A stretch of 64,000 nt of DNA from Takakia lepidozioides (Eukaryota; Plantae; Bryophyta), in contig CM060732.1 in NCBI GenBank assembly GCA_030704615.1, positions 40,362,001 to 40,426,000 on the forward strand, in the 5' to 3' direction. Positions 1-64,000 of the stretch are shown here, one piece after another (the first letter of the stretch is position 1; the number at the start of each line of letters is the position of its first letter). A model generated the notes under the pieces. It had not been told where the DNA came from, searched no databases, and saw nothing but the letters and a program-made list of their open reading frames with translations. The translations under genes were made by a program, and so were the position numbers.

Positions 1-353
1 AGGAAATTGTTTTGGTTTTTATTTTTCTATTTTTTAAAATAATTAATGAATTAATGATAACTTCTGGGCAGCGCCTGTTCGCTTTACGCCACGTGGCGGA
101 GTCGCGGGGCGCCGCCAGCGATAGAAAATAGTTTATTTTCTAATTTTCTTAAAATAAATAATAAAATATATTTTGCTGGCTGCGCCAGTTCGTGCTGAGC
201 CACGTGGCAGCATTATGCGGAGCGCCACACTGCGCCATGTGGCACAATTTAAAACTTTATTCTTTTTATTTTTGTTAATTTTTATTTTATTTATTTTCGA
301 TTTGGCGGCGCCTTTTCTTGCTGCGCTACGTGGCACAATATAAAATTTGCACA

Positions 354-428
354 GGGGCTAGTAGCTCAGCTTGTAAGTGCACAGTGTGTCGCCTTGGTGG
401 TTCAGGGTTCAGACTTGGTATCCTGCAA
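354..428 (+). pseudogene. tRNA-like / SINE-head-like sequence
   Basis: GGGGCTAGTAGCTCAGCTTG (A-box-like) and GGGTTCAGACTT (degenerate B-box) at tRNA-like spacing; no clean cloverleaf. Confidence 0.3.
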
Positions 429-2000
429 CGTGTGTGGGATTGTTCGTGATGGTATGCCTAGGCGTTGATCTCCTTGTTTCTAGATGTGGCACACGCAGGA
501 TACCTTCGTTAACATCTAATCATGGAAAACAACAACAGACATCCACAATTGAACCAGAATGGATAGTGGAATCAAGCCCAGTTTAAGGTATCGTCAACGC
601 CATCTTAACCTTGCCTACATTGCATGCACATGCACTCATCCTCACACACCCTCTGCGGAAACAATCTGGAATCTATGATGGTATTGGCCGAAAACACCCA
701 AACACACCCTAAAAAATAATTGTAGTGTCACTACAATACAACAACTGTTTGTACAAAACTTGGGTACCAAGTGATGATGGTGAAGACGACATTTCAGTGG
801 ACTCTATATTTATTTCGTGGAGAAATATAGTCGGGACAAACAAAACCAAAATATGGCACAACAAAAAAGTAGAGGCAGAAATTGTTATTCCAAAAATATT
901 ATATGAACATTTCAAAAATCATATGATGCTTACGGATAATGATGTTGCCGACGAACATCAAGCTACAATTTAGGATCAAAATTCATAGTTTCCGTTTAAA
1001 ATTATGGAGACATTGTATCTGTTCATAATGTTTTAAATAAAATCATTAGGTTTTAAATGATATCAAATTTTCTCTCTCAAATTGTTTGCATATTTGTATT
1101 TCTGGTTTGACGAAACATGAATAGATGAAATTGAATAGACATCATTTGTTTATTTTATCCCAATACTGTTTATAATTATTCTATATATTTGCATGTATAT
1201 GAGTATATATATGACATATGTATACACACAGGATACCATTACAATGAGAAAATTTCATGATATCATCATGTATATATTGCATCGTATATATTATTTTGAT
1301 TGAATCTATTTCATATGTATATCTTTTTTATGGTATGGAGATTAGATTTCATACAATAAATTATTTTTAGTTATACCTTTATTTCTGTTCATAGGCCTTC
1401 TAATATGCTCATGTCCACTTTTCTACCATCATGTCCACTTTTAACGAATACAGTGTTAAAAGGGACTTGCTCTTCAAAGGTTTTTATTTGCTTAGGAGTG
1501 AAGTAAACACACTGGCGAAACCCCAATCTTTTCATGGATGGGAGCTCAATGTGCGGCAAAGAGTCATAGTGTCCATAGTGAAGGTCAGGAGTTGAACTCA
1601 TGGCTTAATTAACCTTGTATGGGTTGAATATATTTTTGATGTTGTGTTTATTCATGTTTTGTGGCAGGTCGTAGCATTTGCAGTGTTCAGAAACCAGGAA
1701 TCTGCTCTGAAGCAAGTGAGGCTCTAAATGTACAAACCTCCTGACCCTTTGCATGATGGTGTAACTAGCATTGGGAGTGCATAGGCACTGTTTGTCAGGG
1801 TTGCACACGTCAGTGACGTCACGTCACGTCGGACCTGACGCTGACGCGACCAACGTCACGTCAGTTTTGCCGAAAAATCAGTAAAACATGAGTTAGGTGA
1901 AAAATTGTATTCCAAGCGACACCTTGGCAAGTGAATGAATTGTTTTATAAATTACTCCATCCGCCAATAGTTGAGGTCATTTTTAATCATTATTGAAATT

Positions 2001-2497
2001 GGTGCGAACTCCAAATGGTGGTGTCGCAGAATTTATCTTATTTTTTTAATAGTTGGACCACAGCAAAGGGCGTCACAAACATTTTGTTTTTTAAAATAGA
2101 TGAAACCACCAGCAGGGTGGTCGCAGTTTTTCTTTTTTAAACAGTTGCAACCACCGCTATGGTGGTCTCACATTTTTATTTTATGTAATAGGTGCGACCA
2201 CCATCATTAGGGGGTGGTCGCCCATTTTTCTATTTTTAATATCTGCGACCACCAGCATGGGGTGGTCGCAGCATTTTTTTCTGTTTTTAATAGGTGCGAC
2301 CACCCAGCAGGGGGGTGGTCGCAGAAAGAAATTTTCTATTTGTTAATAGGTGCGACCCCCACCAGCAGGGGGTGGTCGCAAAAATTTTTTTTTGTTTTTT
2401 TTTTTTTTAAAAAAAATCTCTGTGCCAACGAGCATGGGGGTGGTCGCAGCATTTTTTTTTTTATAAAAATATGTGCGACCCACCAGCAGTGCAGCAG
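2001..2497. repeat. Array of ~10 palindromic subterminal repeats (TGCGACCACC-N-GGTGGTCGCA), ~50-bp period
   Basis: Units start near 2001, 2051, 2099, 2143, 2191, 2244, 2293, 2349, 2421, 2473, separated by T/A-rich spacers. Confidence 0.8.
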
Positions 2498-2843
2498 TTT
2501 TTAAAAAAAAATAACATGTGATTCCAGTGCGACCTGGAGCCTGGGATGATCGACTCTATTATTTGAAAGCAAGAGCATCTGTTAATCAGCCAAGTCCTGG
2601 AATTGTTCTCATTCCTTGAGCAAGAGTGTAAGCCCAGAGGAGGGTGCGGACTTTTTACTGTGTGTGGCTCCACCAGAGCCACTACAGCAAATTGTCGAAA
2701 AGCACATACTACATGGGCATTGATCCACTTGAATTGATGCCGTAGGTTGGGCCATCGCATTCTGTTCTAACTCTATTGCTTTGACAAATCTACAATTACC
2801 CTAGTGTTCTCGTTCAACCTTAAGTCTGTGGTTAGGGTTTTGG

Positions 2844-3763
2844 GTGTGGAGGATGAGGGAGGAGTGGATCCCTTGGTTCACCATAGACCGCACAGAAAGG
2901 ACGATGTTCATGCAATCTTTGTGCATTGATGAAGCTGATGGCGGGTCGCAAAGATCGCATGTTATATCACCTCGGCTACAGAGATGGGAAGAATGCAGGG
3001 GTATTTGTGCCCAAAAAGCCTCCATGCGAGTGAAAGCCCACTTTGCCCAATGTGGAGGCAATAATCCCACCGTCTCTTGAAGTGGCCGCGGCTTCTGAGC
3101 CAAACACTCCAGGTTCGAATCAAACTGTCCTCAGAGTTGTACCCAGGGGGATTCTTGCGAGGCGTCTACTGTTCGTGGAGAAGCCGGTGGGTCAGGAGCA
3201 ACACCCGATTGTACGTCAGCACTGTATGGACCAGACCATTGAGGGTAAAATCAATGCAAGAAGGCTTAAATTTGTCGCACATGAGGACTCTGGATAAGAA
3301 GTGGGCCCAATTTTTCTACGAGGCCAATATTCCGTTCAATGTCTCGAGGCTTCCTACGTTTGTGGCTGCTGTCAAAGCCACGTCCGATTCCAAGTCCACA
3401 TACACACCTCCGAGTTATCGCGATCTCCGCACAGGATTGCTAGAAGAGGCTATGTCTGACCTCACCCAAAAGGTGAATGAAAAGACAGGTGATTCTCTCC
3501 GGAAATATAAAAGCACTATATGTGCGGACGGTTGGAGTTCTGTTACTAATCAACCACTGTTCAATGTCATGCTGGTCTGTCCTGCGGGGAACAATTTTTG
3601 GGATCCGTTGACACAAGCGGGGAGAGAAAAGATGCACGTTATCAAGCAGGGTTGTTGACGAGTTACATCAATAAAATTGGAGCTGATAAAAATTGGCCAT
3701 GGACAATGCATCTAACATGGTTAATATGACCGATATTTTGATTGTACGATATCCCCATATCAC
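2844..3763 (+). pseudogene. hAT transposase fragment (BED-like N-terminus plus DUF659-type region)
   Basis: FFYEANIPFN, YTPPSYRDLRTGLL, TICADGWSSVTNQPLFNVM, then across frameshifts GSVDTSGERKDA and MDNASNM..YPHI. Confidence 0.85.
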
Positions 3764-4297
3764 TTAGAACTGCCGAGGGAGTGACACGTGCTTCTAGTAC
3801 TTGGGCAGGATTCATTACGGAGTAGGATTAGGTACGATTAAGGAGGGTTGGGAGAGCATTTTTCTTAGCAAACACATGTCGAGTAGGGATAAGCCAAAGC
3901 CATAAATGGCGGAGGAAGAAGACAGAGGAGGTCATCCCAGGGTTGACGATAATAAACCTGGACCTCCAAAAAAAAAAAAAAAAGGCCAGGCGCGAACTTC
4001 GTTAGGACATATACAATGACCCCAACATTCTTGCGGAACCAGGTTGGGAAGTTTGGGAGTTGGGGCAGCGGTGGTCGCTTGGTGATTGCAGGAAATTTGT
4101 GGACTAGTGTCACATAAATTGTTTGTGGCCCAGAGATAGGCATGATCCACAAAACCAAACAAAATCAAGCTAGCTTGCATTCCTGCGCCAACCCGCATTT
4201 CCGCCACAGGGCAGAGGAGGTACATACAACATTGTGGGGTCAACCGCTCGTCAACAACAAGCACCCGTATTTATTTGCGGCCATGTTGTACACATAG

Positions 4298-5604
4298 TTG
4301 ATTTTATTGCGACCAGTGGATTGGCAAATTGCCACTGCGAGACAGCGTACTAGACTATACATGTTCTCTGATATCCCAAACTTGTATATACGTCAGGGGC
4401 AGGACATCATATGGTTCGATGGAAACGACGAGGTGGAAGAAGGAGGAAAGACGGATGGAAACGACGATGTGGAAGAAGGAGGAAATGCAGACCAACCTCC
4501 AGATTATACGCCGCAACAGGTCTCCGCAATCGGGCCTTCAACGTCTGAGGTGGAGGGGGGCGAGGTACGCTCTCCGTTGGAGGAATAGTTGGCCGCACAT
4601 GAACAACACATCAAAGACCTACATGACATTGTTCATTTGCAACGGTGACAAATAGCAAAGTTGCTGGAAAGAATGGGGTTGGGGACTCTCGACAGCGTAC
4701 GCGGTGTGCTTCAAGACCCGAGGCCAATCACCAACGAGCAAGACATATTGGCGCATTTGAATATGCCACCAATGGATATTGACCGCGTCATCAACGGGGT
4801 TGACTCAATCGGGCATGGGAATGAAGTGCAAACGTCTGAACTGGACCCGGCGAGGGTTGAGGAAAAAAGACTTGCGGCGGAGAGGGCAAGAAAAGGGAAG
4901 GATCCCATAGTGGAAACTGGGGAATGTTCAGCCGTGCAAATTACATCGGCCCAAGAACAGGAATTAGAGCAGCTTGTGGGGGAACGCGAGCAAGCTAGGG
5001 CTGTTGCATATCGGTACTCAAATGCCATGCAAATCCGATTGTGGCCATGGTTTGAAGGGAATTGGCAGAATTGGGTGACATAGGCGATCTAGCATCGCAG
5101 GAAACATGGATAGAAGAAGCGTTGTCCTCCCTCCAACGTGCAGCACGTTTGTTGAATCGAAGCGTAGATAGCATTTATGCTAATTTGCAAAGGCACGACA
5201 TTGTGTTTCATTCGGCTTGGAACAATTTGACAACACAGAAATTCGGCCCTAACGATATTTTCTTTAATAGACATGAGGCATGGAAATACTTGCACTGTTC
5301 CCAAGTCATTGACACACCTCTTACTTGTACAGATAAGGAGTTCAGGACGTTCACTAATTTTGCGTGCCAGTGCTTGCAACAAGTTGTGCAATTTAAACTT
5401 CCAGATATGGTTGAACAACATTGTATGCCACAGAGGATTCGGCCGTTAAAACACCTGAGGGACGACGAGGATTCTGATACTACTGTTTCTTCAGCGGATT
5501 CTTTTGACATGGCAGATGACTATGCAATTCAGATGGCAGAGAAGAAACGACGGGGATCTCCTATGCCTGAGAGGTTACCTCGATATCAGCCAAAGGAGGT
5601 CTGA
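4298..5604 (+). pseudogene. Frameshifted ORF of unknown function in the 3' internal region of LTR element B
   Basis: Chain of ORFs (4298-4588, 4661-5083, 5062-5604) ending shortly before a gypsy-type PPT; no recognisable gag/pol motif. Confidence 0.45.
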
Positions 5605-5754
5605 CATTTCCGGTAGTGCTCAATCATCTCCGTCAACCAGTGACAAGACTCGGGCTCGCACACGGAGTCCTTCACGAGACTCTCACCATCAGAAGGGTGT
5701 TCGATCACAAAGGTTTGCTAATCCTAAACAGTAAACCGTGAGGACACGGCTTTT

Positions 5755-5773
5755 TGAGAAGGGGAGGGGTAAA
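5755..5773 (+). other. Polypurine tract of LTR element B
   Basis: GAGGACACGGCTTTTTGAGAAGGGGAGGGGTAAA immediately followed by TGTTAG. Confidence 0.75.
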
Positions 5774-5879
5774 TGTTAGAGGGCTGCTTGGGACTTTAAC
5801 ACTTTTATGGGTTCTGTGGGGTACCCTTAATTTTTACACAGACTGAGACCAACAGGAGCCTTAGGGGTGACAGCAGCAG

Positions 5880-6386
5880 TAGAACGTCCCTGTGAACTCG
5901 AACCTGCGACAGGCTTGGCAGGACGTTGAACAGTTCAGCAATCGTCGATGGCTGTCTGGGGTGAGGTGATGGGATGTCACGTGGAACAGCTGGTGGTGGC
6001 AATGTGGTGGCAGGATCCGTTTCCAAAATGTTAAATGAAATGATGATGTTGAGAAGTGTACAGGGAGGAGAGTAGTGGACTTGACTATCTTCTTTTGGTT
6101 TTTGGTTCCCTAGATAGAAGAGCTCGTAGATGTTGGCCGTACAGAGTGTGGAAGACAAGACGCCCATGGTGAATAGTGTCTACGAACAGGGAAGAGAGAG
6201 ATAATACAGAAAATGATGCATGGTGTGGCGGTTGGGAGGACTGGTTGTGTTCCAGTACCATGTACAATTCTAGGATTGGGTGCTAGTTCCTGTTGAGTCA
6301 AGAATTATTGTGACTTGAAGGATCTGTACATAAAGCAAATGGTGGTGTTAGGCCATTCAGTGGAATAAGACAAGAGGAATGTAAGA
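5880..6386 (+). repeat. 5' LTR of element A
   Basis: Direct repeat of 11140-11650. Confidence 0.95.
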
Positions 6387-6389
6387 TCT

Positions 6390-6401
6390 TGGTATCAGAG
6401 C
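6390..6401 (+). promoter_or_regulatory. Primer-binding site for initiator tRNA-Met
   Basis: TGGTATCAGAGC, 3 nt after the 5' LTR. Confidence 0.95.
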
Positions 6402-6517
6402 AGATTTCGACCTTTTGGGATTTGTGGTTTATGAGCCAATTGACATTCGGCTCTGGAAGCTCGTTGCTTCAGTGGGATATAATCTTTAAAGGTAGATGTA
6501 GTATATCTCCGGAGTCG

Positions 6518-9500
6518 ATGGAAGGAGAGACAAGCCATACACAGGCTGCAGTTGAGAAAACACAAGAAATTGTTGTACCAGAAGAACTTATCACTATGAA
6601 AGCGGGAGATCTAGCACAGGTCATTCGCGAGGCGGTGGCGAGTGGGGTGAAGGAGGGCATAGCTGCTGTTGGCAAGAGACCTACAGCAAATCCAACTCCA
6701 CCGGCGGTGCCACCCGACCAGCAAGCAGTAGACCAACCAGTAAGTGTTCCCCATAATGATCTGCGTACAAGAACTAGGACAAAAAGAAAAGAGGCTAGAG
6801 GTGGATCTGCCTCTGGTGCACCCTCACAGGATAGCCGCTCCATGATGGCAAGGGATTCTAAGAGAAGGACGGTTGACAAGGAAATTAGGAAGATGACGCA
6901 TCTTCCTGAATTCCATGGTCGCCCAAATGTGCCTTGCACAGAGGTGCTGTCTTTTCTAGAGACTCTGGAAGAGTTCTTCAGTGAGGACTATACAGATGCA
7001 GATAAGATCCGCACAGCCTCATTGCAAATGAGAGGCAAATCTAAAGAATGGTGGATTAGAATGAAAGAGAAGCCGGGTCTGGAAGGGAGAGTGGACCCGA
7101 TTACCACATGGGCTAAGTTCAAACGGGTCTTCAAAGAACAGTACCTGCCAGAGGACTATGCGCACAGGATGAAAATGGGTTTGATGGAACTTAGCCAGGG
7201 AAGAATGTGTGGCAGACTACAAGGTAAAGTTTGACGAACACGCTTCATACTTCTATTCCTTGAAGGAGTCTGACAGGGTGGATTTCTTCCTGACTGGACT
7301 AGATAAGGCTATCAGATTTTGGTTCAAGCGTATGAGCCGAAGACAGAGGCTGATGCATATAGACTAGCTATCATTTTGAGAGCCAGCACAGAGCACATCT
7401 GGGTGCAGTGCACCTATTGATAGGGATTTCAAGCCGAAGTCATTCCCTTTGGTGGAGGTCAGAAGGAGAAAGAATTGGAAAAGGTTCAATAAGAAGACAA
7501 CAAAGACTGAGCCTAGAGATAATCAGAAGTTTGGAGCTTCAGCGACCAAACGCCTATCAGAGAAGGAACAGGAAGAACACCGGCGCTTGGGTCAATGTTT
7601 TATCTGTCATGAGAGAAACCATAGGGCGTTCGAGTGTCCCAAACGCGTACAACGCGCAGCTGCAGCTGTGATTGTGCAAGAGGTTGAGGATAAAATGGAT
7701 GTGGATGCACCTGGGACGAGCAAGGGTAAACAACTGAGGATCTCAGCGGCTGTGATGGGTAAAGAGATAGACCATAATCCCACAGTCATACGATTAAATG
7801 GTCAGGTGGGAAGAGAAACCACGGCTGTTTTGATTGACCCAGGAAGCAGCCATAACTTCATGTCTCAAAATTTTGCAAACAAGTGCAAGCTGCAGTTGAA
7901 GGAGGTTGGCACCAGTTTCATTTTGTTGCCCAATGGAGATACAGGATCTACCAACAACAGAAGTTTGGAGATCCCTGTCACAATGCAAGGGATCACCACT
8001 GAGGTAGATTTTGAGGTCTGGGATGGCGCGAGGTACGACATCATTTTGGGAATGCAGTGGCTGGCAGCTGTGGACGCTCAAGTGGCATGCCGAAATTGTG
8101 CAGTAGAGGAGGAGTTGCCTGGTGGTAAGCGATTTAAGCTTACAGGTACGAGAGCCCTACCCAATGTTCCTTTGTTGTCAGCCCTTCAAATGAAGCGATG
8201 CATACGGAAGACAGCCGGTCAGTTGTTCTTCGTAAGCATTCATGAGAATGATGACAAAGACATTGAAGTGAAGTTGAACAATCTCAACAGAGCAGATAAA
8301 ATCCTGTCTGAATTTTCAGACGTGTTTCCCAGTGATCTGCCTGGACTACCTCATGAAAGGGATGTAGATCATGCCATTGAGTTGGTTCCTGAAGCAGTTT
8401 CTGTCTCTAGAATTCCTTATAGGCATTCTTTGGTGGAGAATGAAGAATTGGAGAGACAGCTGGCTGATTTGCTAGAGAAAGGTTATATTAAGCCTAGCAA
8501 GTCTCCCTGGGGAGCACCAGTGTTGTTTAAAAAAAATAAAAATGGAACTTTAAGGTTGTGTGCGGACTACAGATGGTTGAATAAACTAACCGTAAAGAAC
8601 AAGTTTCCACTTCCTAGGATAGATGACTTATTTGATTACTTGCATGGTGCGCAAGTATTTTCAAAGATAGACCTACGAAGTGGATACCATCAGATCCGTG
8701 TCAAAGACTCGGACACGTTTAAGACGGCCTTCAGAACTAGATTTGGCCACTATGAATATACAGTGATGTCTTTTGGACTCACAAATGCACCAGCCACTTT
8801 CATGTGCTTAATGAATACCTTATTCAGAAAGTATCTGGGGAAATTTGTGTTAGTCTTCATGGATGACATCTTAATCTATTCCAAGTCTGAAGAAGAACAC
8901 ATAGAACACTTGAAAAGTGTCCTTGAGATTTTGAGAGAGAATAAACTCTATGCTAAGAAGAGCAAATGTGAGTTTTTTGTTTCCCAGATGGAATACTTGG
9001 GATTTATAGTGTCAAATGGCATGTTAGTTGATCCCAAGAAGGTAAAGACTGTGGCAGAATGGCCTGTCCCGAAGGATAGAACAGATGTGAGAGCATTCTT
9101 ATGACTTGCAAGCTTTTATAGAAGATTTATAAAGGCATTCTCCAAGATTGCAGCCCCTCTCACTAGCCTGCTGAAAGGCTTAGGAGCGATTACCTGGACC
9201 GAGGATTGTAATGAGAGCTTTGAAAAGCTTAAAGATATGTTAACACATGCTCCTGTCTTGAAATTAATGGATTACAAGACAGGTGGTCTAGTACTTTGCA
9301 CAGATGCAAGTGACCTGGCCATAGGAGATGTGTTATGCAACACGGACAGGTAATAGCTTATGAGTCTAGAAAACTAAGCCCCAAAGCTGAACTACCCAGT
9401 GCATGAAAAAGAATTGCTAGCCATCATACATGCCTTAAAGGTTTGGCGGCATTATCTACTGGGAAGGGAATTTAAGATTGAGACAGACCATGAAAGCTTG

Positions 9501-11127
9501 AAGTATCTGGCCACACAACCCAACCTCAGTCGCAGACAGTGTCGTTGGGTAGAGTTCCTCCAGCAGTTCTTCTTTGAATTGCATTATGTGAAGGGGAAAG
9601 AGAACGTGGTGGCAGATGCATTGTCCAGAAGAAAATGGGCAACTGCTATTTCAGTGATAAGAAGCACTGTGATAGAAGAGATAAGAGGTCAGTATGCTAA
9701 AGACGCATATTTGCTGGCCCGTTTGAAAGCCTGTCTCGTGGGGTCAAGGCTCCTGATGAAATTGGCAAATATCTAGCTTATCTGTTAAAGGATGGGTTAT
9801 TATACTGTGATGGGCGTCTATGCATCCCTCAGGTTGCAGACTATAGACTAAAGATCATGTATGACTGTCATAACATACCCATTGCAGGCCATCCTGGCTT
9901 TCAGAAAACGTATCTTGCAATTAGGAAACAATTTTTTCTGGCCTGGGATGAAGAAGAATATATGAGAATATGTTGAAAGGTGTTACCCTTGTCAGGTAAC
10001 CAAAACAGAACAGATCAAGACTCCTGGACTTTTGCAACCTCTGAATGTGCCTAGGCAAAGTGGGAATCTATAAGTATGGATTTCATTGTCTCATTGCCTA
10101 AGACAAGAAATGGACATGATGCCATCTTTGTGGTAGTCGACCGCTTGTCAAAACAAGCGCATTTCATACCCACAAAGATGAGTGCAACTGCTATAGACAC
10201 GGCTAATCTCTTTGTAAAAGAGATATACAGACTGCATGGATTGCCAAGAGAAATTGTGTCTGACAGGGATTCGAAGTTTACGAGTGGATTTTGGACTGCT
10301 TTGTTCAAAGCTTTGAATACCAGATTATGTTTAGCAGTGCTTACCACCCAGAATCTGATGCTCAGACAGAGAGGACAAATAGAACTTTAGAAGACATGCT
10401 CCGAATGTATGTGGGGCAAAGGCAAAGCTCTTGGGAACAATATTTGCATTTTTGTGAGTTTGCCTATAATAAGAACATGCATACAGCTATTGGGGTAAGC
10501 CCATTTGAAGCTGTTTACGGACAAGATTGCTTGACACCAGCATCTTGGCATGTTTCTAATACTAGGGTCGAAAGTGTCAATCAGATGATAGCACGGATGC
10601 AACAAGAGATGGACCTAATGAAGGATAGCATGAGGAGAGCTCAAGAAAGGGCAAAGACCTATGCTGATCAGAAAAGGTCTTTTAGAGAATTTGAGATTGG
10701 AGATCAAGTATTTTTGAAAGTGATCCCTAAGAAGAGCCAGTTGAGCCTAGGAAAGTGTTATAAGCTTTCCCCAAGGTACTATGGACCTTTCAAGATTATC
10801 AAAAAGATTGGCAAAGTCGCCTACAAGCTGGAACTGCCTGTTAGGTGGAAAATACATGATGTATTTCATGTGAGCCTTTTAAGGAAATATGTTTCAGATC
10901 CCAGCCATATTCTCCCAGACTTGCCGAAAGTCACAACCGAAGGAGAAATTGTGGCAGAACCAGAAGAGATTCTTAAGGTAGAGATGAAGACCTTGAGATC
11001 TCATTCTTGGAATGAATTCTTGATCAAGTGGAAGAATTACCCTATAGAAGAATCTACATGGGAGAGAGAAGATGCTCTTCGTAAGAATTTTCCCCAGTTC
11101 AGTATTGAGGACAATACTCCCTTATAG
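6518..11127 (+). pseudogene. gag-pol of element A (frameshifts and stops)
   Basis: gag LPEFHG and zinc knuckle [14 protein letters not shown]; protease [10 protein letters not shown]; [13 protein letters not shown] and FMDDILIYS; RNase H EKELLAII..TDHESL; integrase SMDF, VSDRD, GPF; chromodomain FLIKWKNYPIEESTWE. Confidence 0.95.
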
Positions 11128-11139
11128 GAGGGGGGGTAA

Positions 11140-11650
11140 TATAACGTCCCTGTGAACTTGAACCTGCGACAGGCTTGGCAGGACGTTGAACAGTTCAGCA
11201 ATTGTCGACGGCTGTCTGGGTGAGGTGATGGGGATGTCACGTGGAACAGCTGGTGGTGGCAATGTGGTGGCAGGATTCCGTTGATCAAGACCAAAAGCTT
11301 GAAATGATGATGTTGAGAAGTGTACAGGGAGGAGAGTAGTGGACTTGACTCTCTTCTTTTGGTTTTTGGTTCCCTAGATAGAAGAGCTCGTAGATGTTGG
11401 CCGTACAGAGTGTGGAAGACAAGACGCCCATGGTGAATAGTGTCTACGAACAGGGAAGAGAGAGATAATACAGAAAATGATGCATGGTGTGGCGGTTGGG
11501 AGGACTGGTTGTGTTCCAGTACCATGTACAATTCTAGGATTGGGTGCTAGTTCCTGTTGAGTCAAGAATTATTGTGACTTGAAGGATCTGTACATAAAGC
11601 AAATGGTGGTGTTAGGCCATTCAGTGGAATAAGACAAGAGGAATGTAAGA
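11140..11650 (+). repeat. 3' LTR of element A
   Basis: Follows PPT GGAGGGGGGG; repeat of 5880-6386. Confidence 0.95.
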
Positions 11651-11679
11651 AGCAGGCTTTAGGGGGGGGGGGGGGGTTA

Positions 11680-11912
11680 CACAGCCCGACACATCCCGTT
11701 ACAGCCAGACACAGCCGATACAGCCGCCACAACCAACACAGCCCGATACAGCCCGACATAGCCGACACAACCGACACAACCAGTCACAGCTCGGCATAGC
11801 CGTCATAGCCCGTCACAGTCCGTCACAGTCCGTCATAGCCAATCACAGCCAGTCACAGCCCCACACAGCCTGACACAGCCAGTCACAGCCCGTCACAGCT
11901 TCACACAGCCCA
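11680..11912 (+). repeat. ~10-bp minisatellite (ACAGCCCGTC/ACAGCCGAC) inside the LTR of element B
   Basis: More than 20 degenerate tandem copies. Confidence 0.85.
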
Positions 11913-12188
11913 ACGTAGTTTTGCACAGTTGTCACAGTACATGGGGAACGGTTAACATGGACAGGGAACGACTATGTGGGAACGACATCTGCAGAGGGAA
12001 TATGTTACTTCAGGGGTGACGGTTAGTTAGCAAGGCGGTTAGAACAGCTTGTAGGTAGATAAAGCGAAGGGCGGGGACTTCCGGGGGATCACTTCTTGGA
12101 TCACTTTTTAGACATCAGGGAAAAGGTCAGACGGAGGGCACAATCTTGGAGCATAGGGATGACGATTACACAGAAGAGGAGATGATGA

Positions 12189-12273
12189 TGTCGTGCGCAT
12201 ACATATCGCTACACAACTACATCGCTGTCCAAACCACACCACACATATATGCACAATAAAGTAGTCTGCCACA
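12189..12273 (-). repeat. Terminal repeat B2 of element C
   Basis: Near-identical to 12619-12702; ends GCACGACA (sense) at the TSD. Confidence 0.92.
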
Positions 12274-12274
12274 A

Positions 12275-12616
12275 TGATAGAAAACCAACGAACACACTGG
12301 ACACAAAACATGAAACCAAACATCACTCTTTAAAACAGTAGTCGAGCCAGGGGCACCCCAAGCTATGGGGACTCCACCCCACAACACCTACACCCCATCA
12401 TAGTACACTCAGACCTAAACGCATGCAGGAGTTCGGTCGCGCAGGCTCAACTCGAGAAAGATGAGCCGCGCGACTGCCGCTCTCGTGAAGATAAGACGGA
12501 CCAGGTGTCAAACTAAACTTGACACCTGATTTAACACTTGACCTAAATCCAAGTGTTAAATACAAATAACTAGTTTTATTCTAGCTGTTTTCACACTGTG
12601 CTTATTTAACTTGACA
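12275..12616 (-). repeat. Repeat A2 of element C
   Basis: Copy of 23670-24018; sense TGTCAAG...CTATCA. Confidence 0.95.
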
Positions 12617-12618
12617 GC

Positions 12619-12702
12619 TGTCGTGCGCATACATATCGCTACACAACTACATCGCTGTCCAAACCACACCACACATAATGCACAATAAAGTAGTCTGCCA
12701 CA
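12619..12702 (-). repeat. Repeat B1 of element C, directly after the PPT
   Basis: Sense CTAGGGGGCGAT then TGTGG...GCACGACA, then GC, then A2. Confidence 0.92.
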
Positions 12703-12959
12703 ATCGCCCCCTAGCTGGTGGATAGGTCCCTCTACCTCCAGATAGCTACAAGATGTAATAGCCACAGCCGTACTAAGTCCTCTATCACTGTCCCTATTGT
12801 ACTCAAACTCTATAGACCAAGAGGCCGGGTACAAGAGTAGCCCCATCGTTAGTCGCCGTCTTGCAATCTATGAACTTGAGCCAAGATCTCGTGTGTTCAA
12901 GGTCTCCTAGTAGCTGGGCTTGCGTTTCTTGTTAACCTCCCATGGTTGTATCCACTCCA

Positions 12960-14300
12960 CTATCCAATGCAATGTGGACATAACCAATCCCCCCGGAACC
13001 ATCTCAAGAGGTGGAGTCAAGCATCCCATATGCCAACCTCTAGAGCACGATCACATACCAGCATGGTGGCTGCCCCTTTAGCAGACCCACACAACATGCA
13101 CCTCAAACCTGCAGATACCACTGCCAGGTTTGGGTCAATCCTGCCATCGACATTCGGAAGGTGACATGGCGCACAATTACGCACATGGTCCTTCCAAGTT
13201 ATGCCATCCCGACCCTCCAAGACCAAGACGCCTGAGGGCAAGACCTCTCGAACCCTCAAAATAACACGTCCTGCAGTCACATCCAGGGTCGTAGGAGCAG
13301 TCTGCTGCAGATAGACATAGTCACCAGGGTTGAATCTCCGAACCCCAGGACGATAGCCCCACCACGTATGGTAGCATACCTCAACGTATCACGGTGTTGT
13401 GCAATGGCAAGGTTCTCGAAAGCCATGGGCATGACTCTCTTGAACAACTCTGCACGCTGCTCACATGCACGTGCCCACACGTCCGGATCGTCAAGGTTAA
13501 GAACTGTAGCAGCTTCTCTGCGAATGGATGTAGGCAAATCCGGCTCTCGGCCAAAGAGAAGAAAGTATGGTGAGAAGAGGCAAGTGATGCTTGCTTGCTG
13601 AACCTGTAGCCCATGGCTAACCAGGGTAACTGAAGGTCCCAATCTCCTAGGTGTCCCTTCTGCAAGCCATACTTGCGCAAACCCCTCTTTACTGTCTGAA
13701 CAACTCTCTCTGCCAAGCCATCGCTTCAGGATGATCCCGAGAAGTGGTGCGGTGGTCTATCAAGGCTTTGTCACACAAAGCCTGAAACTCCCCCAAGAAC
13801 TCTCTCTCCCTTGGTCCGTGAGTACCTCAGCTGGAGCACCGAATCGGCTAAGCACACAATCCAGGAATGCATACGCAGCTCCCTCACTAGCCTTATCAGG
13901 CAATGGAACCAATTCAATCCACTTGGAGAAGTGCTCCACCATCACCAACACGTACTTGTTGTGGCGCATGGTCAGTGGCAACGGCCCTGCGAAGTCAAGA
14001 CTCCACCTGTAGCCCAATCCCATGATCGGAAGAGGGTGCAATTGTGGAGTAGGGGCGTTGAATGAAGCACGCACCCTGTCACACACCATGCACCTAGCCA
14101 CAAATTGTTGCACCTCTGTGTGCATACCACGCCACCAATACTGCCCCTGCAGTAGACTATGAGTGCGTCGCACCCCAAAATGCCCCAACTCCTCATGGGC
14201 ATGCCGCACACTAACCGTGCCCGCTGTGTTGGGTGAGGCACAATCCTCACTCGACCATCCTCCCACACTCGGAGCAGGTGTGTCCCCTCCCACCTGAACC
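12960..14300 (-). pseudogene. Integrase (HHCC + DDE) with C-terminal PHD finger, element C
   Basis: HEELGHFG..CMVC; WSLDFAGP, LTDQG, AERVVQT; PHD CMLC..MLVCD..GWHMGCLTPPL..GDWLCPHC (frameshifted). Confidence 0.92.
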
Positions 14301-14459
14301 TCTTGGCTCGTTGTAGGATCCGATCCCTCTCCTTGGCAGTCATAGTGGCTGCCGTGTCTCCACTGCGGAGGTAGTCCAACACAACTGAATCCTCATGTAT
14401 ATCTTTGGCGCCACCCTGCTCATTGCTGGCCTCAGGGTCCTCAGACACTTGATCTACAG

Positions 14460-15990
14460 TCATCCCTGTTGTAGGTCCAACCTGGCCTTCCGCTGCCAAG
14501 ATACACAGAAATGCAGATGCATGCCATCCGGCACCATCTCCTCGTCCGTCTCACCATGCCACCGAGCTCCAGTGTCATCCTGCTGGCTCGTGCATGGATT
14601 GCGACTCAACCCATCTGCATTTCGATTGACCAAACCCGGTCGATGCACCACCTGAAAGTCATACTCTTGAAGGATGAGTGCCCACCGTGCAAGCTTCCCC
14701 GTAAGCTTGTCTGACTCCATCAACCACTTGAGTGGTTGGTGATCCGTGACAAGGGTGAAGAGATTGCCGTATAGATAGCACCTGAAGTGTGCCACGGCCC
14801 ACACTGCAGCTAAGCATTCTCCCTCATATGAGCTATACTTAGACTCTGCAGCATTGTTCGAGCGACTAGCATAAGCCACTACGAACTCTCTTCCCTCATC
14901 ATCCACCTGTGTGAGCACCGCTCCAAGCCCCAGCATGCTCCAATCTGTATGCAGCTGAAAAGGACGCCCCCTGATAGGTCGTCTCAAGATGGGCGCCGAG
15001 GTCAACCTCGCCTTGAGCTCTTGAAAAGCTTGTTCTTGCTCATCTTCCCACTGCCACTCCTGGTCCACCTTGGTCAGCTTGGTTAGAGCCTTTGCAATGG
15101 CACTAAATCCCTTAACAACCGTCTGTAATAGTTTGCTAACCCCATGAAAGCTCGAACTCGGCTCACATCCGTGGGGCGTGGAACCTGTGCAATGGACTCT
15201 ACCTTAGTCTGCTGTACCCCCAATCCTCCAGGATATATCATGTGACCCAGATACTCAATCTGGTTGTGGAAAAACTTGCACTTGCCCGGATGTAACTTCA
15301 ATCCGTGCGTCCTCAAGCGCTCAAATACCCCCTGAAGGTGTCTCTCATGCTCCTCCACCGTAGCACTAAAGATGATGATGTCATCTATGTAGCACCGAGC
15401 AAACTCCACCCCTGCTAGAATCCTGTCCATGACTCTTTGAAACTCAGCGGGAGCGTTTTTAGCCCAAATGGTAAGAACCGCCACTGGTATAGGCAATCCT
15501 TCCCGTGCTCATTGATCCCCCAGAATGCCGTCTTTTGCTTATCCGCCTCCTTGATCGGCAACTGGTGATATCCGGATCGTAAATCCAACGTGCTAAAGAC
15601 CTTGGAATGCCCAATGGCATCAAAGATCTCCTCTGGTGTTGGCATGGCATACCTATCGGACTTGGTCTGACGATTTACAGGCCGGTAATCACCGCACATA
15701 CGTCTCTCCGTCCAATTGCCATAGACATCCTTCTTAGCTGGCATCACTGTGGCTGAAGCATACTCTCCACCAGAGAGCTCCACCAACCTGCCTCCCAGAG
15801 ATCTTGAGTCCTCATCTGAATCAAAGACCTCTCCATGTCACTGTATCTATAGGGTCTCCGAAAGATTGGCGTGTCAGTGGCCAACTCAATACGGATCTCT
15901 TGACCCTTCAGTGCTCCCAAGTCCTTCAAACTGAAGGCAAAGCAATTCCTGTAAGCCCTCAGGAACCGCCGTATACGTCGTCTCTCTCCT
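14460..15990 (-). pseudogene. Reverse transcriptase and RNase H, element C
   Basis: [44 protein letters not shown]; RNase H LHTDWSMLGLGAVL, YEGECLAAVWA, VTDHQPL. Confidence 0.95.
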
Positions 15991-16379
15991 CCGGTGACAA
16001 TGGGTCCAATGTCAGGCTCCCAATTGTCCTCCGTAACTGCAACCTTAAGTCCAGTGGGCTTAGAGGTAGAGGACGCGTCCCGTGGTTGCTATGCTGCAAC
16101 CTCTTGAGCAGTACCCCCTTCCTGCTCAGTCAATGACAAGGCCTCATCCTGCCCCATCATCTCATCATTGAGAACCTCCTCATCCCGAGAAGAATCCCCA
16201 ACCTCATCCATCACAGCTGCCTTCGCTGCCAACTCCCTCTGAACCTCGAGCACCTCCCACATGTGCCATGGATGTCTACACCTCGTGGTCCTCACCGCTC
16301 GCCCCCACTCGCTGCCTGTACCGTCTCGGTAGGCAGAGAGACCGTCAAGGGAAGTGCACTCCGCACTCTACGTTGCTCA

Positions 16380-17335
16380 GCCATAGCCAAGCTGACAATC
16401 CAGGTCAAGCAATTGAGATCCATTGCTTGCCCCAACACCTGACGACGTGATGCCTCAGAAAGAGAAGGCACCGCCGTGGTCCCAGTGGAAACCCCATAGC
16501 CCGCTCTCGCTCGTCGGCATTAGGCTCCACTAACTGCTGCAACTGAGCATCCCACAGGAGGCCAGGTCCACCATCCCGAAAAGCATGGGATCCTGGGAAG
16601 CTGAGCAGTGTAGGTAATGCTGCTCGTGGTTGACCCACCCTGTTGACCACTGCCAAAGGCGAACGGTCATCGTGTCTCACACGTTGAGACTGCCTTCCTG
16701 TGTCCAAAATGCCATCCACGGTGAGGTGTGCTGGCCGCTGCACCCCATCAAATGCACGCTTGAGCAGTGCGGGTGGCATCAAGTTAGTCCACCATAGTCG
16801 TGGACGATGAGCCCGTGACCCCACTGCAGCTGCATCCAGCAACACTGCTGACCCAAGCCACGACCGGACTTGATGCACACTGGCCATGGCCCGAGAATCA
16901 CCCATCAGTGGTACATTCTCCAAGATGTATGCTGGAGATACAGCTTGATGAAGCTGCAAGCAACGCAAAATCCGCACCATCTCCCAAAACAGACCCGTCC
17001 TCGAGTCTCGCAATCCATTGCCATGCCGGCTGATGAATGCCCTTGGCAGGGCCAACCTGCCACTATCAGATCAATGGAGCCAACCTGCTCCAAATCTTGC
17101 GCCCCCAACAACAAATGTCTGCTGGCAAGGCTTGTTGGTATCCACGAACTGCAGACACAGGCAACAAGTCAGGGTACTGCTGTACCAACTGAGCCACATG
17201 GCGCAGTGAGACGCGTCGTGCAGTCTCATCCCTCTCCACATACAGGTAACGCCTTACCCGCACACCTGCCTGTAGCACAGCAGCCAATCCGGTGCTGATC
17301 CCGCCAAACAAGTCCAGAAGGCAAATGCCTTCATC
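16380..17335 (-). pseudogene. C5 cytosine DNA methyltransferase domain (DNMT3-like) within pol of element C
   Basis: Motifs in canonical order: I LLDLFGGISTG, II YVERD, III PADI, IV DLIVAGWPCQ, V GLF, VI YILENV, VIII AHRPRLWWTNL, IX ERERAMGFP, X RRQVLGQAM; split over several frames. Confidence 0.93.
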
Positions 17336-17683
17336 CGCTGCCACACAAGAGGTGTGGTGTCCAATGGCGACAACTGAGGTGGCCCTGGTGCAATCACCGC
17401 ACTCTCCTCCTCTCCTGACGGTACAAAAGCTTCTTCCCAAGCTTGTTGCACCCGTCCATCAGCAGCTTGCTGCAAATCTTTGCTCGTACCCCACAACGGA
17501 GTGTGAGCAACCATGGCAGGCAACTCCGCCGTACCATGCATGTCATCCTGCTCTGCTGGAGGTGGCACATCCTCTGCATGGCATTGCCTTCCAGCAACTC
17601 TCCAGGCCAACTAACGGCAGCTGTGAAGGCGGCTAGTGTTGGCATCTTGCCCCGCTGGGCAGCTGCAATACCCCCAATGAATG

Positions 17684-18090
17684 TCACAGGGAGCTGTGCA
17701 CGGCGACCATCCCTGACTGCCATCCAGGCCTGTAGGATGCTGACTCCTCCCAGAAATCCAGGGTGAAGCCCATGGGGTATAACACTGCCCCACCAACGAG
17801 GACATCGTAAGAGACCGCGTCTGTCACAATGGCCTTGGCTCGCATCACTGAGCCATCTACAGGATGATCCGGCTGCAGTCTAATAGCCAACTGATGCGTG
17901 TCATGCCGCGAGCCTGCTCTGATCCTCCCAGAGATGTCTGTATCTGGAAAGGACAAGGCTCCATATCCGCCTCCATGAGGCCCAAACCTGCAATAGCAGC
18001 TCTGCCCAACATCAGTGGCTGAGCTCCTGAGTCCAACAAGACCCGCAGTGGCCGGTACTTCTTGCCTGCCGGTCCACTCAAAGTGAAAAT
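17684..18090 (-). pseudogene. Aspartic protease, element C
   Basis: RVLLDSGAQPL active site; YDVLVGG. Confidence 0.85.
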
Positions 18091-18099
18091 CCTCCCTGG

Positions 18100-20264
18100 T
18101 TGTCTAACAAGACAACTCCAGGTGTCACCATGGCGCGCTCAATGGCTGGCCTAGCTGGCAGCTCCTCAACCTGGCAGCTGCAACTTGCCAGGGCGCAGCC
18201 GTGGCAGTCTTGACCCTCAAATCCGAGGATCCCTCTGCCACTACACCTTCCACTAACTCCGCAGAAGATGAAGTGACCTCCCCACTCTCACAGAGTGTTG
18301 CTGCTAGTCTGAACACTGCAGCTGGTCTCACCCCCGGCGTCGCAATCATGTTGCCGAGAACAGTGGGGCCTGACACACAGAGGTGGCTGCCCCCAATAAC
18401 ACACCGGCCGCACTAGCCTTGGCAGCAGGAGTCAATGCTGCACGTGTAGCTCTCCCCAATGGCATAGTAACCTCCGCCGGTAACAGTCGGCGAGAACTAG
18501 GTGCCATGGATGGCGTTGACACAGTCTCCGCCAAGTGAATGACTGAGGAAGCCTTGCCTGACGGCTTGCCTCCCCACGCTGTGGATCCAATTCCACCTCT
18601 GCACCTCGTGGCTCAGGAACTCGTGCTGCTCCTCGAGTCACGGCTGCAGCAGACTCCACCTGCTCTAGTGGTAGTGCTGCTCCGCACATAAATCCCATGC
18701 CTCCCATATCTCCTCCCTCAGGAGCAGGAGGTGGACCATCCCGCCTGGGAGCCGGTACCGCCTGAGCTATAGCCATGGCAGCGAGCCTCTGCTCTAGCTG
18801 CTGAAGCCGGTTGGCCATGCCTTGATCAACGCCCTGACCTCCGCGTCCTTGGCCATGTTGAGCTTGCCCTTGGCCTGCACCTCGTGCCCGACCACCTCGT
18901 CCTCTCTGGGCTGGTCCACCTCGCCCCCGCACCATTGTTCCCTTGGAACTGGCCTGGGCGCAACTCAGGATGCAAGTCATAACACTGGGCATCTCCATGC
19001 CCATACTTGCCACAATGCCCACACTGCAACTGTGCAGGCTGTGCTTGTGCCGGCCTTCTGCCACTCTCTGGGCAATCTCTCTTGACATGGGGTCCTCCAC
19101 ATGTCCAACATATCACCCCTGGTTGCTGTTGGCCTGCAAAAGATGCCACGGGCCTCTGCACCTGAGGTCCCCTGTAAGCTCCATGGAACTTGGGCTGGGC
19201 AACCTTGCCCCCCCCCTGACCACGCTGTTGGGCAGTCCCTTGTGCTTGTGGGCTGACAGCTGTGCCCCGTACAGGCATGTCCTTGCCAAATCCAATTGTA
19301 ACAACTCGCTCCTCCACCATGTTGAGCTCAATCCGCTCAGCAGCAGAAACACATCTGCTAATGTGGGTTGGGCTGCTTGTAACAGGGTTGCATCTCGCAC
19401 CCTTCTCTTGAGCTCCTTGTCCAGAATTCCATACCAAAACTGGATTGCCTGAGCTTCAGTAACCCCTTGGGTCACACTTATCAAGCGCCTCATACGAGTG
19501 TACGCCTCTCGCAGGCTCTCACTGGGTTTGCGCTGGAAGTCTTGCAAACTTCGCAGCTTCTCTGTCCGTACACCTTGGTAGTTCCTCCGCAACTCCTGGA
19601 AGAACTCCACCACCGGGTTGAATCTAGGCACATGTGTTTGTGTGGCAGGAGGAGTAGTAGCACCTTTGAACTGGTACCACCTGCAGAAGTACCAGCACTA
19701 CTGCTCCACTATGTGCTGGCAGTGGGAGCTATTGGTACTGATGCAGCTACTGGTCGCGTCGTGCCTCGAGTAATGGAGACGTAGTCAGGTGACCAATACA
19801 TCCTCCACTCCTCAATCTCTGCTTCATGTCCTCGCCTGAACTCGTGGTAATCGTCCATAGGCGGGCCTTCCAAATGCTGGAACAGTCCCTTCCACGCCAT
19901 GAATGGGGTGAATAGCTGTGGATTGCGCATCTGCTGCAAATCACACCAGCTGTCGAACTCCTGGATAAAGTCATCCAACTCGATTGTGCCCACAGCTCCA
20001 GAGTACCTACGAGGCCTTGGTAGCTCCATACATCTCCTCCATGTCGTCCCACACAATGGCGAATGAAAGTGCACACCTGTTGATGAAGCCTCCGAGTCTG
20101 TGTCTGACTCTACAGTAATTGAGGGTGGCGGTGAAGGTGTCTGAACCGAATACCTCGTCTTGTGAACCCACTCTCACTGTTACTGCCTGTGCCGTACTCC
20201 CCTCAAAACCCTTGGGTAACTCCGTAATGACACTCACAATGTGCACCTCCTCCACGTGACACAT
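18100..20264 (-). pseudogene. gag, element C
   Basis: PRRYSG..LDDFIQEF, QRKPSESLREAYTRM; two zinc knuckles CWTCGGPHVKRDC and CGHCGKYGHGDAQC. Confidence 0.85.
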
Positions 20265-20768
20265 AAGGCTCTAGTACTAATCTAATAGTGACACGGGTGG
20301 GCACCTGTTGCAGTTAAGGGTCATATCCCAATGGCTCAGGGCCCTGCACCTGCATCCACCGCAAGAACTCCTATGGTTGGCTGGTCTCAACCCCGCCTCA
20401 CCATAGAAGAACACTGGTGGTCTTGCTGGTCTCACTCCACCAGCCTCACCACCGACAGCATACTCTAGGATTGACCGTGATCAAATCCGCCTAATCCCTA
20501 TGAAAGCAAGCGCCCACACAAAACCAACATGGCGCACAGTCAAGCATGCAGGTGTTGGGGGGGATCCAAACACAAGAAATCAAAACATCAACACCCCCAC
20601 ACCAAAATCCAGCTGCAATGCTGATCCTGCAGAATATCCCAGCCCAAAACCCCGGGCTGACTGGCCTCCACCAAGAGAGGCTTTGGCAACTACAAGTATA
20701 AGGTAATGAAAATAGTACAGAGATGGAGGGGAAGAATAGAAGCCCGCCCAGCAAGATCTAACCCTGAT

Positions 20769-21605
20769 CTATGCTATCAACTTCCAGACTTCTCTCAAAG
20801 TACCTCGCTCTGCTTGATGGTAAGGTGTAGGAGGTATATCTATGTCCAGAAACCTGCCACTAACCTTGTCCCAAGCTACAGTAGCTCGCTCTAACCAACC
20901 CTCCTCCTCTTTCTGCCAGGTAGAGACAAAGCAACACTCTGCTATCTCCCGCTCACTGAACACTAAAGAAAACAAAGGTAGGGTCTGATAGTCTCTCAAC
21001 TCGAAAGCTTTGAGACGGTTGCGGGTGTCTTCATTGCGAATGACTGCATCGCCTTCAAACAGAACAAACTTGTCCTCGCTAATGAACCCCCGCTCGTGGT
21101 TGCCTTGTGCAGAGCGTGTCCGACTGCAACACTGTCTAATTGCACAAACTTGTGCAGCTCCTGCTCCTCTGCTCCAGTACACCACGGCCTTGTGGCTGAA
21201 CACCTTGGTCCCCGGTGCTGTCTTTGGCTGTGTTCCAAGCCTAGCTTTCACCCACTTTGGTATTTCACCTACAGCTGCAGAACTGCTGGCTCCAACAGAG
21301 TTCTGACTGTCCAAGGCGATATTGAGGCCCTCAATGCCAACTACAGCAGTCTGTTGTCTACTGCTAATGCCTGACTCCCAGTATGCAATCAACTCGTCCA
21401 ACTGTTCTCCACTCAAATCAGTCTGAGTTCCTTGGGAAACATAAATCCTGTCCCCTTGTGTGCACAGGCTAAGAGAAGAGACCTGCCCTTCAATTACGTC
21501 CTCATTTCCCCCAGCCATGCAAGGAGTACATCCACAGGTTTGTCTCTCATATAGGCCAGCACAGGTTCTAGAAACAGGATTGTGGATATTTCGTGGCACA
21601 CTCAC
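20769..21605 (-). CDS. Extra upstream ORF (278 aa) of element C, unknown function
   Basis: Uninterrupted 278 codons, same sense as gag-pol and 5' of gag; no motif recognised; the listed start codon is GTG, so the true start may be a downstream ATG. Confidence 0.55.
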   Translation of the reverse strand: MSVPRNIHNPVSRTCAGLYERQTCGCTPCMAGGNEDVIEGQVSSLSLCTQGDRIYVSQGTQTDLSGEQLDELIAYWESGISSRQQTAVVGIEGLNIALDSQNSVGASSSAAVGEIPKWVKARLGTQPKTAPGTKVFSHKAVVYWSRGAGAAQVCAIRQCCSRTRSAQGNHERGFISEDKFVLFEGDAVIRNEDTRNRLKAFELRDYQTLPLFSLVFSEREIAECCFVSTWQKEEEGWLERATVAWDKVSGRFLDIDIPPTPYHQAERGTLREVWKLIA

Positions 21606-22000
21606 ACTCTAAAAATTCCATAGATTTTTAGCAGAGTCCCAAAAACAGAAACCAGGTCTAGATAGGTAGATTTCCCCTTTCTGCAGCTATCTCCTCAAAA
21701 ACTGTGTCAAACAGAGTTCATTTGCCAAAGATATGACCAATTAGGCTCTAAATCCTTTAACTTAGATCAAAAGGTTTTCTTTTTCTTTTTCTTTTTCTTT
21801 TTCTTTTCAAATTTAAAAATTCAAAGGAAGGTGAGAAGCTCTTTGGAAACTTCCCCTATCCTTACATGCTTTTCCACCTGGGTCATGCTTTCTCCCTGCA
21901 TGGGGTGGAATTTGCATATGCTTATCAGCGTTGGAGAGGGCGGCAAGAGCGGACGTACTGATTGCGGGCGTACAGAGCTGAAGGATGGGCTTTAGGGGCT

Positions 22001-22078
22001 ATGGCGGCTGTCTCAATGCAGGTTGTAGCGGAAGTCTCCTGCTCGACTCTGTGGCAGTCGGGCTTTCTGGCGGGTTCC
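22001..22078 (+). pseudogene. Captured 5' fragment of a host gene, transit-peptide-like
   Basis: [26 protein letters not shown], abutting the RPL8 fragment in the opposite orientation. Confidence 0.4.
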
Positions 22079-22274
22079 AATGTGCAGATGGTTACCACCT
22101 CCATGGGGATGCTCAACAGGGTTCATGGCCACACCCCGCACCTTAGTCCAGCTATTGCGCTTCACCTTGTACTTGTGATATGCACACCTTCAGCATAGTC
22201 TACTCTGTTCGGCCCCTTCCAGCAACCTGCCCTACCATCGCTCGGCATCCGCTTGGTATAACCTTCTTTGCTCC
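22077..22274 (-). pseudogene. RPL8: Captured 60S ribosomal protein L8 (uL2) C-terminal fragment
   Basis: [59 protein letters not shown]. Confidence 0.92.
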
Positions 22275-22343
22275 CTTAGTGAGAAGGATGTATCTTTTGT
22301 GCTCGTTGCATTTCGTGTCCAATTACTCCATCTACGTTGAGGA

Positions 22344-22646
22344 TCAAAGAGAAAGCAACGACACCTGCTCGTCAAGCGAGCACTCAACACAGCACGAAGT
22401 GCGGCAGCGAGCTGGAATGAGCACAAGGCCCAGGCTACGTTGTTCCATAGGCGGGGGCTCCTTCATCACTGATGCAGAGGGGCCAGGAATTTGCCTGAAC
22501 TCCAGAGTGTCATACAAAATTATGTTCCCTTGTTTGTCCAGACAATGAAATTTCTCCACAAACACTCGTCCGTCCTCTACTCCCACACGCAGCCTGCGAT
22601 ACAGAAGCTTCCGCGCCCGCTTCACAATGGGCTTCACCGTCTCCAC
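22344..22646 (-). CDS. NAA38: Captured intronless Sm-like NatC auxiliary subunit (NAA38/Mak31/LSMD1), ORF open
   Basis: RKLLYRRLRVGVEDGRVF..FHCLDKQGNIILYDTLEFR..EQRSLGLVLIPARCRTSCCVECS. Confidence 0.85.
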   Translation of the reverse strand: METVKPIVKRARKLLYRRLRVGVEDGRVFVEKFHCLDKQGNIILYDTLEFRQIPGPSASVMKEPPPMEQRSLGLVLIPARCRTSCCVECSLDEQVSLLSL

Positions 22647-22733
22647 TCCCTGCTCCTCCTGCTTCTCTTCTCTACCTTCTTCTGCTGCAGCCGTCCACTT
22701 TGTTGGAGTAGGATCCCCTCCTCGGGTCGAAGG

Positions 22734-23445
<712 letters not shown>

Positions 23446-23653
23446 GCTTGCTGGATTGCACCGACTCCCTCTTTGTCTATCCTCTTTGTTTATTGCTGCT
23501 ACTTGACCCCATTCTCAGATATAGCCACATGTTGACAAAAATTGCAGCAACATCTCAAGCCTCCCGTTCTGCTCCCCGTGACCAAGCTATATTATAATAG
23601 TGCTTAAAAAACAAAAACATCATATCTAGCTTAGCACTGGAAAACTAGATAGA

Positions 23654-23669
23654 GCTCATCTTTCTCGAG
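23654..23669 (-). promoter_or_regulatory. Non-tRNA primer-binding site of element C, complementary to its own LTR
   Basis: Sense CTCGAGAAAGATGAGC directly after A1; perfect reverse complement at 23853-23868 and 12451-12466. Confidence 0.85.
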
Positions 23670-24018
23670 TGATAGAAAACCAACGAACACACTGGTTACA
23701 CAAAACATGAAAACCAAACCATCACTCTTAGAAAATAGTAGTCGAGCCAGGGGCACCCCAAGCTATGGGGACTCCACCCCACAACAACCTGTACCCCTAC
23801 ATAAGCACACTCAAATCTAAACACATGCAGGAGCTCGGTCGCGCAGGCTCAACTCGAGAAAGATGAGCCGCGCGACTGCCGCTCTCGTGAAGATAAGACG
23901 GACCAGGTGTCAAACTAAACTTGACACCTGATTTAACACGTGACCTAAATCCAAGTGTTAAATACAAATAACTAGTTTTATTCTAGCTGTTTTCACACTG
24001 TGCTTATTTAACTTGACA
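23670..24018 (-). repeat. 5' repeat A1 of element C
   Basis: Copy of 12275-12616; begins TGTCAAG at the TSD. Confidence 0.95.
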
Positions 24019-24380
24019 ATGACTTGAGGGAGGTTTATTTCATGCAGAGCTGTAGTGATACTGTAGGGCGGATTAGAGTCACTTTGACATTGGCCTAGTA
24101 CCTGATAAATCGTAATCTGATACTTATTCGATACAAGCACACTGTGTAGAGAGACATGAGTGAAGCTGTGAATGCACTCCTCCATCCTCACAAGGGGAAA
24201 ATCTATCCCCATGTCCCAAGTGAGACTCGACACTTCATTTGGCATGTGAGACCCAATGAAGTCCCAACACACAAAATATAAATATAAATATTTAAAATGT
24301 CATAGTTAACTAGAAGTAGGTAATTCTAGATAACCATGACTAAAACCATGACAGTAGGGACACTGCTCAAGTCCTTAACA

Positions 24381-25821
24381 TTGACGGTCCGGACGTGTGG
24401 GTACGTGCATGTGATCAACGTGCAAAGTTGTTCAAGAAAGTCATGCCCATGGCTTTTGAGAACCTTGCCATTGCACAACACCGTGATACGTTGAGGTATG
24501 CCACTATACGTGGTGGAGGATATCGTCCTGAGGTTCGGAGGTTTAGCCTTGGTGACTATGTTTATTTGCAGCAGACTGCTCCTACGACCTTGGATGTTAC
24601 TGTAGGGCGTGTTATTCTGAGGGTTCGAGAGGTGTTGCCCTCAGGGGTCCTGATCTTGGAGGGTCGGGATGACATGACTTGGAAGGACCATGTACGTAAT
24701 TGTGCGCCATGTCACCTTCCCAATGTCGATGGCAGAATTGACCCGAACTTGACAGTGGTACCTGCAGATTTGAGGTGCATGCTCTGTGGGTCTGCCAAAG
24801 GGGCAGCCACTATGCTGGTGTGTGATTGATGCTCAAGAGGTTGGCACATGGGATGCTTGACAACACCTCTTGAGAGGGTTCCTGATGGAGATTGGTTATG
24901 TCCACACTACTTGGTATAGTGGTAGTGGATATGACTAGTGACAGCTAACAAGACATGGGGGGCCAAGCTCATCGAAGTCAATACACGAGATCCCAGGCTT
25001 AAGTTCACAGGTTGCAAGACGACGACTAAAGATGGGGCAACTCTTGCACCCGGCCTCTTGATCGATCGAGTTTGAGTATAGTAGGGACAGTGGTGGAGGA
25101 CTTAGTGAGGCTATGGTCACTATCACATCTTGTGGCTACCTGGATTTAGAGGGACCTAAGCACCAGCTAGGGGGGCGATTGTGGTGGACTACCATAGTGG
25201 GCAGCCTAGCGACTGACTAGTGGTAGTCTAGTGGTTGGACTAGTGGTATACTAGTGGGTGGTGTGCACATGTGTTGTGTGGTTTTGGACAGCGATGTAGT
25301 TGTGTAGCGATATGTATGCGCACGACAGCTGTCAAGTTATTTCACCACTAGTGTGAACTAGCTAGAAAATAGCTAGCTTTTACATATTGACATTTGGGAT
25401 TGGCCCAAGTGTCAATCCAGGGGTCAAAGCAGATTTAGGCCCTGGAGTGGTTAGCTTCATGGCAAACGCGGGAGGCTCATCTTTCTCGAGTTGAGCCTCA
25501 CCGCGCCTAGCTATGGCGCCGTAGTGTGGATTCCCCATGGCGCGAGGTGCACTTGGCTTGACTTGTATTTGAGTGATGAGTTTATATATGCATGAGTTCA
25601 TGTTTGAACTTTGTGAGCTCGCATGAGCTTGTGCTTGTATTCTTCTTCTTTATCATTGTGGTGGACTAGTGACTGCCATAGTGGGCAGCCTAGCGACTGA
25701 CTAGTTCAGCCTAGTGGTTGGACTAGTGCTGGACTAGTGGTATACTAGTGGGTGATGTGCATATGTGTTGTGTGGTTTTGGACAACGATGTAGTTGTGTA
25801 GCGATATGTATGCGCACGACA
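24381..25821 (+). mobile_element. 3' end of a second C-family element (D): integrase tail, PHD, PPT, B1-GC-A-B2
   Basis: Protein highly similar to C's integrase/PHD; PPT 25169-25175; B1 25180-25327, GC, A 25330-25655, B2 25657-25821 ending GCACGACA. Confidence 0.92.
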
Positions 25822-26099
25822 AAGGCAATTCACCTCACAGCCCTCTGTCCTCTCACGGCCATTATTACCAACAAACGGAAGCTAGAATCCAACCCACTTT
25901 TTGTCCCTTAGCCCTCCTCAACACCTTAGGTACCCATAGGTACCTAAGGGTACCCTGGGTACCCTTATGGGTATCCACTGTACCCCTTGGTACCTCCACC
26001 CCCCGGTTCCGCTGTCCCCTGGACACCTGCATTACTTATAGGGCCCACCCCCGAAAGGGGGCAATAGCCTCAAGGCGAAATGACTCTTAGTTACGCCGG

Positions 26100-27400
26100 C
26101 TTAAGCCGGAGTATTCTCTCTCTTACTCTCTCTATCCAATAACACATCGATCTCCTTGCTAGGGCTATGTATAGTAAAATCCTTTGGGAAGATCCAAGAG
26201 TTCACAAAGGAATTATCAGCAGATGCAAGTATCGCTGGTGTATCATCATTGAGCCCGAAAATGATTGGCACAACATTAATGGCCATAACAAAAGGCGGCA
26301 AGCTATCATCGGACAACATCAGCTTGAGAAGGATTTCAACGTACTGTAGAAGGCGGCCAGGTTTTCCATCCACGCCCTCAGCTAGCTGGAAAATTATAGC
26401 CTCAGCTGATCTGGAGAGATCCCAAAAAAAAGACGCCACGACAATCAAAACGTCATGTTGGCTGAGTGCCCTAGGAATAGGATGGAGACAAGTCTTGCGG
26501 TTAGACATCGTCTCAAACATGAGCCTCAGGAGTTATCTCCTGGATATCAACATGATCAGGAGTAACGTTAGAAAAAACATTTAGGAGTGAAGTAGAGCTG
26601 GGGGACTAAGAGCTCTATCATCATTGGAAAAATGAAAATCAACATTAACATGACCCTTTGTATGAAAAAGATGAGAGATACTGCTTAGGAACTCCTCAAT
26701 AATAGAAACAATGATGAATTATCTAACGTGGTCAGTTTGAGAGAAGATCAGATCTTGGAGGCCTTAGGTGTCGCGGCCCTTTGCCTTGAGGGCAGGGGAT
26801 CGAGACACAACAGGGTTTGTCCCTATGGTGGGGACAGTAACTGTTGCGGTCCTTTGCCTCGAGGGCAGGAGATCGGGACACAAGAGGGGCTACCCTTGTG
26901 GTGGGGGGCGGCGACAACAAGTAGGAGTGGGGGCTGAACGACCCTTGAATGGGCGGAGGCGCTCACTAGGTGGAGCCTTGCAACCGGGTTGTACCGGGGG
27001 CTCTGAGTGGGGGTGGTCGTAGCATAGAGAGTCGTAGTGGGGGAGGCATAAGACTCACTGCGGGGTTGAGGCCTTGTGGTGGGAGTCGTGGAGAGTCTTG
27101 GGGCTCACCATGGTCCATTAGGGCCGTGGTGGGTGGGCTAGGATTCACCGCGATTCATCACAGGGATTCTAGGGTACTGTGCTAGTGCATAAAAAAGGAC
27201 ATGGGGCTGCTTGTGAGATCCCGACAGACACCACCAAAAATATATATAGGGAGTAATAACCCTGAGAATGGTACAAGCCCGTTAAGCGACTAGCCAGGAG
27301 CTTGCCGCCCTAAACGGGTCATTTGAGATTTACAACTCATAACAAACGCCCTTCAATGACAACATGAATTGATAGCAATAAAAATATGTATAATGTCCTA
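26100..27400 (-). mobile_element. Degenerate LTR-retrotransposon remnant (possible tRNA-Lys PBS)
   Basis: Minus-strand TGGTGGTGTCTGTCGGGAT near 27217-27236 resembles TGGCGCCGTCTGTGGG; decayed ORF and short repeats downstream. Confidence 0.35.
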
Positions 27401-27773
27401 GCATCTCCCTAAAATACTAGGTTCTGACAGTCTGTGTGGAAGGTTATCTGACCTAGACCTTGTCTCCCTTGAACGGGTCATCTGGCATTTACAACTCATA
27501 ACAAACACCCTTCAACGACAACATGAATTGATAACCATAGAAACAGATATAATGTCTTACTGACACTGGCGTGTTTCTCAAATGAGGTTTGGCTACATCG
27601 GACTATGTATCCTTTCTAAATGCACACTTGACATGTCTCTCAATATTAAGTTCAAATACTCTTTTGGGTTCACGTCGTAATTTTACACAACAAACACTTT
27701 GCCTGCCCACAACAACTACATTACAAAACATAGATCAATTTAATAATCATGTAAGCTGCACATTGGGTCCTAC

Positions 27774-30700
27774 TTAGGCCTTGAGTATCTGCCGAGGTCT
27801 ACCTACAGCACTTCGGAAAAACGTTCCCTTCCACTGTTTCTTAGACTTGAGGTGCTTCACATTACCTCTCAAGGCTTCTAGTGCATGTGGTGTGCCTGCC
27901 TGCACATCAACAAGAGAACCATATAAAATCTGATCAATTTATAACCTCATTATATATCGACAATTTGTGTTAGAGTGTTTCTCTATTTCCCAACCAAACC
28001 TCCTCCAAAAAGATTGTCAAAAAGTGGAAATATTACCTTGGGGAAATCACTCCCTATATAGTTTAAGGAATCATGTGCAACAAAGAGGTATTTTCTATGG
28101 GGATATTATTATTATTATTTTTCATCCATCCTATAACTGTTTAATTTTGTAATATGCACAATTATCAGGCAGATTTAAAAAAATATATTTAACTGTAATC
28201 ATCAAATATTTGATACCCCATAGTAATATAAAAATAAAACAATTTTTTATGATATTTTATTGCTCAATGCTCTAATGCATTTATCAAACAAATGATTAAA
28301 AACTGTTGCATATTTTGAATGTAGTGAAAAAATATTCCTTAGGTGAGAGAGCGATCTCACATCAAAGGAATAAACCGAAGCTTCCGACAACACAATGAGG
28401 TCAATAACTAACGTAACTCTTGAGTCAGAGAAGAAGACAAAGTGAGAAAAAAATAAAATAATCCTAAACCAAAATGTATCCTCCCTAAACCAAAGGCTCT
28501 CGTCCAGTTCAAGTCCCGTCATCTAGGTCCAACTAGTCATTTATGAATTCTCAATACAAATATACCATATGAGAATGAACGACACATGTCCTCGCCATTG
28601 TGGCAGCCCTATATCAAAAATATTTATAATTGGAGCATATATTCATAACCCTATTTTTATTTAAATCCTAAGGACACCCAATTTTATTTTTAAAAATATT
28701 GTAAATTTTATCTTCAAAGAATATATGTTACCCTATATTTTTTTGCACGTCGTTTGAAAAAAATGGAAGTGACTTCCCTTGGAATATTACTTGTTCCCAA
28801 CACTTGAGCAAGATAAACCACATTGCATACGTACTACAAGATCTCTCTTCATGTCTCTCATTTCATCATCTCCTTCTCATGAAGATCCATTAGGCAAAAA
28901 CACATCAAGTGCCTTGGACCTGAAATGACTTGCCAAGACCTTTGAGCCATACGGGAAATGGAAATGCAATCACTGACCTCCACAACATATACATCGATCC
29001 CTGCCGCTGCAATTGAAGCAGCCTCTGCAATCTTAGTGGCCATGCCTCCAGTTGTGTCATGTGCTGCCACCGTGGTCTGCACTGCTCTCACAAGAAGCAA
29101 AGGATTCTAGCAGGTTAGATAAACTTGAAAGGAATGTGTCTCCTGTTTGAACACATTCCTTGTCCCATAAGCTCTTTGAGCTGCCCACGATGTTATAATG
29201 TACATTCCATTTCTTGTGCAAACTATGTTGGTCTGTCATTAAAATATGGGAATCACATAGACCCGAGTCGAGATGTCTTGGAGACAAGCACCCAACTCTC
29301 CTAATGAGGACAACGGGAGTTCATAGACATGCCATGTGAGAGATTAAGAGGTGGAAACTACCTGAGCTCTTGGTGTTGCTGACAAAAGGCGGATCCACAA
29401 TGGTCCAACTGCAATCCTCAAACACCACTGACCCCCAAATACAGTCAGAGGAGTCCCAGTTGATGGATATTTACGATGCTTTAAAACACACACAAACGTA
29501 TGGGGGGGATAGGAGAGATGTACGTTAAGGCCAAGGAGAAGGGAGAAGAGGAGAGCAGGAGCGGGCCACTACCTTCATGGAGGGTGTGCTCCAGTGGTGG
29601 GACTCACTAGTATATACAAGATTGATTCTGGTGTTCCAAATTGTCTGGAAAGTGACCTTTACCATTGCACCAATCAGAAGTGAAAGTTCATCCCCAATTT
29701 CTAACCCAAGGACCATCAGAGATTTTGGGAGTCTCAAGGTTATCATCTATCCAAAATTTGCAGGTCCAGTCTTTCTGCTGCTAAGGAAGGGGGCTTTGGG
29801 TCAGCAGAATACAGGCAGCATTGCATCAGAAAACGTATGCTGTCCACCTCATCATGTCCACCATTGGGCACATAGATTTCTCCAAACTGAGTAATTTTAC
29901 TGTTCAGAGTAAGCACTGATGAGAGATCATCAATAGATATTAATCACGAGTTATCACGAGTAATCACGAGTATCGCACATTGCTCAATTTTTGAGTACTA
30001 CCACAGACCCATTGGTAAGCAGTCAACGCCTCCAGCGTATTGTAACATTGAACCTCAAGAAACCCGCCTGTGGCAAAAAAGACCAAGAGACACACTATTA
30101 GACTCTGCTTGGCATAGCTAGAGAGAGAAGAGAACTGACCAATCTCCTTTAACAGGGTGGCATCAGGCTCGGAAGGAGGACGATCAAACACCCCTGGCAC
30201 ATTAGTCTGCACATTGTCAAGGCTCGATATTAGTGACCATAGCCTGGAGCTGCATGTATCCTTGCTCCCTTACACGATTCCCTTCTCCTCCAGATGTAGC
30301 TGCTTAATATAGTGAAAGACAAACAACAGAAGAGATTGACAGGATACCAGGAACACAACATAGCTGGGCTTCAAGTCTTGGGCGAGCCGACGTACGACCA
30401 CATCTCCACTGAGAATAGTGCAACCCTTTGGAAGGCAACAAACACACGGGAGACATACCATGTCAGGTGTGCAAGGTCCTCACCTTAGTTAGTAGATGAT
30501 GCCTAACTAGGTGACTTCACTTCGACTCCTAAAATATGAGATCATCAAAGTAACAGTGCACATGGAAATGATAATCCAGCAGTCTACCAAACAAGATCAT
30601 CACGCTATGCTGGGTTCTAGTTCACTTGCATAAATTTCACAATTGATAACATAGAAAATGCCCAATTTCCAACAAAATATCATCCACTCTGATTTTCTAT

Positions 30701-32644
30701 GCACTGTGAATGACAAACCCCTAGTCACATATGGACCCACCAAGTACAGCTGACCCCCAAGCACATGGATGCATGATATCTAATGCACACACAAAGGCAT
30801 TTACATCTATGCTGAAGCTGAGGTGCGTTGGAAATGGAAGCTGGACACAAGACACAAGACTGTTTGACTGGCTTTTACTCAACAATGTCAGCCCATCAGC
30901 AAGGCTGTGCTGCTGACCTGGGCACTGTCCAGCACTGCATCTCCATGCAACACCTGTGCCACCAATCAAACTATCCTATGTCACTGTTTGTGGTAGCACA
31001 CAAAGCACCAAAAGACATGGGGAAGAGATATTTCTTCCAGGTGCTAGCGAAGCCAAGCAACAGAAACCCAGAGACTCTATTACTGTGGTGAACGCACCGG
31101 TACAAAACCTGCATCAACTGTGCGTAGTACTTCTGCCACATTTTCTCGCTTCAACTGCAACCATGATAGGAGTGGAAACAAATTAAGGTCCCGCGTCACT
31201 GATAACTTTCAGGTCAATTATGTGGAGAAAGAAAACATCAAAACATCCCAGACACCGCTCGAAGACAGAGTGCCCATGCAAGCTGCCACTAAGGTTAAAG
31301 CTTTGCCCCAATGAAGTGGAAAAGAGAAAGCAGATGTCTTACAGTTTGCTTATGAGTGGACCAGCCTGCAGAAAATGGAGAGACACCAACAGCAGGGATG
31401 CCCCCTGTTACCAAGCAACAAAGTCAGCTTCCTCCCTTTTTGCACTACAAGTATGGCTGGAGCATTGTACGAACTACATTGAAAATGAAGCATGACACTA
31501 GCATAAGAGGGTGAAATAACCTCTGATACCTGCTGCAAGGGTTCTCACAACCTCTTGATTGAGCTTTGTAACCTGCACATCCAAAACCACTCACCTCATT
31601 GAGTATTGCAGAGACCAACATTCCATCAGTCACTGTGTCTATGATCGCCATTGTTCCCTAACATAAAAACAAACAAGACCAGCAGGTTCATAAAACAAGT
31701 TGTGTCCAGGTGGAGACCATGGGGACAAGAGGAGAGAGGAGCAGCAGCAAAGAAGAGTGGCTGAAGTAGGATGGAAAAAAGTATACATACTGAAATACGT
31801 GTAGCCACAAAACCAGCTTTCACAAAAGAAGCCTTCAAGTCACCTTTATTGACACCAGATCGGCTGGCTTGGAAGTGGCCAAATGAACCTGCCCCCATTC
31901 AGCCAATACAGATACTTAAAAGATACTTACAACATGCATGACATGGTAACATAAGTGATGTTGATTTTGACTCATTCTCAAGAAAGGTTTTACTACAACA
32001 TCAACTTGCTCCAGATATTCACAACAGACCCAAAGAGGGCCACAACTTTTCAGAGTTGTCTCTAGCTTGAACTTTTCAGATAATCACTTTGAGCTTTTGC
32101 ACTCCTTAGATATGTCAACAGTTATAGTGGTAATGCACTGGATTTCCAGTATTGGTTTTTTGGGACAATGACTAACAAATTTGACAAACCTGAACCTGCT
32201 ATGATTGCATTGTTGACCTTCAAATTTCCTTTTATTTAGATCTTCAGGCGTTTTCGGGTGTTAGAAGGTCCAAGCTCCCTAGGGTTTTCTGTCTTTTTTG
32301 AAGATTTTGGGCATATTACATTGAAAGGACATGTCGGGTTTTGGTTTGACTCCTAGCATATATGCTTCTTGCATGCCTAGAAGTGAAGAACTTTGTTCTA
32401 TACTAGTGCCCAGGTTTGGAGCTTGACTTTCATACTCGGACCTACTCTCAATTTAAAGCTAAACCTAATGCCCTGAGTGCGAAATCCTTTACAGAGAAAG
32501 AAGCAAAAGAATCACTGCATCTATAAGAAGCCTCAAGGGCCTATGAGACCAAAAGAAGGTTCCAGAGAGGGAAAGGAAGTAAAGAGAAATTACTCCGTCT
32601 AGTTGAAACCAGAGTAGAATAAGAACAAAAGAAAACACTCAAGT

Positions 32645-32703
<59 letters not shown>

Positions 32704-33432
32704 CTGTACCACTATAGTACAATCTCAGGAAGGGTAGGCACTCTCCAACCTGCCCCATGAACCACGATGAAGGCATTGGGAATGTCCAATTGCTGCCCTC
32801 CAGAATCGGATGGCAGCTCTACATCCAGGACACCATCTCTTCGGCTCCAATCCATTTTCAGGCCACCGCTTGATCTCATCCCCATAGCCTCTCTCAAATG
32901 ACTGGTGGTGGCCGCCATTACAGGATCATTGATCGTTTCTAGTTCATCTTTCCGTGTAATTGCTGCTCCGCCTGTAATGACAATGACATGAGAATAGTTA
33001 GTAATCATGCGATGCTTTCTACAGCGTTCCCTTCGGAGTTCTCTCGATGTTCCAGTGTATCCATGGGCTCTAACCCCCGTTGATTATTTCTTCTTCTTTT
33101 CTTCTCGCTAGCTTCCCGCTTCCTATGTAAGCTATAACTTTCTTCGGGTTCCCAGAGGCAAGAATTAGTGAAGATCTGACGTGTGATCACTAGAATCACA
33201 ATGGACTGAACGACCCAACTGCCTGAATGTTTAACTTGGTTGGCTGTGCACAAATGTTCATCTTCCTGCGAAAATTGAACTTGAGCAACTGATTCTTGAA
33301 CAGAACGCAGGCAATGGGAGAGAGGCACGGACCCAGCTTGACAATGCAGCGCACAGACCGGTGCGTTGAGGCAAGAGAAGGGAACTGGGATTGAAGTAGT
33401 TCCAGAGCGCTTCCCTCAGGTCCACCCGCCAT
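27774..33432 (-). CDS. IPK: Isopentenyl phosphate kinase (amino-acid kinase family), ~12 exons
   Basis: Exons: CIVKLG/GAAITRK..VVHGAG/SFGHFQA..ATRIS/VTKLNQEVV/GIPAVGVSPFSAGW/..GFVP/VLHGDAVLD/GCTILSGD/TNVPGVFDRPP/../HDTTGGMATKIAEA/..WKGTFFR..stop at 27774. Confidence 0.93.
32646..32701. repeat. (GA)n microsatellite in an IPK intron
   Basis: ~27 GA units. Confidence 0.95.
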
Positions 33433-34018
33433 GGCCTCCTAACCCAAATCCCCCCTTCTCTCTCCCAAACTCTCTCACTCCTCTTCTCCGTCTTCTTTCC
33501 TCTTCTCTTTGAGATCTGCAGGCGGCAAAACCCCGCCCTATCGTTTTGCTCCCTGGCTAAAACAGACAGGGGCGGCGAAACTGCATTCTTGCGAGTCCTA
33601 TGGAAGAAGGGCTCTGCGAGGTTTGCCACGTGGGGAAGGTGACGACTGCCAAGTAGGTGATGCCTGCATTCTGATTTTGCTTACTTGCTTCCCACGCATC
33701 CTCATGCCTCCACCGCTCTTGGGTTTTTTTTCTCGGCCCTTCTAGCAAGCTCTGTGGGTGGAGGAGAGGGTGAGGATTGAGTTTTGTGCTCTGTACAACA
33801 GTTTTCAGAGAATCAGTGTTGAATCGATCAGCTGGGAGGGCAAAGTAGTTTAGACTTTCTTTTGGGCGATTTGTAGGATTGAAAGCAAAGGGGAGAAGGC
33901 GGGAAATTGAGTTTGCTTATCTGCTTGGCAGAAAATTGAGAAGAAGAAGCGGTGACGCTGAAGCATACTAGGAGAGAGAGGATTTCGACTGTGTGTGGGG
34001 GGTTGTCTCATCATAGAC

Positions 34019-37000
34019 ATGGCAGGAGTTGCCTCGCTATCTGTTTGGGCGTTGTCTGCTACTCCAGCGTGTGGCCACAGCGCAGCCGACAATACCCAAC
34101 AGTCTCTGCAAGTTTTGGCCTTTAGGCCTCTCTTGGCTGAAATCAGTGGAAAACGAAAATGCAGAAAGCATATTGGGAATCCTCCACAATCGTTTCAGGC
34201 ATCCAGTAGCGGGTTACGAGTAGGGGCGTTTCCAGCTCACATGGCATCCGTCCGAAAAGGTGGGAAAAGCTCTTCAACGATTCCTAGTGTAGTCCCCTCA
34301 CTGCAATCGCCTGCCCAAAGACGAGTTTCCAGCAAATAATTTCTTAGTGTAGGCTAATCCATGCGCTTCCGATCGGAAGAGAGACATATATCCATTTACC
34401 AATCTCTGGAAAATTTTGCTACAACGTATCCTTGTGTGTTTTTAGCTGTCGTGGTCTCCTTTACCCACCAGGTTGTGGCCTCAGTTCGAAATGGCCAAGC
34501 TCACGCGCAGGTGAAGAGCTTGAAGTTAATTGCAGGCTTCATTTAAGGGTCGATTGGAGAGCTAGAGACAACATGTTCATGGGAGGCGAAGGGACACAGA
34601 ACAAAGGAAATGAAATGAAATGGTACTTTATAACGGAAAGAGAGAGAGAAAAAGAGAGATGTGTCTTGTGTCGTCTAGTTCCTTGGCAACAAACATGAGA
34701 GTTATGAAGTGGCTCTTTGCAATGTGGCGATGGAAAGAAAGAACGCTATGCCCATGAATTCTGAATGAAAGTGATCTTCACTTGGCTGTGCAGAACGGGG
34801 AATGCAAGAATTGGCAGCGGGTCTTGCAGGAAGCCATGGAAGAGGTGGCTGTGGAGGTGGAGCTCTACACTCCGAGATGAATATTTTTGCTCGTATTACC
34901 CGCATATTTCGGGTCTACGTCTTGTCTCTCTCCTTCGTCACTCTTGCTTGATCTTGTTTCTTTGGCATCATCTTGAAGACGCAAAAAACCAATTGATAGG
35001 ATTAAGATGTCTTCTTGAGACTGTTGTACACACATAAGATGTTTCTTCTGTCATGGGTTTCATTCTGTAAGATCATCTAGTTCAACTATAGATTCAAAGA
35101 TTCAAGTGCCAGAATTCTGGATGTGAAGAATGGAAATTTATAATATCTGGAGTATTTGCTTCTGCTTTCTGGGGTCTAGGCATTTTTGGTCTTCTCCGGT
35201 GTATTCTACAGTTTATTTAAGTTCCTAGGGCTGGGGGTATCTCTGTATTCATGCACATGTCCACAGCTTCCAACCTAGCGTAATTGGCATTGTTATGGTA
35301 AGATGTTGCTTGCGACTGGTCAAGACTCAGGAGCACTGTAAAGTTTCTCTTGGTATGCGCCATTGGTCACCTTCCAACTTCTATTAAAGTTGACACCTAA
35401 GTATAAGCTCAACACTTCTGTGATCCAAAACCCAGTCCTAGTCTTCTTATATTACTCTCACCTAGACCTTACCTTGGTATAGAAAATTGGTTCGGCTTTC
35501 CAGATTTCCTCTAGAAATCCCTTCACATTGTTTATACCAAGGTAAGTCCCATTCGTGGAGTGAGCCCCTCACAAAGGTAGTGTCTGTTCCCTCTTGTGCC
35601 GCCCAAACTGGGCGTGGGGTCTACTGCCACAAGGCTACAGCAAACAACGTCTCATGAGTATGTCCTTGCATTCTTATGAGTATGGCTTACGAACATTGCT
35701 GTGCATGTTTGTTGGAAGCAGTCCTATGCGGAAGTGCTGCTGAGCTCAAGAGAGGATCCTGAGAAGATTGTAGACCAAGCTGTGGAGGAGATGAATAGCG
35801 ACTTGGCTAAGCTTCGGCAAACCGCTGCCCAGGTTAGTTGGGAAGTCATGTGAAATTTGCTTAACTTGGCATTCTCACACCTCCCCTTCTCTCTCTTTTT
35901 CTGAGTCACCCAGCTCTTCAGTTAAATGCAGTTGAAGTGCTTCCTGTTTGCACTCCATCTTTGTGCAATGTGTGGGGTGTGATTGTTCTTTTGTATCTTT
36001 ATTTCTACCGTGCTGTTCTACTGGGTTGCATGTGCACTTTGGCCCTCCTTTGGACATAGTAAGTTCCTTTGAATCATCATCTTCTTGGAGGATCTCTCTG
36101 TTCCCACCTCTCCAAATCTTCCAGAGAAATGTGAGCACCTGCTGTTGGTTTTCACAAGACTGAGCAAAGGACTAGCTAGGATTTGTCTGGTGTTGTGTAC
36201 GACTGAACAGCTGGAAACCACTGTTTTCCCCTCCTTTTCTATATACTACCAGAGCAGGGACGGAGACTACTGTCTCTGTTGAGATTCCTCATCCTTGGCA
36301 AAGACCTTTAGCTGAAAAAACTTGGAAGTGCTTAGCAAATTTCCTGCACAAGGAACTCCATTTCTATGTGGTGTTTGAGGTTTTATGTACCATTGTTGTC
36401 ATTCTTTTGTACATTTACCAAGTCTCATAGGCCCTCTGGGCTTCCCATGGAAGGAATTAATTCTTTCTCCTTATTTTCTTCCATGCTTTCTCTCTCTCTC
36501 TCTCCCTCTCCATTTTCTTTGTGGTTTGGTGTTGTTGTATTGCAATGGCCTCTACTGAGAACCTCAGTAACAACCTTGGCAAGCGAAGAAATGCTAAACC
36601 TGGAAGGGCCAGCACAGAGAAACACACCTAGGACAGACTGACCAGGGTAGAGTGTCATGCACACCAAATTCCAGGAAAAACCAATCCCCACAGAAAAGGA
36701 TGCTCAGCCACAAGACACCAGGATTCAGTCCTGAAAGAATATACTCCTTTTCTCTCACTTCCATTGAGGTCCATAGGCCCTTCAGGCTTGCAGTGGACAA
36801 GTCCAATTGGTTGTGACTTACCTGCCCTGATGTTCCAATGTGCAGGTGATTTCAGCAAAGAGAATTTTGGAAAATAAATTCACTGCAGCACAAACTGCTA
36901 GTGAGGAATGGTATGTGTCTTTGGTGTGAATTTGCCCCATTAAGTTAATATTTCTCAATAATTGAGGCGAGTTCAATTTCAGATATTGTCAAGTGTAACT

Positions 37001-39296
37001 CCTGCAATTTCTAATCTTTTCTTGATGCAGAATTGGGTCTGCACTGTGAAAGTGATATATATGTCTGCTCAGTCTAGTTCTCTCTCTCTAGTAGTCTGTC
37101 TTCCAGGTGCTGTCAGTGTATTAGTTAGTGACATGGGTTGAAGCTATGCTTCCACTTCTTCACCAGGGTGCATCATGTGTCCACAAAATGAGTTGAGTCC
37201 AAAAGTCCTTTCCTGAAAAGTGGTGGGCCATGAACAGGTATAAGCGGGCAGCAAGGGCGTTGGAGAGGGGAGATGAAGCTCTTGCAAAAGAGGCGTTGAA
37301 AAGACGAAAAGCTTTTGCGGTTTGTCATTGTATCCTTCTTTGTTCTTAAAATCTGTGTTGCATACACTTGCTACAACTGGCAGCATGACACCTTCTAGAA
37401 ACCCCATATGAGGTTCCCACACTCAAAAGGCTTTGTGTAGATTGATAGGATTCTGGGTTTGGGAATCGGGACAGAGACCAGGAGCAAGTAGATGGATTCT
37501 CCTCATCAGTGCAATTGTCTTAGGTTCATGATCAAGACTGTATGGGATGTAACTCCTCCTCGATGGGTGAGAATCTTTATTACTGAGAAGTCTTGTTAGG
37601 TGTTAAATTGATTGAGCTTGTCTAGCTGTTGCCAAAACAATGTATTACGGCAAATTAGAGTCATAGATGGGTCCCTGCCACAACATTGTTGAGGAAATAG
37701 TAGCACCCTAGCAATGCAGGGTGTGTATTTCTCTCCTACCAGGGTATCCAGGACTCTGCCTAGATAGCCAATAGCATTCACATGCCCCCAACACCATTCG
37801 GGTCACTGGTACGGGGTATTTGATGTACGAGTAGTGTTGAGATCATACTTAGATGAGTTAGGTTGATTCCGGCACTGATCTTATTACCCTCTAGCTTGCA
37901 AGAAGCGCAACAGTGTGGTTGTGCTGCCAGTCAGTTGGTTAAGGGACAGGACGAGAAAGAGGGAGATATGATAAACCTCAAAATCACTATATTTGGTAGT
38001 GTTATATGTTCCATGCACAGAGTATACATAATGCATTGAAAGCATCTGTGTTTCAACAGGATAGTGCTAGGTCGCTGAAGGCACAGCTGGACCAGCAAGC
38101 ATCAGTGTCCGACCGCGTTCTCTCAAGCACCCGGGTTCTAGAGAGCAAGATTTATGAGGCCCGCAACAAAAAGGACTTGTTGAAGGCAAGAGCACAGAGC
38201 GCTAAGACCTCCAAGTATGTGGGTGAAGTGCTAGGATCAGTGGACACCACCAGTGCGCTTTCTGCATACACACGCATGGAGGAGAAAGGTGCCTATCCTC
38301 TCTTGGTAAACTTTGGGGTCGAGAGTTGAGGCTTTGCGTGTTTGAAGGGTACCTCATTGCCACTGGTGTGCCAGAGATTCAAGTCGCAAAGGATGTGTGC
38401 AACATTTAGGCTATCTCCTTTGTCGTACTGTGCCAATAAATTCCCCTTAGTAGCTGTGTGGGTTTTGCACCGAATGCCTGAATCCTGGTTTGTGGTTTTA
38501 CTTGCTGTGGTGATGGGACAGTCGAAAGACTAGAGGCAGAAGCTGATGCCGTCACTCAGCTAGCATATGATGACCTGGGTTCCAAGGTGCACTTCAGACT
38601 ATTGCTTGTTCAGCTAGCTGTTACTTTGGATACCCTGCATATTCTCTCCTTTTTCATTTCTCAACTGTTTCTCCAACTGCAAAAAGGAACCCATGTCCCC
38701 AACTTGTGATCATGATTTTGAGAAGAGCCTCCATCATGGAGGGTTGCCGTCCTCTTGAGCGGGACAGCTCATGACAAGGAATTCCTTCTGCAGCTCACTG
38801 TTTGCTGTGGGTCTGAATTTTCGCTTGATACTATAGCATACTGAACCTATGTTGAAGACTTATTTGGATGGAGCTCTGGACTGCTAGAATGAAGCCTGTA
38901 TGCCACCAAGAATAGACGCCTGAGTTTATGGTCACCAGGTAATTGCAAGCAAGGTCATACAAGTGCCTGTTGGCATAACATGTGTTGAAGTGGTTGCTTC
39001 ATTGAGAAACATCACTATCAGTATACCTTGTAATTTCTGGAGTATCTGAACGGAATGTGTGTTACCATTTGTGATTTTTGTGCTATGTGCTTTTTGGGGA
39101 AGTGATGTAGAGGGATTGAGAGGCTGCTAATTCCGTTGATGAGAAAATCACAGTCTAGAGGTGAGTGAACATAGAATGCTAACACGATATTTTTGTTGGT
39201 AATTTGCAGTTTGCACAATTAGAAGCTGATGTTGACGTGAACGACGACTTGAAAGCCTTGAAAAAAGATCTCCTTGGAGCATCTAGTAACATGCAG
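34019..39296 (+). CDS. VIPP1/IM30/PspA-family protein with transit peptide, divergent; final exon not located
   Basis: [110 protein letters not shown] with GT-AG introns. Confidence 0.88.
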
Positions 39297-42200
39297 GTTT
39301 GTTGTGATCCTTTTGTATAATTTGTCGAGAGATGATGATGCATTGGAAGGTGTAGCTCTTTGTTTGCATGTTTGTTATGGTTATGAGCAGTTATCAGTCT
39401 TGAGCATAGGAACGTTGGTCTTTCAGTGGCGCATCCTTGAAACCTGTGAAAGAAAAAGGACAAGTGGAAGAAAATTCAGTGCTCTAATCATGGTATTAAA
39501 GTGATCATGAATGATGATAGCTACTGGGTTTCCTTCGTAAATGTGTCCAGATAAGTGGGGAGCTCCCACCATGGGAATCCATGCAAGCAAGGAGTCCTGA
39601 CCAGACACAGCCACCTCAAAGTTACCGTCAATTTTGAAGCTATTTGCAAGTGAGCAATCCTTTTTAAGTTGAGACCTGACTGGCTGGGAGCGGTTGGATG
39701 GAGAAAAGCCCATTCAATCCTTTGGAGTTCACCGATGATGTACCAGTAAGCAACAAAAAAGACCAGCAACCCGTGTGTTTTTAAAAAGGGCTGTTTTGTT
39801 TCTGTATGTGGAATTGACTGAAGTACAGAGACTTCCTTAGCAAGGTATAGAGACCCGTAATTTGAGGAGAATGGAATTTGGGAGAGAATAAAGAAGAGAA
39901 TATGTCTGTGATAGGACATCTCGATGGCTAGTTTGTAGTCTTTGAGGCAGCAAAGCTAGCAGGGATGAAAAGTTCACTGCAGGTTAACACATTCCTTCTT
40001 TTGGTAGACCTATTGCACTGGGTCTTGATCACCTTCAGTGGTGCAACTTCCTGGCAGCTCATGCCCATAATTGGGGTAAACAGTACCTGACTTCATGTAG
40101 GGGTGTCCAAAGGGATCTCGTCAAAGACCATTGGCATCATCCAACTGAAGGTAGTGGCAGGATGGAGGCATTGTGTTCTGTTGTCAGTAACTCTTGCGGG
40201 GAATTTGGCATGACAACGTTTCTCTCTCTGTCAGTATCTTGTGGGACGTATGTGCTGTTATTCTCTATAGTGTAATTGGTAGTGGAGGTTGATGAAAAAC
40301 CAGTATTGAGATCAATTCCAGTCCTTGAATCCACTCTCAGATTGAGTATGACTGCATTGTCATTGAGGGTGCGCGCAGACGGGACAGCAATTTCTGGAGG
40401 AACTTCATAGTCTGGTGAGTTCCAACTCCACCACCTCTCTATCAGGATCAGTATCATTTGAGGACCAAATATATTCTAGTGTGGTCTCTTAGAAATCCAG
40501 AGAGTATGCTGATTAAAAAAAGATCTGCAACATGGGTAGCTGAAATTTGTAGGGCCATCATCGGCAGCTCCAAATACAACATGCTTGAGTTCTTTTGTCG
40601 ATGCCTGCACATTTTGATCCACATGGTCCTCATTCTGTTGGTAGCTTGAGCTGCCACTTTTGTCAAACCAGCATTTCAACGGCACACTCATTTCCAACTA
40701 GAGCTTACAAGCAATCAACCCCACGCATGTTTCAGAGCCTACTGTCTGCCCTCCTTGCAAAGCTCATCTCCACATACACAGACAAGCTTCCCTTTTCATC
40801 TTGACATGTATGTATATGGGAAAACAATCACGGCTATAACAAAAATAATAAAACAATACAACATAAATATATATGTTCTTATAATTCTTAATAATTATAA
40901 TTAAATAAATATTCTGGACGAGCCGACTGTTTTGCATCGTCGATTTCAACAACCAATCAAGGAGAAAGTACGGTGAACGCGTTCCCATAATGGCACAATT
41001 CAAATCAGGGCGTTCTCATGCCCGCCATTCGAAAAGACCCGCGTGTGTCGGAATGTGTACGTGGCTGACCTCACATCTGACAGCGGTTTGAATGCACTCC
41101 AATTTACCGCTCCGCACTTGTGAGTAATAACTCCAAAGAGAAATACCGCGACTACATATATCAGCGGCTGTGGGATGGGTTTGACGTTCGTACCCTTATG
41201 GTACGCAAGTACGCAGAGTTTGGACGGTGCAGGGATTTGAGCCCAGGATGTCTGTGCTACGGCGGTACACAATACGGAGATTTATCTCAGGTGGGCATAT
41301 TCGAATAATGACGTAAGGTTTTTGAAAAGTGTTCGGGATCTCAGTCGTGCCGAAAGTAAATAGCAGCGGTAAACGTAAATCTTGTGATAGGGCGGAAGTA
41401 GAGGGAACATTGGGTTCCCAAGAGTTCGAAAGGATTTGGAAACGTACATAAACGTCAATAGTAGATGTCAATTCCTGGTTAATATTTTAATTTTATTTTT
41501 GAGCGACTTGCCAACGTGCATATCAATTTTTATTTTTTATTTTTTATTTATTTTCTTAAGGTGAAAGGGGAGGAAGCCCATATTAACTTTATGCGAATTA
41601 TTGAAGGAAAAAAAATTAAAACCCTTATAGCCTGTAGGCTGGGCATAAGGCCTGAATGGTAAACCAAAACGGAGAATCCGAGGACTGATAATATCAAATT
41701 ACCAATGTGTATACGTGTATATGGGATCAAATATTTGGAATATCCGACACTGGAGGAACATGTTTTTGTATTTAATTATCACCGGACAAGGTAGGCAAGT
41801 GTACCAACAGGTCTCCCTTGCATGCTACCATGGAATTGGCCATTTTCATAAGAGGCATTCTTATTTTTATATTATACTAGGGCTACGCATTGCTCCGCAC
41901 TACTAGTGACGACTTCTGGGAATAATGTTCAAATTTTGCAAAACGTTCACTGTTTACTTCATTTTGATTGGAAATATATTTTAGCAAGAACAGTAAGAAA
42001 AATATAAGAACTTAATGCAGGCATGCATGCGATATGGTATTTTTGCCGAAATCTCCTCTTATGGACGCGTATCAAATCTTTCCCACCTGTCTTACCCCGG
42101 ATTCACTTTAGAATGCAAAAGATTTATTTGATTATTTGATTATTTGGTAAAGTGATGATAAACATGAGGTGCAGGGCTTGACTCTTAATGGGTGATAGTG

Positions 42201-42975
42201 TCACCCCAATCTCTGTCACCCTCGGCATCTACGATTTGTGTCACCCCCTGTCTTGTGTTCTTTCTAATAAATTTTATATTTAGCCAAATTTGGACTTAGT
42301 TAAATTTCCAGACAAGATGTAACTCCAAGTGGGAGTTGTACCGAGTGGAGCCTGTGACCCTCCATTCCGTGTCACTCCGTCACTCTACTGTATCCCATTC
42401 CAATGTCATCTTGTTTCAATCTGTAAGAGGGGGTGGGGAAAATTTGATATGCCAAAATCCCACCTACCGTTCTGTTATAGATCATTAACCCTTAGGGGCC
42501 CGCCATTGGGCAAATTTCAGCCCCCAAAAAAGTAACATATGGTGAGCTAATTGAGGCTAGACACCTACCGTATTTAGATCCAAAAATTGCAACCTTACCA
42601 TATTCACCTTGCCTGCCATGTACATCCCGCCCAGCAAATTGTGGAGAAATTCACCACACGACAAGAGAGATTTTAGTGTTTTAGCGGGGGTTTTCTTGTT
42701 TCTGGATTTTGCAAAGTATGAAACGGGATGATTTTTCCTGCTCCCACCTCCCACATAGAAACGTGCTATGGTATCCTAGCTAAGTACTGTAAGACTTTCA
42801 AGCCAAACAGTTATTATTATTATTAGGGTCCTTTGTATGTGCTTATGGGGGGGTCAAAATGATCTCCATAGCTTAGCAAGTCAAGAAGAGCCAATTGCAA
42901 AAATTACCTCCTTTCTGGGTTTTCTAGAAAATCTACATGTCGGATAATTCATTAAAATTTGTTGTTGTTGTTGTT

Positions 42976-43007
<32 letters not shown>

Positions 43008-43822
43008 GAGAAGAGGCTTAGCCTCAGAACTTTATTTGAATTATTTGAAGGGAAAAGAATTAAAACCCTTTGATGCCCGAAGGCTGCCATAAGGCTTAAC
43101 ACACGACAGGGCGTGACGGATATCCCGATGAACTATGACTGTACTGCAGAACCTTCTAGCTGGAAACAGATTACAAACCGATGACCAAAACTAGTTTCGA
43201 GAAAACAGAAATAACGTGGAACAAGCCCAATGCGTGTAGCCTTCAAGTGGCTATGATGTTACGTTGTGCATAATAGATAAGCATGGGGGACCAATCATTC
43301 CTTGAAGAAGATTTTCCTTGCATAAAACCATTGTAGAAAGTAGAGAAAATCTAAGTGCAGAAGTGGAGAGGAGGGGAGATCTTTCTGTAGAGCGGCTTGG
43401 TCCTTGTGCCAGTCTTCACATGCTTCCAGTTGACATCCGATTTATCAAACTTTGGGGAAGCCGAAGAGGAGGGCTTTGCCATTGAGGGGGGGTTTCCCAG
43501 GCCAGACACAATCTCCTGCTCCCGTGCATGTGCAGATGACGTCGTTTCTGCCCCAAGTGCCCCTGAAGGAACTGATGAGGGCATGCTGCCACTCTGGGTG
43601 TTTGACGATGCCTGCACGCACTTTTTCCCAAGCAAGTTTAGTTGCTATGGTAAGATCAAAAAATATGTTTGTGAGTGTAGCAGTGGCCGTGGAGTTGACA
43701 TTGTCCAAGGACCAGAACATCTGGTTTTTTAGAGATGCCATAGAGTGTATCCCCTCAATGGAGATTGCTTTCAATGTGAGAGGGTGGGCCATGTTGTCAA
43801 ATAAATTAATTGCAGTTGGAAT

Positions 43823-44109
43823 CAGTGTTTTGTTTTTCACTTTTCCAAAATCGCAGGCAGGGCCACATGTAAATTCTACCCAATGCCCATGTGGCGAGAA
43901 TAACAAGGTGACAGAGCTAGAAAAGCGGCTATATAACAAGTATTATATTTTAAGAGGTCCACGTAGGACAAATCTGGCTCCTGATATTTAACCATTGGCG
44001 TTTTCTGGCGATTTTTCTTGATTTTTATTCCCATGATACCTCAGTAAAAGTAGCTGACCCATTTTCCAGATCGAAATTTGGCGATTTTTCGCCAGATTTA
44101 AAAACAGTG
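43823..44109 (-). mobile_element. hAT-type MITE, copy 1
   Basis: CAGTGTTTT-type TIRs, 8-bp TSD GTTGGAAT; homologous to 46330-46606 in inverted orientation. Confidence 0.88.
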
Positions 44110-44200
44110 GTTGGAATCATAAAAACATATTAACATCAGCAAAATACACATAGAAAATCTACTTCCTAGAAACCGGGTTTCGTGGGCCAGTAAGGATTAA

Positions 44201-44484
44201 CCCCTAAACGACGTTTTCTCCCAGGAAAATTTGGGATCATGGATAATTTGCTTGGACAAACATGAACTTTTGCTTTGTTTTTTCCATTTTCAAAAAAATG
44301 CACCGTCTTCAAACTACACGGTGGAATCTCCCCAAATTTGGGGGGCTTGTGCATATGGTAGGTAGGATGCAGTTTGTACGGTTCATCCACGTGGATGAAC
44401 TTTGGTGGGCAGGTAGCCGCTGACGTGTGAGGGTGGGTCCCGGAATTGTCCAAAAACCCAAAAACACCTCTCGTCCTTTAGGGG
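44201..44484. mobile_element. piggyBac-type MITE
   Basis: TTAA|CCCCTAAACGACG...CGTCCTTTAGGGG|TTAA; 12/13 TIR match. Confidence 0.75.
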
Positions 44485-44801
44485 TTAAGTTCATACATTA
44501 TTTCTGGGGTTCTCCATTTTATGCATTGTTTTGCTTTTTTACAATAATTATTATTTTTGGGTATATTTCCAGTATTGATACTCATCTCATTTTTAATATA
44601 ATTTTGTTTGAATTTATGGATGTGTAATTATAATATATTAAGAAATCCCCCCAAAAGAGGCAGTAGCCATTTGGCAAAGTGCTCTTAATTATGCCGGCCG
44701 TCTTCTCTCTCTATTAATAGATCTACATTTTTAATTCTCCAAAATATAGACAAGAGATAGAAATTCAATATTAAGAGTTGACATTTCATTAGCTATTACC
44801 G

Positions 44802-45432
44802 GACATAGGATGGGAGTTTGAATGCGCGCCAGGCTTGCCGGTACGATCCCCGGGCCCACGGTCAAATCCCACCCCAGCTTCCCTCCTCTATGCTTCACGC
44901 CCATCCGAGGGTCCCACGCTCCATGTTCCCACCGCGGCGCTCCTCTATTCCCGCTCCGCCGATCCCCTGTTCCCCGCTGCTCCCCTGTTATTGGAGCGGC
45001 GAAGTAGTAGTAAAACAGGGGAGCAATAGCACAAGAGAGCTGGGAGCAGTAATAGGGGAGCAGTAACACAGGGGAGCGGCGGACACACATGGAACGGGGA
45101 ACAGGGGAGCAACGATTGGAGGGACTTAGATTTTTCTTGGATTTGGAGATGCGACTAATGGTACCTCAGTCAAATCCTTGAACATACTATTTCCATCGCG
45201 CCATGGGCAAAGTCTGAACCCAGCACCCCCACAACAATGGTCATTGCACCCAGCCACCAAGCTACCCATCGCTTTCTTGATATCCCTCAGAATTTTTATG
45301 TTTTGTACTATGATACAGGCAATAACGGCACGGGGGCGTGGGGTGGGGGTTTGATTGCGGGCCCGCCAAGGGTGTCCCCGCTCCGGCGACCCGGCAGGCT
45401 GGCACGCACGCATTCAACTCCCATCCTATGTC
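44802..45432. mobile_element. Non-autonomous TIR element (MITE)
   Basis: ~40-bp TIR starting GACATAGGATGGGAGT; GCTATTACCG repeated on both sides (offset by 11 bp on the right). Confidence 0.7.
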
Positions 45433-46329
45433 TAGTGTGTTCTGCTATTACCGTTATCATAATTATATGTACTAAAGTAATATACTAGAAAGAAAGTGAT
45501 ATTAGACAGAAATTAAGTTTCACTGGATTCTTTATTCCGGGGCAGCCCGGGCAGATTAAGTAAATACGTCATTGCTATGGCATACAAAACGTGTCAAGAT
45601 GACGTGGCACTATGGCACCTTATTCTTGCTCTACACTAAGTTAAAACTATCTCCAGACTCTCAATCTTGTCACTAGAATAATTGCCAGAACTGCGAAAAT
45701 TCCAAGAAGCCTGCCAAACTCGGGAACTGACTTTATGATTTATTCCCGAACTGTCTCTATGATAGAGACATGATGAATAGCATGGGCAATTACGGTAGTT
45801 GTTAGTCGAGTTAAGTTTAATTCATCAGTTATGCCTTCAACCCTGAACTGCCTTTATCCAATCTGGAAGTTTCATCAGTTTTTTGAGGCAGCTACCACAA
45901 ATCATCCATGAATATTAACCTTACATATCTCCCATCTCTATCAGCACACAAAACATAGAGCATTTTATCCTCAGTAGTTAAAGAAGATTACAATGTTTTT
46001 TTGGGGACCAATCAATGAAACCAAAACCTACACCGACCTTTCTAAGTTGCCCATTTCTCCACATATTACATTGGCTTCTAATTTATTTTATTATATAAAC
46101 ATTTCTTTTGTACAAATTAAAAATTCATGCCCATATATACCTAGGTTCCACGACTTGCCATAATGCTTTCAATGCATGGTCACCATTAGTCTAAGGTGAA
46201 TATCATCATATAGGAGTTGGAAAGAATTTGTTGGCATATGGAAACAAGGATGGTGGTACCTACCACAAAATTGCAATATGGGCTCTTTTGTAGTGTGATT
46301 TTGAAGGCTTGAAAGCTCGAATTCCAAAC

Positions 46330-46606
46330 CAGTGTTTTAAAATCTGGCAAAAAATCGCCAGATTTCGACCTGGAAAATGGGTCGGCTACTTTCATAAAGG
46401 AATTTTGGGAGTAAAAATAAAAAAATTCGCCAGAAAGTGCCAATGGTTAATATCAGGAGCCAGAATTTTTCTACGTGGACCTGTCAAAATGCGACACCTG
46501 TTATACAACCACTTTTCTACGCCTACAACCTCGTCGTTTTGGGCACTGGATAAAATTTACATGTAGCCTTTGTGGCGATTTTGGAAAAGTGAAAAAAAAA
46601 ACACTG
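46330..46606 (+). mobile_element. hAT-type MITE, copy 2
   Basis: CAGTGTTTT...AAAACACTG; TSD TTCCAAAC/CTCCAAAC. Confidence 0.85.
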
Positions 46607-48460
46607 CTCCAAACCACCAACAAATGTTTCAGCCATACTTTTACTTTGAGAATTAAGTTTGAAGCTCCTTGATGGACCTTGATTTGTGATAAGGCCCCTA
46701 ATCGTAACCACCAATCTATTCTTGCCACATTCATATCAACACGGTGCAACCTGACTCAGGCTCCATAGGCAGATAAGGGTTAAAAATAAATAAAAATAAA
46801 AAATCAACAAGACGATCTTATATATATATACACATTCTATGGAAGGAAACAAGTTCGGGAATAACCTCATTGGAAGTAACATCGCCATGAGGCGTAAAGC
46901 ATAAGGCTTAAGGAAAGGGGGAGAAGAATGCAATTCCCAAAAAATATCGCGTGGGTACTCAAAGCACCATCCAATTGCCAAAGCTACTGACTGGTGGCCT
47001 TTTTTCCTAGTGTTGGAAGGTTATTTGATTTAGCTACAAAACCCCCAACCCCCGAAGGTTATCAAGAAGGTTATAGGGATATATACCGCGGTTCTAAGAA
47101 CCGGCAAAGGCTTGTAACCACCAGTTACGTAATTTTGAAATAACCGATTTGAAAGTCGTCAAAGATCCGCCAAAGACCCGTAGCCGGGTTATTTGATAAA
47201 AATTGTCGGTGATTCCCACCCAACACTAGTTTTTTTCAGTGTTGTACTGGTATGTCCATTTTGGCATACCACTGTCCTGGTAGGTCCAACTTGGCTGTTG
47301 GGTCCAACTGGTAGGGCCCAGTGTAGATTAGGACTCGCCACACAGTAGGGGTATTTCCAACTGGTAGGGCCCACACTGGAAATACCCCTAGTGTAGGCCC
47401 TACCATCTGCGAACAAAGGGTGTATAGTTGAGGGGTATTGTATGGTTTTTTTTTTTTTTTTTGGATACCCTTGCATTATAATTATAAAAAAAAATGTGGA
47501 CGCATTGCCGAAGCAAGCATAACTTATGGTGTCACTTGCATTACATAATTTTGTAATACGGTTTTTTGTAGACATACCCTATTTTGAATTATAAAAAATA
47601 CAAGATTCTTTTATTAGCACCCAAATTTACTTTAACATATTACATAAAGTCTTACATGCTTCCTAATCTTAATCCTAAACTAGCTCTTAGAGTAAGACAA
47701 ATCGCCACCAGCTCATAACTCCATCCAGCTCATACTTCATCCATAGTCACCTACTTACGTTCATCCACCCAGGGGAATCGTAATGGTGAAGGGAATCCTA
47801 GCTCCACAATGTTTTTTCCCCATATATTCTTTTAAAACAAATTGTAACACAAAGGCAAAGAAGTACCCATATTTTTATAACTATAATTTTTATAATACCA
47901 CAACCTCTTTTTAAAATTAAATATTTGGAATTTTTATTTTTCAAGAGTTTGTTGAACTCTATGTTTTACCGCACAGGGTTTGGAATTCATGCCGAGTGAC
48001 TTCCACTGCAAGTACAATGATATGGTATTCCCCAACATTCATCATACTCCATTCAAAGCTGAAAAAAAAAAAAAAAAACAGATTGAGGGCAACATACAAA
48101 AGATAAAAAAAACAATGCAATCACAAAGCCGATATGCTCAATCTTTGGCGCCCCCCCACATCAAAAGATCCAGCCACAAAAATAAACCCCTCCCAGAGCA
48201 AACACAACATGGCAACTGCTACCCCTCCCATCTGGAAACACTCCCCCTTGAGTTTTGTTCGCAATCGTAGTATTGCTCCGCCAGCTACTCTGCCTAATAT
48301 GGTATCAATTTTGGAACCCTAAGCCCTAAGTTCTACACACGCCAATGGTATAGGAGCTGCATGACACACCGGCCGGGTTGGTTCTAGCATACTCTTACTT
48401 ATACCCTTGCACATACCGTGGCCGACTACTGGCACATACCAATACAACATTGGTTTTTTC

Positions 48461-49771
48461 CAATGTTGGGCGGTTACCCGCCGGGACCTAGGTTAACCGC
48501 CGGTTCAAGTTCAGGTTAACCGGAACCGGGCCTATTCCTAGAGAACCTGACCCGGAACCGGAACCTGCCAATGGGGATCGGCGCAGAACCGAACCGGCGG
48601 TTCCTGTTGGGTGTGAGAACAGGAGAACCGGGGCGCATGGGGATAAAAACAGGTTCCGGTTCTTGACCCCTTGGTGGGGCTGGTGGGCCCAGGGCAAAAC
48701 TTATTTAATGCTCTCAAGCTCCTGAGATCCTGGGTTCAATGCTTGAAGGCCATGAGATTCTATGTTCAATGCTTCAGCGCCATGAGATCTTGGGTTCAAT
48801 CTCCAGCTCCATGATATCTTTGGAGTTTGAATTTCGCAAGCCGCGTCGGGGCGTAGCGACCCCTTGTTGTCGTAAGGTGGAAAAGGGACATAGGGTTTTT
48901 TTGCCAACGGTTTTTGAGAAATGAAAGTGCTGGTGGTGTGTTGCCGCCTCGGTGGTCTGGTGCCGCCCGACGGTTTCCATGCCCAACACTTAGTGCACCA
49001 ACACTCAAGCATGTCGAGGGATCAAAGGTGGATGTGCGTGGGCGTTGTGCCTCTGGACTAGCAACGCTCTCACCTCTCACCACGGGGTGGTACGTGAGGG
49101 GGCAACCCGCGGCGCGCCCGACTCGATCCCAGAGTGTCAACATCCTCCGCATCACCTGAAATTTGGCCCCGGTCCCTTCTACGATCGATTGTGTCCGCCA
49201 TCCCGTATTGGATCAGGTGCAATGGGTCGCTCCTCGCCACGAAACACGGTTTGAGTTGGCCCCATTCAACATGTGGTATTGCCTCCCCATCCAAGAGGGA
49301 GATGGGTCAATGTTTCCTCACGATCGCTAATTAAGTTCATTAATAAAATGTTTGAAGATGCCAATACTTGCCAGGTAGCTGAATAGTACTTTCAACCCGT
49401 AAAATTTTACCCATTTTCTTCTACCAGTTTATTTAGAGTATTTTTGTTTGTTTTTTTGTGTTTAGTGAAAACTAACAAAATCGTTGGATTTTAGTTCAAA
49501 TATGTGAATACACTGCTATTTAATCTACCGGACTGATAAAATATTTTAAATATAATTAAATTAAACAAATATATTTTTAAAATAGAACCGGAACCTAACC
49601 GGAACCGATGGTTTTTATCAGCAACTAACCGGAACCGCCCCCATGTTTAAAAGTTGGATCCGGAACCGGCTCAATAAAAAAAACCGGAACCGGATCCGGA
49701 ACCGTCTCTTGAAATAATTGTGGAACCGGAACCGAAGGTTCCTTCACAAATGCAAGAACCGCCCAACACTG
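48461..49771. mobile_element. Non-autonomous hAT element (1.3 kb)
   Basis: TIR CA(A/G)TGTTGGGCGGTT, 8-bp TSD GTTTTTTC, AACCGG subterminal repeats, internal 30-bp tandem near 48715-48820. Confidence 0.9.
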
Positions 49772-52700
49772 GTTTTTTCCTCTTCAGAAGAAAAAGATCG
49801 CCTAAGATTGAAGTGGCCTTGCTTGAGAACATGCTGACTAGGATAATGACAAAGGATTTGATGATGGATCTTGCAGCAACAGGCTGAGTCTGCATCAGTA
49901 ACTTAATTGGAACCAACTAGACATGGGAGAGCCCCTATGGCTGCCTTCTTCCTTATCCCCCCTTTGTGTTTCTGGTCCGGAGTCTTCCTTCATGGCCTTA
50001 TGTAAGGTTATTTTTTCCTTACCCCTTTTTAATAAAGTTTTACAGGGCTACAATCCCCTTATTCTATCCAAAAAAAGAAAAAGAAAAAAAGAAAAAGGGA
50101 GTTGCGTGGGTGGCTGGAGAGGAGACACCTCTGAGAGGGCTGCTGTCAAATTCCCCACCCATTTTACATCGTTATCCATGTAGATTGAAAATTAAAAGAG
50201 TAAAGTGTGGTAAAAAAAGCGGTGGGTACAAGCTTGGTGGTTGGGTACATTTAATGTCACTAACGGGGTTTAGAGTTTAAATATTATTGTTGTGGTGCTG
50301 GTATTACATTTTTGTTTTTTGAAAAAAGGCCCGAGATAGGCCGAAATCATTGATGGGGGAAAAATAACCTCATTTTTTTCATGTATAAAATAATTCGAAG
50401 CCCTAGAAGTGGATGCTTGCTCCGAAGGCTATCTCCTCTCCCCCTTTTCAACGCCATCCCCTCCTCATGTTCCCCACTCTCCCCTAACCCCTTGCAAGGT
50501 TATGGTAACGAAAAGGGCTTTCTGGTGCATGTAGGAAATTGTCTGAAAAAAGGATACAAGAGCGAAAAAAAGAGATCTATATTTTCTTTTTCTTTTCTTT
50601 TCTTTTTTCATGCGGTGTCCACCTTCTCATCGGAAGGCAGTAGCCCTATGGGGTCAAGTGACACCATAAGTTACGCTTGCTTCGGCAACGCGTCCACCTT
50701 TTTTCTTTTTTAAAAAAAATATTTATTTTTTCGTTGCTTAGCATGCGGAGACTCCGCTTAGCTTAGTGATCCGAGGCCGCAGGTGCTTCTGTGCCGCTTA
50801 GCAATCAATGGCGCAAAAAGAGTATAAATTCTAAAAGAGCCTAAACAATGATCTACAAGATTTTATTTATTTATTTTTGTCTCTATATGGGAGATGGGGA
50901 GTGTGAAGGCAGGACATGGGGTAAAATATTTGACAGAGGGCCTCACCAAGGGCGTCTCCATACGATTTACTGCTATCATATGTTTAGTATAATCTAACTT
51001 AATTATGGTTACAATATTCAGAAATTTGCACTCAGAGGTCATGTAGGCTTTAAGTGAGTAAAACGTATATGATGAGTAAGTCATACTATCATTACAAGTA
51101 TATTCATTACTTCTAGCCTAAATATGAATTTGATTTTCATATACAGATACTAAAAATAACTATAATTGTTTTTTTCCTTTTCCTTTTAATGAAGGCTTGA
51201 ATACTAATGAAATTCAAATTATTACTAATTTTCCGATACTACCTCCCTTCACGCTGATCACAATCTGGAACTTCAATCAATATTATTTACTGTCATTAAC
51301 TTCAAATTGAATAGTAAGAGAAAAAAATACCTCAGTTATGTACAGGATATAATCTATGATTGAAAATAATCAGGTACAGAAAAAAAAAAAAAAAATGGCT
51401 TCAAAGGGCGACTGGCACCCTCTCAACTCTCAAATTGAAACTCTGTTGGAACTTGGAACCATAACCAAATTCTTAGTTACGAGAACTCAATCACTCTTGC
51501 AATCAAATTTCCAATTGTTTCGGGATTGTTTCTGAGGCCTTTTGGCTTAAACGCATGTCAAGCCTTTCTATGTGTGTTGGTCCACTGTGTGTTGGTCCTC
51601 CGACCAGATACAATGTCTCGATCTAGGCCCAGTTGGAATCTAGCAGTCTTGGTTTCCGGCAAGTGATCGTAGCTAGAGAGGCACGTCCCCTCTCTGCAAG
51701 TCTGGCAAACTTTCGAGTCTACTTTCAATCACTCGCTAATACAAGGACCCTACTAGCTAGGCCACTACAATTCACCTCGTGGAGCTGACTTCGGTTTTCT
51801 TTCAGGAGGTTTGCGATCAATCAATCTAGAATTTCCCTTCTCTGCAAGCTTGTATGTCTGCTTTTGAATCTAATTATACGAGGACCCTTTTAGCCACTAC
51901 AATTCACCACGTCGTGGCTCTGACTCAAGTTTTCTTTGAGGAAGAATGCTGTCAATCAAATACGACTCGAGCGGAAGTCCATTCTTCTATTATACTTCCG
52001 ACTTAAATTTCAGAATCCAAATTTAAGATATGATCGCTTCACTGTCCAACACGTGTAAAATCATACTCCCCATGTATCATACTCTACATCAGTTCAATAC
52101 GTCTCATCATTAAAACTTCAGTGCCTAATGGCCGGGTTCTCGTAAATCTTGTCCGAGGAGTTCTATAGTATGACATCTGGTGCTTCAAATAGCAAGTGAT
52201 CTTTTTCTAGAAGTACCGATTCAAGTGTGGCCCCGGTGTTGCAATCTCCTGCAAATGTTTTCTCCACGCCTTAGACTTTCAGATGGTTTCTCCACATTTT
52301 CTCATGAGTTATATTTATCTGGTCCTAGGAGTTTCCTGCGATTCTATTTATCCTCGCTGGAGCTCTATCATGAGCACTTCCATGCCAAGTACCTTATGCT
52401 TCTAGCCCTAATCAGTTTAAAGGAAGTCTGTTTTCTTTTGTCCATATGAGGGCTCCATCTAATACCCGACCCTTTTTCAGGATTACTCCTCCAGTTCGTT
52501 TAAAGGGTTTCATCGATCTCCAAATGGATACTCCCCGGATAATCCCAGCACTAGGACTCACCTATAATCTAGGTGGGTCTGCTGATTTTTCCTCCAATCA
52601 CTCTCCTAGAAACCTTTCGTATACATTTTCCAAACCTGCGTATAGTAGGCACTGTAAGTGTTCGTGTTCAAGCTTCCTCCTTTCTCTCTACAACACTGCT

Positions 52701-53199
52701 GCCTTCATGCAAAGTCTGTGCCATGTAATGCGCTCTAAATCGCCACTAGATATGTCCTCAAACAGCTCAAGAAATCAGCTAGCTGTTGATCCTCAACTTC
52801 CTTGAAAGCATTGTACCTATATGACTGAGAACTAGCACACATTCTCATAGAACACATGCAGTCAATTGGAATACACTTCAACAGTGAACTCAGCCTCGTT
52901 TCTCTTCGATCTCATCCTCCAAACAATCAGCGCCCCACACCCTTCACTATCCACCAGCCTCAATCGGACCAATCTGAGCCGTTGATAGCAGCCATCCAAC
53001 GACAAAAATGCGTCATCTTAGGGAACGTGTTCCCTGAGAACAGTAAGTCAAACGTACGGTTCCCAGAGAAAAATTCAAAAACGATGTCAGTGTCACGGGA
53101 CACACGGGCACACTACAATAAATAAATAAATGAAATTTGACATAATTATATATATTAATCATATAATTACAACCTTGACAAGAAAAATTGAATATCCCG

Positions 53200-53439
53200 C
53201 AGTGTTTTTCTTAAGAAATTTGGAAAACAGCACGAGTGGCTAGCAAAAAGTAGCGGTACATTATGTTCATCCACTGAATTGCATCCGTTAATGTACTTCA
53301 ATCCATTTATATCATCAATATTTGGCGAATTCATCCATAATTTAGTTTTTATTTGGAGAAATTTGGCGATTTCATCCATGAAAAAACAGGGAATTTACGA
53401 TAGAATATTCTATTCTATTCGCCAATAAGAAAAACGCTG
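53200..53439. mobile_element. hAT-like MITE inserted in one copy of a local AT-rich duplication
   Basis: CAGTGTTTTTCTTA...TAAGAAAAACGCTG; the flanks recur uninterrupted at ~53608-53862. Confidence 0.65.
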
Positions 53440-54585
53440 ATTATTATCCAGCCAGGAATTGTTGTGTTTTGTGTTTTGTCAAATTCCACTAATAAGCAGA
53501 AAAATACTTGCTGAAAATTTCTTAGTTTTATCTTTTATTTTAACAATTGATTTTTCAAAACATAAATTCAGAAAAAGGAAACAATAAAATGATGGGGTAT
53601 ACTGCAATAAATAAATAAATGAAAATTGACATAATTATATATATTAATAATATAATTACAAATGAGACAGGAAAAATTGAATATCCAGCCAGGAATTGTT
53701 GTGTTTTGTGCTTTTGTTTTTTTTTTTGGGGAAGAGGGCGGAGGCCTCAGCTTTGTCAAATTCCCCTAATAAGCAGAAAAATACTTACTCAAAATTTCTT
53801 AGTTTTATTTTTTATTTTAAAATTCAAAACATAAATTCAGAAAAAGAAAACAATAAAATGGTGAAAATAAAGAAATGAAAAGTAAATAGAGGGGCGGTAA
53901 ATGTGACTATAGGGCGGGAGTAGGGTTAGTCAGATTCCACGGCAGCGCAGCGTTCCCACGAGTTCGCAAGAGAAGAGCAGGCCCAGGATGAGGGAACGTG
54001 TGCCCGGGAGTGCGCATAGGGAGAGAACGGGGGGCAGGAGTAAGGCAGGCTTGCATCATCTTCCAGGCCAGGCCCTCTCTGCCCTACTTACTCTCTTGCA
54101 TTCCTGCGCGCTCTACTTTCTTGGCCTTCTTGAGCTCTCCGCTGCCTGCTGCCTCTTCTGCGCTTGTCTGGGCTGAGTTTGACCATTTGGGGTGCCGTTT
54201 TTGTGGTTTGGAAACTGTTTTGCAGGCTGTTTCACCTCCTGCACATACCGTGGGCGACCCTAGGTGGTTTGTGAGGGTTGAGGTCCAGCGTGGTGTCTGT
54301 TTCGGTTTCTCTGTCTTAGATCCTTACTGATTTGTCGGTGGCGTCTCTGCAGTGAGGGTAATAGTAGTATTTTGGGTTGGAGATCCACAGAAAGCTCTCT
54401 GTGGCTTCTGTACTGTGAGTTGAGAGGTTGTTTCTTTGAGGATTTTTCAGTCTGAGAGAAAAGTGCGCTTCTACTTTGTGAGGCACTTTGTCGAAGGGTA
54501 CTGTGTGTGTGTGTGTATTTGTGTGAGAGAGTGGGATTCCAAGTGAGTGCTACTAAGCAAGCGTCAGTCTTTTTTGTTTGCTGCT

Positions 54586-55920
54586 ATGGCGTCGACTGAT
54601 ACAGCACCTGCTACGGAAGCTCCAGTCGTGGAGGAGGTGATTGAGGAGGTGAAGACCGATGAGAAGCCAGAGAAGGTTCCCAAGGAGAAGAAGCCCAAAG
54701 TTCCGAAGGAGCCTAAAGAGAAGAAAGTCAAGGCTCCGAAACCTCCTACGGCACACCCTCCTTATGCGTTGGTATGGAAAGTTTGGCTTGCTCTGTTTGT
54801 ATCTAGTGTAACGTAAAGGTTCTTGGAGAGGCCGTGAGAGCTGCATACATCGGGCGTAGCGGTTTGCTTGTGTGTGGCATTGGGTTAAGGCCCTTCCCTC
54901 CGACATCATGTCAACGCTTTTTTTTTGTGAAGCTCATCTATGAATCGAAATCCGTGTTTGCCGAATTGTGTTAAGTCCTGCTAAGATCACCCATTTACCC
55001 GAAATGAAATATGCATCCTGCCGAACTTGGCAGGGGTCCTCCAGAAAATTCTGTCGGCAGCAGCCCTCACTGTTCTACATTCTTGCATGCACGCCAAGAT
55101 GTGTTAGATTTCGTGTGGTTATGATCGTTATGCTAATGTCTTCTGAACTCTGTGCACTCAATACTCTGCTCGGTTCTAGATGGTGGGGGAAGCGATTGCT
55201 TCTCTGAAGGAGAGGACGGGGTCCAGTCAGTACGCAATTGCCAAGTTTCTGGAGGACAAGTACAAGACAGGCCTGCCTCCGAATTTCAAGAAGACTCTGA
55301 CTATTCAGTTACGAAATCTCACGAAACAGGGGAAGGTCTTGAAGGTAAAAAATTCCTTTAAGCTTTCTGACGAGCTGAAGAAGGGTTCAAAGGCTGCGAA
55401 GCCAGTCCCAGTTGCCAAGGAAACCAAGCCCGCTAAATCTATCAAGGTGATTAAGGTTTCCAAGGCACCCAAAGTCGTGAAGGAGGCTAAGAAAGCTGGA
55501 GGGCGTGCTACCGCAAAGACTGCGAATGGTGCCTCAGCTGCGAAAGCGGCAAAGGCACCTTCTGCAAAGGCACCTGTTGTGCCAAAAGTAACCAGAGGTG
55601 TGAAAGCTGTGAAGGTTCTCAAGGCGTCAAAACCGGAGCCCAAAGCAATGAAGTCTCCCAAGGCGGCTAGGGGCCGTGAGAAGGCAGCAACTCCAAAGAA
55701 AGCGCCTGAGAAGATTGTTGCATCGCCAAGAAAATCTGTCCCTACGCCAGCAAAGAAACCAGCCCCGGCCAAAAAGGCTGCCCCAACTAAGAAGGTGACT
55801 ACTCCTAAGAAGGCACCCAAGTCGCTCAAGACTTCCAAGAGCACTAAGGCCTCTGCTGCTGCCAAAAGAAAGTCTACAGCAAGAGCTGGAGGGCCTGCAG
55901 CCAAGAAAGCAAAGAAGTGA
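54586..55920 (+). CDS. H1: Linker histone H1 (2 exons: 54586-54771 and 55180-55920; ~308 aa)
   Basis: AHPPYAL/MVGEAIASLKERTGSSQYAIAKF..KVKNSFKL globular domain; Lys/Ala/Pro-rich tail with S/TPKK motifs. Confidence 0.95.
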
Positions 55921-58900
55921 AGGTCTTATTCTATGTGATCGATATGGTGTTTCTGGACACTACCACCTCCTCCCCAAGGAAACTTCACACCTATGGGTGT
56001 ACCCTTTGACACTGTTTGATGCCTTCACCATTTTGGTGTCTAGTAGAACCCCTGTAACTGTTTGCTCTGCCCTTTGCAGAGTTGTTATAGGAGTAAACTG
56101 TTTAGGTCTGTTCATAGTGTTCTCTTGTTTGTCCATAGTGTTCTGGAAGTCGGTAGTCTGCCTAGGAGTCAGAATCTCAACAGGACTAAAGACCACAAGT
56201 CAACATTTTTTGCCCTGTACAATATTCACATTGTTTGATAATTTCTTTTGTCTCCAACAAGAAGTTGGATTTTTGAGGTGGTGATTCCTTTGTGTGAGTG
56301 TTTTGAAGAAACTGGACCCTTGTGCATGCTCAGAGAGGAAGTTGATAATGCCTAGCAATGCAGTAGCTTAAACTGTAGCTGCAATTGCCACCTGCACAGT
56401 TCAATCTTAGAGTTGGCAATGAGCATCTTAACCTTGGGAGGCTGTATATGGTCTTTCTAGACAAAACATGGAAGTCTTGTTGGAGGTGTTTGAAATTGTC
56501 CTGTATGAATGAGTATCTGAGTATGTTTTATGGTTAGGAGGGCAGATTATGAAATCCAAATTGCTCCTCAGACGGTAAGGTAAGCTGAATGACATTTCAC
56601 TTAGGAGCATCCATTCAGATCATGTGATGCTTGAATGGCTCTTGTTCTTACCTGTGTTTTTTGAGTATTGCTCTGACTCTTACCAATGTCTTGAAGTTTT
56701 TTTAGTATTGTTGATGGTGTTATTAAGCTTAAGGTCAGTATTGATTATTTGGAGTATCTTAGTTTTGTAGGTTGGCACGGTAGCAGAGTTATTAGTGGAT
56801 ATTAGTGCATCATCTGTGGAAAATCCGGAAGTATTGTCTGTAGTTCCAACCTTGGCTCAAAGCACCTTGAAAAATTCCAATAGGTGCTGTCCAAATGCCT
56901 GTAGTGCACTGGTTCCTAGATGCTTCTTGTGTCTTGGCCTGAGGGATTCCAAGGGGAGCAGGTAAGTATGCGCAATAGCCTGCTGGTCTGGTTTCTGTGC
57001 AGATGATTCTATCAAACTCCTGTCATTGAGACATGGCTTTCAATTTGGGAGGTCTGCCATTAGTATTTGCCATTGTGCGATCTCTTAAGCCCAAGGCAGA
57101 CCACTCATCATCTGCCTTGGGCTTAGAGATTGCAGCTCCTGCGAGTTATTGATCACTGCTTTTAGTATGCTCTACATGCTTGTAAAGACAGTTGGTTATA
57201 ATTAGGATCGATTTTATAGCTGTAGGAAAGAGTGGTCATCACCTTGTGGTCGGTTATGCGGGCTGTAGATTGCCCTCTAAGTGTGATGGTGCTACAATGA
57301 AAGACAGGTTTGGGGGGGGGGCCGGGGGGGGGGAGCTCTCACAGCTGTCTGCCATGGGAATTGCTATCGCCAGATAGGTAGAGTTTTTGTTGCAGATGGT
57401 GTAGTAGCCATGCTATCTCTACTGGTTGTTTGTTTCTGCCCCTTCACTTTCTACATGCTATTTCAAAATTGGAAGAAATGTCAATGGTTGTGAAGCCGGT
57501 GCAGAGTGAGGGAAGGCAAGCTGGATAGATACATTCTTTGTCTTTTCTCATCATAGCCTGGTGATGAAATACCCTGTATAGCGAGATACACAGATGGAAA
57601 GAGAAGAACAGAGATTCAGAAACAAGTAGCAGTCTCAAAACCCTTGTGAGGGTTTTTCAAGTTTGGAAGTTTGTAAAATGTCTCTTTACATTCCTCCCTG
57701 TCAACTCCATACATATGAGCAGCAAGCAAGCAGCAAAGCTCCATCTCCCAATTTGACTTAGTATTATCCTCCCTCTATCATCAGTGTGGCAGTCAATTTT
57801 TGTACATTCCAAATCACCTGAAGACTATGCAATGTGCATCTCAGAACTGGTTGCATTTTGATGCAAACAGTTTCTCAATGTTCTAGTGTGTTCATAAGCT
57901 TTTCATTCTACAACTCCAAAGAGTTTGAGAGACTGAGGGTGGAATGCTAATCTGCTGTGAATTCTACTGGACTGTGAAGTACTGAGAGAGAAAGAGAGAG
58001 AGAAGAGTGAGATGCAGCGTGTCTTTGAGCAATGAAGCAAACAAGCGAGATGAAGCAGAGACAAAGCGATCTCCACTCTCCTGCAGACATTTATTCATCC
58101 ACTATCACTCATCCTCTCAGCAAATTATGATCCCATCACACAGAATCATCCATCCAGAGCACCATAATTTACTGCAATAAGTACATAACGTGCTCTGTTC
58201 CTCTGGTTCCTCCAATCCGGTGCCTGCGTGCCCACCATCTGGATCGCCATCGTGCGACCAGGATTTGAACCTGACTGGGCGCCACTTTCAAAAAATAAAA
58301 TCGGGGCCGTCGATATTTCAAATGGAGTCATCACGGCCGGTGGTTTCACGAGTTATCTGCACCGTCGAATTCAGGCCAGCTGGTTTTCCAGATTCTCCAA
58401 ATTTGAAAATTGAAAATATGAGCAGAAAATAGCGCAGGTTTTGACGGTTTAGATGCTTCAAAATAGATCTCTGAAGTTTAAGTCTGGGCCGCACGATAGC
58501 GATCCTTGTAATGTCCCAAGCCACCAATCGGAGCAGTGAAATTCAAACCTGCAGACGGATGAGAACTGTGGATGATGTATGCTCCTAAGGTTTCGTGGAT
58601 GAAATGTGGGATTGGATGATGTCAACCTACCTCAACGAAAGTGCGGATGATGAATGAGAAACGGTTCATCTAAAGTGAGCGGTTGACTTTTGGATGAAGA
58701 CTGGTAGCTCTCATCCGTGTCTGCCAGGACACATTCACCTTGTCTCTCTCGCCTCGTCTCTCTCACACACACACTCTCACTGTCCGTGTCTGGATTGATG
58801 TCTGCTGCCTCTTGGCGCCTGAGGCGCTCTGATATGGTCTTCATTCACAGGGAAATTTCAAGAAGTGGATCATCTTTTCGCACATGAATTGCTCTGAAAG

Positions 58901-58989
58901 GTTAGAGATGAACAGTCGCTAAACTAAACCCGATAGAGTTTCCCTTAATGGCCGCTGCTGATTATATGTATGCAGGTCTCAGTACTACT

Positions 58990-59600
58990 CGAAGTGTGGA
59001 ACCGATCATGTTCAGGAATCGCTTTCCTTAGAACCCTCAAAGTGGTGGGGGGATGAAAAGAAAATGACGGTAGGTGGGCTTGCAGGTTCAGATGTACACA
59101 TAATGTGTAAAGTGTCAATATTTCAGCAATTTGGTTGGAGACTCTGCAAAATACATCTCCAAGAATAAAGGCAAAATCCCACATCCTCCCCAAAAGGTAT
59201 ATACTTGTATAAATATATTAAACATCGAGTGTATATAGGAGCTCAACTATATTTCGCAGAATCTATCTCAAGCAACTCCTCACTAGGTATATTTATTTGG
59301 GTTGATATCCAAATTGACGCATTTCATCACTGGACCTTGCCCAAGCTCCCAAACCTGAAGGCTCTTCTTGCAATGTAAAGGGCCATGCTGATCGGCCCAA
59401 AAGCAATGGCTAGCTTACTGTGGTGCCAAAGCCTTTTGCTCCTTCTGCACCTTATTGCCAGCCTGGCTGCTTTCTGACACCTCTGACTTTTCACCATATT
59501 TCTCACCTTTGCAGTTTCAGTCCATCTGCCTGCTGCGGGATAGATATTCAATAGCAACACTCCCTTTGCGTATCTTTGTATAAGCGTCGATATTTGATAG
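58990..59600 (-). pseudogene. Degenerate PPR E/DYW fragment
   Basis: VLLLNIYPAAGRWTETAKVRNMVK, LWHHSKLAIAFG, HDRFH; internal deletions. Confidence 0.7.
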
Positions 59601-59693
59601 CCAACATTCACAGGGCATAATGAATGGACCAAGCAGCTGCATAGTTCTAATGATTGAAGCAAGACACTTGTGCCTTACAAGCAAAACATCATT

Positions 59694-62624
59694 TCACCAG
59701 TACTCCCCACAAGAACACACCCCATTTTCAAAGTGGTGGAAGCGGTTGGCATCCCGTACAACAATTGCTCGCCCAAGAATCTTTGAGATGAACTTGGTGG
59801 CCGTGTGGCAGTCACCACACACCCGAAGGTTCTTGATGATACGAAGAGGCGTCTCTGGGGCTGTGTTCATCACTCCAAAAGCTATGGCCAGCTTCTCACT
59901 GTGGTGGCAAAGAGAAAATTCCTTTTGCTCCTCCTCCACATCATGCAATACAAAGCGTGTGTCAGGCACATACCCTGCCTTCTTCATCTGATCAGACAAT
60001 CTTCTCAGCACAACATGGATCTCCTGAATTTGTGGATGCAATTTGTCATCTGCCACAAATGTGTGCACCATGTGGCCGACCTCAATGCAGCAGTGACCTG
60101 GCTGCTTTCTGACACCTCTAGCTTTCATCATTTTCCTCACCTTTGCAGTATCCTCCCACCTGCCAGCCGCAGCATAGACATTTGATAGCAACACATAAGT
60201 CGTGGAGTCCTGTTGATCCCACTTGAGGATAGATTTCGCTGCACGTTCTGCCACCTCAACATTGCCATGAATTCTGCAGGCACCAAGCAAGGCCTTCCAC
60301 ACCACAGCATTTGGTTGGACGGGCATTTTGCTAATGAAGTCCTCAGCCTCATCCAATCGCCCTGCACGGCCGAGAAGGTCCACCATGCAGCCAAAGTGCT
60401 CTGGTGTGGGAGTGAGGCCATGATCTCGACGCAGGGTATCAAAGTAGTGTCTGCCTTCATCCACTAGGCCCCCATGGCTACATGCTTGGAGAACACATAA
60501 AAAGGTGATAATGTTCGGCTTCAAGCCTTCCTTTTGCATTCCTACAAATAATTGCAAGGCCTCCTTTTGACGACCGTGCTGGGCATATCCTGCAATCATT
60601 GCATTCCATGACACCACATTTCGTTCAGGCATATTGTCAAACACTCTCTTTGCATCCTCAATGCTCCCGCATTTGGCATACATGTCTACGAGGGTAGTAT
60701 GCAGAATCATATTTGGTACAACTCCAGTTTTCATGATATCAGCATGAACTTCTTTGCCCTTTTCCAGGGCTGCCAAGCTTGCACACGCTTTACATACGCA
60801 AGCGAATGTGACCTGGTTTGGCTTCACACCTTCCTGCATCATTTGCTCATAGGTCTCCAAAGCCTCCATCCCACATCCATGTTGGGCATATCCTGCGATC
60901 ATTGCACTCCATGACACCACACTTCGGTTAGCCATATTGTCGAACAATGCCTTTGCATCATTGAGGCTCCCGCATTTGGCATACATGTCCACGAGGGTAT
61001 TGTTCAGAATGACATTTGGTACGATTCCAGCTTTCATGATGTCAGCATGGACCTCTTTGCCCTTTTCCAGGGCTGCCAGGCTGGCACACGCATTGCATAT
61101 GCCGACAAATGTGACAAGGTCCGGCTTCACCTCTTGATGCATCATTTGTTCATAGGTCTCCAAAGCCTCCATCCCACACCCATGCTGGGCATATCCTGCG
61201 ATCATTGCATTCCATGACACCACATTTCGTTCAGGCATATTGTCGAACACTTCCTTTGCATGGGTGAGGCTCCCACATTTGGCATACATATCCACCAGGG
61301 CAGTGCCAAGAATGACATCTGGTACAATTCCAGCTTTCATGATGTCAGCATGGACCTCTTTGCCCTTTTCCACGGCTGCCAGGCTCGCACACGCATTGCA
61401 AATGGAAACGAACGTGACTGGGTTGGGTTTCACCCCTTCATGCATCATTTGCTCATAGGTCTCCAAAGCCTCCATCCCGCATCCATGCTGGGCATACCCG
61501 GCAATCATCGCACTCCATGACACTACATTTCGTTCAGTCATATTGTCAAACAATCCCTTTGCATCATTGAGGCTCCCGCATTTGGCATACATGTCCACGA
61601 GTGTATTGTTCAGAATGACGTCTGGTACAATTCCAGCTTTCATGATATCAGCATGGACCTCTTTGCCCTTCTCCAGGGCTGCCAGGCTGGCACATGCATT
61701 GCAAATGCCAACGAATGTGACATTGTCTGGCTTCACCTCTTCCTGCATCATTTGTTCATAGGTCTCCAAAGCCTCCGCCCCACACCCATGCTGCGCATAT
61801 CCTGTTATCATTGCATTCCATGACACCACATTTCTTTCTGGCATATTGTCGAACACTTCTTTTGCATCCGTGAGGCTCCCACATTTGGCATACATATCCA
61901 CCAGAGCAGTGCCAAGAATGACATCTGGTACAATTCCAGCTTTCATGATGTCATCATGGACCTCCTTGCCCTTTTCCACGGCTGCCATGCTTGCACACGC
62001 ATTGCAAATGGAAACGAACGTGACCCGGTCGGGCTTCACCCCTGCCTGCATCATTTTCTCATATGTCTCCAGGGCATTCTTACCACACCTATGCTTGGTA
62101 AATCCTGCCATCATTATATTCCACGTGATCAAACCTCGTTCAGGCATTGTGTCGAACACTTTGTGTGCATCCACTATGCTCCCACATTTGACATACATGT
62201 TGACAAGGCTGTTGTATAGAAACACGTTTGGCTTGAACCCAGTGTGAATGATGTGACTGTGCACCTGCTTTCCGGCTGCCAGGCCTTTCATCTTGATGCA
62301 CTTATGCAAGAGACACACATAAGTATCTGTATCTGCTGAAATGCCTCCTCGATTCAAAATTTGCAGAGCCTCTTTCAGTTGTCCTGCCTCACATAGTGTC
62401 CTGACATGCTCAGAAATCCCAGAGGAGATATTGTGGACTCCCTCTCTTGATCTTCTTTTGTAAGTAGTGGCCATGGTGCAGGTGCCCGACTTGATCAACT
62501 GTGCTGCCGCTGCTCCCAATTGACCATCTATACATGCCGGTTTCTTGCTGCTATCAATACACAGTGGCTCATGGGTACTCTTGCGCTTGAAATCTGGCCT
62601 TCTTAGATGTATCTGGACCCACAC
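59694..62624 (-). CDS. PLS-class PPR protein with E1/E2/DYW cytidine deaminase (organellar C-to-U editing factor)
   Basis: Intronless 976 aa; P-L-S triplets; PG box PGHCCIEV; HSEKLAIAFG; CGDCH; terminal CSCGEYW; true start may be a downstream ATG. Confidence 0.96.
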   Translation of the reverse strand: MWVQIHLRRPDFKRKSTHEPLCIDSSKKPACIDGQLGAAAAQLIKSGTCTMATTYKRRSREGVHNISSGISEHVRTLCEAGQLKEALQILNRGGISADTDTYVCLLHKCIKMKGLAAGKQVHSHIIHTGFKPNVFLYNSLVNMYVKCGSIVDAHKVFDTMPERGLITWNIMMAGFTKHRCGKNALETYEKMMQAGVKPDRVTFVSICNACASMAAVEKGKEVHDDIMKAGIVPDVILGTALVDMYAKCGSLTDAKEVFDNMPERNVVSWNAMITGYAQHGCGAEALETYEQMMQEEVKPDNVTFVGICNACASLAALEKGKEVHADIMKAGIVPDVILNNTLVDMYAKCGSLNDAKGLFDNMTERNVVSWSAMIAGYAQHGCGMEALETYEQMMHEGVKPNPVTFVSICNACASLAAVEKGKEVHADIMKAGIVPDVILGTALVDMYAKCGSLTHAKEVFDNMPERNVVSWNAMIAGYAQHGCGMEALETYEQMMHQEVKPDLVTFVGICNACASLAALEKGKEVHADIMKAGIVPNVILNNTLVDMYAKCGSLNDAKALFDNMANRSVVSWSAMIAGYAQHGCGMEALETYEQMMQEGVKPNQVTFACVCKACASLAALEKGKEVHADIMKTGVVPNMILHTTLVDMYAKCGSIEDAKRVFDNMPERNVVSWNAMIAGYAQHGRQKEALQLFVGMQKEGLKPNIITFLCVLQACSHGGLVDEGRHYFDTLRRDHGLTPTPEHFGCMVDLLGRAGRLDEAEDFISKMPVQPNAVVWKALLGACRIHGNVEVAERAAKSILKWDQQDSTTYVLLSNVYAAAGRWEDTAKVRKMMKARGVRKQPGHCCIEVGHMVHTFVADDKLHPQIQEIHVVLRRLSDQMKKAGYVPDTRFVLHDVEEEQKEFSLCHHSEKLAIAFGVMNTAPETPLRIIKNLRVCGDCHTATKFISKILGRAIVVRDANRFHHFENGVCSCGEYW

Positions 62625-64000
62625 TCCACTCTGCCTCCTTCAGCTATCCCTCCCTGCCTTGGCAACAATAATGCATAGATCCTAACCCTTGCTGCTAGCA
62701 GCAGCTGACAATGACGACCTCGATAAACCCCACCCACCCCACCTACTTACCACAGACTTGTTCCTATGCTGAATTACTGTCTTTAGAAAAATGTTCGGAG
62801 TGTGCGAGGATGACATTTTGAACGTCTGCTTCTTCTGTAACGCAGCAGACATTCACCTTTCTGTCTCGATTGACCCACCATTGACTGGGTTCGAAACATA
62901 TTCCTTCCACAACTTCAGCTTGTCTCTGTTGTTGGTTTTGATTTGCCTGTTGTCCCATTGGCAGTAACATGTTTAAAACACTCGGAACCACCATGGATCG
63001 ACCTGACCAACTAACTATAAAAACTCAGAGACGAATCTGATGAGAGGACAAAACAAGCCTAAACGTGTGGAAGAAGAAGGTGCTCTCACCACATTGTCAC
63101 ATTGTCGTTGACCTTGTGTCATGAAAGCTTCTAGCTTTTCTTTCACCAAAGGAGAATACAAGCAACCCCGCATCCAAATGACCTCTTGAGTGCGATGCTT
63201 ATGTCGGTAGTCCAGTGATCTTCGATTGGTCAACACCGTGCAGTTGAGCAGCCATAGGTTTAAACACAACTCCGTAAGACCTCCCAAGTACCTTGTAGAT
63301 ACCAGGAAAAACCCTTGGGTAATGCATTTTCATGGCCTGCTTAGGAACACCAACCTATGTTACTGACAGGAACAGCCAGACAAACTTCTTCACGTCCTAC
63401 ATGAAGAAAGTTTGCGCTTGTCCCACCATTGTGAAGATGAATTCGATAAACAACAACTGTAAAACTGCTCAGGCTCTCATGTCCAGCCATTAGAGTACAT
63501 GTAAGCAAGGATCATTTCAGAGGTAGAACAAGGTTGAGTAGAAGCAAGGAGTGGACAGTGGACGTGCATGACCAGCAGGCAGTGGATTGATTGCATAGAC
63601 GCACAGGTGGAAGGGTTTGGGAATTTGAGATTTGTGATAGAGGTGTTCTTCCTTGGCGGAGATGCCCTTAGTAGTGTGGCAAAGGCTTGGAATGTTGAGT
63701 GGCAAATAATTTGCTGACAACCTTCAAAGTAGACACATAGTCCAGGAGGCGAGTGTACTCTTAGGGTTTCATTCTTTTGTTTACATTGTGAGGTAGCCTG
63801 GGTGTTCATGTACTTGATGTTCTCTAGAATCTTTCGACTAAATGTCTGGAAGCGTTTTGATTCAACACAGATATGATGATGATCATGGGGTTCACACTTC
63901 ACACAGCAAAGCTGACTTGTCGTTGTCAAGAGCAGTTCGAATAGTGTACACATACGGATTAACTCTTCCTTTATTCACCACATGCATGGAGACCTTCAAG

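Follow-up and report, generated by a model that had tools for sequence, protein, structure and literature searches.

Structure of the element

The window, a stretch of 64,000 nt from Takakia lepidozioides (assembly GCA_030704615.1, contig CM060732.1, 40,362,001-40,426,000), contains a young copy of a Ty3/gypsy retrotransposon, read on the minus strand in the order gag-protease-DNMT, a TAG stop, and RT-RNase H-integrase-PHD, with gag, protease, reverse transcriptase (RT), RNase H and integrase arranged as in Ty3/gypsy elements. Its coding part comprises a gag region in several frame pieces, including a capsid-like part with two Cys/His boxes (18536-20029), an aspartic protease (17711-18114, LLDSG at 18039) with Pfam protease matches in single-frame homologues, a DNMT3-like C5 cytosine methyltransferase in four frame pieces (16367-17335) without nonsense codons in 326 aligned codons, an RT with RNase H (14573-15950; RVT_1 and RT_RNaseH matches, YIDD at 15391), and an integrase with an H2C2 zinc finger, an rve core and a C-terminal part (13199-14445). 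The integrase C-terminus carries a PHD finger with one frame break (12969-13100), whose homologue in locus L011 matched PF00628 at E 1.3e-11, and the best PDB matches of this finger include CHD4, KMT2D, PHF12, KDM5A/B and PHF21A, several of whose PHD fingers read unmethylated H3K4. No tyrosine recombinase match was found among the scanned frames of the element, where the rve integrase is present instead.

Ahead of gag, a long leader (20050-23653) contains host-gene-like fragments (PF03947 at E 2e-10, LSM at E 0.009), with a C-terminal piece of uL2 at 22189-22016, a weak LSM match at 22916-22347 and an unassigned 279-codon frame at 21608-20772, for which all scores in the Atlas comparison were below 0.9. 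For comparison, a scan of metagenome contigs yielded 211 relatives, of which the best 80 were kept; these loci are called Sphagnum-type hereafter because they share the terminal residues of their frames with named Sphagnum proteins. The leader measures ~3.6 kb in the window vs ~1.2 kb in the Sphagnum-type loci, and no similarity between it and the 80 loci was found. Host transcripts have possibly been captured in it.

From gag to the PHD finger, the copy switches frame about 20 times, with no nonsense codon in 1100 aligned codons. In two public DNA runs from one sample, 24,581 and 28,247 contigs matched positions 15700-18300. At each of the 12 gaps listed (of 21) relative to those contigs, it was the window that lacked bases, and eight of these gaps coincided with frame breaks; one contig matched the window over 763 bases with two substitutions and two gaps. 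A contig from a second organism was 90-95% identical across the whole methyltransferase domain, while contigs from a run guessed to be RNA covered parts of the region and left 16483-17091 uncovered, which is evidence neither for nor against expression. As nonsense codons are absent, the two B repeats at the 3' end (described below) differ by one indel and matching contigs are abundant, we infer a young, high-copy family, in which the frame breaks of the window copy stem for the most part from assembly errors or are peculiar to it.

A DNMT3-like methyltransferase domain

The methyltransferase is divided by frame breaks near 17113, 17025 and 16488, and its motifs follow one another in the non-permuted order I-II-IV-VI-VIII-IX-X of the conventional numbering: LDLFGG at 17323, YVERD at 17242, GWPCQ at 17057, ILENV at 16926, RAHRPRLWWTNL at 16815-16780, ERERAMG at ~16515 and VLGQAMD at 16438. 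The minus-strand translation thereby bore out the original prediction of a non-permuted C5-methyltransferase with PCQ, ENV and RxR motifs, and its placement between protease and RT without separate repeats agreed with the positions of LLDSG and YIDD and with a self-BLAST of 12800-24200, in which no repeats around the domain were found. The PF00145 search proposed with that prediction succeeded with the intact homologue P0002 (E 6e-11) and remained weak for the largest window piece alone (E 0.017), because the domain is split over its four frame pieces.

As a query, this largest piece retrieved 86 homologues among 3148 candidates, with E values down to 2.8e-76 and best identities of 70-72%. The named homologues included Marchantia, Calypogeia, Riccia and Sphagnum proteins, those of Marchantia and Calypogeia being 70% identical to the query. 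A profile built from 39 homologues matched DNMT3A first in PDB (E 1.8e-23), then DNMT3C and DNMT3B, vs 1.1e-9 to 4.7e-7 for DRM-type structures and ~1e-6 to 1e-5 for HaeIII and HhaI (M.HhaI 5.8e-6). With the predicted model of P0002 (mean pLDDT 88.4), all 34 rows listed by Foldseek were DNMT3 structures (best E 8.5e-19, 22% identity). Both sequence and fold thus placed the domain nearer to DNMT3 than to the DRM, bacterial or DNMT2 enzymes. The catalytic cysteine was kept in 122, the glutamate in 123, the asparagine in 124 and the two arginines in 119 and 121 of 124 dereplicated rows, drawn from 168 sequences with at least 80% of the domain plus the window and ranging from chlorophytes to land plants. 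Judged from its sequence and the predicted fold, the domain is a DNMT3-like C5-methyltransferase with all catalytic motifs and not a DRM, as had been proposed. Capture of a DRM was rejected on two grounds, the non-permuted motifs and the alignment of DRM structures to the motif I-VI part of the profile only.

The fold and motif order are those of host plant DNMT3 and animal DNMT3A/B, the best PDB relatives. In contrast to these host enzymes, the window type is ~22% identical to DNMT3A, lies inside a mobile element, and showed no DUF3444 in the 28 homologues scanned (4 + 24 DNMT-only), a domain carried at the C-terminus by host land-plant DNMT3, of which PpDNMT3a/b are examples (Yaari et al. 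2019, PMC6453930). Homologue searches, which were partly limited to the candidates sharing most words, returned no named Klebsormidium nitens protein and no host DNMT3. One weak methyltransferase match (34% over 94 residues) was obtained in viral contigs, and none in prokaryotic genome contigs with one query; a match labelled as a bacterial bin (P0240, on a 2.4-kb contig) is probably a stray eukaryotic contig.

Distribution, phylogeny and selection

When a single-frame relative was used as query, 90 proteins were recovered, including sequences from Closterium, Haematococcus and Chlamydomonas eustigma. At E<=1e-30, the homologues formed 269 cluster representatives (50% identity clustering) spanning liverworts, Sphagnum, Closterium and chlorophytes. 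Retrotransposon domains were present in 96 of the best 150 representatives, and in 70/70 of those of at least 900 aa. The chlorophyte-type relatives differ in architecture, with the order RT-RH-DNMT-IN-PHD in 58 proteins.

In the DNMT tree, which has a midpoint root only, the window belonged to a group of liverwort and Sphagnum sequences (support 99), and proteins of the RH-DNMT-IN type made up a side of their own (support 98). The RT and DNMT trees had many small clades in common, and distances along the two were correlated (r 0.81 in a Mantel test with 70 shared tips, vs at most 0.30 in 999 permutations), with an r inflated by the long tip branches common to both trees. These patterns would fit one old capture and a later relocation of the domain, for which the trees give no direction. 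The range from chlorophytes to land plants makes the capture far older than one algal lineage, unless the elements moved sideways. Within the land-plant clade, the window copy branched first (support 86 for the rest), and Marchantia grouped with Sphagnum and not with the liverwort Calypogeia, for which old parallel sublineages or sideways transfer are likely explanations. The same DNMT type was also observed behind a copia-type Gag domain in P0336 (PF14223, E 1.6e-17), a hint of transfer to Copia elements, and P0249 and P0255 had a precomputed match to PF01585, presumably a G-patch, beside RNase H and methyltransferase.

Between the window and 66 loci, the methyltransferase showed pN 0.21, pS 0.74 and dN 0.24, compared with a dN of 0.17 for RT and 0.31 for the protease. 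Its Ka/Ks was ~0.1 or less between lineages, where dS is saturated, and 0.60 among the decayed Sphagnum-type copies, in which the protease reached 0.61 vs 0.34 for RT and 0.27 for the integrase (0.63 vs 0.33 for common variants). The common variants among decayed loci include stop codons, so that recurrent decay inflates these latter values, and constraint on the methyltransferase may also be relaxed there. The dN/dS comparison suggested at the outset points to purifying selection between lineages, weaker among old Sphagnum-type copies.

These data bear on whether the domain is neutral cargo, i.e. a piece of host DNMT3 acquired by a single copy or a single recent family, as a frameshifted copy in the assembly and host-gene fragments in the leader might suggest. 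The 269 clusters, the retrotransposon domains in every long top match, the saturation of synonymous sites at a dN of 0.24, the agreement of the RT and DNMT trees and the absence of DUF3444 from the 28 homologues scanned all speak against such cargo, which we hold to be highly improbable. Together with the tens of thousands of matching contigs and the 70% identical liverwort homologues, they also argue against the single-copy host capture that would have refuted the original prediction.

A conserved stop between methyltransferase and reverse transcriptase

After the domain and an acidic tail, the window has an in-frame TAG (16091-16089), in the same frame as the start of the RT region and in a readthrough-type context, TAG CAA CCA (16083-16091). 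This is an exact match to UAG CAR YYA, given in PMC3542737 as the type I readthrough signal of tobamoviruses, which also acts on UAA. In an alignment of the window and the 55 loci with enough sequence, the stop position read TAG in 37, TAA in 16 and GAG in 1 of 56 rows, with 2 rearranged; CAA followed this position in 54/56 rows, and TAR and CAA occurred together in 53/56. The Sphagnum-type copies depart from the tobamovirus signal (PMC3542737) by one base, with CAA CCC, and by a TAA in 16/53 rows. In unbroken loci, RT is in the same frame as the methyltransferase.

Proteins from other land plants stop at the same place. Frames ended 77-79 residues past the domain in five Marchantia proteins (1278-1281 aa), two of the Calypogeia cluster (1319 aa) and the named Sphagnum proteins, and an 18-row clade of the DNMT tree (support 99) contained only proteins ending after the domain. 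The single-frame relatives, P0093, P0098, P0164, P0166 and Closterium, fell outside this clade. Several gene models skip the stop via a predicted intron, which we read as gene-finder behaviour.

The stop being conserved between DNMT and RT, the methyltransferase belongs to the Gag reading frame. This is where the original prediction needed revision: the domain was expected to be made as part of Pol, whereas it ends the Gag-protease frame and would be joined to RT and integrase only by readthrough. Packaging is thereby made more likely, not less. From the sequence context, synthesis of RT and integrase by readthrough of the stop appears quite probable. In the window, no in-frame ATG was found within 54 codons from the stop; an ATG lies three codons past it in 50/53 Sphagnum-type rows, so reinitiation is possible in those copies.

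Split terminal repeats, target duplication and predicted self-priming

The element begins with a single repeat A (24018-23670) and ends with B-A-B (12702-12189). A1 (23670-24018) starts with TGTC and ends with CTATCA; at the other end, a polypurine tract (12703-12721) precedes B1 (12619-12702, TGTGG to CGACA), which is followed by A2 (12275-12616, 94.6% identical to A1) and B2 (12189-12273, ending in GACA and one indel away from B1). The outer ends, TGTC...GACA, are bordered by a 4-bp target-site duplication, TCAT on the element strand in the 5' flank (24019-24022) and repeated in the 3' flank (12185-12188). The TG...CA ends and short duplication of Ty3/gypsy elements are therefore present, and in place of two full terminal repeats of the same layout, the ends are split as A...B-A-B or A...B. 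The same junctions occur in a second, 5'-truncated relative on the plus strand (24353-25821), which retains the integrase end, the PHD finger, the polypurine tract and B-A-B.

This layout recurred outside the window, with A alone at the 5' end in 21/21 assessable loci (of 23). At the 3' end, 7 loci had B-A-B, as did both window copies, 14 had only B, and in 3 more B was accompanied by an incomplete A; the B-only copies may equally be deletions or assembly collapses. Among 10 rows, the target duplication matched at 4/4 bases in 6 and at 3/4 in 2, with damaged ends in the other 2; the exact rows L056 and L078 represent one insertion, and the chance of a 4/4 match is 0.004. The central two bases of the duplication were GT, AC or AT in 6/7 independent insertions, a possible target preference in few cases.

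At the B1/A2 junction (12613-12622), the palindrome GACA-GC-TGTC is the intact form of the two ends of the element. It occurs twice only in the window, once per element of the family, and was perfect in 2/8 old loci, the other six being one or two changes off. At the A2/B2 junction, which is nearly invariant, the end of A runs into the bases that come after the polypurine tract.

The primer-binding site directly after A1 (23654-23669) is not of the tRNA-Met type, of which an example, TGGTATCAGAGC, is found in the other Ty3/gypsy element of the window. Its 16 bases are complementary to A1 positions 151-166, where the predicted self-primer (23853-23868) provides a 17-nt exact complement, and pairing reached 14/14 vs 8 at the next best site. 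The best complement ended at the same TTGAGCC anchor in 11/22 rows and the other 11/22 had no anchor match; the sequences on both sides differ between the window and the Sphagnum-type loci. Based on this complementarity, the primer site very probably pairs with the element's own repeat and the element would be self-primed, as described for Tf1/sushi and plant Tcn1 elements, whose primer site is likewise complementary to their own 5' repeat and not to a tRNA (PMC6317226). Those elements are chromoviruses; the present one stands apart by its PHD finger, its methyltransferase and the split of its repeats. A hairpin closed by GGCTCA...TGAGCC encloses the self-primer site, both in the window and in Sphagnum-type loci (L030 2507-2845 and related ones), and could mask the 3' primer copy.

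A proposed replication cycle

We propose that the first frame would supply Gag, protease and methyltransferase, to which readthrough would add RT, RNase H, integrase and PHD finger. In this scheme, the amount of methyltransferase packaged would resemble that of Gag. The RNA would start inside repeat A and act as its own primer, with the 5' end annealed to the site that directly follows A; reverse transcription would then produce a standard linear copy flanked on either side by B+A as its long terminal repeat. Such an ordinary B+A terminal repeat is consistent with a polypurine tract ahead of B1 and a primer site behind A1. The linear ends would then be joined into a circle, with an A2/B2 junction that reads as an end-to-end joint, and within the upstream repeat the integrase would cleave this circle at GACA-GC-TGTC. 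If this cleavage were staggered, falling behind each CA, it would leave ends with the geometry of processed retroviral ends. A two-repeat circle would yield A-coding-B-A-B and a one-repeat circle A-coding-B, the two forms observed as inserted products with TGTC...GACA ends and a 4-bp duplication. HIV-1 integrase has been described to cut the palindrome of the 2-LTR junction internally (PMC1905944), and by this analogy and the arrangement of the repeats, reopening of the circle by integrase at the palindrome appears rather likely. During the cycle, the methyltransferase would mark the extrachromosomal DNA and the new copy would arrive methylated. CG is the probable target, as it was for the DNMT3s of dinoflagellate retrotransposons in yeast. 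By analogy with its PDB relatives, the likely role of the PHD finger would be to bind tails of histone H3 at the target site.

We assign a probability of roughly 0.5 to this mechanism as a whole, i.e. a methyltransferase in the Gag frame, a leaky stop, a circle and self-methylation; the identity of the lineage is its part held with high confidence, and methylation of the element's own new DNA has even odds in our view. A more far-reaching version would see a green-lineage-wide Ty3/gypsy clade with an obligate self-primed circle, reopened by the DDE integrase at the palindrome inside the terminal repeat, in which DNMT3, made at Gag level via the leaky stop in land plants, would methylate the circle and might choose the palindrome cut and shield intact chromosomal palindromes. 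Such methylation-gated integration, from one capture before the chlorophyte/streptophyte split and still intact in Marchantia, is in our opinion unlikely as a whole.

The ends could also arise without a circle, if B-A-B were present in the RNA, its junction copied, and a linear A-coding-B-A-B processed normally, with the B-only forms as deletions or collapses; such an origin bears on the ends alone and would go with either enzyme role discussed below. A junction as nearly invariant as A2/B2 could be templated just as well as end-joined. Between A1 and A2 of the window, 1 difference falls up to position 166, the end of the self-primer site, and 18 follow it, as if part of the repeat had not been recopied. 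But this asymmetry is a single case; in the Sphagnum-type loci, the differences are spread along A (12/6, 17/21 and 20/13 before/after). Moreover, the tract before B1 and the primer site after A1 have the layout of an ordinary B+A repeat, and on a linear product the first 150 bases of A1 could not be restored by any simple route. We consider a linear origin less likely than the circle. A1 and A2 change from similar to divergent close to the predicted RNA start; co-packaging of two different RNAs would lead to such a boundary, which was observed in a single case.

Possible roles of the methyltransferase

Methylation of its own new DNA by the packaged enzyme was compared with two other roles. 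An active enzyme might instead target host chromatin or the insertion site, methylating the flanks or competing elements, or damping the element's own expression. Located before the stop, the domain would be made in large excess over the need of one cDNA, the PHD finger is similar to those of chromatin readers, and in the 58 chlorophyte-type proteins the domain adjoins the integrase. Fusion to Gag and protease favours delivery in the particle, however, and the K. nitens methylome is described as ordinary and plant-like (PMC5890265), which leaves a host target unlikely.

Base composition gave no sign of self-methylation: the CpG ratio of the element was 0.51 vs 0.40 in the neighbouring chromovirus and 0.43 in a PPR gene, and CHG ratios likewise showed no such signal. 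This absence of extra CpG loss, the higher dN/dS among Sphagnum-type copies and the inactivity of the Klebsormidium domain in yeast (PMC5890265) would all be expected if the domain acted weakly or without methyl transfer, by binding or flipping cytosines or as a scaffold in the particle or integration complex. Yet human DNMT3B was inactive in the same yeast test (PMC5890265), and the cysteine, glutamate, asparagine and both arginines are kept in 119-124 of 124 rows from chlorophytes to land plants, so that a role without efficient catalysis seems to us less likely still than a host target. Methylation of its own new DNA by the element thus remains the reading that we favour.

Comparison with known elements

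The closest described system is KnitGypsy-Dnmt3 of Klebsormidium nitens, presented by de Mendoza et al. 2018 (PMC5890265) as a Gypsy element with a DNMT3 domain in the Pol frame and DIRS-like repeats, and called streptophyte Gypsy-DNMT3 in bioRxiv 10.64898/2026.05.21.726589. According to the text of PMC5890265, its domain is under purifying selection (Ka/Ks < 0.2) and gave no activity in yeast, a result that the authors called inconclusive, and methylation of new cDNA by the retrotransposon methyltransferase is their hypothesis. The two elements share, on the published description (PMC5890265), an intronless, non-permuted DNMT3-like domain with its catalytic residues kept, Gypsy domains and the A-coding-B-A-B repeat layout; purifying selection on the domain may also be common to both. 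They differ in the reading frame, the K. nitens domain lying in the Pol frame (PMC5890265) and that of the window ending the Gag-protease frame before a conserved stop. From these sequence features, the window element probably works like KnitGypsy-Dnmt3 and belongs to the same lineage; the capture is assigned to the K. nitens lineage in PMC5890265. A PHD finger, target duplication, junction palindrome or self-priming were not found in the main-text passages of PMC5890265 considered.

SymbioDIRS-Dnmt3 of Symbiodinium, for which de novo CG methylation was shown in yeast (PMC5890265), also combines a DNMT3-type domain in a retrotransposon polyprotein with A-coding-B-A-B repeats. It uses a tyrosine recombinase (PMC5890265), in contrast to the DDE integrase of the window element, which also encodes a protease and is bordered by 4-bp duplications. 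Non-chromovirus Phygy/Selgy lineages are described in PMC6317226 as short, with a coding region that fills the interior.

Elements of this type are mentioned in 'streptophytes' in the available text of Sarre et al. 2025 (PMC12344493) and of 10.64898/2026.05.21.726589, and land-plant members may be present in the trees or supplements of those two papers. In the available text of the literature considered (including 10.1101/363937, PMC3441728 and PMC11982613), no description of the conserved stop, duplication, palindrome or self-priming was found for this group of elements, nor any account of Gypsy elements with split repeats, of integration from circles combined with self-priming, of a PHD finger in Selgy or of transposon-borne DNMT3 in land plants. 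The family-level idea is already published; new here are the layout that underlies expression and integration, and how widely the elements occur.

De Mendoza et al. (PMC5890265) did not settle what role methyltransferases play in retrotransposons. Marchantia, a model plant, has at least 5 full-length Gag-protease-DNMT frames, annotated as hypothetical proteins, so that the question can be addressed there. The conserved stop predicts the dosage of the enzyme. Judging by the ends, a DDE integrase would here use circles as a matter of routine; retroviral circles are usually regarded as dead ends. Tools that search for paired LTRs would likely miss these split-end elements, and counts of DNMT3 genes in bryophytes and algae may be inflated by them.

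Other features of the window

The other Ty3/gypsy element of the window (5880-11650, plus strand) has a chromodomain, ordinary LTRs that are 96% identical and a tRNA-Met type primer site, and is likewise broken into several frames. An unbroken PPR-DYW frame of 981 codons with 303-bp repeats (59694-62639, minus strand) is typical of an RNA-editing land plant. Two pairs of inverted repeats, 2-3 kb apart, were detected at 43815-46614 and 47486-50707 and are possibly DNA transposons, and an array of short GC-rich hairpin-like repeats (GCGACCACC...GGTGGTCGC) occupies positions 2015-2489 in an AT-rich background.
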